From assembly GCA_964529435.1 (NCBI GenBank), contig CAZGUT010000004.1, positions 51,765-91,764 on the forward strand: a stretch of 40,000 nt of DNA. Reading direction: 5' to 3'. Both the position numbers and the translations under genes were made by a program. How positions within the stretch are numbered: position 1 is the first letter of the stretch; each line of letters starts with the position of its first letter. The stretch is from an uncultured Candidatus Peribacteria bacterium (GTDB taxonomy: Bacteria; Patescibacteriota; Gracilibacteria; UBA1369; 2-02-FULL-48-14). The notes beneath the pieces were generated by a model. That model worked only from the letters and a program-made list of their open reading frames with translations. It did no database searches and was not told where the DNA came from. Shown here piece by piece: positions 1 through 40,000 of this stretch.

Positions 1-834
1 GGTCTCATTTTATATTTAGCCTTCTTCCTTTCAGAAAAAATCTCCCTCACAAAACTCCAAACATGGAACGAAGGATTTATGAAATTCGCATTAATCGCCG
101 GGCTGGTAATAGTCCCAATTGTCCTGCAACCCGACCTCGGATCCGCAATGGTGCTCACAGCAATCGCAGTTGTAATTTATTTCTTATCCGGCGCCAGCAT
201 AAAACATTTCGTAGTAGGCGGGATCCTTATCACGATGGTCAGCCTAATCGTCATTTCAAACGTGAGTTATATCAATAACCGCGTCACAGCTTTCATCAAC
301 CCTGACGCAGAATGCGTGGAAGATTATTGTTGGCAAACTCGCCAAGCCAACATCGCAATCGGCAGCGGAGGAATCTGGGGCAAAGGCCTGACGCAAGGGG
401 TCCAAAAATCATACTGGCTCCCGCAAGCAGCAGACGACTTTATATTCGCAGCCTCGGCAGAAGAACTCGGATTTTTCCGCACGGTACTGGTCCTTCTTCT
501 CTACACGACAATCGCGTATCGTGGCTTCCAGATCGCAAATCATGCACCCAACAAATTCGCCATGCTGACGGCCGCAGGAATAAGCACCTGGATTTCGGCG
601 CAAGCCTTCATTAATATCATGGTAAACACAGCGCTCTTCCCAATCACAGGAATCACTCTTCCATTCATGAGCTACGGTGGCTCGTCCATGGTGATGACCC
701 TGATGGCAGTCGGAGTGCTACTCAATATCTCTAAATACACGACCTTCAATGCATATAGTTCTAACAGGAGGGGGAACCGCAGGACACGTCGTTCCAAATC
801 TAGCTATCGCAGACGCTATCAAAGGAGCTACTAA
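1..834 (+). CDS. ftsW: SEDS-family cell division protein FtsW (5' end outside window)
   Basis: Frame 1 is open from base 1, with no stop before the listed Met at 79. Translation has SEDS motifs GSGGIWGKGLTQG, LPQAADDFIF and ITLPFMSYGGSS plus several hydrophobic segments. It lies directly upstream of murG as in dcw clusters. Confidence 0.85.
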   Translation, partial: GLILYLAFFLSEKISLTKLQTWNEGFMKFALIAGLVIVPIVLQPDLGSAMVLTAIAVVIYFLSGASIKHFVVGGILITMVSLIVISNVSYINNRVTAFINPDAECVEDYCWQTRQANIAIGSGGIWGKGLTQGVQKSYWLPQAADDFIFAASAEELGFFRTVLVLLLYTTIAYRGFQIANHAPNKFAMLTAAGISTWISAQAFINIMVNTALFPITGITLPFMSYGGSSMVMTLMAVGVLLNISKYTTFNAYSSNRRGNRRTRRSKSSYRRRYQRSY

Positions 835-1831
835 AATCACCTACATCGGCTCAAGAAGAGGTATCGAACGTGAACTCGTACGCCGAAAAGGAATCCCATT
901 CGAACACATCGCAACTGGCAAGCTCCGTCGTTATTTTTCACTTCTTAATTTTATAGACCTCTTCCGCATCCCTCTTGGCATCATCCAAGCATTTTTCAAA
1001 CTAGGACGACTAAAACCAAACATCATTTTCAGCAAAGGTGGATTCGTTGGATTTCCAGTTGTAGTCGCAGGCTGGTTACGCCGCATCCCAGTCATAATTC
1101 ATGAATCAGATGCAATCCCCGGACTTGCAACAAAACTCTGTGCTCCATTCGCAAAAAAAATCCTACTTGGCTATAAAGAAGCAGAACTAGAACTCCAAAA
1201 ACACTCTTCAAAAATCGAAGTTATCGGAAATCCAATCCGTCCGGAAATTCTAAAAGGCAGTATTTCAAAAGCAAAACGACTCACCGGCTTCAACGGTAAA
1301 AAACCAGTACTTTTGATAATGGGTGGTAGCGCAGGAGCCCAACAACTGAACCAAATAATAAAAAAAGAAAAAGCTCGCCTCACAGAAATTTTCGACGTCA
1401 TCCACATCACAGGAAAAGGAAAGGGGAGGAAGCAGAAAACCAAATCTTACTTCTCAATCCCTTACATCCACGACGAATTAAAAGATCTTTACGCGCTCGC
1501 TTCGCTCGCGCTCTCCCGCGCCGGCGCAAACAGCCTCGCAGAACTTGAAGCTCTCCAAATCCCAACGCTTCTCTACCCGCTCGGCCGATATGCCAGCCGC
1601 GGAGACCAAATGGCAAACACCCAAGCCATGACTCAAAAGTATAAAATCTTCCAACTCGCAGACGAAAACAAAGAAGCCCACTCCCAACTTCTCTTAATGC
1701 CGCCTCGCCCAAACAGACACGCAGCGAAGCGAAGTGTCCCTTCCCCCACAGTCGTCCAAAAAATCACCACCCTCCTTTACAAAACCGCAGAAACCTCTTC
1801 AGTATGTCGTCGACGGCATATCAAAAAATAA
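749..1831 (+). CDS. murG: UDP-GlcNAc:lipid I N-acetylglucosaminyltransferase MurG
   Basis: N-terminus MHIVLTGGGTAGHVVPNLAIA is the G-loop typical of MurG. Also has IMGGSAGAQ and SRAGANSLAELEAL motifs, ~360 aa, and follows ftsW. Confidence 0.9.
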   Translation: MHIVLTGGGTAGHVVPNLAIADAIKGATKITYIGSRRGIERELVRRKGIPFEHIATGKLRRYFSLLNFIDLFRIPLGIIQAFFKLGRLKPNIIFSKGGFVGFPVVVAGWLRRIPVIIHESDAIPGLATKLCAPFAKKILLGYKEAELELQKHSSKIEVIGNPIRPEILKGSISKAKRLTGFNGKKPVLLIMGGSAGAQQLNQIIKKEKARLTEIFDVIHITGKGKGRKQKTKSYFSIPYIHDELKDLYALASLALSRAGANSLAELEALQIPTLLYPLGRYASRGDQMANTQAMTQKYKIFQLADENKEAHSQLLLMPPRPNRHAAKRSVPSPTVVQKITTLLYKTAETSSVCRRRHIKK

Positions 1832-1840
1832 ATCCAACAT

Positions 1841-2908
1841 ATGAAAACACCACTAACAATCGCCTTCCAAGGATGGTTCCTCCCACAACCCTACACAGGG
1901 ATCGGGCAGCACTGCATCGGTCTACTCCGCGCAATCGCAAAGCAGAAAAAAGCACCCAAAATCATCGTCGCCATCCCCAAAAAAACCGCAATCAAAGGTG
2001 TCCCAAAATCCTGGCTCCACATCATCCGTCCAAAATGGTGGATCCTAATTCCGGGCCTCAAAAAATGGTACTGGGAACGCGTCCAAGTCCCATCCTACTT
2101 CGCAAAAATCAACCCGGACTGGGAACATTATCCATACCCTTGCCCGCTCCCTCGTCATAGCCCAAACCTCCGCTCAGTCACAATCCATGATCTTATCCCC
2201 TGGCACGACAAACGGTACAAGGGAGGCCGCCTCAAATCTTATTACTACCACCTCGCACGCCGCACCTTAGTCAACGTCGACCACATTTTCACCGTGTCAC
2301 AAAGTACCCACGAGGAACTCGGGATCCCAGCCGCAACACTTCTCCCCAATGCCATTCCAGAAATCCCCACCAAACTCAAACGCCTCTCTTACGAAAACAC
2401 CTTAGTCTATTTCGGCGGCTACGCGCTCCACAAAAACGTCCCAGAACTAGTGAAAGCCTTCACCCACGTCCGCAAAAAACATCCAGAAATGCGCCTGGTT
2501 CTCATCGGAGCACCTCACCACAAATCCAAATATTACTCGGAAATCCCGGAAACGGAAGGCGTCCACTCACTCGGAATCCTCACAGACAAACGCCTTTACG
2601 CAACTCTAAAATCCGCCTTCGCCTTTGTGCATTTTTCAGACAGCGAAGGTTTCAACATCCCTCTTCTCCAAGCAATGGCCGCAGGTACACCAGCAATAGT
2701 TAAGGATATTCCAGTAAACCGTGAAGTCTCTCAAAACTCAGCACTATTCCTTAGCTCGAAAAAGACCTCACTTTCTGATAAGGTAAAACTGCTTCGCAAC
2801 GCAAAAAAACGCGACTCAATAATCAAAAAACAAAAACAGGCCGCCCGCTCCTACTCCTGGGCAAAATCCGCAAGATTATTTCTAAAGGAACTCAAACATG
2901 GCAATTGA
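1841..2908 (+). CDS. Glycosyltransferase, GT4 / Glycos_transf_1 type
   Basis: C-terminal half has FSDSEGFNIPLLQAMAAGTPAIV, typical of the retaining GT-B Glycos_transf_1 domain. 355 aa, 9 nt after murG. Confidence 0.8.
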   Translation: MKTPLTIAFQGWFLPQPYTGIGQHCIGLLRAIAKQKKAPKIIVAIPKKTAIKGVPKSWLHIIRPKWWILIPGLKKWYWERVQVPSYFAKINPDWEHYPYPCPLPRHSPNLRSVTIHDLIPWHDKRYKGGRLKSYYYHLARRTLVNVDHIFTVSQSTHEELGIPAATLLPNAIPEIPTKLKRLSYENTLVYFGGYALHKNVPELVKAFTHVRKKHPEMRLVLIGAPHHKSKYYSEIPETEGVHSLGILTDKRLYATLKSAFAFVHFSDSEGFNIPLLQAMAAGTPAIVKDIPVNREVSQNSALFLSSKKTSLSDKVKLLRNAKKRDSIIKKQKQAARSYSWAKSARLFLKELKHGN

Positions 2909-3491
2909 CGCAGGCAAATACGCACAAAATCGTTTCCCCGGCCAAAAACCAGGAGAACAAATCATGGTTCTGGTCCGCAAACACTGGATGATCGACGTAA
3001 AAGTAGCACTTATTTTTCTAGTGCTCGGCATCTTTCCACTTGCCCTCGTAATAGTTGCAGCAATCTATTTTTGGGACGGCACTTTTAATGACATGTTTCT
3101 TCTCATAACGCTTGGCGTCTGGGTCTACCTTCTGGCAATTATGGCTTTCACATACATGGCCTGGCTCAACGAGGAACTAGACATCATTATCGTAACAAAT
3201 GAACGCGTTGTGGCTCACGACCAAATCGACCTCTTCCACCGCCAAATTTCAGAAACCAACATCGCACAAATCCAAGACGTGAAAGGAGTGGAAAAAGGAG
3301 TCTGGGGGAACATGCTTCACTACGGAACTATTGAAATTCAAACCGCTGCAAGAGCCATTATTTTCACAATCAAACATGCAAATCGGCCTTATCAAAAAGC
3401 CCGCGATATCTTAGACATCCGCGACAAATACATGGATAAAGAAAAATTCGAATCCCCACCAGAAGAACCTTCACCCGTTTTCAACCTCTGA
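2898..3491 (+). CDS. Membrane protein with bacterial PH (bPH_2 / YdbS-YdbT-like) domain
   Basis: Two hydrophobic helices (VALIFLVLGIFPLALVIVAAIYFW and LLITLGVWVYLLAIMAFTYMAWL). They are followed by IIIVTNERVV...ISETNIAQIQDV...GTIEIQTAA, the usual bPH pattern. Overlaps the upstream gene by 11 nt. Confidence 0.55.
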   Translation: MAIDAGKYAQNRFPGQKPGEQIMVLVRKHWMIDVKVALIFLVLGIFPLALVIVAAIYFWDGTFNDMFLLITLGVWVYLLAIMAFTYMAWLNEELDIIIVTNERVVAHDQIDLFHRQISETNIAQIQDVKGVEKGVWGNMLHYGTIEIQTAARAIIFTIKHANRPYQKARDILDIRDKYMDKEKFESPPEEPSPVFNL

Positions 3492-3961
3492 TGACAAACA
3501 TTTTCTTGCTCATAATCGCAGCTCTTATAATAGCCTTCATCTGGCTAATTTGGCTCAGGCAGTCACTGTTAAACACACTCCAAGTAAGCGAACAAAAACG
3601 CCAAATCCTCCAACTCGATCTCAACAAACGCCGAGACGTCGTTCCATATTTATTGGAAAGCTTCCGCGCCGCCCAAGAACCCAACGACGCCTGGCACAAA
3701 ATCCTCAATCAACGAAAAGAATTCAACCAATCCTCAACCCTAGAAAAAGAATGGGAATTCGAACAAAACCTCGCACACTTCATGCGCGACACCCACATCA
3801 AAACCCAAAATTTCTTGGAAGCAAAAAAAGCAATCCAAGATCTCACAGATTTAGTCGAAAAAGAAAAACTAGAACTCGAAGCCGCCACTCAAACCTTCAC
3901 TGAAAAGCAAAAACAATTCCCTTACTCCATGGCTTCTGCTATCTTCGGTCTCCGTGCATAA
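3491..3961 (+). CDS. lemA: LemA family protein
   Basis: N-terminal TM helix, LNKRRDVVPYLLESF and C-terminal FPYSMASAIFGL match the LemA layout. TGATG start/stop overlap with the upstream gene. Confidence 0.75.
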   Translation: MTNIFLLIIAALIIAFIWLIWLRQSLLNTLQVSEQKRQILQLDLNKRRDVVPYLLESFRAAQEPNDAWHKILNQRKEFNQSSTLEKEWEFEQNLAHFMRDTHIKTQNFLEAKKAIQDLTDLVEKEKLELEAATQTFTEKQKQFPYSMASAIFGLRA

Positions 3962-3965
3962 GCAT

Positions 3966-5345
3966 ATGAAGTATCACATCCAAACTTACGGCTGCCAAAT
4001 GAATTATTCGGACTCGGAACGAATCGCGTCTGTTCTTGAATCTCTCGGCTATTCCAAAGCCAAAGACCAATCCAAGGCAGACCTCCTAATTTTCAACACC
4101 TGCAGCGTTAAACAAAAAGCTGAAGACCGCGTGACTGGCCTCCGCCGCTCTCTCGCAAATCTCAAAGCAACAAACAAAGATCTTCAAATCGCCATCACCG
4201 GCTGCATGATCCGCAATACATCAACCCAAAACTCAGAAAAAAAAGACAAGGTTCTCCGCACAATGCCGGAAGTAGACATCGCCTTCAAAATCGACGAACT
4301 AGCTGTCCTCCCAGAACTCATCCAGCCAACCCAAACCCAAGCAGACCTCCCCACAAACTACTTCCGCATCGCACCAAAAAAACAATCCACCGCCCAAGTC
4401 CTAGTCCCAATCATGACCGGCTGCGACAAATTCTGCAGCTACTGCATTGTCCCCTTCGCCCGTGGCCGTGAAAAATCCAGAGATTTCAACGAAATCCTCA
4501 AAGAATGCACCCGCCACGTAAAAGAAGGCGCAATTGAAATCACACTCATAGGTCAAACCGTAAACTCATACGGCCTCAGCCACCACGACCAGGCCCGTAG
4601 CGCAGCAGAGGGCCCTTGCCCCTTTAACCCAAACGGCTCTGGTACACCCTTCTCAGCCCTCCTCAAAGAAATCGACAAACTCCACTCCTCCGGCCTCAGA
4701 AGACTCAGATTCATGTCCCCACACCCCAGAGATTTCCATGATGAACTAATCCAAACTCTAGCCAGCCTCAAAACCATCTGCCCCTACATTCACATGCCAG
4801 TCCAATCCGGTGACGACGAAACCCTTCGTCGCATGAACAGAAATTACCGCGTGGAAGAATACAAAACCATCATGCGAAAAATCCAAAACGCCATTCCCGG
4901 CTGCGCAATTTCAACGGACATAATTGTTGGCTTCTGCGGTGAAACAAAAGAGGAATTCCAAAACACTTACAACATGTACAAGGAAATGGAATGGGATATA
5001 TGCTACGTATCAAAATACTCACCACGCAAAGGCACTTACTCAGAACGCAAACTCCATGACGACGTCCCAGCAAAAACCAAAACCGCCCGCTGGCGCAAAA
5101 TCAATGACGAACTTCTCGTTCCAATCGCAGCAAAAAAACACGCTGCCTTCCTCGGCAAAACCGTAGAGGTCTTGGTAGAACAGTGCGCAGCGAAGCGAAG
5201 CACTATTTTCAAATGCTCCGGCCGCACTCCAGAATCCAAAGAAGTCTTCTTCAAATCCACCACCCCCGTCCTCGGCAAACTCGTCCAGGTCAAAATCACA
5301 AAAGCTCAATCTCTGTGCCTAGAAGGAGAGCCAATCTCAACTTAA
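3966..5345 (+). CDS. miaB: tRNA methylthiotransferase MiaB (radical SAM)
   Basis: MKYHIQTYGCQMNYSDSE N-terminal UPF0004 motif, radical-SAM CDKFCSYC (CxxxCxxC), C-terminal TRAM-like GKTVEVLVE. The ATG at 3966 is preferred over the GTG at 3954 listed in the track. Confidence 0.85.
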   Translation: MKYHIQTYGCQMNYSDSERIASVLESLGYSKAKDQSKADLLIFNTCSVKQKAEDRVTGLRRSLANLKATNKDLQIAITGCMIRNTSTQNSEKKDKVLRTMPEVDIAFKIDELAVLPELIQPTQTQADLPTNYFRIAPKKQSTAQVLVPIMTGCDKFCSYCIVPFARGREKSRDFNEILKECTRHVKEGAIEITLIGQTVNSYGLSHHDQARSAAEGPCPFNPNGSGTPFSALLKEIDKLHSSGLRRLRFMSPHPRDFHDELIQTLASLKTICPYIHMPVQSGDDETLRRMNRNYRVEEYKTIMRKIQNAIPGCAISTDIIVGFCGETKEEFQNTYNMYKEMEWDICYVSKYSPRKGTYSERKLHDDVPAKTKTARWRKINDELLVPIAAKKHAAFLGKTVEVLVEQCAAKRSTIFKCSGRTPESKEVFFKSTTPVLGKLVQVKITKAQSLCLEGEPIST

Positions 5346-5896
5346 AAAGTCCAGAAAATCCCGTGGTTACCATAACCCCCCATAAGACTTCCTTCCAGAT
5401 TTGTTCTTGAAAAAATTCCACCGGGCTGAGTGCCTTCTTTATACACCAAAAAAGAAAAATGAGTACAAACTTTCACGATAAGAACCTGAAAATCTCCACA
5501 CAATCTCTCAGTAAAGACTACAAGCCATTTACCACCCAAATCTTCCAAAACAACCCGCTCACCATCATCCAAATAATGCTTTTCTGGAGAATGCCCAAGC
5601 TTTCTCAAAAGCTCACCAAGGCTTACATTGTCAATGCAAAAACTATTTGGTACAGAAGGATTAGCTGATGCTCTCGGATGAGGATATGTACGATACACTC
5701 TTACGCCTTCATTACCATCATCTCCGCAAAAAATATGACGCTTAATGTCATTACACCACCCATCTCCATCTAAAGAATCCGTTAACTGTTCACGAAAATC
5801 GGGATGTTCTTGGGCTAATCTTTCAATCCCAGACTCAATAACATCACACAATTGCACTTTATCCAAATCTTCAACAGGGGCTGAGTTATCAAGCAT
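5342..5896 (-). CDS. Hypothetical protein (184 aa), no recognisable motif
   Basis: Only long ORF in this interval, ATG start. Converges on miaB with a 4-nt stop overlap. The amino-acid composition is plausible for a protein. Confidence 0.5.
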   Translation of the reverse strand: MLDNSAPVEDLDKVQLCDVIESGIERLAQEHPDFREQLTDSLDGDGWCNDIKRHIFCGDDGNEGVRVYRTYPHPRASANPSVPNSFCIDNVSLGELLRKLGHSPEKHYLDDGERVVLEDLGGKWLVVFTERLCGDFQVLIVKVCTHFSFLVYKEGTQPGGIFSRTNLEGSLMGGYGNHGIFWTF

Positions 5897-6022
5897 ACAA
5901 AACCATTAAAAGGCAGGAAATAAACCTACACCAAAATCAAATAACCGATCAAGCCTCATTTACTCTATCTCTAATTTATTTCCTAATGTCCCGGCGTCTC
6001 CACCACCTGACTAATGAAAAAG

Positions 6023-6050
6023 GCCTCCCACGTTGGGGGGTCTCTTTCTT
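6023..6050 (+). terminator. Terminator-like hairpin (function uncertain)
   Basis: GGCCTCCCA-cgt-TGGGGGGTC stem (9 bp including 2 G-U pairs), preceded by an A run and followed by the T-rich TCTCTTTCTT. There is no co-directional gene end immediately upstream. Confidence 0.25.
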
Positions 6051-6056
6051 GGGAAT

Positions 6057-6085
6057 TTACCGCTAGAATTGACACTCGTATTATA
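6057..6085 (+). promoter_or_regulatory. Candidate sigma70-like promoter for the surface operon
   Basis: TTTACC -17 nt- TATTAT, about 90 nt upstream of the ATG at 6173. Confidence 0.3.
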
Positions 6086-6134
6086 TCTTTATCCGCGGCT
6101 TTTAGCAACCCACCCCCTTGCCAAAAACCCCAAA

Positions 6135-6154
6135 ATCTGTTAAAATTAACAGAT
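6135..6154. promoter_or_regulatory. Perfect 9-bp-arm palindrome (candidate operator or 5'-UTR hairpin)
   Basis: ATCTGTTAA-aa-TTAACAGAT, 19 nt upstream of the start codon at 6173. Confidence 0.35.
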
Positions 6155-6172
6155 TAAAACAAAAATCGCGCA

Positions 6173-9100
6173 ATGAAAATAAAACACCTGCTTCTAGGCG
6201 CATTACTAGTCGTTCCACTCCTGTTAACTGGAACGGCGCTAAACGTAGAAGAAAACCAAGAAGTCCAGCTAGCCTCTGATGAAATAATCTGTAGCGTTAC
6301 AGGCCCAGATAGCGGCACCTCCTACACAGCAGGAGAAGGCTTTTGGATTTACGGATCCGTAATGGCCAATACAACAGGAGGATACCTGGCAGAAGAAGGC
6401 GTGGAATCTGATATTGAAGGCATAGTTAACGACGACTTCGGAGGGTACCTTTCACTCTCATATAACGGTTCACACACACTCACTGTCTACGCTTACGACA
6501 ACTACGGAAACTACTGTTTTGACACACTCGTTATAAACATTTCCGGCGGCACAGACCCCCCAAGTGACGACACCGACGACACCTGGGACATGGAATACAC
6601 TTACGCCTGTTACGGCGATGACGTTTACTACTACGACAACTACGGCAACGAAACCTACGCCAAAGAATACTGTGACTACGGCTGCACGTCCTACTATTGT
6701 GATGACGCTCCAGAAGACGACTACGACTCCCAAGCCGACTACGCCTGCGACAACGACCACGTTTATTGGCAAAACGACTACGGAAACTTCACTAGCTTAA
6801 AAGAAGAATGTGATTACGGCTGCAGTGACGGAGCCTGTATAGAAGGAAATGACTATTACGATTACAATTGCGCAGGCGACGACGTCTGGTGGGAAGATCA
6901 AAACGGAGACCAAACAGAAATTTACGAAGAATGTGAATGCGGCTGCTCAGGCTGGACTTGTGATTCCTGTTCTGACGACTCAGACAGTGACTATTACGAA
7001 TACTACGACTACTACTGTTTTGACGGAGACATCTGGTGGTATGACAGCAACGGTGACTACACTGAAATTTACGAATACTGTGATGATGGCTGCTCAGGTT
7101 GGTCCTGTGATGATGATTACACTGACTACTACGACGTTTGGTGTGTAGATGATGAAGCTCTTTACTGGTATGACGTTTATGGAACAGTTAGTGATGAACT
7201 CTCTGACGACTGCGATGGATGCGGATGTTACAACTACACCGATAGCAGTTCTTCAAGAGGTTATTGTTATAGTGATTGTGAAGAACCTGAATGCTCCACT
7301 GACTCAGACTGTGGCACTTCAACATCAGAATATGCTTGTTGGGGCGATTCACTTTATGAAGATTTTTACGTCTCTGCTTGTTATGACGGCACCTGCCAAG
7401 AAACCGGCTATTCTCAATTGGTTGAAGACTGTAAATACGGCTGCTCAGACGCTGCCTGTGAAGATGGAGTCACGGTCACCGCACTTTATCCATCGGAAGG
7501 CGAAAGCCTAGATGTCATGCATGGCGGTCGTTTCCACGCTTACTTTTCAGTCAAAAACGGAGATGATCCAATCCCCTCCGCTGAAGTGGTTGTTTCCCGT
7601 GACGGCAGCGACAACTCCAAATCTTTCTACGCAGATGAAAACGGAATCGTAGACATAAATTACAGCACAGACAGCCGCAGCGTTCACTCCACATACACAT
7701 ATAGAATCCTCTCGGTAAACGACTCACCCTCATACGAAAGCTTCGAGGTCTACATTAAAACACCAAACTACTACAGAGCCTTCTCCTCAAGCTTCACAAA
7801 ACAAGGATCCGCATCCGTGGAATTCCAAGCAGAAGGCGCTGAAGAAACAAGCCGAACCATAAAATACTACCCGGAATTTTACCAAGCACTAATCGACCTT
7901 TCCACAAAATACAAAGGCGGAGTCGGGCTGGAATGTGGCTCATCCGGAGTCTCAATTGAAGCCGGCCCAATCAAAGGAAAAGCCGGATATGAATGCGGCG
8001 GCTCAGTCGGGCTTTTTGCAATTGGAGAGGACGGATACAAATTTGATTATGACGAATACCAAAGCTACTACGACTACGCAGAAAGTGAACAATACCGCGC
8101 ACTCCAAATGTTCCGTCTCTTAACAATCAGTTACGCACACCAAATTTCGCCTCTGCTCCGCAGAGTAGTAGATAACACTGCATTCGCCCTTTCAGGTGAC
8201 GCAGACGATTATCTTTACAAAGCAAGTACCGCAATTGGCGGCTACGGCCAAGTAGCAGTGGATGGCGGAATTGGAGTTGACGTTGGAGACAGCGCAACCG
8301 TTGGTGCAATAGCTCAACTTGGAGTTGGTGGGGAAGGTTCAATCGGTGCGACTGACTATCCAATGGACAATAAAGAAAGTATCGTTGTGAAAGTTGGGCT
8401 GAACGGCACCGCAAACTTAGCAGTTGGCATTGTGAGTGATGGAAACCCAACACTCGGAATTGGAACAGACGTTGGAGAAGTGACCGGCACAGGAATCTTA
8501 GAAAAAATCTACGATAGCTACGGAGATCTAGATGAAACTGTTCTTAGCATAGAAACAAATGATGCAATCTACCAATACAAATTCTCAGGCACAAGCGGTT
8601 ATGAAACTCTCTGGGAAGACTTGGAAGATCAAGGCGGATTCACATTTAATAGCGTCCTTTACTACTTCATTTCTTACGCACTCAATGACCCTTACGCCGA
8701 AGTCAAATACACAGTCCGCGAACACGTTGATAAAGACTCACTCAACTTCAACCTCGGAGCCAGCGGTAAACTGCTCGGGGTTGGTGGAGAACTCGGTATC
8801 AAAATCAAAGAAGATACCAAAGTAACTTACGTCAGCTCAGAAAGTATTCTCGCTTCCGGCACGGAACTTTTGATCGCGGAATATGACGAACCAGATTCAA
8901 TCACAATCGACTTGGAAGACTTAATCCTAAACAGCTTCGCAACAGCAAACCCTGAATTCATGTATGCCCTTGAACAAGGTGAAGAAATGGCAGAAGCAGC
9001 CGGAGAAGTTCTCGGTGAAGCAATGCAAACTGTTGAAGACGGCGTTATCTCTCTGGGCAACGCCACAGTCAGTTTCCTAGGTTCATTAAGCCCATTCTAG
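6173..9100 (+). CDS. Large secreted acidic protein with tandem 4-Cys repeats
   Basis: Signal-peptide-like N-terminus MKIKHLLLGALLVVPLLLTGTA. Tandem Asp/Tyr/Cys-rich modules span aa ~141-429. Then an Ig-like stretch and a ~450-aa Gly-rich C-terminal region. Uninterrupted 975-aa ORF. Confidence 0.8.
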   Translation: MKIKHLLLGALLVVPLLLTGTALNVEENQEVQLASDEIICSVTGPDSGTSYTAGEGFWIYGSVMANTTGGYLAEEGVESDIEGIVNDDFGGYLSLSYNGSHTLTVYAYDNYGNYCFDTLVINISGGTDPPSDDTDDTWDMEYTYACYGDDVYYYDNYGNETYAKEYCDYGCTSYYCDDAPEDDYDSQADYACDNDHVYWQNDYGNFTSLKEECDYGCSDGACIEGNDYYDYNCAGDDVWWEDQNGDQTEIYEECECGCSGWTCDSCSDDSDSDYYEYYDYYCFDGDIWWYDSNGDYTEIYEYCDDGCSGWSCDDDYTDYYDVWCVDDEALYWYDVYGTVSDELSDDCDGCGCYNYTDSSSSRGYCYSDCEEPECSTDSDCGTSTSEYACWGDSLYEDFYVSACYDGTCQETGYSQLVEDCKYGCSDAACEDGVTVTALYPSEGESLDVMHGGRFHAYFSVKNGDDPIPSAEVVVSRDGSDNSKSFYADENGIVDINYSTDSRSVHSTYTYRILSVNDSPSYESFEVYIKTPNYYRAFSSSFTKQGSASVEFQAEGAEETSRTIKYYPEFYQALIDLSTKYKGGVGLECGSSGVSIEAGPIKGKAGYECGGSVGLFAIGEDGYKFDYDEYQSYYDYAESEQYRALQMFRLLTISYAHQISPLLRRVVDNTAFALSGDADDYLYKASTAIGGYGQVAVDGGIGVDVGDSATVGAIAQLGVGGEGSIGATDYPMDNKESIVVKVGLNGTANLAVGIVSDGNPTLGIGTDVGEVTGTGILEKIYDSYGDLDETVLSIETNDAIYQYKFSGTSGYETLWEDLEDQGGFTFNSVLYYFISYALNDPYAEVKYTVREHVDKDSLNFNLGASGKLLGVGGELGIKIKEDTKVTYVSSESILASGTELLIAEYDEPDSITIDLEDLILNSFATANPEFMYALEQGEEMAEAAGEVLGEAMQTVEDGVISLGNATVSFLGSLSPF
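6593..7459 (+). repeat. In-frame tandem coding repeats (about 6 units of ~41-49 aa)
   Basis: Four units have identical Cys spacing C-x20-C-x3-C-x4-C (Cys146/167/171/176, 192/213/217/222, 233/254/258/263, 282/303/307/312). Each has an aromatic core [VI][YW][YW]xDxxG. Two more degenerate units follow. DNA motif GGCTGC(TCAG) recurs. Confidence 0.8.
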
Positions 9101-9101
9101 A

Positions 9102-10754
9102 ATGAAAAAAATGAAAAAATTTATCGGGAAACACAGAAGAATAATTGACGCATATCTGCTCATAAAATTAGTTTCACTCTGCCTTCTTGCAGTAATCCCT
9201 TTCAGCGCAGCCGTTTCAGAAGATGAGATTTACGCACTTGAAATTGAATCTGACAACGCAGTTTACGGCATAGTCGACCAAATTTACTTAGGCCCACTAG
9301 ACGAAACCTTGGAGGAAGAAGCCCAAATCCAATTCACATATGAAAACTCTGATGTCTCTAACTTCGACGAAAGCACCCTAGCCGTTTACAAATATGACTT
9401 TGACAACGAAATGTGGGAACACATCGGTGGGGAAGTGGATACAGACGAAAACACAGTAACGGCAACAATCACAGAAACCGGCCAATACGCAATGGCTCCT
9501 GCTGTCCCATCTGGAACGATAACTTTTGAAGACGACGACATAACTCTCACTTTTGATGGCTCAGAATCAGTAGAAATAGAAACCGAAAATATTTATAACA
9601 ACGACGACACAGAAATCGCAGATGATGAAGTCTTCACAATCACAGCAAGCAACGGTTCCATCACAGAAGGTGATGAAATCGAATCAGAAGACGGAAAACT
9701 TAGTTTCACATTCCAAACAAATGGGATCGCCTTGGACACGGAAATCACAGTCACAAGTGAACACGCAGAAGCCACCGGCACACTCACAATCACAGCTGAA
9801 GACGCCGGCGATCCAGACGAACCGGAAGGCCTTGAATATATTGATGGGCCCGAAGCAGTCTTCATCAACTGGGATGCAAACACAGAAGAAGACCTGGAAG
9901 GCTATCTCATTTACTACCGTGAAGAAGGCTCAGACGACTGGAACGGAGATGCAACTGATGAACTTGCTTCCCCAATTGAAGTCTTAGCAGGGACAAGTTA
10001 TTACCAACTCCGCCTGGACGACTACACCAATTATGAAGTGGCATTGAAAGCCGTGGACATGGCTGGCAACACCAGCGGCTACTCAGACACAATTTCTTTC
10101 ACAACCGAATATTTAACAAACTTTACAGTTCCAGAAGCAGAAGATGACTCAAGTACCCCACCCGAAGGCGACACAGAATACGAATTCTCAGACATCGCAG
10201 ACCACTGGGCAAAAGAATACATTGAATTCCTCGCGAGTTACGGAATCATCGCAGGTTACGACGACAACACTTTCCGCCCAGATAACGAAATCAACCGCGC
10301 AGAAGCACTCAAAATCTTAATGGGCGCAACCGGTTATGACTCAGATTACGCAAGTAACTACTATGAATATTACGGCCTTGTAAGCTCCGGCCTCACGGAT
10401 GTTGAGTCAGGCGCTTGGTATGAATTCTACGTAGATATGGCAGTTTCTATTGGAGTTGTTGGCGGATACTCAGACGGAACTTTCAAACCAGCCCAAAGCA
10501 TCACCCGCGCCGAATATATAAAGATGCTTGGCATCATAATCCAAACCTACAACTACACTCTTGAATTCTCAACGGATGCAGGAGAACCATTTGATGACGT
10601 AAATGACGATGACTGGTTTGCCCCTTATGTCGTTTACTTCTACAACAACGACATCATCTCCGGCTACGATGAAACCACTTTTGCACCAGGCAACGCAATA
10701 ACCCGTGCCGAAGCAGCCAAAATCCTACACGGGGCAGTAATGCTAACTTATTAG
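9102..10754 (+). CDS. Cell-surface protein with fibronectin type III domain and three C-terminal SLH domains
   Basis: N-terminal signal/anchor. FN3-like PEGLEYIDGPEAVFINWDAN...YEVALKAVDMAGNTSGYSDTISFTT (nt ~9813-10106). Three SLH repeats lie at nt ~10185-10736: FSDIADHWAKEYIEFLASYGIIAGYDDNTFRPDNEINRAEALKIL, LTDVESGAWYEFYVDMAVSIGVVGGYSDGTFKPAQSITRAEYIKML and FDDVNDDDWFAPYVVYFYNNDIISGYDETTFAPGNAITRAEAAKIL. Starts 1 nt after the upstream stop. Confidence 0.85.
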   Translation: MKKMKKFIGKHRRIIDAYLLIKLVSLCLLAVIPFSAAVSEDEIYALEIESDNAVYGIVDQIYLGPLDETLEEEAQIQFTYENSDVSNFDESTLAVYKYDFDNEMWEHIGGEVDTDENTVTATITETGQYAMAPAVPSGTITFEDDDITLTFDGSESVEIETENIYNNDDTEIADDEVFTITASNGSITEGDEIESEDGKLSFTFQTNGIALDTEITVTSEHAEATGTLTITAEDAGDPDEPEGLEYIDGPEAVFINWDANTEEDLEGYLIYYREEGSDDWNGDATDELASPIEVLAGTSYYQLRLDDYTNYEVALKAVDMAGNTSGYSDTISFTTEYLTNFTVPEAEDDSSTPPEGDTEYEFSDIADHWAKEYIEFLASYGIIAGYDDNTFRPDNEINRAEALKILMGATGYDSDYASNYYEYYGLVSSGLTDVESGAWYEFYVDMAVSIGVVGGYSDGTFKPAQSITRAEYIKMLGIIIQTYNYTLEFSTDAGEPFDDVNDDDWFAPYVVYFYNNDIISGYDETTFAPGNAITRAEAAKILHGAVMLTY

Positions 10755-11443
10755 CTCTCCACAATAATTCTCTCAGCCAAAACTCCTGCAATTCTAAGGT
10801 CTGTAACGTTTCTTAAACGTGGATCATTTTCTGGTAGTTTCACAAGACGACACCCCGTAATCTCTGCAGGTGTATTCCCTCTAACCATCATTTCTCCACC
10901 TTCGCCAAAAGTCACATAACAATACTCCCAAGACTTTCCAGGAAAGTTCATCCGCACAATCGGACCAGATGAAAATGCTTGCACGTTAAGCGCAGGAGTG
11001 GCTCGGAGAATTTCAAAAAAGGCCCGCACTCTACAATCTTCAAGACTTCCAGTAAGCTCCCTAACACGCCTACCACCTTCTAAACTTCCATCACAAAACC
11101 AACTTGCTGTGAAATTAGGGCCATCAAGTTTCTGAGAAGTAAGGTGCCAAACAGGAAGCTCCACAACACCACTCGGCGTATCAGGCGTCACACATGGGTC
11201 CTCATCAAAAGATAAAACCTCATGTCCACTATACGTAGGTTCAGAATATCCAAACAACTGTGCAAACCGTTCAGGGTCAACGCCATATTTGTCTCTGAAA
11301 AAAGTACGTGCCTTCATAAGATCCAATACAGTTCTAGACTCACCAGGCATAGAAATAACTAACCCAGTATTAACGCCTTTCTCAACATCATGGTTGTGGG
11401 CATAACGCCTCGCACGAAAAATATCTAAAGGAGATACTGGCAT
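10751..11443 (-). CDS. Hypothetical protein (230 aa)
   Basis: Only long ORF here, ATG start. Convergent 4-nt stop overlap with the SLH gene. No motif recognised. Confidence 0.55.
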   Translation of the reverse strand: MPVSPLDIFRARRYAHNHDVEKGVNTGLVISMPGESRTVLDLMKARTFFRDKYGVDPERFAQLFGYSEPTYSGHEVLSFDEDPCVTPDTPSGVVELPVWHLTSQKLDGPNFTASWFCDGSLEGGRRVRELTGSLEDCRVRAFFEILRATPALNVQAFSSGPIVRMNFPGKSWEYCYVTFGEGGEMMVRGNTPAEITGCRLVKLPENDPRLRNVTDLRIAGVLAERIIVES

Positions 11444-11487
11444 ACTCTAAAAATTAAACAAGAAGCACTTATACCACACCTCTTCCT

Positions 11488-13542
11488 TTATGCCAACACC
11501 GCTTTCACCCTCCGCACTCCCGCACTGGAAGACTGCTCTTTCACAATCTTAAATTTTCCAAGCTCTCCAGTCCGCTCAGCATGCGGCCCACCACAAATCT
11601 CTTTTGAAAAATCACCCATCAAATAGACCTTAACTTTGCCACCCAAATCATTTTCATACTTGTCTACAAAAATCCCAGTCGCTTTTAACTTCTTTGCATC
11701 TTCAACTGTCATCTCCTGCCACTCAATCTCCAAATCCGCTTCAATCATCTCATTCACAAGCTCTTCCACTTTCGCAAGATCCTCCTTCTTAACTTTCTCC
11801 GGATGTGAAAAATCAAACCGCAGCCGCTCACCATTTATATTCGACCCACGCTGTTTAACGTGATCACCCAAAATCTGTCGCAAGGCCTCCAACATCAAAT
11901 GCGCAGCCGTATGTAATCTCTTAGTTGCTTCTCCATGATCCGCCAAACCACCCGCAAACTTCTGCTCACTTCCAGCCCGTGACTTCTCCTGATGCGCTTC
12001 AAACGCCTTACAAAATCCTTCTTCATCGACTTCAATTCCACGCTCTCCAAAAATCTCCACAGTCATCTCAAGCGGAAATCCATAACTCTCAAAATAATAA
12101 AACGCCCGATCCCCACGCAGCCGCCAACAAGTCTCAAGCATTTTCTCAGCCTTTGCACGTACCTCTTTCATCTCAGTATCACCCAAATCTTTTTGTGCCG
12201 CCTTCCCTTTAAATTCCCCCCTCAACTTTCCAAGCACCGGCCGCAAATTTTTATTAAAACACGCCAGCACTTCCTTATCACTCACAACCTGCGACACCGC
12301 ATTCAGCGCCATCTCAATCCGCGCCACTTTACTCTCTTCAAGCAAAATCTGCAGTGCCTCTTGCACCCGCTCAATATCCTTCGCAATCTCCGCCTCACCC
12401 TTAGCCAGTGTCTTGCCAAACTTCTTCTCCTCCGTCTCCAACGCCCCCACAATTCTCTTTTCACGTTTCACAAGCTCCGGATAATCATCACCATAAATCC
12501 CAATAAAAAGCCGCGCCAACTGCACAGTAAAGTCACCGTCAATCCCAAGCTTCCTTCCATGCCGGATAGCCCGCCGAACCAATTTCCGCAGCACATACCC
12601 CTGATCACAATTCGACGGTGTCACCCCATGCTCATCACCCAAAATGAAAGTCGCCGCCCGCAAATGATCCGCAATAATCCGTTCACTCATCTTATCCATC
12701 TCCGCATCGTCCGTCCCAACCGCCAAGTCCCGAATCCGCCCCATCACATCTGCAAAAAGATCGGTCTCATAATGCGTTTCCGCCCCATTCAAAATCGCCA
12801 TCACACGCTCAAACCCCATTCCAGTATCCACATTTTTCTGCTCCAATGGCGAATAACTTCCATCGTCCTCCTTGAAATACTCCATGAAAACATCATTCCA
12901 AATCTCCACCCACGGCGTGTCGTCATCCGACGGCTCCGTATCCCACATCTTGCCCAAATCCTCACCAGTAAAATAAAACATCTCAGTGTCCGGCCCACAC
13001 GGCCCAGTCTGCCCAGCCGGCCCCCACCAATTCTCCTTTTTGTCGTAGAAAAATATTCTCTGCCCCTGCCCATTCTTAGCCTCATCTGCCAACACAAACC
13101 CAAGCTCCTTCCAAACCCGCGCAGACTCCTCATCTCGCGGTGCATCATCATCCCCCGCAAAACAACTCACACACAACCGCTCCGGATCCAAACCAAGCCC
13201 ACACGCCTTATCCGTCAAAAACTCATAGCTCATCTTAATCGCCTTCTCTTTAAAGTAATCCCCAAGCGACCAATTCCCCAACATCTCAAAAAACGTCAAA
13301 TGCGTCGCGTCGCCAACCTCATCCACATCATCCGTCCGCAAACATTTCTGCACATTCACAAGCCGCGTCCCCATCGGATGAGACTCACCTACAAGATACG
13401 GCACCAGCGGATGCATCCCCGCCGTCGTAAAAAGCACGGTCGGATCATTCTCAGGCAACAAACTCGCACCTGAAATTTCCTTATGCCCATGCTTCTCAAC
13501 AAAGAAGTCAATGTAGCGCCGACGAAGTTCAGAAGCTTTCAT
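11488..13542 (-). CDS. alaS: Alanine--tRNA ligase, short form lacking the C-Ala domain
   Basis: MKASELRRRYIDFFVEKHGHKEISGASLLPENDPTVLFTTAGMHPLVPYL class II AlaRS N-terminus. Editing-domain motifs HTAAHLMLEAL and CGGPHAERTGELGKFKIV are present. The protein stops just after GVRRVKAV. Confidence 0.93.
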   Translation of the reverse strand: MKASELRRRYIDFFVEKHGHKEISGASLLPENDPTVLFTTAGMHPLVPYLVGESHPMGTRLVNVQKCLRTDDVDEVGDATHLTFFEMLGNWSLGDYFKEKAIKMSYEFLTDKACGLGLDPERLCVSCFAGDDDAPRDEESARVWKELGFVLADEAKNGQGQRIFFYDKKENWWGPAGQTGPCGPDTEMFYFTGEDLGKMWDTEPSDDDTPWVEIWNDVFMEYFKEDDGSYSPLEQKNVDTGMGFERVMAILNGAETHYETDLFADVMGRIRDLAVGTDDAEMDKMSERIIADHLRAATFILGDEHGVTPSNCDQGYVLRKLVRRAIRHGRKLGIDGDFTVQLARLFIGIYGDDYPELVKREKRIVGALETEEKKFGKTLAKGEAEIAKDIERVQEALQILLEESKVARIEMALNAVSQVVSDKEVLACFNKNLRPVLGKLRGEFKGKAAQKDLGDTEMKEVRAKAEKMLETCWRLRGDRAFYYFESYGFPLEMTVEIFGERGIEVDEEGFCKAFEAHQEKSRAGSEQKFAGGLADHGEATKRLHTAAHLMLEALRQILGDHVKQRGSNINGERLRFDFSHPEKVKKEDLAKVEELVNEMIEADLEIEWQEMTVEDAKKLKATGIFVDKYENDLGGKVKVYLMGDFSKEICGGPHAERTGELGKFKIVKEQSSSAGVRRVKAVLA

Positions 13543-13607
13543 AAAAAAGGCTATTTCCAGGTCAGCATTCTAGCACGCCCAGGGCAAAAGGGTAAAGTTT
13601 TCTAATG

Positions 13608-14063
13608 TCACTTCTCCTCATTTCCACTCGCCTGGAGCGCCTCCTGACAACTCGTTTCATCATCAACCCACATAAATCTTCCATCAGGGATGCTAACACA
13701 AGAATCATAATAACCGCCTTCACGACGAACAGCATCTATCCGCTTATCTTTTGGATCCCAGTCCTCACAATCAACTACTCCCAGGGCAATGGTATTTTTT
13801 CCAGCTACACGTGTTCCATCCTCAGCTTGAGGGCAAGACCCCAATGCTCTTTCAATGCGTCTTTCTGTGGCAGCTGCAATCTCCTCTTGAGAAAATTCCT
13901 CAGGAGCTTCACGTGTCACAAATGCCTCATCTTTATCTTCCACAGGCACCTTATCTTCTACAGCTACTTCCACAGGTGGAGGGGGAGGTGCAGGCACATC
14001 CTCTGTCCCAGGATTACAAGCCCCAAGCCACACCAGTGTCCCAAATGTTTTTCCTAATTCCAT
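13608..14063 (-). CDS. Putative lipoprotein with poly-Pro/acidic linker
   Basis: MELGKTFGTLVWLGAC has a lipobox-like LGAC. This is followed by PAPPPPPVEVAVEDKVPVEDKDE and a 4-Cys domain. The ATG at 14063 is preferred over the GTG at 14084. Confidence 0.5.
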   Translation of the reverse strand: MELGKTFGTLVWLGACNPGTEDVPAPPPPPVEVAVEDKVPVEDKDEAFVTREAPEEFSQEEIAAATERRIERALGSCPQAEDGTRVAGKNTIALGVVDCEDWDPKDKRIDAVRREGGYYDSCVSIPDGRFMWVDDETSCQEALQASGNEEK

Positions 14064-14318
14064 AAGCAAATTTAAGAAAGGCACGCAGTATAGGACAATT
14101 TCGGTAAACAGTCAAGCGGCACGGCAGTCGAAAAACTACAGCTGAAAAAATCAAATCCTCCCACACCATCTCTAAAAATCCTGTCACGCCAAAAGCGCTT
14201 ATTCAAGCCATTTTCACCTGTTTCAACCTGGACGCAACCTGTCCAACAGGGTAAAATCTAAGCGTACACTCACCCCATATACCTTCGTATAAATTCTACT
14301 CCCTAATCCCCCACAATA

Positions 14319-15293
14319 ATGAAAACATCAAACACATTAAAAACACTTTCCGACAGTGAACTTTACCGAAAAGCTCAAAAATACGGCTCAAACACATTGA
14401 TGTGGAAACGCAAATTTACAGGTCTACTGCCTGAAATTTATAGCCGTGGTCTTTATCGAAAACACGGAATTGCCTCAATTCACGAATTTGCCGCAAAATT
14501 AGCAGGGATGAGCCAAGTTTCTGTGGACAGGATTTTACGTCTTTCCAAGAAACTTAAAGACAAACCAGCTTTAAAAGCACAACTAGAAACAGGGGCACAA
14601 GGTTGGTCAAAAATTGAAAAAGTAGCTTGTATTGCTACTCCGGAAACAGATGAAAAATGGGCGGGAAAAGTTGAAATACTCTCATTACACGCTTTGGGTG
14701 CTTATGTGCAGGGAATGAGAAAAAATGTCGTCGACGACATATTAAAAAACAAAGAAAAAAGCACGCAAGAATCAGAAAGAGAAAACCCTGAACAAATTCA
14801 ACAATGGGAGAAAATAACGTTCAACGTATCCCCGGAAACAAAACAAATGCTAAGGATTTTTAAGGAAGAACATGGATGTTTGACTTTAGATGAAGCTCTT
14901 CAAAAGCTACTCAAAAATGAACAGAACAAAAAAGCAAAAATAACAATTCAGGTCTGTCCAGATTGCGCGGAGAAGAAAGCTGAAAAACTCACGAACAGCC
15001 GACACATCCCTGTAGACGTACGCCGGATGATTTATGCAAAATACAAAGGGGTCTGTGCTTTTCCAGGTTGCAAACATGCGGCAACATCACTTCATCACAC
15101 CAAAAGATTTGCACTATATCCAAAACACGAACACATCGTGCCACTCTGCGATGGGCACGAACAACTGGCCCACGCAGGACTGATAGCAAATGAAGATGGT
15201 CCACCAGAAAATTGGAAGCTACTCGAGAGGCCCAACATTGAAGATCCAAAATTCCATATTGATCAAAGCGTGACTCACCACAGACGTGGTTAA
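14319..15293 (+). CDS. HNH endonuclease domain protein with N-terminal HTH-like region
   Basis: C-terminal CAFPGCKHAATSLHHTKRFALYPKHEHIVPLCDGHEQLAH (Cys pair plus HNH-type His/Asn core). N-terminal IHEFAAKLAGMSQVSVDRILRL is helix-turn-helix-like. Confidence 0.75.
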   Translation: MKTSNTLKTLSDSELYRKAQKYGSNTLMWKRKFTGLLPEIYSRGLYRKHGIASIHEFAAKLAGMSQVSVDRILRLSKKLKDKPALKAQLETGAQGWSKIEKVACIATPETDEKWAGKVEILSLHALGAYVQGMRKNVVDDILKNKEKSTQESERENPEQIQQWEKITFNVSPETKQMLRIFKEEHGCLTLDEALQKLLKNEQNKKAKITIQVCPDCAEKKAEKLTNSRHIPVDVRRMIYAKYKGVCAFPGCKHAATSLHHTKRFALYPKHEHIVPLCDGHEQLAHAGLIANEDGPPENWKLLERPNIEDPKFHIDQSVTHHRRG

Positions 15294-15371
15294 CACTGAA
15301 CGCGACCCTCCACTTATGCTACAATACGCCCACTCGTACGCGCTTTTTGCCCGACACTACCCTTCATCCCA

Positions 15372-16832
15372 ATGACAAAAACGCTCAAACATTTTCAAGC
15401 ACTTCTCTCGGAGGGGATATTCGTCACCAGCCTAGTTATGGTTTTTGTGATGGTGAGCTTTGTGACTTTTATGCGACTGACCAGCCTTCCGAATCTAGCG
15501 GAAATCCTACCAGCGGAAGAAACCACAGCCTTCATCACTCTCAACCTGGACGACTACCTCTCTTCTACCGACAAGCCATCGCCGCTAATAAGTGAACTCC
15601 TGACCTACGAAACTTTTCTTGGCGACCATATCGCCTTCGCGCTGATAAGTGATGAAATAGTTCCACTCTTGGAAGTCGACTCAAAAAGTAGTGCCAAAGA
15701 ATTCCTAGAAACGGCACTAATAACAGATTACATTTTCCTTAAAGATTTCCTCATAACATCTCCATCCACTTCTGTCCGCGAAGCCCTAGACTCAAGCACC
15801 CAAACCGTCGAACAAACTGACTCCTACCAAAATGCCCGCGGCCGCCTCCCATACTTTTCCAGCGCTTATGCTTATGTGGATCTGCAAGCAGCCAGAATGG
15901 ATTTGGTCCGGCTCATGGGAGATGTCGGCATTTACGAGCCCGGCTATCTGGAAACAATCCTCAATATTTTCCCAGCCCTAGGCCTTTCAATCGACATGAA
16001 CCCCAGCGAATGGGACGCAGAAGTTTTCATGGCTGTCGACAAATCACAACTCAACGGTGAAGCATTTTTCAAGCACAAACTTAAATACCGCCACGAATTC
16101 TTAGGTCTCAGCTCAAACGGATATGCCTTTGAATGGGGAGGGCACGACTTAGCCGCACAACTCACGAGAACAAGTGAACTCCTCGCAATTCTGAATGAAA
16201 GCGCCTCTTTGGCATTTGATGGTGGAGTAAAAGAATACATATCATCTCTTTTTGGCAGTGAATTAACCCTCGAGGAAATCTACGCAGCCCTCGGCGGAGA
16301 ATATTATCTGGGATGGACACCCAGCGAGAAACTATTACTTATCTTAGAACTTGAAGACGAAACTGCTTTCAACCAAGCTCAAAATCTCAAAGATTATTTC
16401 GCAAATAACTACACCCACACCAAAACTTATGAAACCGAAAATGGTGAAATCCGTGCGGAAATAAAAGATCTCAAAGGAACCTCGGCAAGCTACAATGACA
16501 TGAACTATTTCCGCTTTGGAACAGATGAAGAAACTTTCATTCGCATAGCAATTTCAGAAAATCATGCAATTGTGTCTACTTCCGAAGAAGAATTTTTCGC
16601 CACACTAGACAAAATTCAAACTGGACAAAATCTCCGTGACACGTCTGATCTAGGTAAGCTCCTTTCCGGTGCAGACGAAATTTCCTCACTCGACCTGGAG
16701 TTTTTTGAAGAAGGGCATATACTGAGATCGCTGCTAGACAATTTCGGCAAAATCACAGCCTCGCGCAAAATTTTTGACGACGGTGTCTACTCGCGCTACT
16801 CAATCACGCTCGAGCAAAGTGAATCCGATTAA
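15372..16832 (+). CDS. Membrane-anchored hypothetical protein (486 aa)
   Basis: Single N-terminal TM (IFVTSLVMVFVMVSFVTFM), then an acidic soluble domain. No catalytic motif recognised. Confidence 0.6.
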   Translation: MTKTLKHFQALLSEGIFVTSLVMVFVMVSFVTFMRLTSLPNLAEILPAEETTAFITLNLDDYLSSTDKPSPLISELLTYETFLGDHIAFALISDEIVPLLEVDSKSSAKEFLETALITDYIFLKDFLITSPSTSVREALDSSTQTVEQTDSYQNARGRLPYFSSAYAYVDLQAARMDLVRLMGDVGIYEPGYLETILNIFPALGLSIDMNPSEWDAEVFMAVDKSQLNGEAFFKHKLKYRHEFLGLSSNGYAFEWGGHDLAAQLTRTSELLAILNESASLAFDGGVKEYISSLFGSELTLEEIYAALGGEYYLGWTPSEKLLLILELEDETAFNQAQNLKDYFANNYTHTKTYETENGEIRAEIKDLKGTSASYNDMNYFRFGTDEETFIRIAISENHAIVSTSEEEFFATLDKIQTGQNLRDTSDLGKLLSGADEISSLDLEFFEEGHILRSLLDNFGKITASRKIFDDGVYSRYSITLEQSESD

Positions 16833-18942
16833 TCTAAACATCGGCCCAGAAGACACTCCATCAGATGACTTCCCAAAGTCATCTGCACATTTGGTGAATC
16901 TGAAAAAAACCGACAAAAGCAAAAAGAAAGCAGCCAAAAAATCCGTCTCTCTCAATCTGAAAGACGAAATCAAAAACGAACACAAAAATGCTGGACGTAT
17001 TTGCATAGTGGGAGAACTGCCAAGATCGAAGCAAGGCCTCGGCCGCGCTCCGATGATTTTAGCAGCGCTTTTGGTAGTTCTCCTTCTGAGTGCAGGGCAG
17101 GTGATGTTCCTCGGCAAAAAGGAAGGCGGCGAAGCCCTGGCTCTCGCAAGTGAAGCCTTTTTGTCTCTACAAGGAGCAAGCCAATCTTTTCTCCAAGGTG
17201 ACGCCGCAGACGACTTCACACTTTTTAACGACGCAGAAGAATTGTTTCAAGAAGCAGAAGCCAAAGGTGCATTTCTACTTAATCATCAATCAAAGTGGCT
17301 AACCGAACCAAGCAAAGTTCACAGCCTCCGTAACATCTTAAATGCCGGTGAACTCATGGCTGAAGTAGGTCAACACATCACAAATTCCAGAACCCAACTG
17401 ATGGACATGCCTGCAGACGGTTCCCTCACAGAATATCTAAAAGCCATCTCAACCGAACAGCTTGAACCCGCAGCACAAAAACTCGATCAAATTGAAACCC
17501 TTCTAGATGAAACAGATCTTTCCGGCACTGGCTACGAAGAAAAATTCTACGACTATCGTGAAAAACTCAGCACCCTCTCAGATCTTTTTGACCTCTGGAT
17601 TTCTGCAAAAGACCCCGTTTTTTCCGCTCTCGGTGACCGCTACCCCCAACACTACCTCATACTTCTGATGAACAACGACGAAATTCGTCTCGGCGGAGGA
17701 TTCATTGGCTCTCTCGCAATCGCTGAAATCAATGACGGCCGTCTCACAGAACTAGACTTCCATGACGTTTACGAATTCGACAACCAATTCCACGGAAAAA
17801 TTGAATTCCCAGTCCACGAACTCCGCCAGCTCGCACCATACTGGTGCCTGCGTGACAGCAATATTTCACCAGACTTCCCAACAACAGCCGAGCACGCAAT
17901 TCGCTTCTTAGATCTTGAAGGTGGCCCAGGTGTAGACGGCGTAATCGCCATCAACCTCTCCGCAGCTCAAGCAATGATGGAAGAACTCGGCGAAGTCTCA
18001 ATTCCATCCCTCAGCAAAGCACTCACCGCAGAAACTCTCCCAGCCGTTCTCAGCACTTTAGTCGAAGCAAAAGTCTCCGGCACAACAACACCAAAAGACA
18101 TCCTTGCAGAACTCATCGACTCCTTCATGGCATCTCTAGACAGCATGGAAGTGAAAGCAAAAATCGGCATGCGCATTCTTGAGGAAATCGATAAAAAACA
18201 AGTCCTCATCTACCACCGCAACGACTCCATCCAAAACCTCATCACATCCCTCGGCCTAGACGCATCAATCCCACAACTCGGCAATATAAACTCCTCCTCC
18301 GTCGGAGTAGAAACAGACTTCTTCCTCCCTGCATTCACGAACATTGGCGGTAACAAAACAGACCGCTACATCCAGACCCAAATCCAACATGACACCCAAA
18401 TCCTAGCCGACGGCACAATCCTCAACGCAGCCACACTGACCCGCACGCACACCTTCAACGCAGCTGCCTCCGCATGGCTAAAATCTGCAGCCGCCTCTTA
18501 CGGCTTCACCAACTGGACACCTGAACTTGAACGCATCCTCGGCGACGACGACAACCACACAGGCATCCGCCTCTACATCCCGGAAGGCAGCCAAATCCTT
18601 GAAACCTCCGGCATCCATCGTGATGATCTCCAATTCTTTTACGACGAAGAACAAGACATCTCTTACTACTACTTAGACCAAATCATCCCAACAGACAGCA
18701 CGGAGTCCTTCACCGTGATCTATTCTCTCCCATGGAAATTCCAGGGTGAATTCCAAGAATACGAATTCGATCTTTTCAAACAGCCCGGCCTCAAATCCAT
18801 CACTTACGAAAAAACTGTCACAGCCCCAAATGACATCATGCTCTCCTCAGAACCACTCGCCACCGAATTCATAGAAAACACAGACTACACCCTCAGCGGC
18901 AGTCTGGGTGGGGATGTAAACATCAAAGTCCTCTACCGCTAA
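16774..18942 (+). CDS. DUF4012-like membrane-anchored protein
   Basis: Lys-rich N-terminal tail, one TM (MILAALLVVLLLSAGQVMFLG), and the core YLILLMNNDEIRLGGGFIGSLAIAEINDGRLTELDF. That core resembles the DUF4012 signature (QN..E.R..GG..G). The start is uncertain; a GTG at 16819 would reduce the overlap with the upstream gene from 59 to 14 nt. Confidence 0.6.
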   Translation: MTTVSTRATQSRSSKVNPINLNIGPEDTPSDDFPKSSAHLVNLKKTDKSKKKAAKKSVSLNLKDEIKNEHKNAGRICIVGELPRSKQGLGRAPMILAALLVVLLLSAGQVMFLGKKEGGEALALASEAFLSLQGASQSFLQGDAADDFTLFNDAEELFQEAEAKGAFLLNHQSKWLTEPSKVHSLRNILNAGELMAEVGQHITNSRTQLMDMPADGSLTEYLKAISTEQLEPAAQKLDQIETLLDETDLSGTGYEEKFYDYREKLSTLSDLFDLWISAKDPVFSALGDRYPQHYLILLMNNDEIRLGGGFIGSLAIAEINDGRLTELDFHDVYEFDNQFHGKIEFPVHELRQLAPYWCLRDSNISPDFPTTAEHAIRFLDLEGGPGVDGVIAINLSAAQAMMEELGEVSIPSLSKALTAETLPAVLSTLVEAKVSGTTTPKDILAELIDSFMASLDSMEVKAKIGMRILEEIDKKQVLIYHRNDSIQNLITSLGLDASIPQLGNINSSSVGVETDFFLPAFTNIGGNKTDRYIQTQIQHDTQILADGTILNAATLTRTHTFNAAASAWLKSAAASYGFTNWTPELERILGDDDNHTGIRLYIPEGSQILETSGIHRDDLQFFYDEEQDISYYYLDQIIPTDSTESFTVIYSLPWKFQGEFQEYEFDLFKQPGLKSITYEKTVTAPNDIMLSSEPLATEFIENTDYTLSGSLGGDVNIKVLYR

Positions 18943-19010
18943 GCAAACATTTGCCTTTGTGTCCCAAAATGGTGTAGGCTGCGGTCTTCTTAAATGCAAA
19001 ATATTTCACC

Positions 19011-19799
19011 ATGACGTTAAGCGTACACGAATTCCCGGCAACTCCCGATCTTCCCAAGCTACCAAATATCTTAAAAGAATTTCTAAGTGGGCAAACAAAC
19101 CTACCAGATCTAGTTGACACCCGCGACGACACTCTCAGACGCGTATTAATTGCATCTTTGCACGCAACTCAAAAAGCACTTGAAGACTCTGACGCAGGAA
19201 AAGAAGCGGCAAATAAAGCCCCTTATCCAGAAAATCCAAGAGGCTCACAATCAGACAGATGGTTCGGAAATTTTGACGAATGGGGATGTCTTCAAAAAGG
19301 CTTAGGCGTACATCAAACGGCAAGCCAAATAAGCCGAGGAATTTTTACTCATGTAGGCCTAGGCCCCGGTTCCTTTACAGGAAGGAGGGAACAAGCAATA
19401 CCTGACTCACTTACCCTCGAAAGAGGACAAAATATTCAGATGTCAGAAACAGGAAATAGAACACATAGGATGGGAAGATTTTCTGTTGTGAGCCCTATAA
19501 GAAGGGACGCACACTTAAAAGCTTCTGGCCTGATAGAAATCACAGAGAGTGATGCAGTAAGCTCCACAAGTCTCGGGGGAGAAGACGGGAATCTATTTAT
19601 GAAAGAAGGTGGTAAATCTAATAGATCCCACTCCCCAATAGTTGTACCAATTTTTGGCACACATTTTGTGCCAGGTGAAGAAAGAGCATTCCTGGGCGTA
19701 TTAAACAAAGCACACACCTCTGGGGGTTATATCTCCAGACAACAACTAATACGTGGCTGTTTCATACCTTTTGGCAGTGGAGCGGTAGAAGCCTTTTAA
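19011..19799 (+). CDS. Hypothetical protein (262 aa)
   Basis: Longest ORF in the interval, ATG start. No motif recognised. Converges on the 843-aa gene. Confidence 0.5.
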   Translation: MTLSVHEFPATPDLPKLPNILKEFLSGQTNLPDLVDTRDDTLRRVLIASLHATQKALEDSDAGKEAANKAPYPENPRGSQSDRWFGNFDEWGCLQKGLGVHQTASQISRGIFTHVGLGPGSFTGRREQAIPDSLTLERGQNIQMSETGNRTHRMGRFSVVSPIRRDAHLKASGLIEITESDAVSSTSLGGEDGNLFMKEGGKSNRSHSPIVVPIFGTHFVPGEERAFLGVLNKAHTSGGYISRQQLIRGCFIPFGSGAVEAF

Positions 19800-19831
19800 A
19801 ACCCATTGCTGATCTGACAGCTCCTCCATCA

Positions 19832-22363
19832 TCAGAGTGCTTCACGTCTAACCCGACAATCTTTCCCATGTAAACACTGACTCAAACGTCTACCAATCCC
19901 CCTTGCACAAGCAGTCATCGAAGCAGCTTCTCCCTCATAACCTCCGGAACCAGCAATTGGGCAAGGACTTTTTGCCACTTCTTCAGCCTCTTTCATATTC
20001 GCACTTAATCTTTGAACGACTGTGGGTAATTGATCAAATGAAAATGGTCTATCCAAAAACTCTGCAAAAAATCTTCGTGGAATTCTGCCCTCATCCCCAT
20101 ACTGATACCCACAACGAAAATGCAAAATACGCTCATCCGGATCTTCAATTTGAGTATCTACATGACTATGAACACGAATAACCAAAGCACCTGCATCATC
20201 ATCAATTCTTCCAATAGTCTGACCCTCATCTTGACCTTCTGCATGATCAAACTGTGTCCAAAACTCAGCTTCAACTTGAGGAATTGCAGTAGTAGCAGTT
20301 TCTCCAGATTCACACAAAGGTCCAACTGTAAAGCAATGCCGATGAGGTGATGTGCCTGTAGAACCACAATAGGTAACCGCCAATTTTAATCTCTTACTGC
20401 TGGCCACTATAAAATTCTCTCTCCACCCGCGATACGGGTAAAAAGTCTTAAAATCATCAGGAGGCGTTCTCGAATGCCTGTCTGTAAGTCCTGCCACGGC
20501 ATGTAACAGATTGTCAAAAACAGAACTATCAACGCCACTTAACGTGACACCTTTTCTCACAAAAGCTAAAAAAGACTCACTATTACCTTCTCGACTATCA
20601 TTAAAAAGTTGACCTGCACAATCATGACCAGCCAAAAGCTCCGTATACCATTCAGGCTCCTCACCATCTCCTTCCGTTGACTCATCTTCATCCTCTTCCT
20701 CCGGCACAACCACAAAATTCCTTAACTCACCACTCGTGCGAGCAAAAATAAGACAAAGGCCAGTATCACTATTACGTCCAATTATTCCACCTTCTTCCCA
20801 AGAGGACGGCACACTAACAGTCCATCCACCAACAGTAGTCCTCGTTTCGTCTGAACCAGCAGCTTGCAAACATAATCTTAGATGTTCAAGACCTACACGA
20901 ATAGGCCTTTTTTGCCCACGGTCTAATTCAACAGGAACATAAAGATAACCATTTCCCAATCCAAGTCGAGCCAACCTATCCACAGGAGTATACCTGTCCA
21001 TATCTCGCAACGCCTCATCCCAATCCACAGCACCATCTTCCACAGCCGTTTCCTCTTCTTCCTCCACAGGCTCAGGCTCATCATCACGTCTTTCCATCCC
21101 CGGCTCAATCGCAAAACGCCGTATTGTAAAAGTTGCATCTCTACTACGACAAGTTGCACTACCATGTGACGCAGGTCTAGTATCAGCTTCAATTTTTTCG
21201 TCTTTAAGAACTACTTGCCAACCATCATCATGATATCCAATCACAGCTCCGTCCCTCCATCTGGAAGCATCACGAACATGCCAACCACCATGGTTATAAA
21301 TATCTTCACTAAATCTGGACGAAAGTGCCGCAGATATAGTTTCCATCAAGCCACTTGGGTTCAAATTTGCAGCATCACAAGTAATAGAATCAGACTTAAA
21401 AAGCTGACGGCTTTCATCGTGCCCAGTTATCCTAGTTATATGACTATAACCACCTCCAAGCTGCCATTTTTCTTCCCACGCACTAGGCCCATCGTCTTCC
21501 CCCGCCGGTTCCTCTCCCTCATCCTGCACACCACCCAAAACAGGCAATAACCGAACCTTGTCTCCCTCCTGTCCAACAAAAACGAGATCGATTATCACAC
21601 CTTGGCCATTCTCAAAACGCATAACAGGCGTATTTTGCACCCAATCAATAACTTCCATTGATAATCTCCAATCCCCATGTCGGTGCCCCTCAGGCGAGTG
21701 CTCATTCACACTCCGAAGAGCTAATCCAAGCCCACCAAAAAATTGATTCCAAATTTGACCTAAACCTTGTGCTCCACTTGGCAAATCATGCCCATATAAA
21801 GTCCTTTGAATTTCACCTTTCAAACCACCACCCCGGCTGTCACCACTATTTTCTTCATAAAGTTCAAAAACTCTGTCACCCATAACACTCGGCACCCGAG
21901 CATGAAGAATAGCTTTGTAAGGCTCTGCTCCAGCCTCTCTTTCGCCAAGCCCAGCATCTGCAGCTGCCTTAGGACGACGTCTTTTCAGCGCCAAACCATC
22001 TGGCCCCAACTGAACCATAGGTGGTACTTTCTTTTTTGGCTCGTCACCCTCTGCCTCCGGCTCATCCGGTTCATCAGCTGGCTTAGGCTTCTCCCACGTA
22101 CTTTTCCTTGCCTCCAATCTCGCCTTCAAAAACCTCTGCCCAGTAATAGTCCATTCAGGTTTATTTCGCCAGGTCAATAAAGCCCCCAATATACTTTGTT
22201 GTTGGTCAACCCGCATTCCACCAAGAATTTCATCAACAGCAGCCTCATCTCTTCGTTCAGCTGCCTCGCGAATATCAACTTGCGACTGCCTCCACTTATC
22301 TCTTTCCTGCCGCTCTGCGAACGACAACCGAGGTTTTTTCTTTTTCTTTCTTTTACTTCCCAT
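19832..22363 (-). CDS. Large hypothetical protein (843 aa) with poly-Lys N-terminus and internal GGW repeats
   Basis: Uninterrupted 843-codon ORF with ATG start, 54 nt downstream of mutL on the same strand. N-terminus MGSKRKKKKKPRL. Recurrent modules HGGWHVRDASRWRDGAVIGYHDDGW, VGGWTVSVPSSWEEGGIIGRNSDTG and HGDWRLSMEVIDW. Confidence 0.7.
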   Translation of the reverse strand: MGSKRKKKKKPRLSFAERQERDKWRQSQVDIREAAERRDEAAVDEILGGMRVDQQQSILGALLTWRNKPEWTITGQRFLKARLEARKSTWEKPKPADEPDEPEAEGDEPKKKVPPMVQLGPDGLALKRRRPKAAADAGLGEREAGAEPYKAILHARVPSVMGDRVFELYEENSGDSRGGGLKGEIQRTLYGHDLPSGAQGLGQIWNQFFGGLGLALRSVNEHSPEGHRHGDWRLSMEVIDWVQNTPVMRFENGQGVIIDLVFVGQEGDKVRLLPVLGGVQDEGEEPAGEDDGPSAWEEKWQLGGGYSHITRITGHDESRQLFKSDSITCDAANLNPSGLMETISAALSSRFSEDIYNHGGWHVRDASRWRDGAVIGYHDDGWQVVLKDEKIEADTRPASHGSATCRSRDATFTIRRFAIEPGMERRDDEPEPVEEEEETAVEDGAVDWDEALRDMDRYTPVDRLARLGLGNGYLYVPVELDRGQKRPIRVGLEHLRLCLQAAGSDETRTTVGGWTVSVPSSWEEGGIIGRNSDTGLCLIFARTSGELRNFVVVPEEEDEDESTEGDGEEPEWYTELLAGHDCAGQLFNDSREGNSESFLAFVRKGVTLSGVDSSVFDNLLHAVAGLTDRHSRTPPDDFKTFYPYRGWRENFIVASSKRLKLAVTYCGSTGTSPHRHCFTVGPLCESGETATTAIPQVEAEFWTQFDHAEGQDEGQTIGRIDDDAGALVIRVHSHVDTQIEDPDERILHFRCGYQYGDEGRIPRRFFAEFLDRPFSFDQLPTVVQRLSANMKEAEEVAKSPCPIAGSGGYEGEAASMTACARGIGRRLSQCLHGKDCRVRREAL

Positions 22364-22417
22364 AAACCAAAATTAAAAACTAAGGCCCAGAAACATACCC
22401 CAAAACTCACCACCTGT

Positions 22418-24127
22418 CTAGAAATTCCGCCTCTTAAACATCTCCTCCAACTTCTCAAAAGTCAGCTTCACGATCGCAGGCCGCCCATGCGGACAATGAG
22501 TACAATGCTTAGTTTTCTCCATATCTGCCACAAGCCCCTCCATCTCCGCCATCGTCAACACATCCCCAAATTTCACCGCTCCCCGACACGCCGTATAAGT
22601 CAAAATCACTTCCCTCACATCTTTAACTCGATTCCCAGACCCCCACTCTTTAACAACATCCGCAATCACCTCCTTCACGACTGCCTCCGGCTCACGCTTC
22701 TCAATCCCAGATGGCACCGCGCGCACCAAAAAAGTCGATCCGCCAAATGACTCAATCTCAAATCCAATCGCCTCAAAATCCGCCATATTCTCTGAAACAA
22801 TCCGTGCACTATCCACACCCAAATCCATCTCAAGAGGAGTCAATAACTTCTGACTCGCAACTTTCTCACCATCCAACGCCTCCATCAACTGAGCATACCG
22901 AACCCGTTCATGAGCCGCATGCTGATCAATCAACACAAGCCCATCCTCCGACTCCGCAATGATATAGGATGCAGCAATCTGTGCAATCGGCCGCATCACC
23001 GTTCCTTGCACGTCAAAAGTTCTTTGCTGAACAGGCCTATCCCTCTCCGGCAAACTCGGCCCCCAACTCAAATTCACCTGCTCCTGTTCACCCAATTTCA
23101 CAGTCTCCCCAGGCTTTATCTCACCGCTCTCAACCGGCCCCAACATCTCACCCTCCAGCGCATGATGCACGCAGCCCATCACCGCCTTATAAACCTCCTG
23201 CTGATTCACAAACTTCACTTCCAATTTCCGCGGATGCACATTCACATCCACAAACTGCGGATCAATCTGTACGTCCAGCAAATACCACGGAAACTTCTCA
23301 TGCATCAGCAGCGAATGAAAGGCCTCCTTCACCGCATGCCCAATCATCGCACTCTGAATCGCCCGCCCATTCACAAAAACAAACTGATATTTTTTACTCG
23401 ACCGCGCCAACTCCGGTTTCCCAACAAAACCCTCAATAATCAGGTTCGACTGATGATATTTCACTGGCACCAAAGCCTCCGCCGTCTGCCCACCAAACAG
23501 CACCCGAATCCTTTCTTTCAAGGACTGCCTCGCAGCCAAATCAAAAACCTCCACACCATCCCGCATCAATCGGAAACCAATCTCCGGATGCGACAAAGCA
23601 ATCCGCGAAATCATCTCAAAAATATGCCCATACTCAGTCTTCTCGGTTTTCATATATTTCTTCCTCGCCGGCGTATGATGAAATAACCCAAAAACAGAAA
23701 TATCCGTCCCGACTTTACACGCCTCTTCCTCAAACGCCACCTCCTTCCCACCATCAATCTCTACTTTCGTCCCAATCCGTTCTCCCTCCGTCCTCGTCTT
23801 CAAAACAACCCGGGAAATACTCGCAATACTTGCCAGTGCCTCCCCACGAAATCCCAAACTCTTAATCGCAAACAAATCATTCAACTCACCAATCTTACTC
23901 GTCGCATGACGCTCAAAAGCCAGCCGCGCATCCTCGCGACCCATCCCACATCCATTATCCACAACCCGGATCTTTCGCAGCCCACCCTCCTCGATCTCAA
24001 TCGCAATAGCAGTCGCCCCGCTGTCCACACTGTTCTCCACCAATTCCTTCACACAAGACGCAGGCCGCTCCACAACCTCACCGGCCGCTATTTGGCTTAT
24101 TAATGCGTCTGGAAGCACTTTGATCAT
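22418..24127 (-). CDS. mutL: DNA mismatch repair protein MutL (endonuclease-type C-terminal domain)
   Basis: MIKVLPDALISQIAAGEVVERPASCVKELVENSVDSGAT GHKL ATPase N-terminus. C-terminal motifs DQHAAHERVRY, ACRGAVKFGD and CPHGRP are present. The start is placed at the internal ATG (24127) because the canonical N-terminus begins there and a consensus promoter for the divergent gene occupies 24165-24192. Confidence 0.9.
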   Translation of the reverse strand: MIKVLPDALISQIAAGEVVERPASCVKELVENSVDSGATAIAIEIEEGGLRKIRVVDNGCGMGREDARLAFERHATSKIGELNDLFAIKSLGFRGEALASIASISRVVLKTRTEGERIGTKVEIDGGKEVAFEEEACKVGTDISVFGLFHHTPARKKYMKTEKTEYGHIFEMISRIALSHPEIGFRLMRDGVEVFDLAARQSLKERIRVLFGGQTAEALVPVKYHQSNLIIEGFVGKPELARSSKKYQFVFVNGRAIQSAMIGHAVKEAFHSLLMHEKFPWYLLDVQIDPQFVDVNVHPRKLEVKFVNQQEVYKAVMGCVHHALEGEMLGPVESGEIKPGETVKLGEQEQVNLSWGPSLPERDRPVQQRTFDVQGTVMRPIAQIAASYIIAESEDGLVLIDQHAAHERVRYAQLMEALDGEKVASQKLLTPLEMDLGVDSARIVSENMADFEAIGFEIESFGGSTFLVRAVPSGIEKREPEAVVKEVIADVVKEWGSGNRVKDVREVILTYTACRGAVKFGDVLTMAEMEGLVADMEKTKHCTHCPHGRPAIVKLTFEKLEEMFKRRNF

Positions 24128-24164
24128 ACAAGCATTATTGCAGAAACTGCCAGTTCCGCAAAGA

Positions 24165-24192
24165 TTGACAAATTCCAAAAAACAGATATAAT
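24165..24192 (+). promoter_or_regulatory. Near-consensus sigma70 promoter
   Basis: TTGACA -16 nt- TATAAT, 22 nt upstream of the ATG at 24214. Confidence 0.45.
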
Positions 24193-24213
24193 GCCAACTT
24201 CTTAACAAAAATC

Positions 24214-25149
24214 ATGTCTATTAAACATGAAAATTTTGATGCCCGAGTGGTGGGTATAGTTAGTGGTCAAATACCAAAGTCCGAGGAAGATGTAGAAAAG
24301 ACATATTTTTATGTTTTTGATGAAGAGTCACAAAGCTTAATTCCTGCGCCAAGAATTCACATCGCATTGCAGTCTAAAGAGCGTCTAGAAGGATATCGAC
24401 AAGATCGTAAAGGGGGGGTATGGTCTTTTTTGGAAGACGCAGGGGTTGAAAGAAGAGAAAGAATATTGGAAGAACGCTTATCAGCAGTAGACCTGTCACC
24501 AGAATTATTAAAGGTAATCATGAATGGGCGTGTTCATGTCAGTATACTTTTACATACAAATGGTGGAGATGGTAGAACCACAGAAATAATACTTAAATCG
24601 ATTGATTTGTGGAAAAGGAATGGCGGGCAGATTGACACCTATGCTCCAATGCTTGCTGCAAGTAATGGAGCTGAAATTTGGTCTGTAGGTGATAATAAAT
24701 ATGCTTGCAAAGACACAATAGCTCTATGGCATATAGGAGAGCCAACATTTGAGATGACAGAGGGAAATATGGCACTCTTAGAGGAAAGAGTTGAAAAAGA
24801 GCTAGAAGAAGAGGAAAAAGAGGAAGAAGATCCAGATGAAAAATACAGAGAAAAACTTAAAAAACAATTTAAAGCAGCAAAAGATTGTGAAGAAAAAGAA
24901 CGTACCTTGCACGCAATTGAACATCATCCAAATGCTGAATTCACACTAACTGGAGAAGAGCTTGACCAAATGGGTCTTGTCACCAACTTGTTTGATTCGT
25001 GGATAGAAATGGAAAGATATTTGGAAGTCAGATCCGGCTTTGAGATTCATGGTAAAGCAGATCTGCGAGATTTAAATGAGTTTTGTAGAGATATGGGGCT
25101 TAAATATCTTTTGTCCTTAGCCATGAGCAGAAATGCTCCTGAAGAATAA
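24214..25149 (+). CDS. ClpP/S14-fold serine-protease-like protein with Glu-rich insertion
   Basis: VSILLHTNGGDGRTTEIILKSIDLW...APMLAASNGAEIWSVGD...KDTIALWHIGEP aligns by eye with ClpP I.LYINSPGG...GQAASMGA...RIMIHQP. The Ser and His positions are conserved. C-terminal LTGEELDQMGLV resembles ClpP LSA.EA...GL.D. Confidence 0.5.
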   Translation: MSIKHENFDARVVGIVSGQIPKSEEDVEKTYFYVFDEESQSLIPAPRIHIALQSKERLEGYRQDRKGGVWSFLEDAGVERRERILEERLSAVDLSPELLKVIMNGRVHVSILLHTNGGDGRTTEIILKSIDLWKRNGGQIDTYAPMLAASNGAEIWSVGDNKYACKDTIALWHIGEPTFEMTEGNMALLEERVEKELEEEEKEEEDPDEKYREKLKKQFKAAKDCEEKERTLHAIEHHPNAEFTLTGEELDQMGLVTNLFDSWIEMERYLEVRSGFEIHGKADLRDLNEFCRDMGLKYLLSLAMSRNAPEE

Positions 25150-25573
25150 ATCTTATTGTCGACAAATAACAATACTTGATTGAAGTCTTTTTTCTGTGCT
25201 AACATTTCCCACTAAAAATTAATCCACGTGAATATGGCCCTAACAGAATGCGAACCCAGGGAATGTCACGGACGAATGGATGTGGATGGCTCAAGACGAA
25301 ATATTCGTTCAGAAAATCCAACAACATACCAGGTTGAAGGCACAGCCTGTGGTGCAAATGTATTCGGAGTTTGCGATGACCGTTGCGAAGATCAATGTCA
25401 TTTAGGAGGTGCAACAGACGAAGAATTACGAAGAACCACAGGAGTTGCAAGTGCACAAATAGCTGAATGCGTAATCGCAAGTTGGGAGACCACAATTTTC
25501 AGAACCGGCGGCGTCTAAAAATTTTCACTCCACCCCATTGACCCCAAACCCGTTCTATGGCAAAATCCCCGGG

Positions 25574-26755
25574 ATGAGCAAAATCAACACAGAGGCCAAA
25601 AAAGAGCGACATCAAAAGCTCTACGAAGGCCAATATCATTCTCGGCTGGGCAAGATTTGGTTCCATACCAAAAGAGTACTGAAGAGAATCTGGAGATTCA
25701 TAAAACCATCGCGGCGCAGCCTGCCTGAATTTATGCATCCTCTGGATAACATGCCCGCACCCAAAAGGCTCTATACACATCTAAGTATTTGGAGTATTGG
25801 CCTATTAATCCTCACATCTGTTAATGTCTCTCATGCCGCCTTCCAAGGAGGCCTTGGTGTTGGCGGCGAATACGAATTCCTAGCACTTGACCTGACAGAC
25901 AGCTCATACATGACGGACGAAGAAGGTTATCTGATCAAAAACATGCCACTGGAAGGCGAAGCCGTTTATGACCTAGACCGAATAGAAATTGTCCAACACG
26001 AAGTCCAATCCGGGGAAACCCTCTCAGTCATCGCCTACAGATACGGCCTGAACGTTGCCTCAATTCGTTACGCCAATAGCTCAATCTCAAACACAGACTA
26101 TCTCAAGGTTGGCCAAATCATAGAAATTCCACCAAAAGACGGACTTTACGTGGATATCTCCTCCGGCGACTCACTCGTGAAGCTCGTGGAAGAATACAAG
26201 GGTAACCTGGAAGAAACCATGGTCTTCAACAACCTGACTGACGAATCAGAATTAATCGCAGATGAAGAACTATTCATAATCGACGGAGAACCAGAAGTCG
26301 TTTATGTAGCAGCTACAACATACACCGCGCCAGCTTACACATACACAACGCCCGTTTATTACGACATCCCAGCCAACGCAGAAGGCTGGATCCGCCCAAC
26401 TCAAGGGAGTATCACACAGGGTTATCGCTCATGGCATTACGCCTACGACATCGCCGACCGCAGTAAACCACCAATTCTTGCCGCAGCATCCGGAACCGTG
26501 AGTAAAGCATACTCAGGCGGTTGGGGAGGGGGTTACGGAAATCACGTAATTATTGACCATGGAAACGGATACCAAACCTTATACGCTCACTGTGAAACCG
26601 TTTATGTAAATACTGGCGACTATGTTGAGCAAGGGCAACTGATTGGAAAAATGGGGAACACAGGACGTGTTTACGGAGCCACCGGAATCCATCTCCATTT
26701 TGAAATCACCTATAACGGTGTGAAACAAAATCCTAGTATTATGGGTGTTTGGTAG
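25574..26755 (+). CDS. LysM domain-containing M23 family peptidoglycan peptidase
   Basis: TM anchor. LysM: HEVQSGETLSVIAYRYGLNVASIRYANS...LKVGQIIEIP. M23 core: GYGNHVIIDHGNGYQTLYAHC...GNTGRVYGATGIHLHFE. The ATG at 25574 is preferred over the TTG at 25538. Confidence 0.85.
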   Translation: MSKINTEAKKERHQKLYEGQYHSRLGKIWFHTKRVLKRIWRFIKPSRRSLPEFMHPLDNMPAPKRLYTHLSIWSIGLLILTSVNVSHAAFQGGLGVGGEYEFLALDLTDSSYMTDEEGYLIKNMPLEGEAVYDLDRIEIVQHEVQSGETLSVIAYRYGLNVASIRYANSSISNTDYLKVGQIIEIPPKDGLYVDISSGDSLVKLVEEYKGNLEETMVFNNLTDESELIADEELFIIDGEPEVVYVAATTYTAPAYTYTTPVYYDIPANAEGWIRPTQGSITQGYRSWHYAYDIADRSKPPILAAASGTVSKAYSGGWGGGYGNHVIIDHGNGYQTLYAHCETVYVNTGDYVEQGQLIGKMGNTGRVYGATGIHLHFEITYNGVKQNPSIMGVW

Positions 26756-26779
26756 CACCAAAAAATTCAGGTTTTTGTC

Positions 26780-26809
26780 AGGACAAAAGCTAATAATTTT
26801 GCATATAAT
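26780..26809 (+). promoter_or_regulatory. Candidate promoter placing the transcription start at or next to the ATG (leaderless)
   Basis: AGGACA -18 nt- TATAAT. The -10 hexamer ends 6 nt before the ATG at 26816, and there is no Shine-Dalgarno sequence. Confidence 0.3.
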
Positions 26810-26815
26810 TCTTTT

Positions 26816-27256
26816 ATGTATGTAAAAAGATTTTTAGAATGGATTGGCTTAAAAGAAAAGCTACACAAAAAGCTTTCTAAGGCTCCCTGTGTCTCAGAAG
26901 GCGAAATATGGTGGGCCAGTATTGGTGAAAATATTGGGTCTGAAATCAATGGGAAAAGTAAATTATTTTCGCGACCAGTGATTATCTTCAGGAAATTAGC
27001 TCACGATTACTATTTTGTTATTCCTACTACTACAAAAACAAAATCTGGGACTTGGTATGTCTCGTACCACCAGGGTGGAATCGACGCAAATGCCTGTTTG
27101 CAACATGCTCGAGCTATTGATTATCGACGTTTATATTCAAGATTAGGGGAGCTTGATTCAGATGATTTTATGGAAGTGAAGAAAGGATTCAAAGACCTGT
27201 ACTTACAAAATTTTCCCTCCGCCAGGGCGGAGGGTCGCGGGGAATCCCGAATGTAG
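26816..27256 (+). CDS. PemK/MazF-fold toxin-like protein (solitary)
   Basis: EGEIWWASIGENIGSEINGKSKLFSRPVIIFRK...VIPTTTK...ACLQHARAIDYRRL matches the MazF/PemK pattern (G.I.W...G.N.G.E..G..RP.L...). No antitoxin-sized ORF is adjacent. Confidence 0.65.
   Translation: MYVKRFLEWIGLKEKLHKKLSKAPCVSEGEIWWASIGENIGSEINGKSKLFSRPVIIFRKLAHDYYFVIPTTTKTKSGTWYVSYHQGGIDANACLQHARAIDYRRLYSRLGELDSDDFMEVKKGFKDLYLQNFPSARAEGRGESRM
27215..27234. repeat. GC-rich near-perfect palindrome inside the 3' end of the MazF-like ORF
   Basis: CCCTCCGCC-ag-GGCGGAGGG (9-bp arms) in an otherwise AT-rich gene. It encodes the tail ...PSARAEGRGESRM. Confidence 0.6.
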
Positions 27257-27325
27257 CTAAATTGTACGCTTATAGCGGGGCAAAAGTCAATGTGCTAAAC
27301 TGTCGCAGAATTTAATTTACTCTAA

Positions 27326-28210
27326 ATGAAAAAGAAAGGTCTACTGGCAATATTACTTACCGTTCTGATTTGGGGTAGCAGCTTTGCAGTGGTGAAAATT
27401 GGGCTTCAAGAAATAGAACCCTTAATGCTAACTCTTTTACGAGCTTTATTTGCATCTATATTTTTGATGAGCATTATTCTCCTCAGAAGAGAACAAAAAG
27501 TATTCTTAAAAGCTGTAAAAACAGATTGGAAATATTTCTTAGTATTGGGCTTAATCGGTATTACACTTTTCGGCCTTCTTCAGAATGTGGGGATTAAATA
27601 TACTTCTTCAGCTTTGGCAGGAATTCTTCAAAATACAAATCCACTTTTCATACTCGTGCTCTCAGGCATCTTTTTAAAGGAAATCATTACAAAGAATAAA
27701 ATTCTTGGTTTGGTCACGGGGTTTTTAGGTGTGTGTTTTATTGTTTTTGTGGGTACCGACATAAAAGAACTTTTTAGCTCAGAAACATTTTTAGGTAACG
27801 TACTCATAATTGCCTCAGCTTTAAGTTGGGCCATTTACTCAATTCTAAACAAACGAGTTTTTAAAAAATATTCTCCACTCCACTTAACATCAATCGCTTA
27901 TATTTTTGGTACAATTCTCTTGATTCCTGCAGTGCTAATTTTCAGCTCAGTAGCAGATCTTTCTGAACTATCCTTAAAGTCTTGGCTGATCATTTTGTAC
28001 CTGGGAATTACATGTTCTGCGATTGCATTTTTCTCATGGAACTACGCATTAAGTAAAATGGATGCATCCAAAGCTTCTGCATTTTTATATTTAATTCCAG
28101 TCATAGCAATTTTTATTGGATGGGCTTTTATGGGAGAGGAAGTTTCAACATATGCTTTGCTAGGAAGTGGCTTAGTTCTAGGAGGTGTTTATTTAACAGA
28201 AAAAGCTTAA
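27326..28210 (+). CDS. EamA/DMT superfamily transporter
   Basis: About 10 hydrophobic segments in two halves. N-terminus LAILLTVLIWGSSFAVVKIGL and the second-half ALSKMDASKASAFLYLIPVIA are typical of EamA repeats. Confidence 0.85.
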   Translation: MKKKGLLAILLTVLIWGSSFAVVKIGLQEIEPLMLTLLRALFASIFLMSIILLRREQKVFLKAVKTDWKYFLVLGLIGITLFGLLQNVGIKYTSSALAGILQNTNPLFILVLSGIFLKEIITKNKILGLVTGFLGVCFIVFVGTDIKELFSSETFLGNVLIIASALSWAIYSILNKRVFKKYSPLHLTSIAYIFGTILLIPAVLIFSSVADLSELSLKSWLIILYLGITCSAIAFFSWNYALSKMDASKASAFLYLIPVIAIFIGWAFMGEEVSTYALLGSGLVLGGVYLTEKA

Positions 28211-28213
28211 ATA

Positions 28214-28486
28214 ATGAAAAAACTCCTCCACCACACACGCAGCGTAGCGAAGTGTGCTAACCGCCTCGCTCAAGTCCTAGTCCGGTTTTATCAAATCACA
28301 CTTTCTCCAGACCACGGTCCTCTCCGCCACATTTTCCCCGGCGGCTTTTGCCGTTACACCCCCTCATGCTCCTCATACACCCACGAAGCAATCGGCAAGT
28401 ACGGCCTGATCCGCGGCACTATAAAAAGCATCTGGCGCATTCTCCGCTGTAACCCATGGAGTAAAGGAGGTATTGACTTACCGTAA
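28214..28486 (+). CDS. yidD: Membrane protein insertion efficiency factor YidD
   Basis: YQITLSPDHGP...CRYTPSCSSYTHEAIGKYG...RILRCNPWSKGGIDLP, the YidD signature. Confidence 0.85.
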   Translation: MKKLLHHTRSVAKCANRLAQVLVRFYQITLSPDHGPLRHIFPGGFCRYTPSCSSYTHEAIGKYGLIRGTIKSIWRILRCNPWSKGGIDLP

Positions 28487-28531
28487 AATTCTCATTAAGC
28501 TCCCCAAGGTTTCTCTAACCTTCGGAAAAAT

Positions 28532-30100
28532 ATGGAAAATGAAAATGACGTTCGTCCAGTTCAGCGCGCACTTCTTAGCGTGTCTGACAAAACTGATCTC
28601 ATCCCGCTTGCGGAAGCTCTTCACAAGCACGGCACTGAAATCCTCTCAACCGGCGGAACAGCAAAAGTTCTCAAAGACGCAAACATCCCTGTCACAGACA
28701 TCTCAGACTACACCGGCTTCCCAGAAATGATGGACGGCCGCGTGAAAACTCTTCATCCAAAAGTTCACGGAGGACTATTAATGCGCCGCGGCCAGGACGA
28801 CGAAATTGCAGCCAAGCACGACATCAAAGCAATTGATATGGTTGTAATCAACCTCTACCCGTTCAAAGAAACCGTCAGCAAAGAAGGCGTAACAGAACCA
28901 GAAGCAATTGAACAAATCGACATCGGCGGCCCGGGTATGCTCCGTTCTGCTGCAAAAAATCACAAATACGTAACGCCACTCACAGCAATCCAAGACTACC
29001 CGCTCATCATTGAAGAACTTGAAAAATTCGGCGGCATCACAGGTAAAACTCGCCGCAAATTAGCAATCACCGTCTTCGACAAAACCGCAAATTACGACCG
29101 CGCAATCGCAGACTATTTAATGTACGAAGGAAAATCAGTCGAACTCTTAGACCTGCATTATGAAAAAGTAATGTCTCTTCGCTACGGCGAAAATTCTCAT
29201 CAGAAGGCAGCATTTTTCCGTGACCCATCAGATCATTTCCCAAATGTCGCGAACGCAAAAGTCCTGCAAGGAAAACAACTTTCATACAATAATATTGTAG
29301 ATGCAGACGGTGCACTTGAATTGGCAAAAGACTACAATCGACCTGCAGCAGCTGTCATCAAACACACAAATCCATGTGGCGCAGCAACGGCGGAAAATAT
29401 CAATGATGCTTTCACACTGGCATACGAAGTCGATCCAATGTCCGCATTTGGCTGTGTGATTGCTCTCAACCGCCCGTGCACAAAAGAAATCGCTCAGTAC
29501 ATCAAAGACAAGAAACTCTTCGTTGAAATCATCATCGCACCTTCTTTTGACGAAAGCGCTCTCGCGCTGCTTTCAAAACGAAAAAATCTCCGCCTGTTAG
29601 AAACCGGCGCTCTCAGAAAAAACCCAAATCAACGAGCAATCAGAAATGTATCCGGCGGAATGCTAGTCCAAACTTCAGATCAATATGTTGTCACAGAAGA
29701 TGACCTAAAAGTTGTAACAGAAAAAGCTCCATCCCAAGATGAAATTGAAGCGATGCTCTTTGCCAGAATCCTCGTGAAACACGTAAAATCCAACTCCGTG
29801 GTCTTCGCCAAAAAACATGACAAAGGAGGCTGCGTTGCAACCGGAATCGGGGCAGGGCAGATGTCTCGCGTAGACAGCGTAATCATTGCGAAACGCAAAG
29901 GCGGTGAAAATGTACCAGGCTCAGTCATGGCATCAGACGCATTCTTCCCATTCCCAGACGGCGTGGAAGAAGCATGTGACGCAAAGATTTCTGCTATTAT
30001 CCAACCCGGCGGATCCATCCGTGACGACGAAGTCACAGCTCGTGCAAACGAACTCGGCCTCTCCATGGTTCACACTGGCATCCGGTCATTCAAACACTAA
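28532..30100 (+). CDS. purH: Bifunctional IMP cyclohydrolase / AICAR formyltransferase PurH
   Basis: RALLSVSDKTDLIPLAEALHKHGTEILSTGGTAKVL...DGRVKTLHPKVHGGLL (MGS-like IMPCH domain) plus a full-length C-terminal AICARFT region ending HTGIRSFKH. 522 aa. Confidence 0.93.
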   Translation: MENENDVRPVQRALLSVSDKTDLIPLAEALHKHGTEILSTGGTAKVLKDANIPVTDISDYTGFPEMMDGRVKTLHPKVHGGLLMRRGQDDEIAAKHDIKAIDMVVINLYPFKETVSKEGVTEPEAIEQIDIGGPGMLRSAAKNHKYVTPLTAIQDYPLIIEELEKFGGITGKTRRKLAITVFDKTANYDRAIADYLMYEGKSVELLDLHYEKVMSLRYGENSHQKAAFFRDPSDHFPNVANAKVLQGKQLSYNNIVDADGALELAKDYNRPAAAVIKHTNPCGAATAENINDAFTLAYEVDPMSAFGCVIALNRPCTKEIAQYIKDKKLFVEIIIAPSFDESALALLSKRKNLRLLETGALRKNPNQRAIRNVSGGMLVQTSDQYVVTEDDLKVVTEKAPSQDEIEAMLFARILVKHVKSNSVVFAKKHDKGGCVATGIGAGQMSRVDSVIIAKRKGGENVPGSVMASDAFFPFPDGVEEACDAKISAIIQPGGSIRDDEVTARANELGLSMVHTGIRSFKH

Positions 30101-30103
30101 TCA

Positions 30104-30847
30104 ATGACTCTCCCACAAGCCATCATTCTCGGCATTCTCCAAGGAATCACAGAATTCCTACCAATCTCTTCATCCGGACATCTCATTCTTGGCGAAACAC
30201 TTTTTCATCTGGACGTGAGCCAACTCAAAGACTTCGACGTTGCAGTTCACGTTGCAACTCTTCTCGCAATCCTGGTCTATTTCTGGCGAGACCTGCTCAA
30301 AACAAAATATTGGAAGTGGCTCATCCTCGGAACCATCCCAGCCGTAATCATCGGCTTCACACTTGAAGACCAAATCGACGCACTTTTCCGCAGCGCACTT
30401 TCCGTCGGAATTGTAATGATGCTTATGGGTGCAATTTTCACAATCCCAGAATCTAAAGTCAAAATCTCCAAAACCCAAAAATTCAACTGGCAAAAAGTTC
30501 TTGCCATCGGAATCGCCCAATCCATAGCTCTCATTCCAGGCGTATCCCGTGCCGGTTCAACAATCTTTGCCGGAACAGCACTCGGCCTCAAACGCGAAGA
30601 AGCAGCCCGATTCTCATTCATGCTCGGCTCCATTGCAATCGCCGGCGCCGGCCTCCTCACAGCCATAGATATCACAGAAACAACAGTTCTTCACGTACCA
30701 CTCGCTGCAGGCTTCATCGCAGCATTTATCTCCGGCCTCGCCGCAGTCTGGTGGCTCATGCGATTTCTCAAAAAACATTCACTCCGCGTCTTTGGGATTT
30801 ACTTATTGCTAATCGGCGGAACAACAATAGCCCTAAGCATATTCTAA
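30104..30847 (+). CDS. uppP: Undecaprenyl-diphosphatase UppP/BacA
   Basis: ILGILQGITEFLPISSSGHL N-terminal motif, PGVSRAGSTI motif, 8 hydrophobic segments. Confidence 0.9.
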   Translation: MTLPQAIILGILQGITEFLPISSSGHLILGETLFHLDVSQLKDFDVAVHVATLLAILVYFWRDLLKTKYWKWLILGTIPAVIIGFTLEDQIDALFRSALSVGIVMMLMGAIFTIPESKVKISKTQKFNWQKVLAIGIAQSIALIPGVSRAGSTIFAGTALGLKREEAARFSFMLGSIAIAGAGLLTAIDITETTVLHVPLAAGFIAAFISGLAAVWWLMRFLKKHSLRVFGIYLLLIGGTTIALSIF

Positions 30848-30864
30848 GCAAAATCCAAGTCGTC

Positions 30865-30893
30865 TCGACAAATCCACCCAATCCTGATACAAT
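30865..30893 (+). promoter_or_regulatory. Candidate promoter upstream of purP
   Basis: TCGACA -17 nt- TACAAT, 27 nt upstream of the ATG at 30920. Confidence 0.35.
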
Positions 30894-30919
30894 CCCCAAA
30901 ACAATTTTAACAAATCCAA

Positions 30920-31948
30920 ATGTCAAAAAACCCGTCAGATTACGCCATCGCAACCCTGGGGAGCCACACCGCTCTGCAAATTCTCAAGGGCGCAAAAGAC
31001 GAAGGAATCAAAGCAATTGCGGTCTGCACGCCAAAAGCCCGCCGCGTTTATGAAAGTTACGGAGTCGCAGATGAAATCATTGAAGTCGACACTTACCAGG
31101 ATTATTTCAAAATCGAACAACAACTAATAGACCAAAACGCCATCATCATCCCACATGGCTCTTTCGTGAGCTACCTGGGACACGAAAAAATGCGCAACAA
31201 CGTGAAAGCAATGCATTACGGATCCAAAGGTGTTTTGGAGTGGGAATCAGACAGAATGATGGAACGCGAATGGCTCAAAGCAGCCGGACTCAATCTGCCA
31301 AAACTTTACAGAGATCCAGCAGAAATTGACGGCCCAGTAATTATCAAATTCCACGGCGCGCAAGGCGGATTTGGATATTTCATTGCAAATTCACCAGAAG
31401 AATTCAACGAAAGAATCAAAGAATTCCCAGACCACGACGGTTACGTAATCCAAGAATACATCGTGGGTGTGCCAATGTACGTTCACTATTTTGTATCCGC
31501 ACTCACTGGCAAAATCGAAATCATGAGTTTTGACAAACGCTACGAATCAAACGCAGATTCAATCGGGCGGATTGCAGCTCAAGATCAAATTGACGTTGGC
31601 CTCCGCACCAGCTACACCGTAACAGGTAACGTGCCCATCGTAGTCCGCGAATCTCTCATGCCAATGTTCTTCGAAATCGGTGAAGCCGTAGTCCGCGAGT
31701 CCAAAAAACTTAGTGGCGTACCAAAAGGACTTTACGGCCCATTCTGCCTGGAAGGAATCATGGATCCTGAACTCAATTTCCGTGTTTTCGAAATCTCAGC
31801 CCGCATCGTAGCCGGAACAAACCCGTTCACTCACGGCTCACCATACACCTGGCTCCGTTATGACGAACCAATGTCCACCGGCCGCCGAATTGCCCGAGAT
31901 ATCAAAGAAGGGATCTCAGCCGGCCGCCTAGAAGACCTGTTAGGTTAG
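30920..31948 (+). CDS. purP: Archaeal-type FAICAR synthetase PurP (formate- and ATP-dependent, ATP-grasp)
   Basis: YAIATLGSHTALQILKGAKDEGIK..., IIPHGSFVSYLG, LEWESDR, IIKFHGAQGGFGYFIA, NVPIVVRESL, GPFCLEG and FEISARIVAGTN track the Methanocaldococcus PurP sequence as I recall it, block for block. Confidence 0.85.
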   Translation: MSKNPSDYAIATLGSHTALQILKGAKDEGIKAIAVCTPKARRVYESYGVADEIIEVDTYQDYFKIEQQLIDQNAIIIPHGSFVSYLGHEKMRNNVKAMHYGSKGVLEWESDRMMEREWLKAAGLNLPKLYRDPAEIDGPVIIKFHGAQGGFGYFIANSPEEFNERIKEFPDHDGYVIQEYIVGVPMYVHYFVSALTGKIEIMSFDKRYESNADSIGRIAAQDQIDVGLRTSYTVTGNVPIVVRESLMPMFFEIGEAVVRESKKLSGVPKGLYGPFCLEGIMDPELNFRVFEISARIVAGTNPFTHGSPYTWLRYDEPMSTGRRIARDIKEGISAGRLEDLLG

Positions 31949-31973
31949 ACAAAACTCAAATCCATACTATAGC

Positions 31974-31989
31974 TGACCGGCGCCGGTCA
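31974..31989. repeat. Perfect 16-bp GC-rich palindrome
   Basis: TGACCGGCGCCGGTCA, 26 nt after the purP stop. There is no downstream T run. Confidence 0.6.
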
Positions 31990-32042
31990 CGGATTCAACA
32001 GCTTCCATTTATGTCAATAATCTATTTTAAAAACCATAAAAA

Positions 32043-32318
32043 ATGAACAGAGAAAGAATAAGTTTAATCCTAGCAGTCCCAGCATTACTTGCCTCGACGT
32101 GTGCATTGCCGGGCGTACAAGAGCAATTTACAACACGCACACCAGTAGCAATGACATCAAAACCTCTTTCAAAAGAACGAAAAGCACATAATGGCTTTAT
32201 TGAAGGTTGTACAGAACTTTGCTTGTGGGCAACAAATTGTATTGATGCTACTTGTTCCTTGGAAAGAAACGAATGCCAAAGAAGATGCATTTTCGCTCTA
32301 CATGAACCACGAGATTGA
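32043..32318 (+). CDS. Possible small secreted Cys-rich protein (91 aa)
   Basis: Signal-like MNRERISLILAVPALLASTC followed by 6 further Cys. Fits between the palindrome and the purP-2 promoter. No Shine-Dalgarno sequence and an antisense ORF of similar size, so weakly supported. Confidence 0.35.
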   Translation: MNRERISLILAVPALLASTCALPGVQEQFTTRTPVAMTSKPLSKERKAHNGFIEGCTELCLWATNCIDATCSLERNECQRRCIFALHEPRD

Positions 32319-32334
32319 AATAGTAAATAATCTC

Positions 32335-32362
32335 TTGTCCGTGTATATTATCTCCATAGAAT
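32335..32362 (+). promoter_or_regulatory. Candidate promoter upstream of the second purP paralogue
   Basis: TTGTCC -16 nt- TAGAAT, 15 nt upstream of the ATG at 32377. Confidence 0.35.
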
Positions 32363-32376
32363 TTCATAAACCAAAT

Positions 32377-33549
32377 ATGACCCAAAATCTACTAGACGGC
32401 TACGATCTCAAAAATTTAACTATCGGTGTGCTTGGTGGGCACAGCGCCCTGGACGTTTGCGAAGGAGCTAAAAAGCTCGGATTCAAAACACTCGCAGTTT
32501 GCCAAAAAGGCCGTGAAAAAACCTATGCAAAATATTACAAAACTCGTGGCGAAAAAGGCTGCATTGATGACATAATTCTTGTCGACAAGTTTTCAGATAT
32601 CACAAAGCCAGAAATCCAAGAAGAACTCCTCAAACGAAACACAATCTTCATCCACAACAGGTATTTCTGGGTCTACTTCGACGATTTCGACGACATCGAA
32701 AAACGCTCCAAAGTTCCAATTTACGGCCTTCGCAAAGGAGTCCGCTTGGAAGAACGCGACCAGCCACTGAATCAATATCACCTCCTTGAAAAAGCCGGCA
32801 TCCGCATTCCAAAAATCGTAAAATCCGGCACAGATACTTTCAAAAGTGACGAAGATTTCAAAAAAATCCTAGACAAACACTTCAAAGCAAAAGGTGGCCC
32901 ACTCCTCGTAAAAGTAAACGAAGCTACCCGCACTTACGAACGCTCATTCTTTGTCTGCACAACAACAGAAGGATTTTTCAATGAAGCAAAACGAAAAATC
33001 GCAGCAGGAGAAATCACCCAAGAAGCACTCAACCAATCCACAATCGAAGAATTTGTGATCGGTGCACAGGTCAATTTCAACTATTTTTACTCCGCACTCA
33101 ATGACGAACTCGAGCTCATGGGAACAGACACCCGTCGCCAAACAAGCCTAGACGGCTTCCTCAGATTAGACGCTCAAACCCAAACGGAGCTCATGGAAGG
33201 AGGATACAAACCCAGCATGATTGAAACCGGACACATCGCTTGCACGACAAAAGAATCAATCATAGAAAAAGCCTTCGTCGCAGGAGAAAAATTCCTAAAA
33301 ATTATGAAAGAAGAAGTGCCACCAGGCATGATCGGCCCCTTTGCACTACAAGGTGCAATCGCCACCACCAAAGGTAAAGAAGAATTAGTTGTCTTTGACG
33401 TTTCAATGCGAATTCCCGGCTCACCCGGCACCCGCTACACCCCATATTCAAGTTATCTCTGGGGTCATGACATGAGCTACGGCGAACGTATCGCAATCGA
33501 AATCAAAGAAGCGGTCGACACAGATCGCCTTCCCGAAATCTTAACCTAA
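32377..33549 (+). CDS. PurP-family ATP-grasp paralogue (divergent)
   Basis: LTIGVLGGHSALDVCEGAKKLGFKT, EEFVIGAQVNFNYFYSAL, LELMGTDTRRQ, PPGMIGPFALQG and VVFDVSMRIPGSPG parallel the PurP N- and C-domains. The internal ATG at 32377 is preferred; the track ORF from 32191 adds a non-homologous 62-aa extension. Confidence 0.8.
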   Translation: MTQNLLDGYDLKNLTIGVLGGHSALDVCEGAKKLGFKTLAVCQKGREKTYAKYYKTRGEKGCIDDIILVDKFSDITKPEIQEELLKRNTIFIHNRYFWVYFDDFDDIEKRSKVPIYGLRKGVRLEERDQPLNQYHLLEKAGIRIPKIVKSGTDTFKSDEDFKKILDKHFKAKGGPLLVKVNEATRTYERSFFVCTTTEGFFNEAKRKIAAGEITQEALNQSTIEEFVIGAQVNFNYFYSALNDELELMGTDTRRQTSLDGFLRLDAQTQTELMEGGYKPSMIETGHIACTTKESIIEKAFVAGEKFLKIMKEEVPPGMIGPFALQGAIATTKGKEELVVFDVSMRIPGSPGTRYTPYSSYLWGHDMSYGERIAIEIKEAVDTDRLPEILT

Positions 33550-33554
33550 TAAAT

Positions 33555-34616
33555 ATGGATGCTAGCGCCAGCATAGAACACGAACCAAGCTTAGAAGATC
33601 GCCCAGACATTGCCGAACAACTAGATGAACTTTATGCAGAAATAGAAGCAGAAAGTGATTCAGGAGACGTGGAAGAAGCATCTGAAGAATTTGTGAAAAT
33701 GTCAGGTGGAGAAATGCTAGAACAAATCGATGATATTAATGAAGGGACAATAAGTTTTTTGGAGGAAAAGATTAAAGAAGCGCCAAATCGCAAGGAGCGC
33801 AAGCGCGCAAAACTTCAATTAGATATTTATGAGGACACACTTGAACTTCTTGAAGATATTGAGGATTGGGTAGATGAAGAAAAGCCAAAAAAGGTCCAGG
33901 AAAAAACAATGAAATATTTGGACAAAGTAATGAAGCGAATGAGGAAAGCCGGCTTGGATGACGAAGAAATACTAAACGCAGCTGATGAACTCCAAGATTT
34001 CATCAACGCAAATACCCAAGCCTACGAAGAAACAATTGGTAAGCCACATCTCATTTTGGAAGGAACTTCTGTCCTACTTGAACTTATTCCTCTGGTCAGT
34101 GGTCCAAAGATGCTTGCAGAATCTGTCATTGGTAAGACAATGGCAGGGCGTAAATTGAGCATTCCAGGAAGATTTTGGCATGCAACGTGGGCAGGAATTT
34201 GGACCGTAGTTGACACAGCAGGACTCGCTGTGGGCATCCTGGCTGCCCCAGAAACAGCTGGATTAGGAACGGTTGCAGTTGAGGGTGCAGTGCTTGCAGC
34301 AAAGGGCGCAAAAGTAACAAAAGCAATGAAAGTTGGTGCAGCCCTTATGCGTATGGCAAAAGGGGGAGGGAAGGCATCAAAAGCAATTCTAAAGACAAGT
34401 AAATTCCTTGTAAAGCATCCAAAACTAGCAAAGGGTGCAGTCAGAGTGGGTAAACACGGAGGAAAACTCAGCAAGTTAAACACGGTAAAAGGTGCCGTAA
34501 AAATAGCTGCAAAAACACCAAAAGCAGTTGCAAGAATGCGTATTTTTAAAAACGTCCGCGCAGAAAGACTAGAACTTCTCAGTACCCTAGACTCCGTCTT
34601 CAAATCCGCCTCTTAA
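33555..34616 (+). CDS. Hypothetical membrane protein with acidic N-terminal and Lys-rich C-terminal halves
   Basis: 353-aa ORF with an Asp/Glu-rich N-terminal ~170 aa. Hydrophobic segments follow (VLLELIPLVSG and FWHATWAGIWTVVDTAGLAVGILAAP...). It ends in a KGA/KxxK-repeat basic tail. Confidence 0.6.
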   Translation: MDASASIEHEPSLEDRPDIAEQLDELYAEIEAESDSGDVEEASEEFVKMSGGEMLEQIDDINEGTISFLEEKIKEAPNRKERKRAKLQLDIYEDTLELLEDIEDWVDEEKPKKVQEKTMKYLDKVMKRMRKAGLDDEEILNAADELQDFINANTQAYEETIGKPHLILEGTSVLLELIPLVSGPKMLAESVIGKTMAGRKLSIPGRFWHATWAGIWTVVDTAGLAVGILAAPETAGLGTVAVEGAVLAAKGAKVTKAMKVGAALMRMAKGGGKASKAILKTSKFLVKHPKLAKGAVRVGKHGGKLSKLNTVKGAVKIAAKTPKAVARMRIFKNVRAERLELLSTLDSVFKSAS

Positions 34617-34617
34617 T

Positions 34618-34722
34618 CTTGGGATTTATAGAACATTTCCTCACTGGGTTTCAGTTTTGTTCATGCATGATTCACAAAACTTCAACCTGAAATGCATTCT
34701 GAAATATTCTACAAATCCCAAG
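34618..34722. repeat. Long imperfect hairpin A (~105 nt)
   Basis: Outer arms CTTGGGATTTATAGAA / TTCTACAAATCCCAAG (15 of 16 pair) continue with ATTTC/GAAAT. Inner helices are TTTCAG/CTGAAA and TTTTG/CAAAA, and the apical palindrome is TCATGCATGA. Starts 2 nt after the stop at 34616. Confidence 0.7.
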
Positions 34723-34830
34723 AAGAAAGAAAGGAGGGGAGACTAACATAAGATGTTGATAGGTTAAATTTCCCCGAATCATGATGAGGGGGAATTTAAA
34801 CCAGTTAGTCGAACCTCCTTTCTTTCTTCT
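34720..34830. repeat. Long nested hairpin B (~110 nt)
   Basis: Perfect 17-bp outer stem AGAAGAAAGAAAGGAGG / CCTCCTTTCTTTCTTCT. Then GACTAAC/GTTAGTC (7 bp). Then TTAAATTTCCCC/GGGGGAATTTAA (12 bp with one G-U) around a 12-nt loop. Its 3' arm abuts the stop codon of the minus-strand ATPase gene. Confidence 0.75.
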
Positions 34831-37085
34831 TAAATCAGTGGCATATCAAAATCCTCAGCCTGCTGAATAACAGTATTTCCTTCACCCTCAGCCGGCGCTT
34901 CTTCAGACGCCTCATCCCATTTCCGCAAATTCGCTTCCACCTCGTCTTTCGGCGTACAATACTTTTCTCGCGATAAATCAATAATCTTCTTACTATGATC
35001 ATCTTTTTCCTCGTAAAACATATCCATAGTCCGTCCAGAAAATGCCTCAGTCAGCTCACCATCAATAGACATCTTTGTGTAGAACTCTCGTACACCCAAA
35101 TTAATAATGTCACGAACATGGAAAATCGGAGTGTATTCCTCCGCCAAAATCACCGCATCTTCAGCACCAACGCGGAAACTAACCATGGAACCAACATTAC
35201 CAAACACCGTTTTTCTAACCTCCTCACTTAGCTGCCCAACAAACTGATGAGCAATCGTCAAACAAAGATGATACTTCCTCGCCTCAGACAAAATCTCCTC
35301 AAAAGTGTCAGTCGCAAAATTCTGAAACTCATCCACGTAAAAATAGAAATCCTTCCTGTCCTCCTCACGCATATCCGCCCTAGCCATCGCGGCTTGATAA
35401 ATCTTCGTCACAATCATAGATCCAATCAACTGAGAATTTTCCTCACCCAAAAGCCCCTTTGAAACTTTCATCAGTAGAATCTTCTCGTTATCCATAATAT
35501 CCCGAATATTGAAGGTATTTATCGGCTGTCCAATAATATTCCGAATCATATTCGTAGAAACAAGCTGCCCAACTTTATTTAGCAGCGGCGTAATCGCCTC
35601 AGCATCAAACTTCTCACTCCAACCTGCAAACTCATTCACCCAAAAATTCTTCACCACAGAATCCTGAATCCGCGCAATAATCGTCTGCCTATAATTCTTG
35701 TCAGACAACATCTTCAAAATCGAAAGCACAGTCGTATTCGGCGAATCCAAAAGCGCCAGTGTCGTATACCTCAGTACATGCTCCAAACGATCCGACCAGT
35801 TCCCACCAAACAATTTTTTAAAGATATCAATAAATCCAATCGTAATCTGCATTTTAAATTTCTCATCTACCTTTTCCAGTGGGTTAAAAGCGATTGGAAA
35901 ATCCACATCTCCCGGGTCAAAATAAACCACATCCTTCATTCGCTCCGGCGGGACTGCACGCAATATATTATCAACAAGATCTCCATGCGGATCCAACACA
36001 GCAATACCTTTCCCCGCCAAAATATCCTTCTTCACAAGCAGCTCCAACAGCTTGGATTTACCTGTACCACTCTTCCCAACAACATAAAGATGCCGTCTCC
36101 GATCCTCACGCTTAATTCCAAAATCCTGGTAATTATTGTGGTAATTCGTGATTCCAAACATCGAAATCTCACGCTCTTTTCTTGTCGGTAAATTCTTCGG
36201 CGGCTCATGCTTCTTTGCCAAAATATGCACAATATGCGGCACATGATCCGCGTTCGGGAAATGATAAAGCGTAGCCAGTTCATGTGCTCCAATTGTTACT
36301 GGTTTCTTCATTTTCCGTGAACGATATTCTTTCAAAAACGACTTCCCACTTTTGATCCGCTCCATCACAAATTCGTTGTAGTCAGTCTTGTTGAATTGAT
36401 AAAGAGCCTTTGCCATCGCCAAAAGATTTTTCTCCGCATCCTCAGCATTTTCAGCAACCGCCCCAACCTTCACCTGAATGCGAAACGGATTGTGTTCTGT
36501 CTTCCCAACAAAATGCGCATCTTCCTCAGTAAAAAATAATTTCTTCGACTTCAATCGCACATAATTCTTAATTCTAAATAGTCTAAAAATACTGTTAAGC
36601 CGCATTTTTACTCGGCGACCAAAATGATAAAGCCAGTTGTCTTTCCGTGGTGAAACCAAAATTTGCACCCAAGCCTGATCTTTAGGGCCAAGCTTAGAGA
36701 TCACAGAAAAGACACCGGAAAGAGAATCAACTTCAAACTCTTCATAATTTTTCAACGGATAAATATCACTTCGCGCCAAATGCGCAGAAGTCCCCAAAAG
36801 AACCTGATTCTCCGGATCAAAAAAGTTCGTATAATCCTTCCTCGGCCTAATCTCACAATCTGGGAAAGTCGCATAAATCAAACCTTCAACAAGCTTAGTA
36901 ATCTCCGGTTCACAACCAATGAAAAAATAGGTGTATTGGCTATACCCAAAAAACTCAAAAGAAAGCTTCTTCCCCTTAGAGGTATTATGCAAATTATCCA
37001 AAAACTGTAGGAACAAATGCTCTTTTTTTGGGTCGTCAGGCGTACCCTGCTCAATTACGACTTGTAGAAAGTCCATTTCCATCAT
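34830..37085 (-). CDS. VirD4/TraG/TraD-like (type IV coupling protein-like) P-loop ATPase with a novel soluble N-terminal domain
   Basis: Walker A LYVVGKSGTGKSKLLELL, VLDPHGDL, Walker B DFYFYVDEFQNFA, LTIAHQFVGQL. The ~330-aa N-terminal region has no TM helices and ends HELATLYHFPN. 751 aa. Confidence 0.8.
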   Translation of the reverse strand: MMEMDFLQVVIEQGTPDDPKKEHLFLQFLDNLHNTSKGKKLSFEFFGYSQYTYFFIGCEPEITKLVEGLIYATFPDCEIRPRKDYTNFFDPENQVLLGTSAHLARSDIYPLKNYEEFEVDSLSGVFSVISKLGPKDQAWVQILVSPRKDNWLYHFGRRVKMRLNSIFRLFRIKNYVRLKSKKLFFTEEDAHFVGKTEHNPFRIQVKVGAVAENAEDAEKNLLAMAKALYQFNKTDYNEFVMERIKSGKSFLKEYRSRKMKKPVTIGAHELATLYHFPNADHVPHIVHILAKKHEPPKNLPTRKEREISMFGITNYHNNYQDFGIKREDRRRHLYVVGKSGTGKSKLLELLVKKDILAGKGIAVLDPHGDLVDNILRAVPPERMKDVVYFDPGDVDFPIAFNPLEKVDEKFKMQITIGFIDIFKKLFGGNWSDRLEHVLRYTTLALLDSPNTTVLSILKMLSDKNYRQTIIARIQDSVVKNFWVNEFAGWSEKFDAEAITPLLNKVGQLVSTNMIRNIIGQPINTFNIRDIMDNEKILLMKVSKGLLGEENSQLIGSMIVTKIYQAAMARADMREEDRKDFYFYVDEFQNFATDTFEEILSEARKYHLCLTIAHQFVGQLSEEVRKTVFGNVGSMVSFRVGAEDAVILAEEYTPIFHVRDIINLGVREFYTKMSIDGELTEAFSGRTMDMFYEEKDDHSKKIIDLSREKYCTPKDEVEANLRKWDEASEEAPAEGEGNTVIQQAEDFDMPLI

Positions 37086-37161
37086 TACATTTTAACATAT
37101 TTTTACAGATTAGCCAACCTGCAAACAACATCTTTCGCAGGAGAGTAATTCTAAGCCCTAT

Positions 37162-38811
37162 TTATGCATATTTCAAATCTCTGAAACACTCCTGGCAATA
37201 CACAGTTTGACCTGATCCAGGAACATAAGGAGCTCTTATGTCTTTAGAACATTTTGTACACTGCCAGTCCCAAAGCCGCCGATAATTCCGTAAGGCCAAA
37301 CGATCCAAATATCTCTGATCCAAACAAGTCCTTGGCAGCGCAACCCCCAATTTCCTGTAAATCGCAAGCTCCCGCGGAACAATTTTATAAAACTTGCCAG
37401 TTTGCTCACACTTCAAAATTTTCTCACAAACATCATTCGGCGTATCTTTAACATGGTCCGGCAACTCATAAGCCTCACCTTGAAAACCCTGATCCTCATT
37501 TTCCTCCTTCCACCCATAACCCCGCGCTTCAGCTTGCTCCTGACTCAACGGATAATATTCCTGCGCAATCGTCTCGTTATACGCAAATGGCGAAAACCGA
37601 GCCGGAAAAAACTCACCCCATTCGTCACCCATATGTTCAATTAACTTAGCCCTCAACTCCTCATACTCTTCCTCCGAATATTGCTTATTCAAAACACAAA
37701 ATTTCTTGTGTCGTAGTCCAACACATCCAAACAAGTCATGACTGTTGTGGCAAATATCAACATAGTCCGAACTATTCATGTCATATGAAACACTCGCAAA
37801 CTTCAAAAATTTCCCTCGATTACATCCATGGCACTCATACTGCCGTTCACACTCAAACGCCGATTCATAAACGTCATAACAGTCGTTCATATGCCCAGCC
37901 TCATAACAATACCGGCAATCCCGCGACTCAATCACATCAAAACTATCCAGAACATTCTTGCATTTCATCATGCAGTCACCCTCACAATCCTCACACATAA
38001 TCAACAGACCAGCTCTTTTAGGTGCATTCTTGATCATCTCTTTATATTCTCGCAAAAACCCCATCAAAACTTCATAAGATCCCAAATCAATCTCACCCAT
38101 AAACTCCGCGTACTGTTCACGTGTCATCTGTTCATTCCGCACACAATATTCCTTTCGCTGCAAATTACTGCACATAAAACAACTCGTACAATTCGTGCAG
38201 CCGTACAAAAACGCAGACTCCGTGGAAAAATCTGAAAAGAAATTATAAATATTTCTAAAGCCCGTCACCTGATACTGATCCTCGTAACAAAGCTGACAAT
38301 CCTCAATGTTGTAACAGTCCACACAGTCCTGACAATTAATCATCCATTTCGAATAAAAAATATCCTGCCCCCTCGCCGTATCCACAGTCATATAACAATC
38401 CTTATTATTTTCCGAATGATTGGTGTAGTCACTATTCTGACTATTTTTTTGATAAAGCGCCAAACGCGGAACCTTCAGCTGGAGCTCATGCATCTGCTCA
38501 AAAAACGACTTCCCAAGATCCACATCCAACCCAAAATCCAGCGCATTCCACTTATCACTCCACCAACAATCATTGCAGTAAACCGTATACGATGAATCCG
38601 CATGATAAATTGAAATAATCTGCTTCCCGCACGCATCACACTTTCTATGATAAAAATTCCGCTCATTCCGCCAACTCATCCGCCTCAGCTGCCTCTCATC
38701 CGGACAAAGACTCGGCAGCGACAAACCATTTTCCTCATAAAACTTCTGATCTCGCTCATCAACCATAAACTCCACTCCAGACCGCCGACATTTTTGTTTT
38801 ATATCTGCCAT
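37162..38811 (-). CDS. Cys-rich multi-zinc-ribbon protein (549 aa), internally duplicated
   Basis: Homologous N- and C-terminal modules: KCRRSGVEFMV..QKFYEENGLSLPSLCPDERQLRR...CDACGKQI...VYCNDCW and KCEQTGKFYKIV..LAIYRKLGVALPRTCLDQRYLDR...CTKCSKDI...VYCQECF. The central region is densely Cys-rich. ATG start, uninterrupted ORF. Confidence 0.75.
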   Translation of the reverse strand: MADIKQKCRRSGVEFMVDERDQKFYEENGLSLPSLCPDERQLRRMSWRNERNFYHRKCDACGKQIISIYHADSSYTVYCNDCWWSDKWNALDFGLDVDLGKSFFEQMHELQLKVPRLALYQKNSQNSDYTNHSENNKDCYMTVDTARGQDIFYSKWMINCQDCVDCYNIEDCQLCYEDQYQVTGFRNIYNFFSDFSTESAFLYGCTNCTSCFMCSNLQRKEYCVRNEQMTREQYAEFMGEIDLGSYEVLMGFLREYKEMIKNAPKRAGLLIMCEDCEGDCMMKCKNVLDSFDVIESRDCRYCYEAGHMNDCYDVYESAFECERQYECHGCNRGKFLKFASVSYDMNSSDYVDICHNSHDLFGCVGLRHKKFCVLNKQYSEEEYEELRAKLIEHMGDEWGEFFPARFSPFAYNETIAQEYYPLSQEQAEARGYGWKEENEDQGFQGEAYELPDHVKDTPNDVCEKILKCEQTGKFYKIVPRELAIYRKLGVALPRTCLDQRYLDRLALRNYRRLWDWQCTKCSKDIRAPYVPGSGQTVYCQECFRDLKYA

Positions 38812-38965
38812 AAATTAATCCCGATAGATTTGCGTTAGATGTTATTTGTCTTTTGATATGACGCCGGCGTTTTTCTTTAACCTGAATGCTAATATTTCTC
38901 CTCTAAATAACATTGCTCACAGTATACCCTAAAAAGTTTTCCACAACACACACGAGCCTTTCCAT

Positions 38966-38988
38966 AAAAAATTCAGGAAAAATTCAGG
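38966..38988. repeat. Tandem direct repeat AAAAATTCAGG x2
   Basis: aaaaaattcagg-aaaaattcagg in the divergent intergenic region, about 50 nt upstream of the TA promoter candidate. Confidence 0.5.
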
Positions 38989-39013
38989 ACAAGCGTAAGT
39001 CTTCTCTGCTATC

Positions 39014-39042
39014 TTGTTTATTGATCTATTCCATGATACAAT
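39014..39042 (+). promoter_or_regulatory. Candidate promoter of the toxin-antitoxin cassette
   Basis: TTGTTT -17 nt- TACAAT. This argues against the TTG (39014) and probably the ATG (39047) starts of the track ORF. Confidence 0.3.
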
Positions 39043-39073
39043 ATTTATGAATTTAATTAATTTAACTAAATTT

Positions 39074-39316
39074 ATGAATACTTATACTCTGAAAATGTTT
39101 AACACAGGTCAAATCACTTTACCCAAAGCATGGCGTGAAAAATTCAAGACCAAACATTTCATCGCCGAACAAACGGACAAAGGACTTCTCATCAAACCAA
39201 TCCTTCCAGAAGAAGAAGTGGTTTATTACGAAAATGATGAAAGTTGTGGCTTATTTTTTCCCAAAGGAGTAGATCCGCAAGTTTTAATTGATAAAATAGA
39301 CGAAATCGATGGATAA
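39074..39316 (+). CDS. AbrB/MazE/SpoVT-type antitoxin
   Basis: FNTGQITLPKAWREKFKTKHFIAEQTDKGLLIKPI is a SpoVT-AbrB swapped-hairpin motif. Its stop overlaps the toxin start (ATGGATAA). The start could be the ATG at 39074 or 39095. Confidence 0.7.
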   Translation: MNTYTLKMFNTGQITLPKAWREKFKTKHFIAEQTDKGLLIKPILPEEEVVYYENDESCGLFFPKGVDPQVLIDKIDEIDG

Positions 39317-39560
39317 AATAGGGAAATTTTTAAAACAACTGCAAAAGAAAAAACGAAAATTTTTAAAAGAAAAAATTTTCCCAAAAATAAAAAATTTAAA
39401 TTTACAAGGTTTAGACGTGAAAGCCTTAACAGGTTATAAAGGGCTTTATAGAGTGAAGTTAAACAAAACAAGAATCATCTTTTTTAAAGACGAAAAAAAC
39501 AAACGAGGTGTAATAATTGCGGCAGATTATCGCAAAAATGTCTACAAAAAATTTCAATAA
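39309..39560 (+). CDS. RelE/ParE-family toxin
   Basis: LTGYKGLYRVKLNKTRIIFFKDEKNKRGVIIAADYRKNVYK matches the RelE/ParE core (L.G....R.R.G.YRII........I.I....R...Y). 83 aa, translationally coupled to the antitoxin. Confidence 0.7.
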   Translation: MDKIGKFLKQLQKKKRKFLKEKIFPKIKNLNLQGLDVKALTGYKGLYRVKLNKTRIIFFKDEKNKRGVIIAADYRKNVYKKFQ

Positions 39561-40000
39561 ACTTCCTTTAAATAACACTCCTCACAATACACAATCTCCG
39601 GCTTCTCCGGCGAAAAACTTGTGTACATCTTCGTGCCGCATTTCGCGCAATCACGTTCCCAGCCAAATCGCGGATTCCTGAGCTCCATCCGATCCAAATA
39701 TCGCTGATTCGGCGATCTCCGCGGCAAAGGAATACCGTGCTTCTTATAAAACGCCAATTCCTGAGGAATAATCTTGTAATGTTCACCGCTCACCTCACAG
39801 GTGAAAATCTGCTTACATATCGAATCATCCGCTCCCATCGCCGTATCCGGCAGCTCTATCGCCGGTCCTTGATATGAAGCTTTGCCTTTTGGATCCTTCC
39901 ACTTTAATCCACGCGCCTTCACTTCTTCTTCGCTAAGTGGCAAATAATCCTGAGCCACGGTCTCATTGTAGGCGTACGGGCTCATAGTCATCGGAAAAAA
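39554..40000 (-). CDS. Paralogue of the multi-zinc-ribbon protein (C-terminal part; 5' end outside window)
   Basis: The frame stays open to base 40000 (FFP precedes the listed Met, matching GEFFPARFSPFAYNET of the 549-aa protein). SPYAYNETVAQDYLPLS...GEHYKIIPQELAFYKKHGIPLPRR..QRYLDRMELRN...CAKCGTKM...VYCEECY aligns along the whole length. Confidence 0.8.
   Translation of the reverse strand, partial: FFPMTMSPYAYNETVAQDYLPLSEEEVKARGLKWKDPKGKASYQGPAIELPDTAMGADDSICKQIFTCEVSGEHYKIIPQELAFYKKHGIPLPRRSPNQRYLDRMELRNPRFGWERDCAKCGTKMYTSFSPEKPEIVYCEECYLKEVY

Follow-up and report, generated by a model that had tools for sequence, protein, structure and literature searches.

On balance, the best reading of genes A and B (Table 1) is that they encode a two-subunit surface scaffold or adhesin, anchored on the cell wall of a Peribacteria-like (CPR) bacterium; its first subunit, protein A, carries tandem copies of a small cysteine module. 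This module is a real domain family without an entry in the libraries we searched, and it is not peculiar to A, being found in about 70 other representative proteins, some of them labelled as DPANN archaea. The advance is incremental: new here are a domain family within a known kind of protein and a variant architecture, not a new kind of system. Both genes lie in the window, the whole 40,000-nucleotide stretch of DNA analysed, and the nearest genome match is a Candidatus Peribacteria MAG.

Table 1. Coordinates of genes A and B and of their parts in the window (aa numbers are those of the respective protein).
Feature	Position	Strand	Basis or remark
Promoter-like site TTGCCA-17-TAAAAT with TG extension	6118..6146	+	Consensus match only; 27 nt 5' of gene A start
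Gene A, 975-aa predicted secreted, acidic cysteine-module protein	6173..9100	+	ORF read, Cys and charge counts
Signal-peptide-like N-terminus, aa 1-23	6173..6241	+	By eye: K-rich n-region, Leu/Val core, then GTA
N-terminal PKD/Ig-like domain, aa 38-125, flanked by C40 and C115	6284..6547	+	Homologous to tandem N-terminal domains of P0002, P0005, P0081
Module 1, aa 140-176, 4-Cys form, C-x20-C-x3-C-x4-C	6590..6700	+	32.3 bits
Module 2, aa 186-222	6728..6838	+	45.8 bits
Module 3, aa 227-263	6851..6961	+	27.7 bits
Module 4, aa 276-312	6998..7108	+	33.8 bits; structure-prediction query, pLDDT 94.3
Module 5, aa 318-352, degenerate C-x22-C-x2-C-x1-C	7124..7228	+	5.8 bits, iE 8e-4
Module 6, aa 365-429, long 8-Cys form: CEEPECSTDSDC prefix and 10-aa insert with 2 extra Cys	7265..7459	+	Matches 11 repeats of archaeal P0004
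Second Ig-like beta-sandwich, aa 433-530	7469..7762	+	AlphaFold2 block pLDDT 72-88, eight strands
Gly-rich domain, aa 531-760	7763..8452	+	Common to P0031, P0044, P0046 (T9SS sorting domain); profile E 1e-9 to 9e-18
C-terminal tail, aa 761-975, ending in amphipathic helix and ...SFLGSLSPF strand	8453..9097	+	Peribacteria-like relatives only
Gene B, 550-aa partner: own signal-peptide-like N-terminus, Ig-like and fn3-like domains, three SLH repeats	9102..10754	+	Pfam SLH; B-like genes in L004, L007
Core of gene B, aa 55-339	9264..10118	+	Colinear with C-terminal half of fused relatives
Three SLH repeats, aa ~353-546, cell-wall anchor	10158..10739	+	Pfam SLH E 3.7e-38, 3 stretches

Tandem cysteine modules in protein A

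Gene A runs from an ATG to a TAG in the open-reading frame listing and its product starts with MKIKHLLLGALLVVPLLLTGTA/LN, which by eye looks like a Sec signal peptide, in agreement with the first-pass annotation of a 975-aa open-reading frame with a signal peptide. The extreme acidity claimed for the scaffold is confirmed: the whole protein has a net charge of about −148, and between aa 130 and 432, where 32 of its 36 cysteines lie, 85 D+E stand against 4 K+R (net charge about −81) and Tyr makes up 15.5% of the residues. Both A and B have a pI of ~4, compared with 5 to 10 for the window's housekeeping proteins.

The four exact C-x20-C-x3-C-x4-C modules claimed at intervals of 41-49 aa are present, starting at C146, C192, C233 and C282 (46, 41 and 49 aa apart), as are the two degenerate copies, at aa 318-352 and aa 389-429, the latter lying within module 6, whose profile match is split by its 10-aa insert. 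The CEEPECSTDSDC stretch, however, which had been listed as a separate extra, belongs to module 6, a copy of the module in a longer form with 8 Cys, and makes up its N-terminal part. This long form is repeated 11 times in the archaeal protein P0004, to which A aa 369-429 was matched. The aromatic hairpins of the modules in A (VYYYDNYG, VYWQNDYG, VWWEDQNG and IWWYDSNG) follow the family pattern [VIL]-[YW]-[WY]-x-[DN]-x-x-G. When A aa 130-450 was shuffled 20,000 times, 488 shuffles contained at least one exact match to the Cys pattern and none contained more than two. A test profile was built from 107 modules of other proteins only, and against it modules 1-4 scored 27.7-45.8 bits (iE 1e-10 to 2e-16), compared with at most −20 bits for 200 composition-preserving shuffles.

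A HMMER single-sequence search of 1.84 billion representatives returned 76 matches, and a local iterated profile located 286 modules in 72 of these proteins. The carriers comprise secreted proteins labelled as DPANN archaea, Peribacteria-like proteins and other bacterial-looking proteins, in which the module stands beside trypsin-like protease, CARDB, DUF2341, Laminin_G_3, FGE-sulfatase, DUF11, TSP1 and SLH domains. Across the family the four core Cys follow C-x(20-22)-C-x(2-3)-C-x4-C; their columns do not vary in 111 aligned modules, at least 90% of which also keep W16 and G21. Given this alignment with module 4 as the single query, AlphaFold2 returned a confident all-beta mini-domain of five short strands (pLDDT 94.3), which bears out the mini-domains of the first-pass annotation and predicts a small, cysteine-stapled beta-hairpin domain. 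HMM, sequence and structural searches with the module found no significant match to a known family in Pfam, NCBIfam, PDB sequences, PDB folds or BFVD, all Foldseek matches of the module model having E above 2 and probability below 0.2.

A conserved frame and its fused relatives

Two relatives of A keep the same frame at about 41-50% identity and change its middle. P0081, which is 41.5% identical to A over 1055 columns, has two Ig-like domains, five tandem modules, three LNR (Lin-12/Notch repeat) domains and one further module, whilst P0002, 49% identical over the C-terminal 545 aa, has two Ig-like domains, nine LNR and one module; A itself has one N-terminal Ig-like domain, six modules and no LNR. 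Compared by repeat number, A therefore has 6 modules, P0081 has 6 modules and 3 LNR, and P0002 has 1 module and 9 LNR. Pfam detects the LNR domains with E 2.9e-49 (9 copies) in P0002 and E 1.4e-8 (3 copies) in P0081, and finds no match to LNR (PF00066) in A even at E up to 10. The position of module 6, directly before the second Ig-like domain, holds a module in both relatives. LNR, which are also carried by pappalysin-1, resemble the module in being extracellular, ~35-40 aa long, disulfide-rich, Asp-rich and tandem, and they occupy the modules' position in the same protein frame (P0002, P0081), but the Cys pattern and fold differ: LNR have 6 Cys and are arranged about a Ca2+ ion with few secondary-structure elements, whilst the module has four core Cys and five beta-strands. 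The locus shows clearly how module and LNR, both of them small and Cys-rich, have replaced one another and multiplied inside one conserved frame, much as would be expected where a surface is exposed.

A profile of the N-terminal PKD/Ig-like domains gave sub-threshold matches to collagenase PKD, internalin K Ig-like and bacterial Ig domains (E 0.013-0.056); the second Ig-like domain, which is kept in the relatives with a T9SS domain, gave generic Ig-fold matches only in Foldseek. The Gly-rich C-terminal ~450 aa, in which no motif had been recognised at first, indeed match nothing in Pfam, NCBIfam, PHROG or PDB sequences, but related sequence does occur, in proteins that carry a T9SS sorting domain. 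AlphaFold2 models aa 531-975 at pLDDT below 50, so that this part of the model is unreliable. The segment aa 430-975, tail included, is 49-51% identical to P0002 and to the A-like protein of locus L007.

Part of this C-terminal half and the core of B recur together in more distant relatives. A aa ~438-747 and B aa 55-339 match the single polypeptides P0031, P0044 and P0046 in gene order, the A segment with E 4e-13, 1e-12 and 9e-10 to P0044, P0046 and P0031 taken as a set, and the B segment by blastp with E 4.5e-38 to P0046 (aa 771-1065), 1.6e-30 to P0044 and 2.5e-26 to P0031. All three end in a T9SS sorting domain. A further relative of this type, P0079, has an N-terminal cohesin and adjoins a dockerin-bearing beta-helix protein. 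In P0079 the core that it shares with A and B appears to serve as a scaffold at the surface, on which the distal head varies. P0044, P0046 and P0079, all unannotated 'hypothetical proteins', share with the A-B pair a colinear Ig-like plus Gly-rich core and Ig/fn3 core, a distal head that varies and, at the C-terminal end, an anchor to the envelope. They differ from it in being one polypeptide, in using the T9SS C-terminal domain and not SLH as the anchor, and in having cohesin or CarboxypepD_reg domains as heads in place of the Cys modules of A. The two shared parts are separated in them by about 300 aa which cannot be aligned with the tail of A; hhalign of the tail against this middle part found nothing (probability 0.2).

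The A-B pair and a predicted surface scaffold

Genes A and B are separated by 1 nt (TAG A ATG), and a consensus scan found no promoter-like site between them. At all three loci (A-B, L004 and L007) an fn3+SLH gene lies directly 3' of the A-like gene, so the adjacency recurs in two other genomes, in at least one of them (L004) within a different neighbourhood; the B-like proteins of L004 and L007 are 47% and 52% identical to B. In each of the three genomes the A-like and B-like proteins are two open-reading frames, each with a signal-peptide-like N-terminus. Among S-layer proteins, Sap has an SLH domain to which the SLH region of B is similar (E 9e-10). A has no SLH or other anchor family in Pfam or NCBIfam, and its C-terminus, ...VSFLGSLSPF, read by eye, is without a sortase motif or TM segment. 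A is probably held on the cell wall by its SLH neighbour B, and the link to an SLH-anchored partner made in the first-pass annotation has held up, the pair being kept in three genomes and occurring as one polypeptide in distant relatives.

In the arrangement that we favour, A and B would each be exported by their own signal peptide and B would bind the cell wall through its three SLH repeats, whilst A, having no anchor of its own, would be tethered non-covalently: its conserved C-terminal half, made up of the Ig-like domain, the Gly-rich domain and the tail, would dock on B in the N-terminal part. The fusion of the two in other bacteria predicts a specific, testable protein-protein contact; against this docking, no counterpart of the final 215 aa of A could be detected in the fused proteins. 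The rest of A may point outward, its six small beta-hairpin modules forming a rigid and very acidic stalk with the PKD/Ig-like domain as its tip; each module is presumably closed by two disulfide staples, or by three or four where it has the long form. This Tyr/Trp/Asp-rich stalk would be the exposed, lineage-variable part, most likely acting as a spacer and as an attachment surface towards another cell or polymer, and it would probably be loaded with divalent cations.

Precedents exist for both the composition and the logic of such a system. Clostridioides difficile SlpA (LMW and HMW) follows the same logic of a distal subunit and then an anchor, in the order also seen in the fused relatives: a conserved subunit with three cell-wall-binding repeats retains, by non-covalent contacts, a distal subunit that is variable. 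SlpA has no sequence similarity to A or B, its anchor is CWB2 where that of B is SLH, and it is made as one cleaved precursor, whereas A and B are two genes with their own signal peptides. Within the same bacterial group as A, large Cys-rich exported proteins with a proposed role in attachment have been reported from Peribacteria; those of Candidatus Peribacter riflensis have signal peptides, several per cent Cys, a proposed function in rigidity or attachment and weak similarity to pappalysin-1 (Anantharaman et al. 2016, PMC4736985). Given these proteins, 'undescribed type' was too strong a description of A as a whole. Compared by description, that study gives a composition trend without a domain definition, module, fold, wider spread or SLH-partner cassette.

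CPR bacteria and DPANN archaea are thought to be attached to other cells, the molecules of contact are almost unknown and their surface proteins are mostly annotated as 'hypothetical'. The locus offers a compact domain with a confidently predicted fold which recurs in secreted CPR and DPANN proteins and has no entry in Pfam, NCBIfam or the PDB. If confirmed, the module merits a family entry, and A-B would be worth following in Peribacteria by envelope proteomics and cryo-ET. A broader reading, possible although we consider it doubtful, is that the module is an undescribed ancient extracellular fold, a beta-hairpin with a staple of two disulfides, common to the small-celled and probably host-attached lineages among DPANN archaea and CPR bacteria and used by them as a building block of cell-to-cell attachment, and that A-B is the split form of a surface scaffold conserved from CPR bacteria, with an SLH anchor, to bacteria with T9SS sorting domains. 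If true, this broader reading would offer a concrete and testable way into the question of how CPR cells stay attached to their hosts.

Alternative explanations and the case for disulfides

Unlikely, although the best of the alternatives, is that A and B form the S-layer itself, with the Gly-rich C-terminal half of A as the 2D lattice and B as the wall-binding subunit. The three SLH repeats of B are similar to those of Sap, strong acidity, a trait of many S-layer proteins, is common to A and B, and gene pair and fused relatives alike place the distal-variable part before the anchor, the order of the SlpA precursor. S-layer genes have also been reported in Peribacteria (PMC4736985). Outside the SLH repeats, however, the searches run found no similarity to S-layer proteins, the fused relatives resemble cohesin-displaying scaffolds and not lattice proteins, and a stalk of tandem mini-domains that vary in number and kind is more typical of fibrillar adhesins.

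We consider it improbable that the modules are lectin-like units and A a glycan-binding adhesin, whose hairpin (V-Y-W-Y-D-x-x-G) binds a sugar or choline-like group on a host wall. The high conservation of W16 and G21, the alternating aromatics of the hairpin and the co-occurrence of the module with lectin-like Laminin_G_3 and with enzymes are in keeping with it, and the top, non-significant Foldseek matches include the CROPs of TcdA/TcdB/TcsH and the choline-binding repeats of LytA/LytC. Like the module, choline-binding/CROP repeats (CW_binding_1) are tandem aromatic beta-hairpins with a conserved turn Gly in surface or secreted proteins, but they are ~20 aa long, have no Cys and form a superhelix, whereas the module is predicted to be an independent, disulfide-stapled unit of 40 aa. 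For LytA, LytC and CROPs, E lies at 2.3-8 and the probability does not exceed 0.16, Pfam CW_binding_1 (PF01473) has no match in A, and the conserved Trp may just pack on the disulfides of a 40-aa domain. As most modules are replaced by LNR domains in related proteins, the spacer role of the favoured scaffold fits better than a specific binding site.

The first-pass annotation had left the modules 'disulfide- or metal-stabilised', and a distribution of cysteines in pairs bears on this choice. The two extra Cys of the common 6-Cys form are both present in 78 modules, the second alone in 15 and the first alone in none, with neither in 18 (Fisher p = 4e-12), and about 10 of the 15 second-only modules have a compensating extra Cys, e.g. 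'CC'. Gain and loss of Cys in pairs points to disulfides rather than metal sites, and we favour disulfide stabilisation on this pattern; metal ligation by the Cys, the other half of the claim, is not supported. To make disulfides outside the cytoplasm, CPR bacteria commonly have genes for an MdbA-like oxidoreductase with VKOR (bioRxiv 10.1101/335083). A point against disulfides is that anoxic water is the habitat of many CPR bacteria, and there dedicated machinery is needed to form them extracellularly.

That the Cys are nonetheless ligands of Zn, Fe or Cu, or that binding of cations or minerals is the main role of the acidic, Tyr-rich array, is quite improbable. Each module has four invariant Cys, the stalk region is strongly negative, Ca2+-binding LNR domains stand at the same position in related proteins and one module-bearing protein has MopE-type putative metal-binding motifs. 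A itself has no match to TIGR02232 (Myxococcus cysteine-rich repeat) or PF11617 (MopE-type) at E up to 1 in NCBIfam and Pfam; NCBIfam, in which other TIGR models are present, presumably carries TIGR02232. The export signal of A (predicted by eye), the even Cys numbers and compensating pairs of extra Cys (a disulfide signature), the absence from the modules of both a CxxC...CxxC knuckle pattern and a conserved His, and the confident AlphaFold2 fold without a metal all weigh against metal ligation, whilst Ca2+ binding by the Asp/Glu surface fits the scaffold that we favour and does not compete with it.

Least credible is a secreted pore-forming or membrane-active effector, with the long, supposedly amphipathic beta-hairpins of the Gly-rich half inserting in a host membrane and the modules targeting it: a low-confidence model with long beta-hairpins and helices (aa 560-800), alternating Gly/Ser/Thr-rich stretches and the thought that many CPR bacteria live on other cells (PMC4736985) would fit, but pLDDT below 50 makes that model unreliable, no pore-former family matched, the Gly-rich domain sits mid-chain in surface-anchored scaffolds with cohesin and T9SS sorting domains, and gene A is tightly paired with an SLH anchor gene.

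Promoter-like sites such as the one upstream of gene A are rarer in the region than in shuffles of it. The identical A protein is found on six contigs from three samples (three places shown).

The cysteine module as a domain family

Gene A encodes a 975-aa protein whose N-terminus (MKIKHLLLGALLVVPLLLTGTA), read by eye, looks like a Sec signal peptide, and 32 of its 36 cysteines lie within residues 130–432. Here the exact spacing C-x20-C-x3-C-x4-C occurs in four copies, from C146, C192, C233 and C282, with module starts 46, 41 and 49 aa apart; on shuffling residues 130–450 (20,000 times) the pattern appeared in 488 shuffles and more than two copies in none. Residues 130–432 hold 85 Asp plus Glu vs. 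4 Lys plus Arg and are 15.5% Tyr, and the net charge of the whole protein is ca. −148. All the features that the first-pass annotation had described for gene A, including tandem cysteine modules on an acidic scaffold, were recovered in place. A reading frame disrupted or absent in close relatives would have told against that annotation; on the six contigs read, from three samples and with three places shown, the gene is unbroken and 100% identical. Samples containing this contig include JGI 3300009374, SRR8062331 and SRR9166041. Tandem Repeats Finder detected 9-nt Asp/Tyr codon repeats only, so the modules are old duplications, not recent DNA repeats. The acidity is confined to A, to B and to a small number of neighbours, with housekeeping proteins in the window spanning pI 5 to 10; halophilic "salt-in" acidity was ruled out because the cytoplasmic proteins of the window are not acidic. 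A thioester site at GYECG was also ruled out, as the cysteine is missing in distant relatives.

Pfam, NCBIfam and PDB sequences gave no match to A or its parts, and PHROGs gave none to A. When 1.84 billion representatives were searched exhaustively with HMMER, 76 proteins matched at E ≤ 1e-3, most of them only over residues ~130–430, and a local iterated profile located 286 modules in 72 of the 76. Word-indexed searches of a 5.8-billion-protein collection with full-length A, the C-terminal alignment and the module alignment returned the query itself or nothing, which reflects the index and not absence, because the exhaustive search gave 76 matches. Neither of two metagenome scans that used C-terminal alignments confirmed a relative. 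The commonest form of the module has six cysteines (C-x-S-H-x4-C-Y-x-G-x-V-Y-W-Y-D-S-C-G-x9-C-x-Y-G-C-x2-G-x-C); the four-cysteine form seen in A accounts for 14 of 131 regex-extracted copies, and 96 of the 131 carry the extra turn cysteine. An independent profile, drawn solely from 107 modules in other proteins, scored modules M1 to M4 at 32.3, 45.8, 27.7 and 33.8 bits and M5 (residues 318–352) at 5.8 bits, with its match to M6 (residues 389–429) interrupted by an insert of 10 aa; controls made by shuffling reached −20 bits at most. The module is thus a real domain family. The extra CEEPECSTDSDC stretch, listed separately in the first-pass annotation, proved to be the front part of a longer eight-cysteine form, which matched residues 369–429 and forms 11 repeats in an archaeal protein (P0004). 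A match of the repeat to a known family with an assigned function would have told against that annotation, and none came up in the libraries searched; YD/Rhs repeats, EGF-like repeats and zinc ribbons were rejected as its identity, having no model match and the wrong cysteine pattern.

AlphaFold2 predicted the module (111-module alignment, M4 as query) as an all-beta fold of five short strands at a mean pLDDT of 94.3. Foldseek of this model against PDB and BFVD found nothing with E below 1, the weak best matches including CROP and choline-binding hairpin repeats, which are a lead only; PDB sequences searched by profile, with the module and with the C-terminal alignment, likewise gave nothing significant. 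All four cysteines of the core are invariant, and conservation at W16 and G21 reaches at least 90%. The two additional cysteines of the six-cysteine form co-occur (Fisher p = 4e-12): both are present in 78 modules, neither in 18, the turn cysteine only in 15 and the N-terminal one only in 0, and ~10 of the 15 turn-only modules carry a compensating extra cysteine, e.g. "CC". Judged from these alignments, even cysteine numbers and compensating pairs point to disulfides, not metal sites. An MdbA-like oxidoreductase with VKOR is common in CPR genomes (bioRxiv 10.1101/335083), which makes extracytoplasmic disulfides plausible.

The module is also not peculiar to gene A. A Pfam domain scan of 26 of the 76 HMMER matches, plus P0081, placed it beside a trypsin-like protease (P0003), CARDB (P0008), DUF2341 (P0009, P0012), FGE-sulfatase (P0010), DUF11 (P0011), Laminin_G_3 (P0014, P0040), SLH plus TSP1 (P0019) and MopE motifs (P0048). 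Signal peptides or lipoboxes occur in module-bearing proteins, Candidatus Aenigmarchaeota and "archaeon" are among their organism labels, and those proteins that a source names are called "hypothetical protein" or after another domain. From these varied partners and organisms, the module is a promiscuous extracellular building block.

A conserved frame and its SLH partner

Residues 38–125 of A share homology with domains that occur in duplicate at the N-terminus of P0002, P0005 and P0081, and a profile of these domains gave sub-threshold but consistent matches to PKD and Ig-like domains (E 0.013–0.056). Residues 433–530 form a confident Ig-like sandwich (AlphaFold2 block pLDDT 72–88), the only confident domain in a model of residues 430–975 from a five-sequence alignment; residues 531–975 fell below pLDDT 50, and Foldseek on this model returned generic Ig matches only. 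Two proteins are related to A. In P0002 (1191 aa) 49% identity extends over the C-terminal 545 aa, a match given by blastp with the C-terminal half of A without composition-based statistics (the full-length query with them missed it). P0081 (1194 aa), 41.5% identical to A across 1055 columns, is encoded at L007, a contig that belongs to a Candidatus Peribacteria MAG. A genome scan with the two-sequence C-terminal alignment gave one locus. The three architectures run as follows: in A, an Ig-like domain, six modules, no LNR (Lin-12/Notch repeat), an Ig-like domain and the C-terminal domain; in P0002, two Ig-like domains, nine Pfam LNR, one module, an Ig-like domain and the C-terminal domain; in P0081, two Ig-like domains, five near-identical tandem four-cysteine modules, three Pfam LNR, one module, an Ig-like domain and the C-terminal domain. 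The frame is thus conserved; its middle is a cassette in which small cysteine-rich domains of two kinds, module and LNR, vary in number.

Gene B, the SLH partner, starts 1 nt past the stop codon of A. An fn3+SLH gene also follows the A-like gene at L004 (23-nt gap, different neighbourhood; 47% identical to B) and at L007 (21-nt gap; 52% identical). The strongest link between A and B is their fusion into one polypeptide: residues ~438–747 of A and then 55–339 of B align in the same order within the single chains P0031, P0044 and P0046 (E from 4e-13 to 9e-10 in the A part and from 4.5e-38 to 2.5e-26 in the B part), which end in a T9SS sorting domain. Nothing corresponding to the last ~215 aa of A could be detected in the fused proteins, and colinearity over the whole length of A was dropped (hhalign of the last 235 aa against their middle, probability 0.2). 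P0079, the full-length member of the 90%-identity cluster of P0046, has an N-terminal cohesin and FlgD_ig, and its gene directly follows that of a beta-helix protein with a dockerin (L008, 5627–12617); this looks like a cohesin–dockerin pair in a bacterium using T9SS sorting domains. In P0079 the core shared with A–B is a surface scaffold whose outer head varies. The beta-helix protein also has a weak T9SS sorting-domain match. P0046 itself, a partial protein, is labelled Candidatus Bathyarchaeota at NCBI, probably a binning error. At L007 surface-protein genes are clustered: the A–B pair is followed by a gene (3915–5516, − strand) for another SLH protein, which contains numerous "DLDGDGDLDV...WYENDG" repeats of FG-GAP/VCBS-like type.

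Anchoring through SLH repeats is familiar, as are stalks built of mini-domains in tandem. We propose that B would be anchored in the wall through its SLH repeats, with A docked on it via its conserved C-terminal half, and that the modules would form an acidic, disulfide-stiffened stalk, presumably pointing outward with its PKD/Ig-like tip, which may act as spacer and as binding surface for some ligand. The scaffold reading has four rivals, namely an S-layer lattice, an array of lectin-like units, a pore-former and metal ligation, the last disfavoured by the cysteine pairing. Large cysteine-rich exported proteins of Peribacteria, with a proposed role in attachment, were known already (PMC4736985). 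Three points appear new: the definition of the module as a family, its fold predicted with confidence and absent from the libraries searched; the interchange of module and LNR within one conserved frame; and the existence of the scaffold in both a split and a fused form.

Surroundings of the A–B pair

Features in the window (positions in nt)
Feature	Position	Strand	Description
Orphan ORF, 184 aa	5342-5896	-	3.3% Cys; other flank of A–B pair
Gene A	6173..9100	+	ORF, 975 aa
Gene B	9102..10754	+	Own signal-peptide-like N-terminus, three SLH repeats
Orphan ORF, 230 aa	10751-11443	-	4-nt overlap with 3' end of B
Shadow ORF, 493 aa	11992..13473	+	Opposite AlaRS gene
Genes of 324, 486, 262 aa	13605-19799		Without Pfam matches, around DUF4012 protein
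DUF4012 protein	16774-18942
PurH, bacterial-type	28532-30100	+	AICARFT/IMPCHase; near two PurP-like genes
BacA	30104-30847		Sole gene between PurH and PurP-like genes
PurP-like paralogue	30920-31948	+	DUF1246+DUF1297 ATP-grasp
PurP-like paralogue	32191-33549	+	DUF1246+DUF1297 ATP-grasp
Type IV coupling-protein-like ATPase, 751 aa	34830-37085	-	T4SS-DNA_transf, TrwB, TraG-D_C
549-aa protein	37162-38811	-	6.7% Cys, without signal peptide; C-terminal treble-clef zinc finger (PF23477); adjoins ATPase

Neither orphan ORF flanking the pair had a significant Pfam match; both are present on the identical contigs and absent beside the related pair at L004, and at L007 nothing equivalent to the 230-aa ORF lies downstream of the pair. 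The + strand is persistently C-rich across the window (1–40000), with GC skew down to −0.5 and a cumulative skew that falls monotonically, most strongly at 11001–14000 and 21001–24000 and independently of the gene-bearing strand, which produces long shadow ORFs; A and B are exceptional, with skew near 0. PurP is the archaeal FAICAR synthetase, and two routes for one purine step are unusual in a small CPR-type genome. The minus-strand stretch 34830–38811 is possibly a module for conjugation or DNA uptake. Two of the three proteins around the DUF4012 protein are acidic with N-terminal hydrophobic segments, and may be further envelope proteins.

What the first reader, a model, noticed from the sequence alone, without database searches (positions are those of the whole stretch)
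34830..40000. Soluble VirD4/TraG-like ATPase paired with paralogous multi-zinc-ribbon proteins: candidate uncharacterised module
On the minus strand a 549-aa Cys-rich zinc-ribbon protein (37162-38811) is followed after 76 nt by a 751-aa protein (34830-37085).

The C-terminal two thirds of the 751-aa protein have the Walker A, Walker B and overall layout of type IV coupling proteins (TraD/TraG/VirD4). It lacks their N-terminal membrane anchor. Instead it carries a ~330-aa soluble domain in which I recognise nothing.

No relaxase, VirB4, pilin or other conjugation/T4SS gene is in the window. A second copy of the zinc-ribbon protein lies immediately upstream (39554 to beyond 40000), and a TA cassette has inserted between the paralogues.

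A translocase-type ATPase next to a nucleic-acid-type zinc-ribbon partner, with paralogue expansion and a TA neighbour, is the sort of context seen for defence or DNA-handling modules. No function can be assigned from the sequence. A weak hairpin (CCTGCAAA...TTTCGCAGG, 37118-37141) sits between the two genes without a U tract, so co-transcription is plausible.
Basis: partly seen in the sequence, partly recalled or inferred. Interest (0 to 1): 0.75.

Follow-up and report, generated by a model that had tools for sequence, protein, structure and literature searches.

The report
Orphan secretion-type ATPase with zinc-protein array
In a tiny-genome Patescibacteria (CPR) bacterium, a soluble motor ATPase descended from type IV secretion ATPases sits at the end of a tandem array of large zinc-binding paralogues; this linkage recurs across many CPR lineages and neither partner has a known function.

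Summary

It is an array, not a pair. The source contig carries at least 5 zinc-protein ("ZnR") paralogues and a TrmB-family regulator upstream of the ATPase.

- **Organism.** A Peribacteria/Peregrinibacteria member of the Patescibacteria.
- **ATPase C-terminal part.** It is like a type IV coupling protein (T4CP; closest to TrwB and DotL). No membrane helix is detected.
- **ATPase N-terminal part.** The "unknown" domain is Pfam DUF8128. Its AlphaFold model matches only VirB4 (TrwK) chains.
- **Linkage.** ZnR arrays adjoin the ATPase in 18 of 19 informative Peribacteria loci. They also do so, in other orientations, in Falkowbacteria, Kerfeldbacteria, Abawacabacteria and 18 of 80 metagenome loci sampled from the ZnR side.
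- **Clade specificity.** The linkage follows the anchor-less ATPase clade. That clade alone carries a conserved acidic C-terminal F-x-x-P-L-I motif.
- **Defence or conjugation.** No evidence for either.
- **Literature.** Orphan T4CP homologues in Patescibacteria were reported in 2025 without a function. The ZnR family and its link to them appear undescribed.
- **Best guess.** The ATPase acts on the ZnR proteins as clients, or uses them as adaptors, in a route derived from type IV secretion. The linkage is well supported; the mechanism is inferred.

The parts
34830..37085 (-). 751-aa DUF8128 + T4CP-like P-loop ATPase with no predicted membrane helix
   Evidence: ORF. Pfam and NCBIfam hits. The identical protein on the source contig has a precomputed PF26449 (DUF8128) hit. 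No TM helix by hydropathy. Homologues are 60-84% identical across Peribacteria and Gracilibacteria.
36186..37085 (-). N-terminal domain (residues 1-~300): DUF8128, predicted to resemble VirB4
   Evidence: AlphaFold2 model has pLDDT 88 and pTM 0.85. The top 13 Foldseek PDB hits are all TrwK/VirB4 chains (E 1e-5 to 1e-3, prob 0.99-1.00, TMq 0.42-0.51). The next hits are unrelated folds at E>1e-3.
34911..36171 (-). P-loop motor domain (residues ~305-725). Walker A is at 36054-36077 and Walker B at 35328-35348.
   Evidence: Motifs. A profile search of PDB sequences finds TrwB (E 6e-4), DotL (0.015) and HerA (0.018), but no VirB4.
34833..34853 (-). Extreme C-terminal motif D-F-D-M-P-L-I at the end of an acidic tail; candidate docking peptide
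   Evidence: [DE]-F-x-x-P-[LIM]-[IVL]-COOH is present in every member of the anchor-less clade. A shorter P-[LIM]-[IV] ending (mostly E-E-P-L-I) occurs in the motor-only ATPases of about 490-510 aa embedded in ZnR arrays. It is absent from the TM-anchored and split forms. F and P are at least 90% conserved in alignment A1.
37086..37161 (-). 76-nt intergenic spacer containing the hairpin at 37118-37141
   Evidence: Sequence. Fold z-score is -0.61, no better than shuffles. No terminator-like site; promoter-like matches are at chance level.
37162..38811 (-). 549-aa ZnR paralogue nearest the ATPase: terminal Zn modules flanking two Cys-rich beta-solenoid halves
   Evidence: ORF. zf_Tbcl_2 scores 29.5 vs 27 bits at residues 511-545. 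The N-terminal module is homologous to the C-terminal one (32% identity). AlphaFold2 model has pLDDT 88.4 and pTM 0.88, with short-strand solenoids at roughly residues 115-375. 37 Cys.
39014..39316 (+). AbrB/MazE-like antitoxin, inserted between two ZnR paralogues
   Evidence: Pfam MazE_antitoxin E 4.9e-5; TIGR01439 AbrB E 5e-4. In locus L019 the same pair sits downstream of the ATPase instead, so the cassette is mobile.
39309..39560 (+). RelE-like toxin
   Evidence: phrog_1213 RelE-like toxin, E 2e-7.
39554..40000 (-). C-terminal 148 codons of the next ZnR paralogue (529 aa on the source contig)
   Evidence: Source-contig locus L129 positions 7624-9213.

Best explanation
**What it is.** This is the ATPase-proximal end of a conserved Patescibacteria module with three components:
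1. A tandem array of anciently diverged zinc-binding beta-solenoid proteins of about 550 aa (ZnR). There are at least 5 copies in this organism and up to 11 elsewhere.
2. A divergently transcribed TrmB-family regulator, often embedded in the array.
3. One soluble ATPase of the VirB4/VirD4 (FtsK-HerA) lineage. It combines a VirB4-like N-domain (DUF8128) with a T4CP-like P-loop motor and ends in a conserved acidic F-x-x-P-L-I tail.

**Proposed mechanism (inferred, not shown).**
- The ATPase forms a ring, like its relatives.
- It engages the ZnR proteins through its C-terminal tail and/or N-domain.
- It uses ATP to hand them on, remodel them or export them. The ZnR proteins are either its clients (substrates) or interchangeable specificity adaptors.
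- The likely destination is the membrane-anchored paralogous DUF8128 + ATPase pair, or the T4SS-like apparatus encoded elsewhere in CPR genomes.

I put the functional linkage at about 0.85. I put the client/adaptor-of-a-translocation-motor mechanism at about 0.35-0.4.
For: **Sampling from the ATPase side.**
- 18 of 21 Peribacteria loci have 1-7 ZnR genes directly upstream on the same strand.
- Two of the three exceptions have little or no upstream sequence, so 18 of 19 informative loci are positive.

**The link survives rearrangement in other lineages.**
- Falkowbacteria: 4 ZnR genes converging on a 41%-identical ATPase.
- Kerfeldbacteria and Abawacabacteria.
- Locus L024.

**Sampling from the ZnR side.**
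- 18 of 80 metagenome loci, averaging about 12 kb, contain an ATPase-family gene. My estimate for chance is about 2-5% (1-3 copies per ~1 Mb genome).
- These include motor-only versions sitting inside the arrays.

**Clade specificity.**
- A neighbour-joining tree of motor domains shows the association is concentrated in the anchor-less clade.
- That clade alone has the C-terminal motif.

**Other supporting points.**
- Spacers between array genes and the ATPase are short (-24 to ~90 nt) and no terminator is found.
- ZnR copy number varies from 1 to 11 while the architecture stays fixed.
- Copies are older than the genomes compared: best match between genomes averages 64% identity, versus 43% within a genome, for 98% of copies.
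- The ZnR protein is acidic overall but has a basic C-terminal Zn module (pI 9.4).
- CxxC-x17-CxxC modules bind zinc experimentally in Methanosarcina (PMC12704099).
- Homologues in other CPR lineages carry an N-terminal TM helix, or a TM-anchored separate N-domain protein, which places the ancestral machine at the membrane.
Against: - There is no experimental data and no complex prediction.
- Many ZnR arrays have no ATPase within the sequence available (62 of 80 loci). At least one Kerfeldbacteria genome encodes the two families far apart.
- One Peribacteria locus with 10 kb of upstream sequence lacks ZnR genes (L010).
- Tightly folded multi-zinc proteins are unusual secretion substrates, and the ZnR protein has no recognisable secretion signal.
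- The VirB4 match to the N-domain rests on one Foldseek search (TMq about 0.5, 7-8% identity). I could not see which part of TrwK aligned.
- Metagenome loci chosen through ZnR are biased towards ZnR adjacency in the tree.
Confidence: 0.4

Rival explanations
1. Nucleic-acid handling or anti-phage defence module. The ZnR proteins would bind DNA or RNA through their zinc modules, and the ATPase would translocate or clear nucleic acid, as in HerA-partner defence systems.
For: - The motor belongs to the FtsK-HerA/T4CP DNA-translocase lineage.
- PADLOC gives weak hits to mad8 (E 5e-10) and HerA.
- The Zn modules are Arg-rich and the C-terminal one is basic.
- TA cassettes recur inside these loci.
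Against: - The ZnR protein has no PADLOC hit.
- The ZnR protein is acidic overall (pI 5.1; family median 6.0).
- The locus sits at a fixed syntenic position next to purH/purP in Peribacteria. The ATPase is 72-84% identical between genomes, which fits vertical inheritance of a core gene rather than a variable island.
- The paralogues are ancient and positionally conserved.
- Arrays of up to 11 genes of 1.6 kb would be an unusual layout for a defence system.
- No nuclease or other effector domain was found.
Confidence: 0.15
2. An ordinary type IV coupling protein serving a T4SS encoded elsewhere in the genome. The ZnR array would merely be a neighbour retained by synteny.
For: - T4CP Pfam families score above their cut-offs.
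- T4CP genes are often encoded away from virB4, and Patescibacteria commonly have a chromosomal T4SS (PMC12102498).
- In Bacillus phage G the homologue gp156 follows a VirB4-like gene, gp155.
Against: - Adjacency recurs in at least four distant lineages with different gene orders and ATPase forms, which inherited synteny does not explain.
- The protein has no predicted TM anchor.
- Scores are far below the NCBIfam equivalog cut-offs: 47 vs 250 bits for CD1115, 43 vs 366 for SXT_TraD.
- No relaxase or VirB gene was found in the window or in the 10-kb flanks inspected.
- The t4cp homologue is dispensable in S. epibionticum although its T4SS is essential (PMC12102498).
Confidence: 0.12
3. The ZnR paralogues are building blocks of a heteromeric structure. 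They would join head to tail through the homologous N- and C-terminal Zn modules, forming a fibre or scaffold, and the ATPase would assemble or disassemble it.
For: - Length and architecture are rigidly conserved across more than 1,400 sequence clusters.
- The layout is pseudo-symmetric, ZnF-solenoid-solenoid-ZnF, with homologous end modules.
- The paralogues are ancient and positionally conserved, as expected for distinct subunits.
- The Zn module has weak LIM-like similarity, a protein-interaction finger (E 1e-3).
Against: - Copy number ranges from 1 to 11 between lineages, which fits a fixed multi-subunit structure poorly.
- Nothing tested here shows oligomerisation.
Confidence: 0.12
4. The ZnR proteins are enzymes, for example left-handed beta-helix acyltransferase-like or metal/redox proteins, and are functionally unrelated to the ATPase.
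For: - The central region gives weak Foldseek matches to LpxD, LpxA, GlmU and gamma-carbonic anhydrase beta-helices.
- Cys content is high (37 of 549 residues).
Against: - Those matches are not significant (E >= 0.02, TM <= 0.11, prob <= 0.38).
- No Pfam Hexapep hit.
- This reading does not explain the conserved adjacency to the ATPase.
Confidence: 0.06

Closest known systems
Type IV coupling proteins (VirD4/TrwB/TraD/DotL)
   Same: - Homologous P-loop motor with intact Walker A and B motifs.
- Pfam T4SS-DNA_transf, TrwB_AAD_bind and TraG-D_C score above their cut-offs.
- TrwB and DotL are the closest solved sequences.
- From my own knowledge: the acidic C-terminal tail recalls the TraD tail that binds TraM and the DotL tail that binds adaptors, including the zinc protein DotN.
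   Different: - No transmembrane anchor detected.
- The N-terminus is a 300-aa DUF8128 domain.
- No relaxase or T4SS genes nearby.
- Scores are far below equivalog cut-offs.
- The conserved partner is a ZnR array, not a relaxosome.
VirB4 (TrwK/TraB/TrsE) and the TrsD + TrsE split of Gram-positive T4SS
   Same: - Two-domain layout: a non-P-loop N-domain followed by an ATPase, usually soluble or peripheral.
- The N-domain model matches only TrwK/VirB4 chains.
- In many CPR lineages the family is split into an N-domain protein plus an ATPase, which resembles the TrsD + TrsE arrangement described in PMC12102498.
   Different: - No match to the VirB4 sequence families CagE_TrbE_VirB or AAA_10.
- By sequence the motor is closer to T4CPs.
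- No VirB3, VirB6 or VirB8 neighbours.
- Equivalence to TrsD was not tested.
Orphan T4CP homologues of Patescibacteria (Quinonero-Coronel et al. 2025, PMC12102498)
   Same: - Very probably the same family. The paper reports 5,713 VirD4-like homologues in 2,918 genomes, about 2 per genome, and only 148 near virB4. That matches the paralogue pairs and the housekeeping contexts seen here.
- The authors suggested these genes may have been exapted for another function.
   Different: - The paper does not mention the DUF8128 or VirB4-like N-domain, the anchor-less subclade, its C-terminal motif or any zinc-protein partner (zero occurrences of 'zinc').
Secretion ATPases encoded next to arrays of their substrates (for example EssC/EccC with WXG/LXG effectors in type VII secretion)
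   Same: - Analogy only, from my own knowledge: an FtsK-like motor gene adjoins tandem paralogous client genes whose number varies between strains.
   Different: - The ATPase lineage is different.
- ZnR paralogues are large, uniform in architecture, zinc-binding and ancient, not polymorphic toxins.
- Secretion of the ZnR proteins is not shown.
CxxC-x17-CxxC / zf_Tbcl treble-clef zinc modules (TIGR04272, PF23477, PF13451)
   Same: - Both terminal modules of the ZnR protein carry this motif.
- Zinc binding by the motif was shown for Methanosarcina small proteins (PMC12704099).
   Different: - Those are stand-alone small proteins.
- Here two modules flank about 350 residues of Cys-rich beta-solenoid in a 550-aa protein that has no characterised relative.

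Membership tests
Type IV coupling protein (VirD4/TraG/TraD/TrwB) | P-loop nucleotide-binding domain homologous to TrwB, with Walker A and B motifs | tested here: met
   Pfam T4SS-DNA_transf 32.2 vs 20.1 bits and TrwB_AAD_bind 26.6 vs 20.5. TrwB is the best PDB sequence hit. Motifs located.
Type IV coupling protein (VirD4/TraG/TraD/TrwB) | N-terminal transmembrane anchor | tested here: not met
   Highest 19-residue hydropathy is 1.28 and no segment reaches 1.6. Homologues in other CPR lineages have one clear N-terminal helix.
Type IV coupling protein (VirD4/TraG/TraD/TrwB) | Genomic association with a relaxase and/or a VirB4-based T4SS | tested here: not met
   None was recognisable in the 40-kb window or among the neighbour families that recur in the 10-kb flanks of the 39 related loci; only those recurring families were scanned against Pfam. 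The rest of the genome could not be searched.
Type IV coupling protein (VirD4/TraG/TraD/TrwB) | Score above the curated equivalog or subfamily cut-offs of NCBIfam T4CP models | tested here: not met
   CD1115 family 47 vs 250 bits; SXT_TraD 43 vs 366; TraD_Ftype 19 vs 521.
VirB4 | VirB4-type N-terminal domain fold | tested here: inconclusive
VirB4 | Sequence match to CagE_TrbE_VirB or AAA_10 / P-loop_TraG | tested here: not met
   These families are absent from the Pfam hits for the ATPase and for its N-domain at E <= 10. A profile search of PDB sequences finds no VirB4.
DUF8128 (PF26449) | Pfam model match over the N-terminal ~300 residues | tested here: met
   Precomputed unmarked hit (E <= 1e-5) on the identical 751-aa protein of the source contig and on nearly all homologues. 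The model is not in the local Pfam copy.
HerA/FtsK superfamily | HerA central (DUF87) P-loop signature | tested here: met
   DUF87 29.5 vs 23.2 bits, but only over residues 330-397. This is superfamily-level evidence and does not show HerA orthology.
CxxC-x17-CxxC / zf_Tbcl_2 zinc module (applies to the ZnR protein) | Four Cys spaced CxxC-x17-CxxC that match the model | tested here: met
   C518/C521/C539/C542 are invariant in 59 sequences. PF23477 scores 29.5 vs 27 bits. TIGR04272 is below its cut-off (27.9 vs 36).
Left-handed beta-helix (hexapeptide) transferases / gamma-carbonic anhydrases | Significant fold or Hexapep sequence match | tested here: not met
   Foldseek E >= 0.02 and TM <= 0.11. 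No Hexapep Pfam hit.
Known anti-phage defence systems (PADLOC-DB 2.0) | Component proteins match the system's models | tested here: not met
   The ATPase gets only weak P-loop-level hits (mad8 E 5e-10, HerA E 6e-7). The ZnR protein, the TA proteins and the 353-aa neighbour get none.
Type II toxin-antitoxin (AbrB/MazE antitoxin + RelE toxin) | Small overlapping gene pair matching antitoxin and toxin families | tested here: inconclusive
   The antitoxin scores 23.6 vs 24.7 bits, just below the cut-off. The toxin matches phrog_1213 (RelE-like) at E 2e-7 but has no Pfam hit. The genes overlap by 8 nt.

The most novel reading that the evidence does not exclude
The anchor-less DUF8128/T4CP-like ATPase and the ZnR arrays form a previously undescribed, CPR-specific protein-handling or export pathway. 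In it, an exapted hybrid of type IV secretion ATPases recognises a very large family of zinc beta-solenoid proteins through its C-terminal F-x-x-P-L-I peptide. It then delivers them to the membrane-anchored paralogous motor or to the T4SS, so that they act at the epibiont-host interface. This would give the orphan T4CPs of Patescibacteria a function and would identify a major new class of CPR effector or adaptor proteins. ZnR arrays can take up roughly 1-2% of a 1-Mb genome.
Probability: 0.25. Interest if true: 0.85.

Novelty: new variant of a known kind. Interest (0 to 1): 0.66.

Why it matters
**Why the organisms matter.** Patescibacteria make up a large share of bacterial diversity. They have genomes of about 1 Mb and depend on host cells.

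**The open question.** A 2025 survey found thousands of T4CP-like genes in them that are not linked to the T4SS. One is dispensable in the only genetically tractable species. The authors left their function open.

**What this locus adds.**
- One subclade of those ATPases lacks the membrane anchor and has a unique C-terminal peptide.
- That subclade is consistently linked to arrays of an uncharacterised zinc-protein family (more than 1,400 sequence clusters at E <= 1e-30).
- A tiny genome that spends up to about 18 kb on one paralogue family is investing in something important.

**Why it is testable.** The linkage gives a concrete hypothesis: does the ATPase tail or N-domain bind ZnR proteins, and are these exported, assembled or remodelled?

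**Wider reach.** The domain architecture also occurs in jumbo and SPO1-like Bacillus phages, so the family extends beyond CPR.

Tried and rejected

**Searches that gave nothing useful.**
- Local Pfam lacks DUF8128. Scanning N-domains at E <= 10 gave nothing and no sequence-level link to VirB4.
- Fetching R388 TrwK for a profile comparison failed because the accession is not in the plasmid collection.
- The ZnR model gave no significant PDB or viral fold match. The ZnR profile against PDB sequences gave only marginal LIM-finger hits over 30 residues.
- The ZnR protein has no homologue in 50,697 phage records. One marginal fragment turned up in IMG/VR.
- There are no tRNAs or Rfam families in the window.
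- Literature searches for DUF8128, for Peregrinibacteria with 'zinc ribbon', and for Patescibacteria with 'cysteine-rich' and 'paralogs' found nothing relevant.

**Ideas considered and rejected.**
- The hairpin as a terminator or regulatory element: it folds no better than shuffles and has no U tract.
- Recent paralogue expansion or concerted evolution: copies are closer to their counterparts in other genomes than to each other.
- A mobile element or conjugative island: the flanks are housekeeping genes (purH, uppP, two purP, mutL, alaS, murG) and synteny is conserved across Peribacteria.

Full report

Yes.
- One search lists a 751-aa ORF at 34830-37085 (-) and a 549-aa ORF at 37162-38811 (-). 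They are separated by 76 nt.
- A minus-strand ORF runs off the window end and stops at 39554.
- Two small plus-strand ORFs, 39014-39316 and 39309-39560, lie between the two Cys-rich genes.
- The truncated ORF is a true paralogue. Its last 138 residues are 46% identical to the C-terminus of the 549-aa protein (E 2e-45). They also align with that protein's N-terminal module at 32% identity, so each protein carries the same module at both ends.
- The small ORFs are AbrB/MazE-like (Pfam E 4.9e-5) and RelE-like (phrog_1213, E 2e-7).
- The hairpin at 37118-37141 is present but unremarkable. The spacer folds at z = -0.61 against shuffles, and no terminator-like site lies between the genes.

**2. The organism and the wider window**

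- Homologues of both proteins come almost entirely from Peribacteria, Peregrinibacteria, Gracilibacteria and other Patescibacteria.
- The rest of the window is housekeeping: FtsW, MurG, a radical-SAM MiaB-like protein, AlaRS, MutL, an M23 peptidase, PurH, UppP, two archaeal-type PurP genes and an SLH-domain protein.
- No relaxase, VirB4, VirB6 or pilin family is detectable.

**3. The ATPase**

*Motor domain.*
- Residues ~314-640 score above Pfam gathering thresholds for T4SS-DNA_transf, TrwB_AAD_bind, TraG-D_C and DUF87.
- Scores are far below every NCBIfam T4CP equivalog cut-off.
- The closest solved sequences are the coupling proteins TrwB and DotL, then HerA. VirB4 does not appear.
- Walker A (GKSGTGKS, residue 337) and Walker B (FYFYVDE, residue 580) are intact.

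*Membrane anchor.*
- Hydropathy finds no membrane helix; the maximum is 1.28.
- Homologues from Saccharibacteria, Curtissbacteria, Magasanikbacteria and Berkelbacteria have one strong N-terminal helix. So do the separately encoded N-domain proteins of other lineages.

*N-domain.*
- The N-terminal ~300 residues are Pfam DUF8128 (PF26449). This comes from precomputed hits on the identical protein of the source contig and on nearly all homologues.
- An AlphaFold2 model of residues 1-320 is confident (pLDDT 88, pTM 0.85).
- In Foldseek against the PDB, its 13 best hits are all TrwK/VirB4 chains of the R388 T4SS (E 1e-5 to 1e-3, probability 0.99-1.0, TMq 0.42-0.51). After these, only unrelated folds appear at E > 1e-3.
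- The protein therefore looks like a hybrid: a VirB4-like N-domain on a T4CP-like motor.
- Caveat: this is one method on a predicted model, and I could not see which TrwK residues aligned.

*Distribution and literature.*
- The family is not confined to CPR. phrog_5156 matches residues 189-721 at E 6e-68.
- Bacillus phage G gp156 aligns over 92% of the protein (E 8e-42) and follows a VirB4-like gene, gp155. SPO1 gp27.4 is also a homologue.
- Quinonero-Coronel et al. [quoted passage not shown]
- They noted that the S. epibionticum copy is dispensable although its T4SS is essential. They suggested exaptation for another function.
- This protein very probably belongs to that set. The paper does not mention zinc proteins.

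**4. The zinc protein (ZnR)**

- It has 37 Cys in 549 residues.
- Pfam recognises only the C-terminal treble-clef module, zf_Tbcl_2 (29.5 vs 27 bits).
- C518, C521, C539 and C542 are invariant in 59 homologues.
- The CxxC-x17-CxxC motif binds zinc in Methanosarcina small proteins (PMC12704099).
- The AlphaFold2 model is confident (pLDDT 88.4, pTM 0.88). It shows a terminal Zn module at each end and two runs of very short, regularly spaced strands, which is a beta-solenoid pattern. Each run ends in a helix carrying the repeated motif YC[IV]xNKQYSKEEYE.
- No solved or viral structure matches significantly. Only weak left-handed beta-helix hits appear (E >= 0.02).
- The protein has no hydrophobic segment.
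- It is acidic overall (pI 5.1), but its C-terminal module is basic (pI 9.4, +8.7).
- The family is very large: 3,589 50%-identity clusters at E <= 1e-3 and 1,457 at E <= 1e-30. Nearly all of the 150 best matches listed are about 550 aa.
- Named members are all CPR. I found no paper describing the family.

**5. Is the pairing real?**

*Sampling from the ATPase side* (39 genome loci):
- 18 of 21 Peribacteria-type loci carry 1-7 ZnR genes immediately upstream on the same strand.
- Two of the three exceptions have little or no upstream sequence. Only L010 is a true negative.
- A 252-aa TrmB-family regulator on the opposite strand is often embedded in the array.
- Among 18 loci from other CPR lineages, only L024 has ZnR genes within 10 kb.

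*Other lineages:*
- A Falkowbacteria contig has four ZnR genes converging on a 41%-identical 740-aa ATPase.
- A Kerfeldbacteria locus reads: Sigma70_r4/HARE-HTH protein, DUF8128 protein, ATPase, anchor-less fused ATPase, DUF433/PIN TA pair, ZnR.
- An Abawacabacteria locus has a convergent ZnR gene 1 kb downstream of the ATPase.
- A Magasanikbacteria locus has none.
- One Kerfeldbacteria genome encodes the two families far apart.

*Sampling from the ZnR side* (80 metagenome loci):
- 53 loci have two or more copies. The maximum is 11 in 22 kb.
- 18 loci contain an ATPase-family gene although the loci average only about 12 kb. I estimate 2-5% by chance.
- The adjacent ATPases come in three forms:
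  - the fused anchor-less type;
  - a split pair of TM-anchored N-domain plus motor;
  - motor-only proteins, several of about 490-510 aa, sitting inside the arrays.

*Tree and motif:*
- A rough neighbour-joining tree of motor domains puts almost all ZnR-adjacent ATPases from the unbiased sample into one clade. That clade is the anchor-less one, which includes the window protein. The TM-anchored clades are ZnR-free.
- Every member of that clade ends in [DE]-F-x-x-P-[LIM]-[IVL]-COOH after an acidic tail; here it is DFDMPLI.
- The array-embedded motor-only forms of about 490-510 aa end in a shorter P-[LIM]-[IV] version, mostly E-E-P-L-I. Other clades have nothing similar. F and P are at least 90% conserved in alignment A1.

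**6. The local array**

The source contig (locus L129; window position 40000 = L129 position 8767) shows the following, reading towards the ATPase:
- ZnR (549 aa, partly beyond the locus end)
- a PIN-type TA pair
- ZnR (544 aa)
- ZnR (545 aa)
- two unknown genes
- TrmB (on the opposite strand)
- ZnR (529 aa, the copy cut by the window end)
- the RelE/AbrB pair
- ZnR (549 aa)
- the ATPase

The five ZnR paralogues are 34-53% identical to each other.

Across Peribacteria, the best match of a copy in another genome averages 64% identity. The best match within its own genome averages 43%. The between-genome match wins for 98% of copies, with partial conservation of position. The duplications are therefore old and the copies are individually maintained.

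**7. Interpretation**

*Shown:*
- a conserved, probably co-transcribed linkage between ZnR arrays and one subclade of a VirB4/T4CP-derived ATPase;
- no membrane helix and a clade-specific C-terminal peptide in that subclade;
- ancient, architecturally uniform ZnR paralogues with variable copy number;
- a dedicated TrmB-type regulator.

*Inferred:*
- The ATPase works on or with the ZnR proteins.
- I favour a client or adaptor relationship in a translocation-type pathway, for three reasons:
  1. The ATPase's relatives are substrate-engaging ring motors.
  2. Related forms are membrane-anchored and are sometimes encoded directly upstream of the soluble form.
  3. Variable copy number fits clients or specificity factors better than fixed subunits.
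- The acidic tail motif and the basic ZnR C-module are candidate contact points. This resembles the TraD tail binding TraM and the DotL tail binding its adaptors (my own knowledge, not tested here).

*Rivals:* defence or nucleic-acid handling, an ordinary T4CP with a bystander array, a ZnR polymer, and an unrelated ZnR enzyme. They are listed separately with their evidence. None has positive support beyond superfamily-level resemblance.

**8. Novelty**

- The ATPase family has been noticed before, as orphan T4CP homologues and as DUF8128.
- As far as the searchable literature shows, the following are new:
  - the ZnR family;
  - its tandem arrays;
  - its linkage to a specific anchor-less, motif-bearing ATPase clade;
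  - the VirB4-like N-domain.
- I class this as a new variant of a known kind (a T4SS-ATPase-derived module). There is a realistic chance that it represents a distinct CPR pathway.

Noticed in passing
window 30920-31948 and 32191-33549 (+), with 28532-30100: Two paralogous archaeal-type PurP genes (DUF1246 + DUF1297, FAICAR synthetase-like) lie next to PurH in a CPR genome. The arrangement is conserved across Peribacteria loci.
   Followed up: partly
window 33555-34616 (+): A 353-aa protein converges on the ATPase gene. It has an acidic N-terminal half and a Gly/Ala/Lys-rich C-terminal half and has no family hit. It is conserved at this position in 5 other Peribacteria loci at 31-34% identity.
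   Followed up: partly
window 26816-27256 (+); L129 1446-2146; L044 12327-12925: Toxin-antitoxin genes recur in and around these loci. There is a PemK/MazF toxin in the window, a PIN pair inside the source-contig ZnR array, and a DUF433/PIN pair between the ATPase and ZnR genes in Kerfeldbacteria.
   Followed up: no
L023, L024, L025, L027-L029, L031, L044 (gene upstream of the split N-domain gene): In lineages where the family is split, the operon starts with a conserved ~365-aa protein that carries Sigma70_r4 and HARE-HTH domains. The order is regulator or DNA-binder, then TM-anchored DUF8128 protein, then ATPase.
   Followed up: partly
L128 (Bacillus phage G 89194-93336); SPO1 gp27.4; phage 0305phi8-36 ORF201: Large Bacillus phages encode homologues with the full DUF8128 + motor architecture. 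In phage G the homologue follows a VirB4-like protein, gp155 (P-loop_TraG, AAA_10). Function in phages is unknown.
   Followed up: partly
L018 (CP064978.1, complete Peregrinibacteria genome) 8589-15600: Here the ATPase is read as two ORFs (355 + 357 aa) and several ZnR copies are fragmented (137-290 aa). This could be decay of the module in this genome or assembly errors.
   Followed up: no
L022 7425-12403; L044 6138-12253; L046 6391-12223: Many genomes encode two ATPase sets in tandem: a TM-anchored or split copy directly followed by an anchor-less fused copy. This hints that the two paralogues work together.
   Followed up: partly
window 6173-9100, 15372-16832, 19832-22363: Three large ORFs (975, 486 and 843 aa) have no Pfam hit even at E 0.05. 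The 975-aa ORF is directly followed by a protein with three SLH domains (9102-10754), so it may be a cell-surface protein.
   Followed up: no
L040 9071-13462 (Kerfeldbacteria): A single ZnR gene sits between a divergent TrmB regulator and a PilB/T2SSE ATPase, with no DUF8128 ATPase nearby. The divergent ZnR-TrmB pairing appears in about 18 of the 80 metagenome loci.
   Followed up: partly
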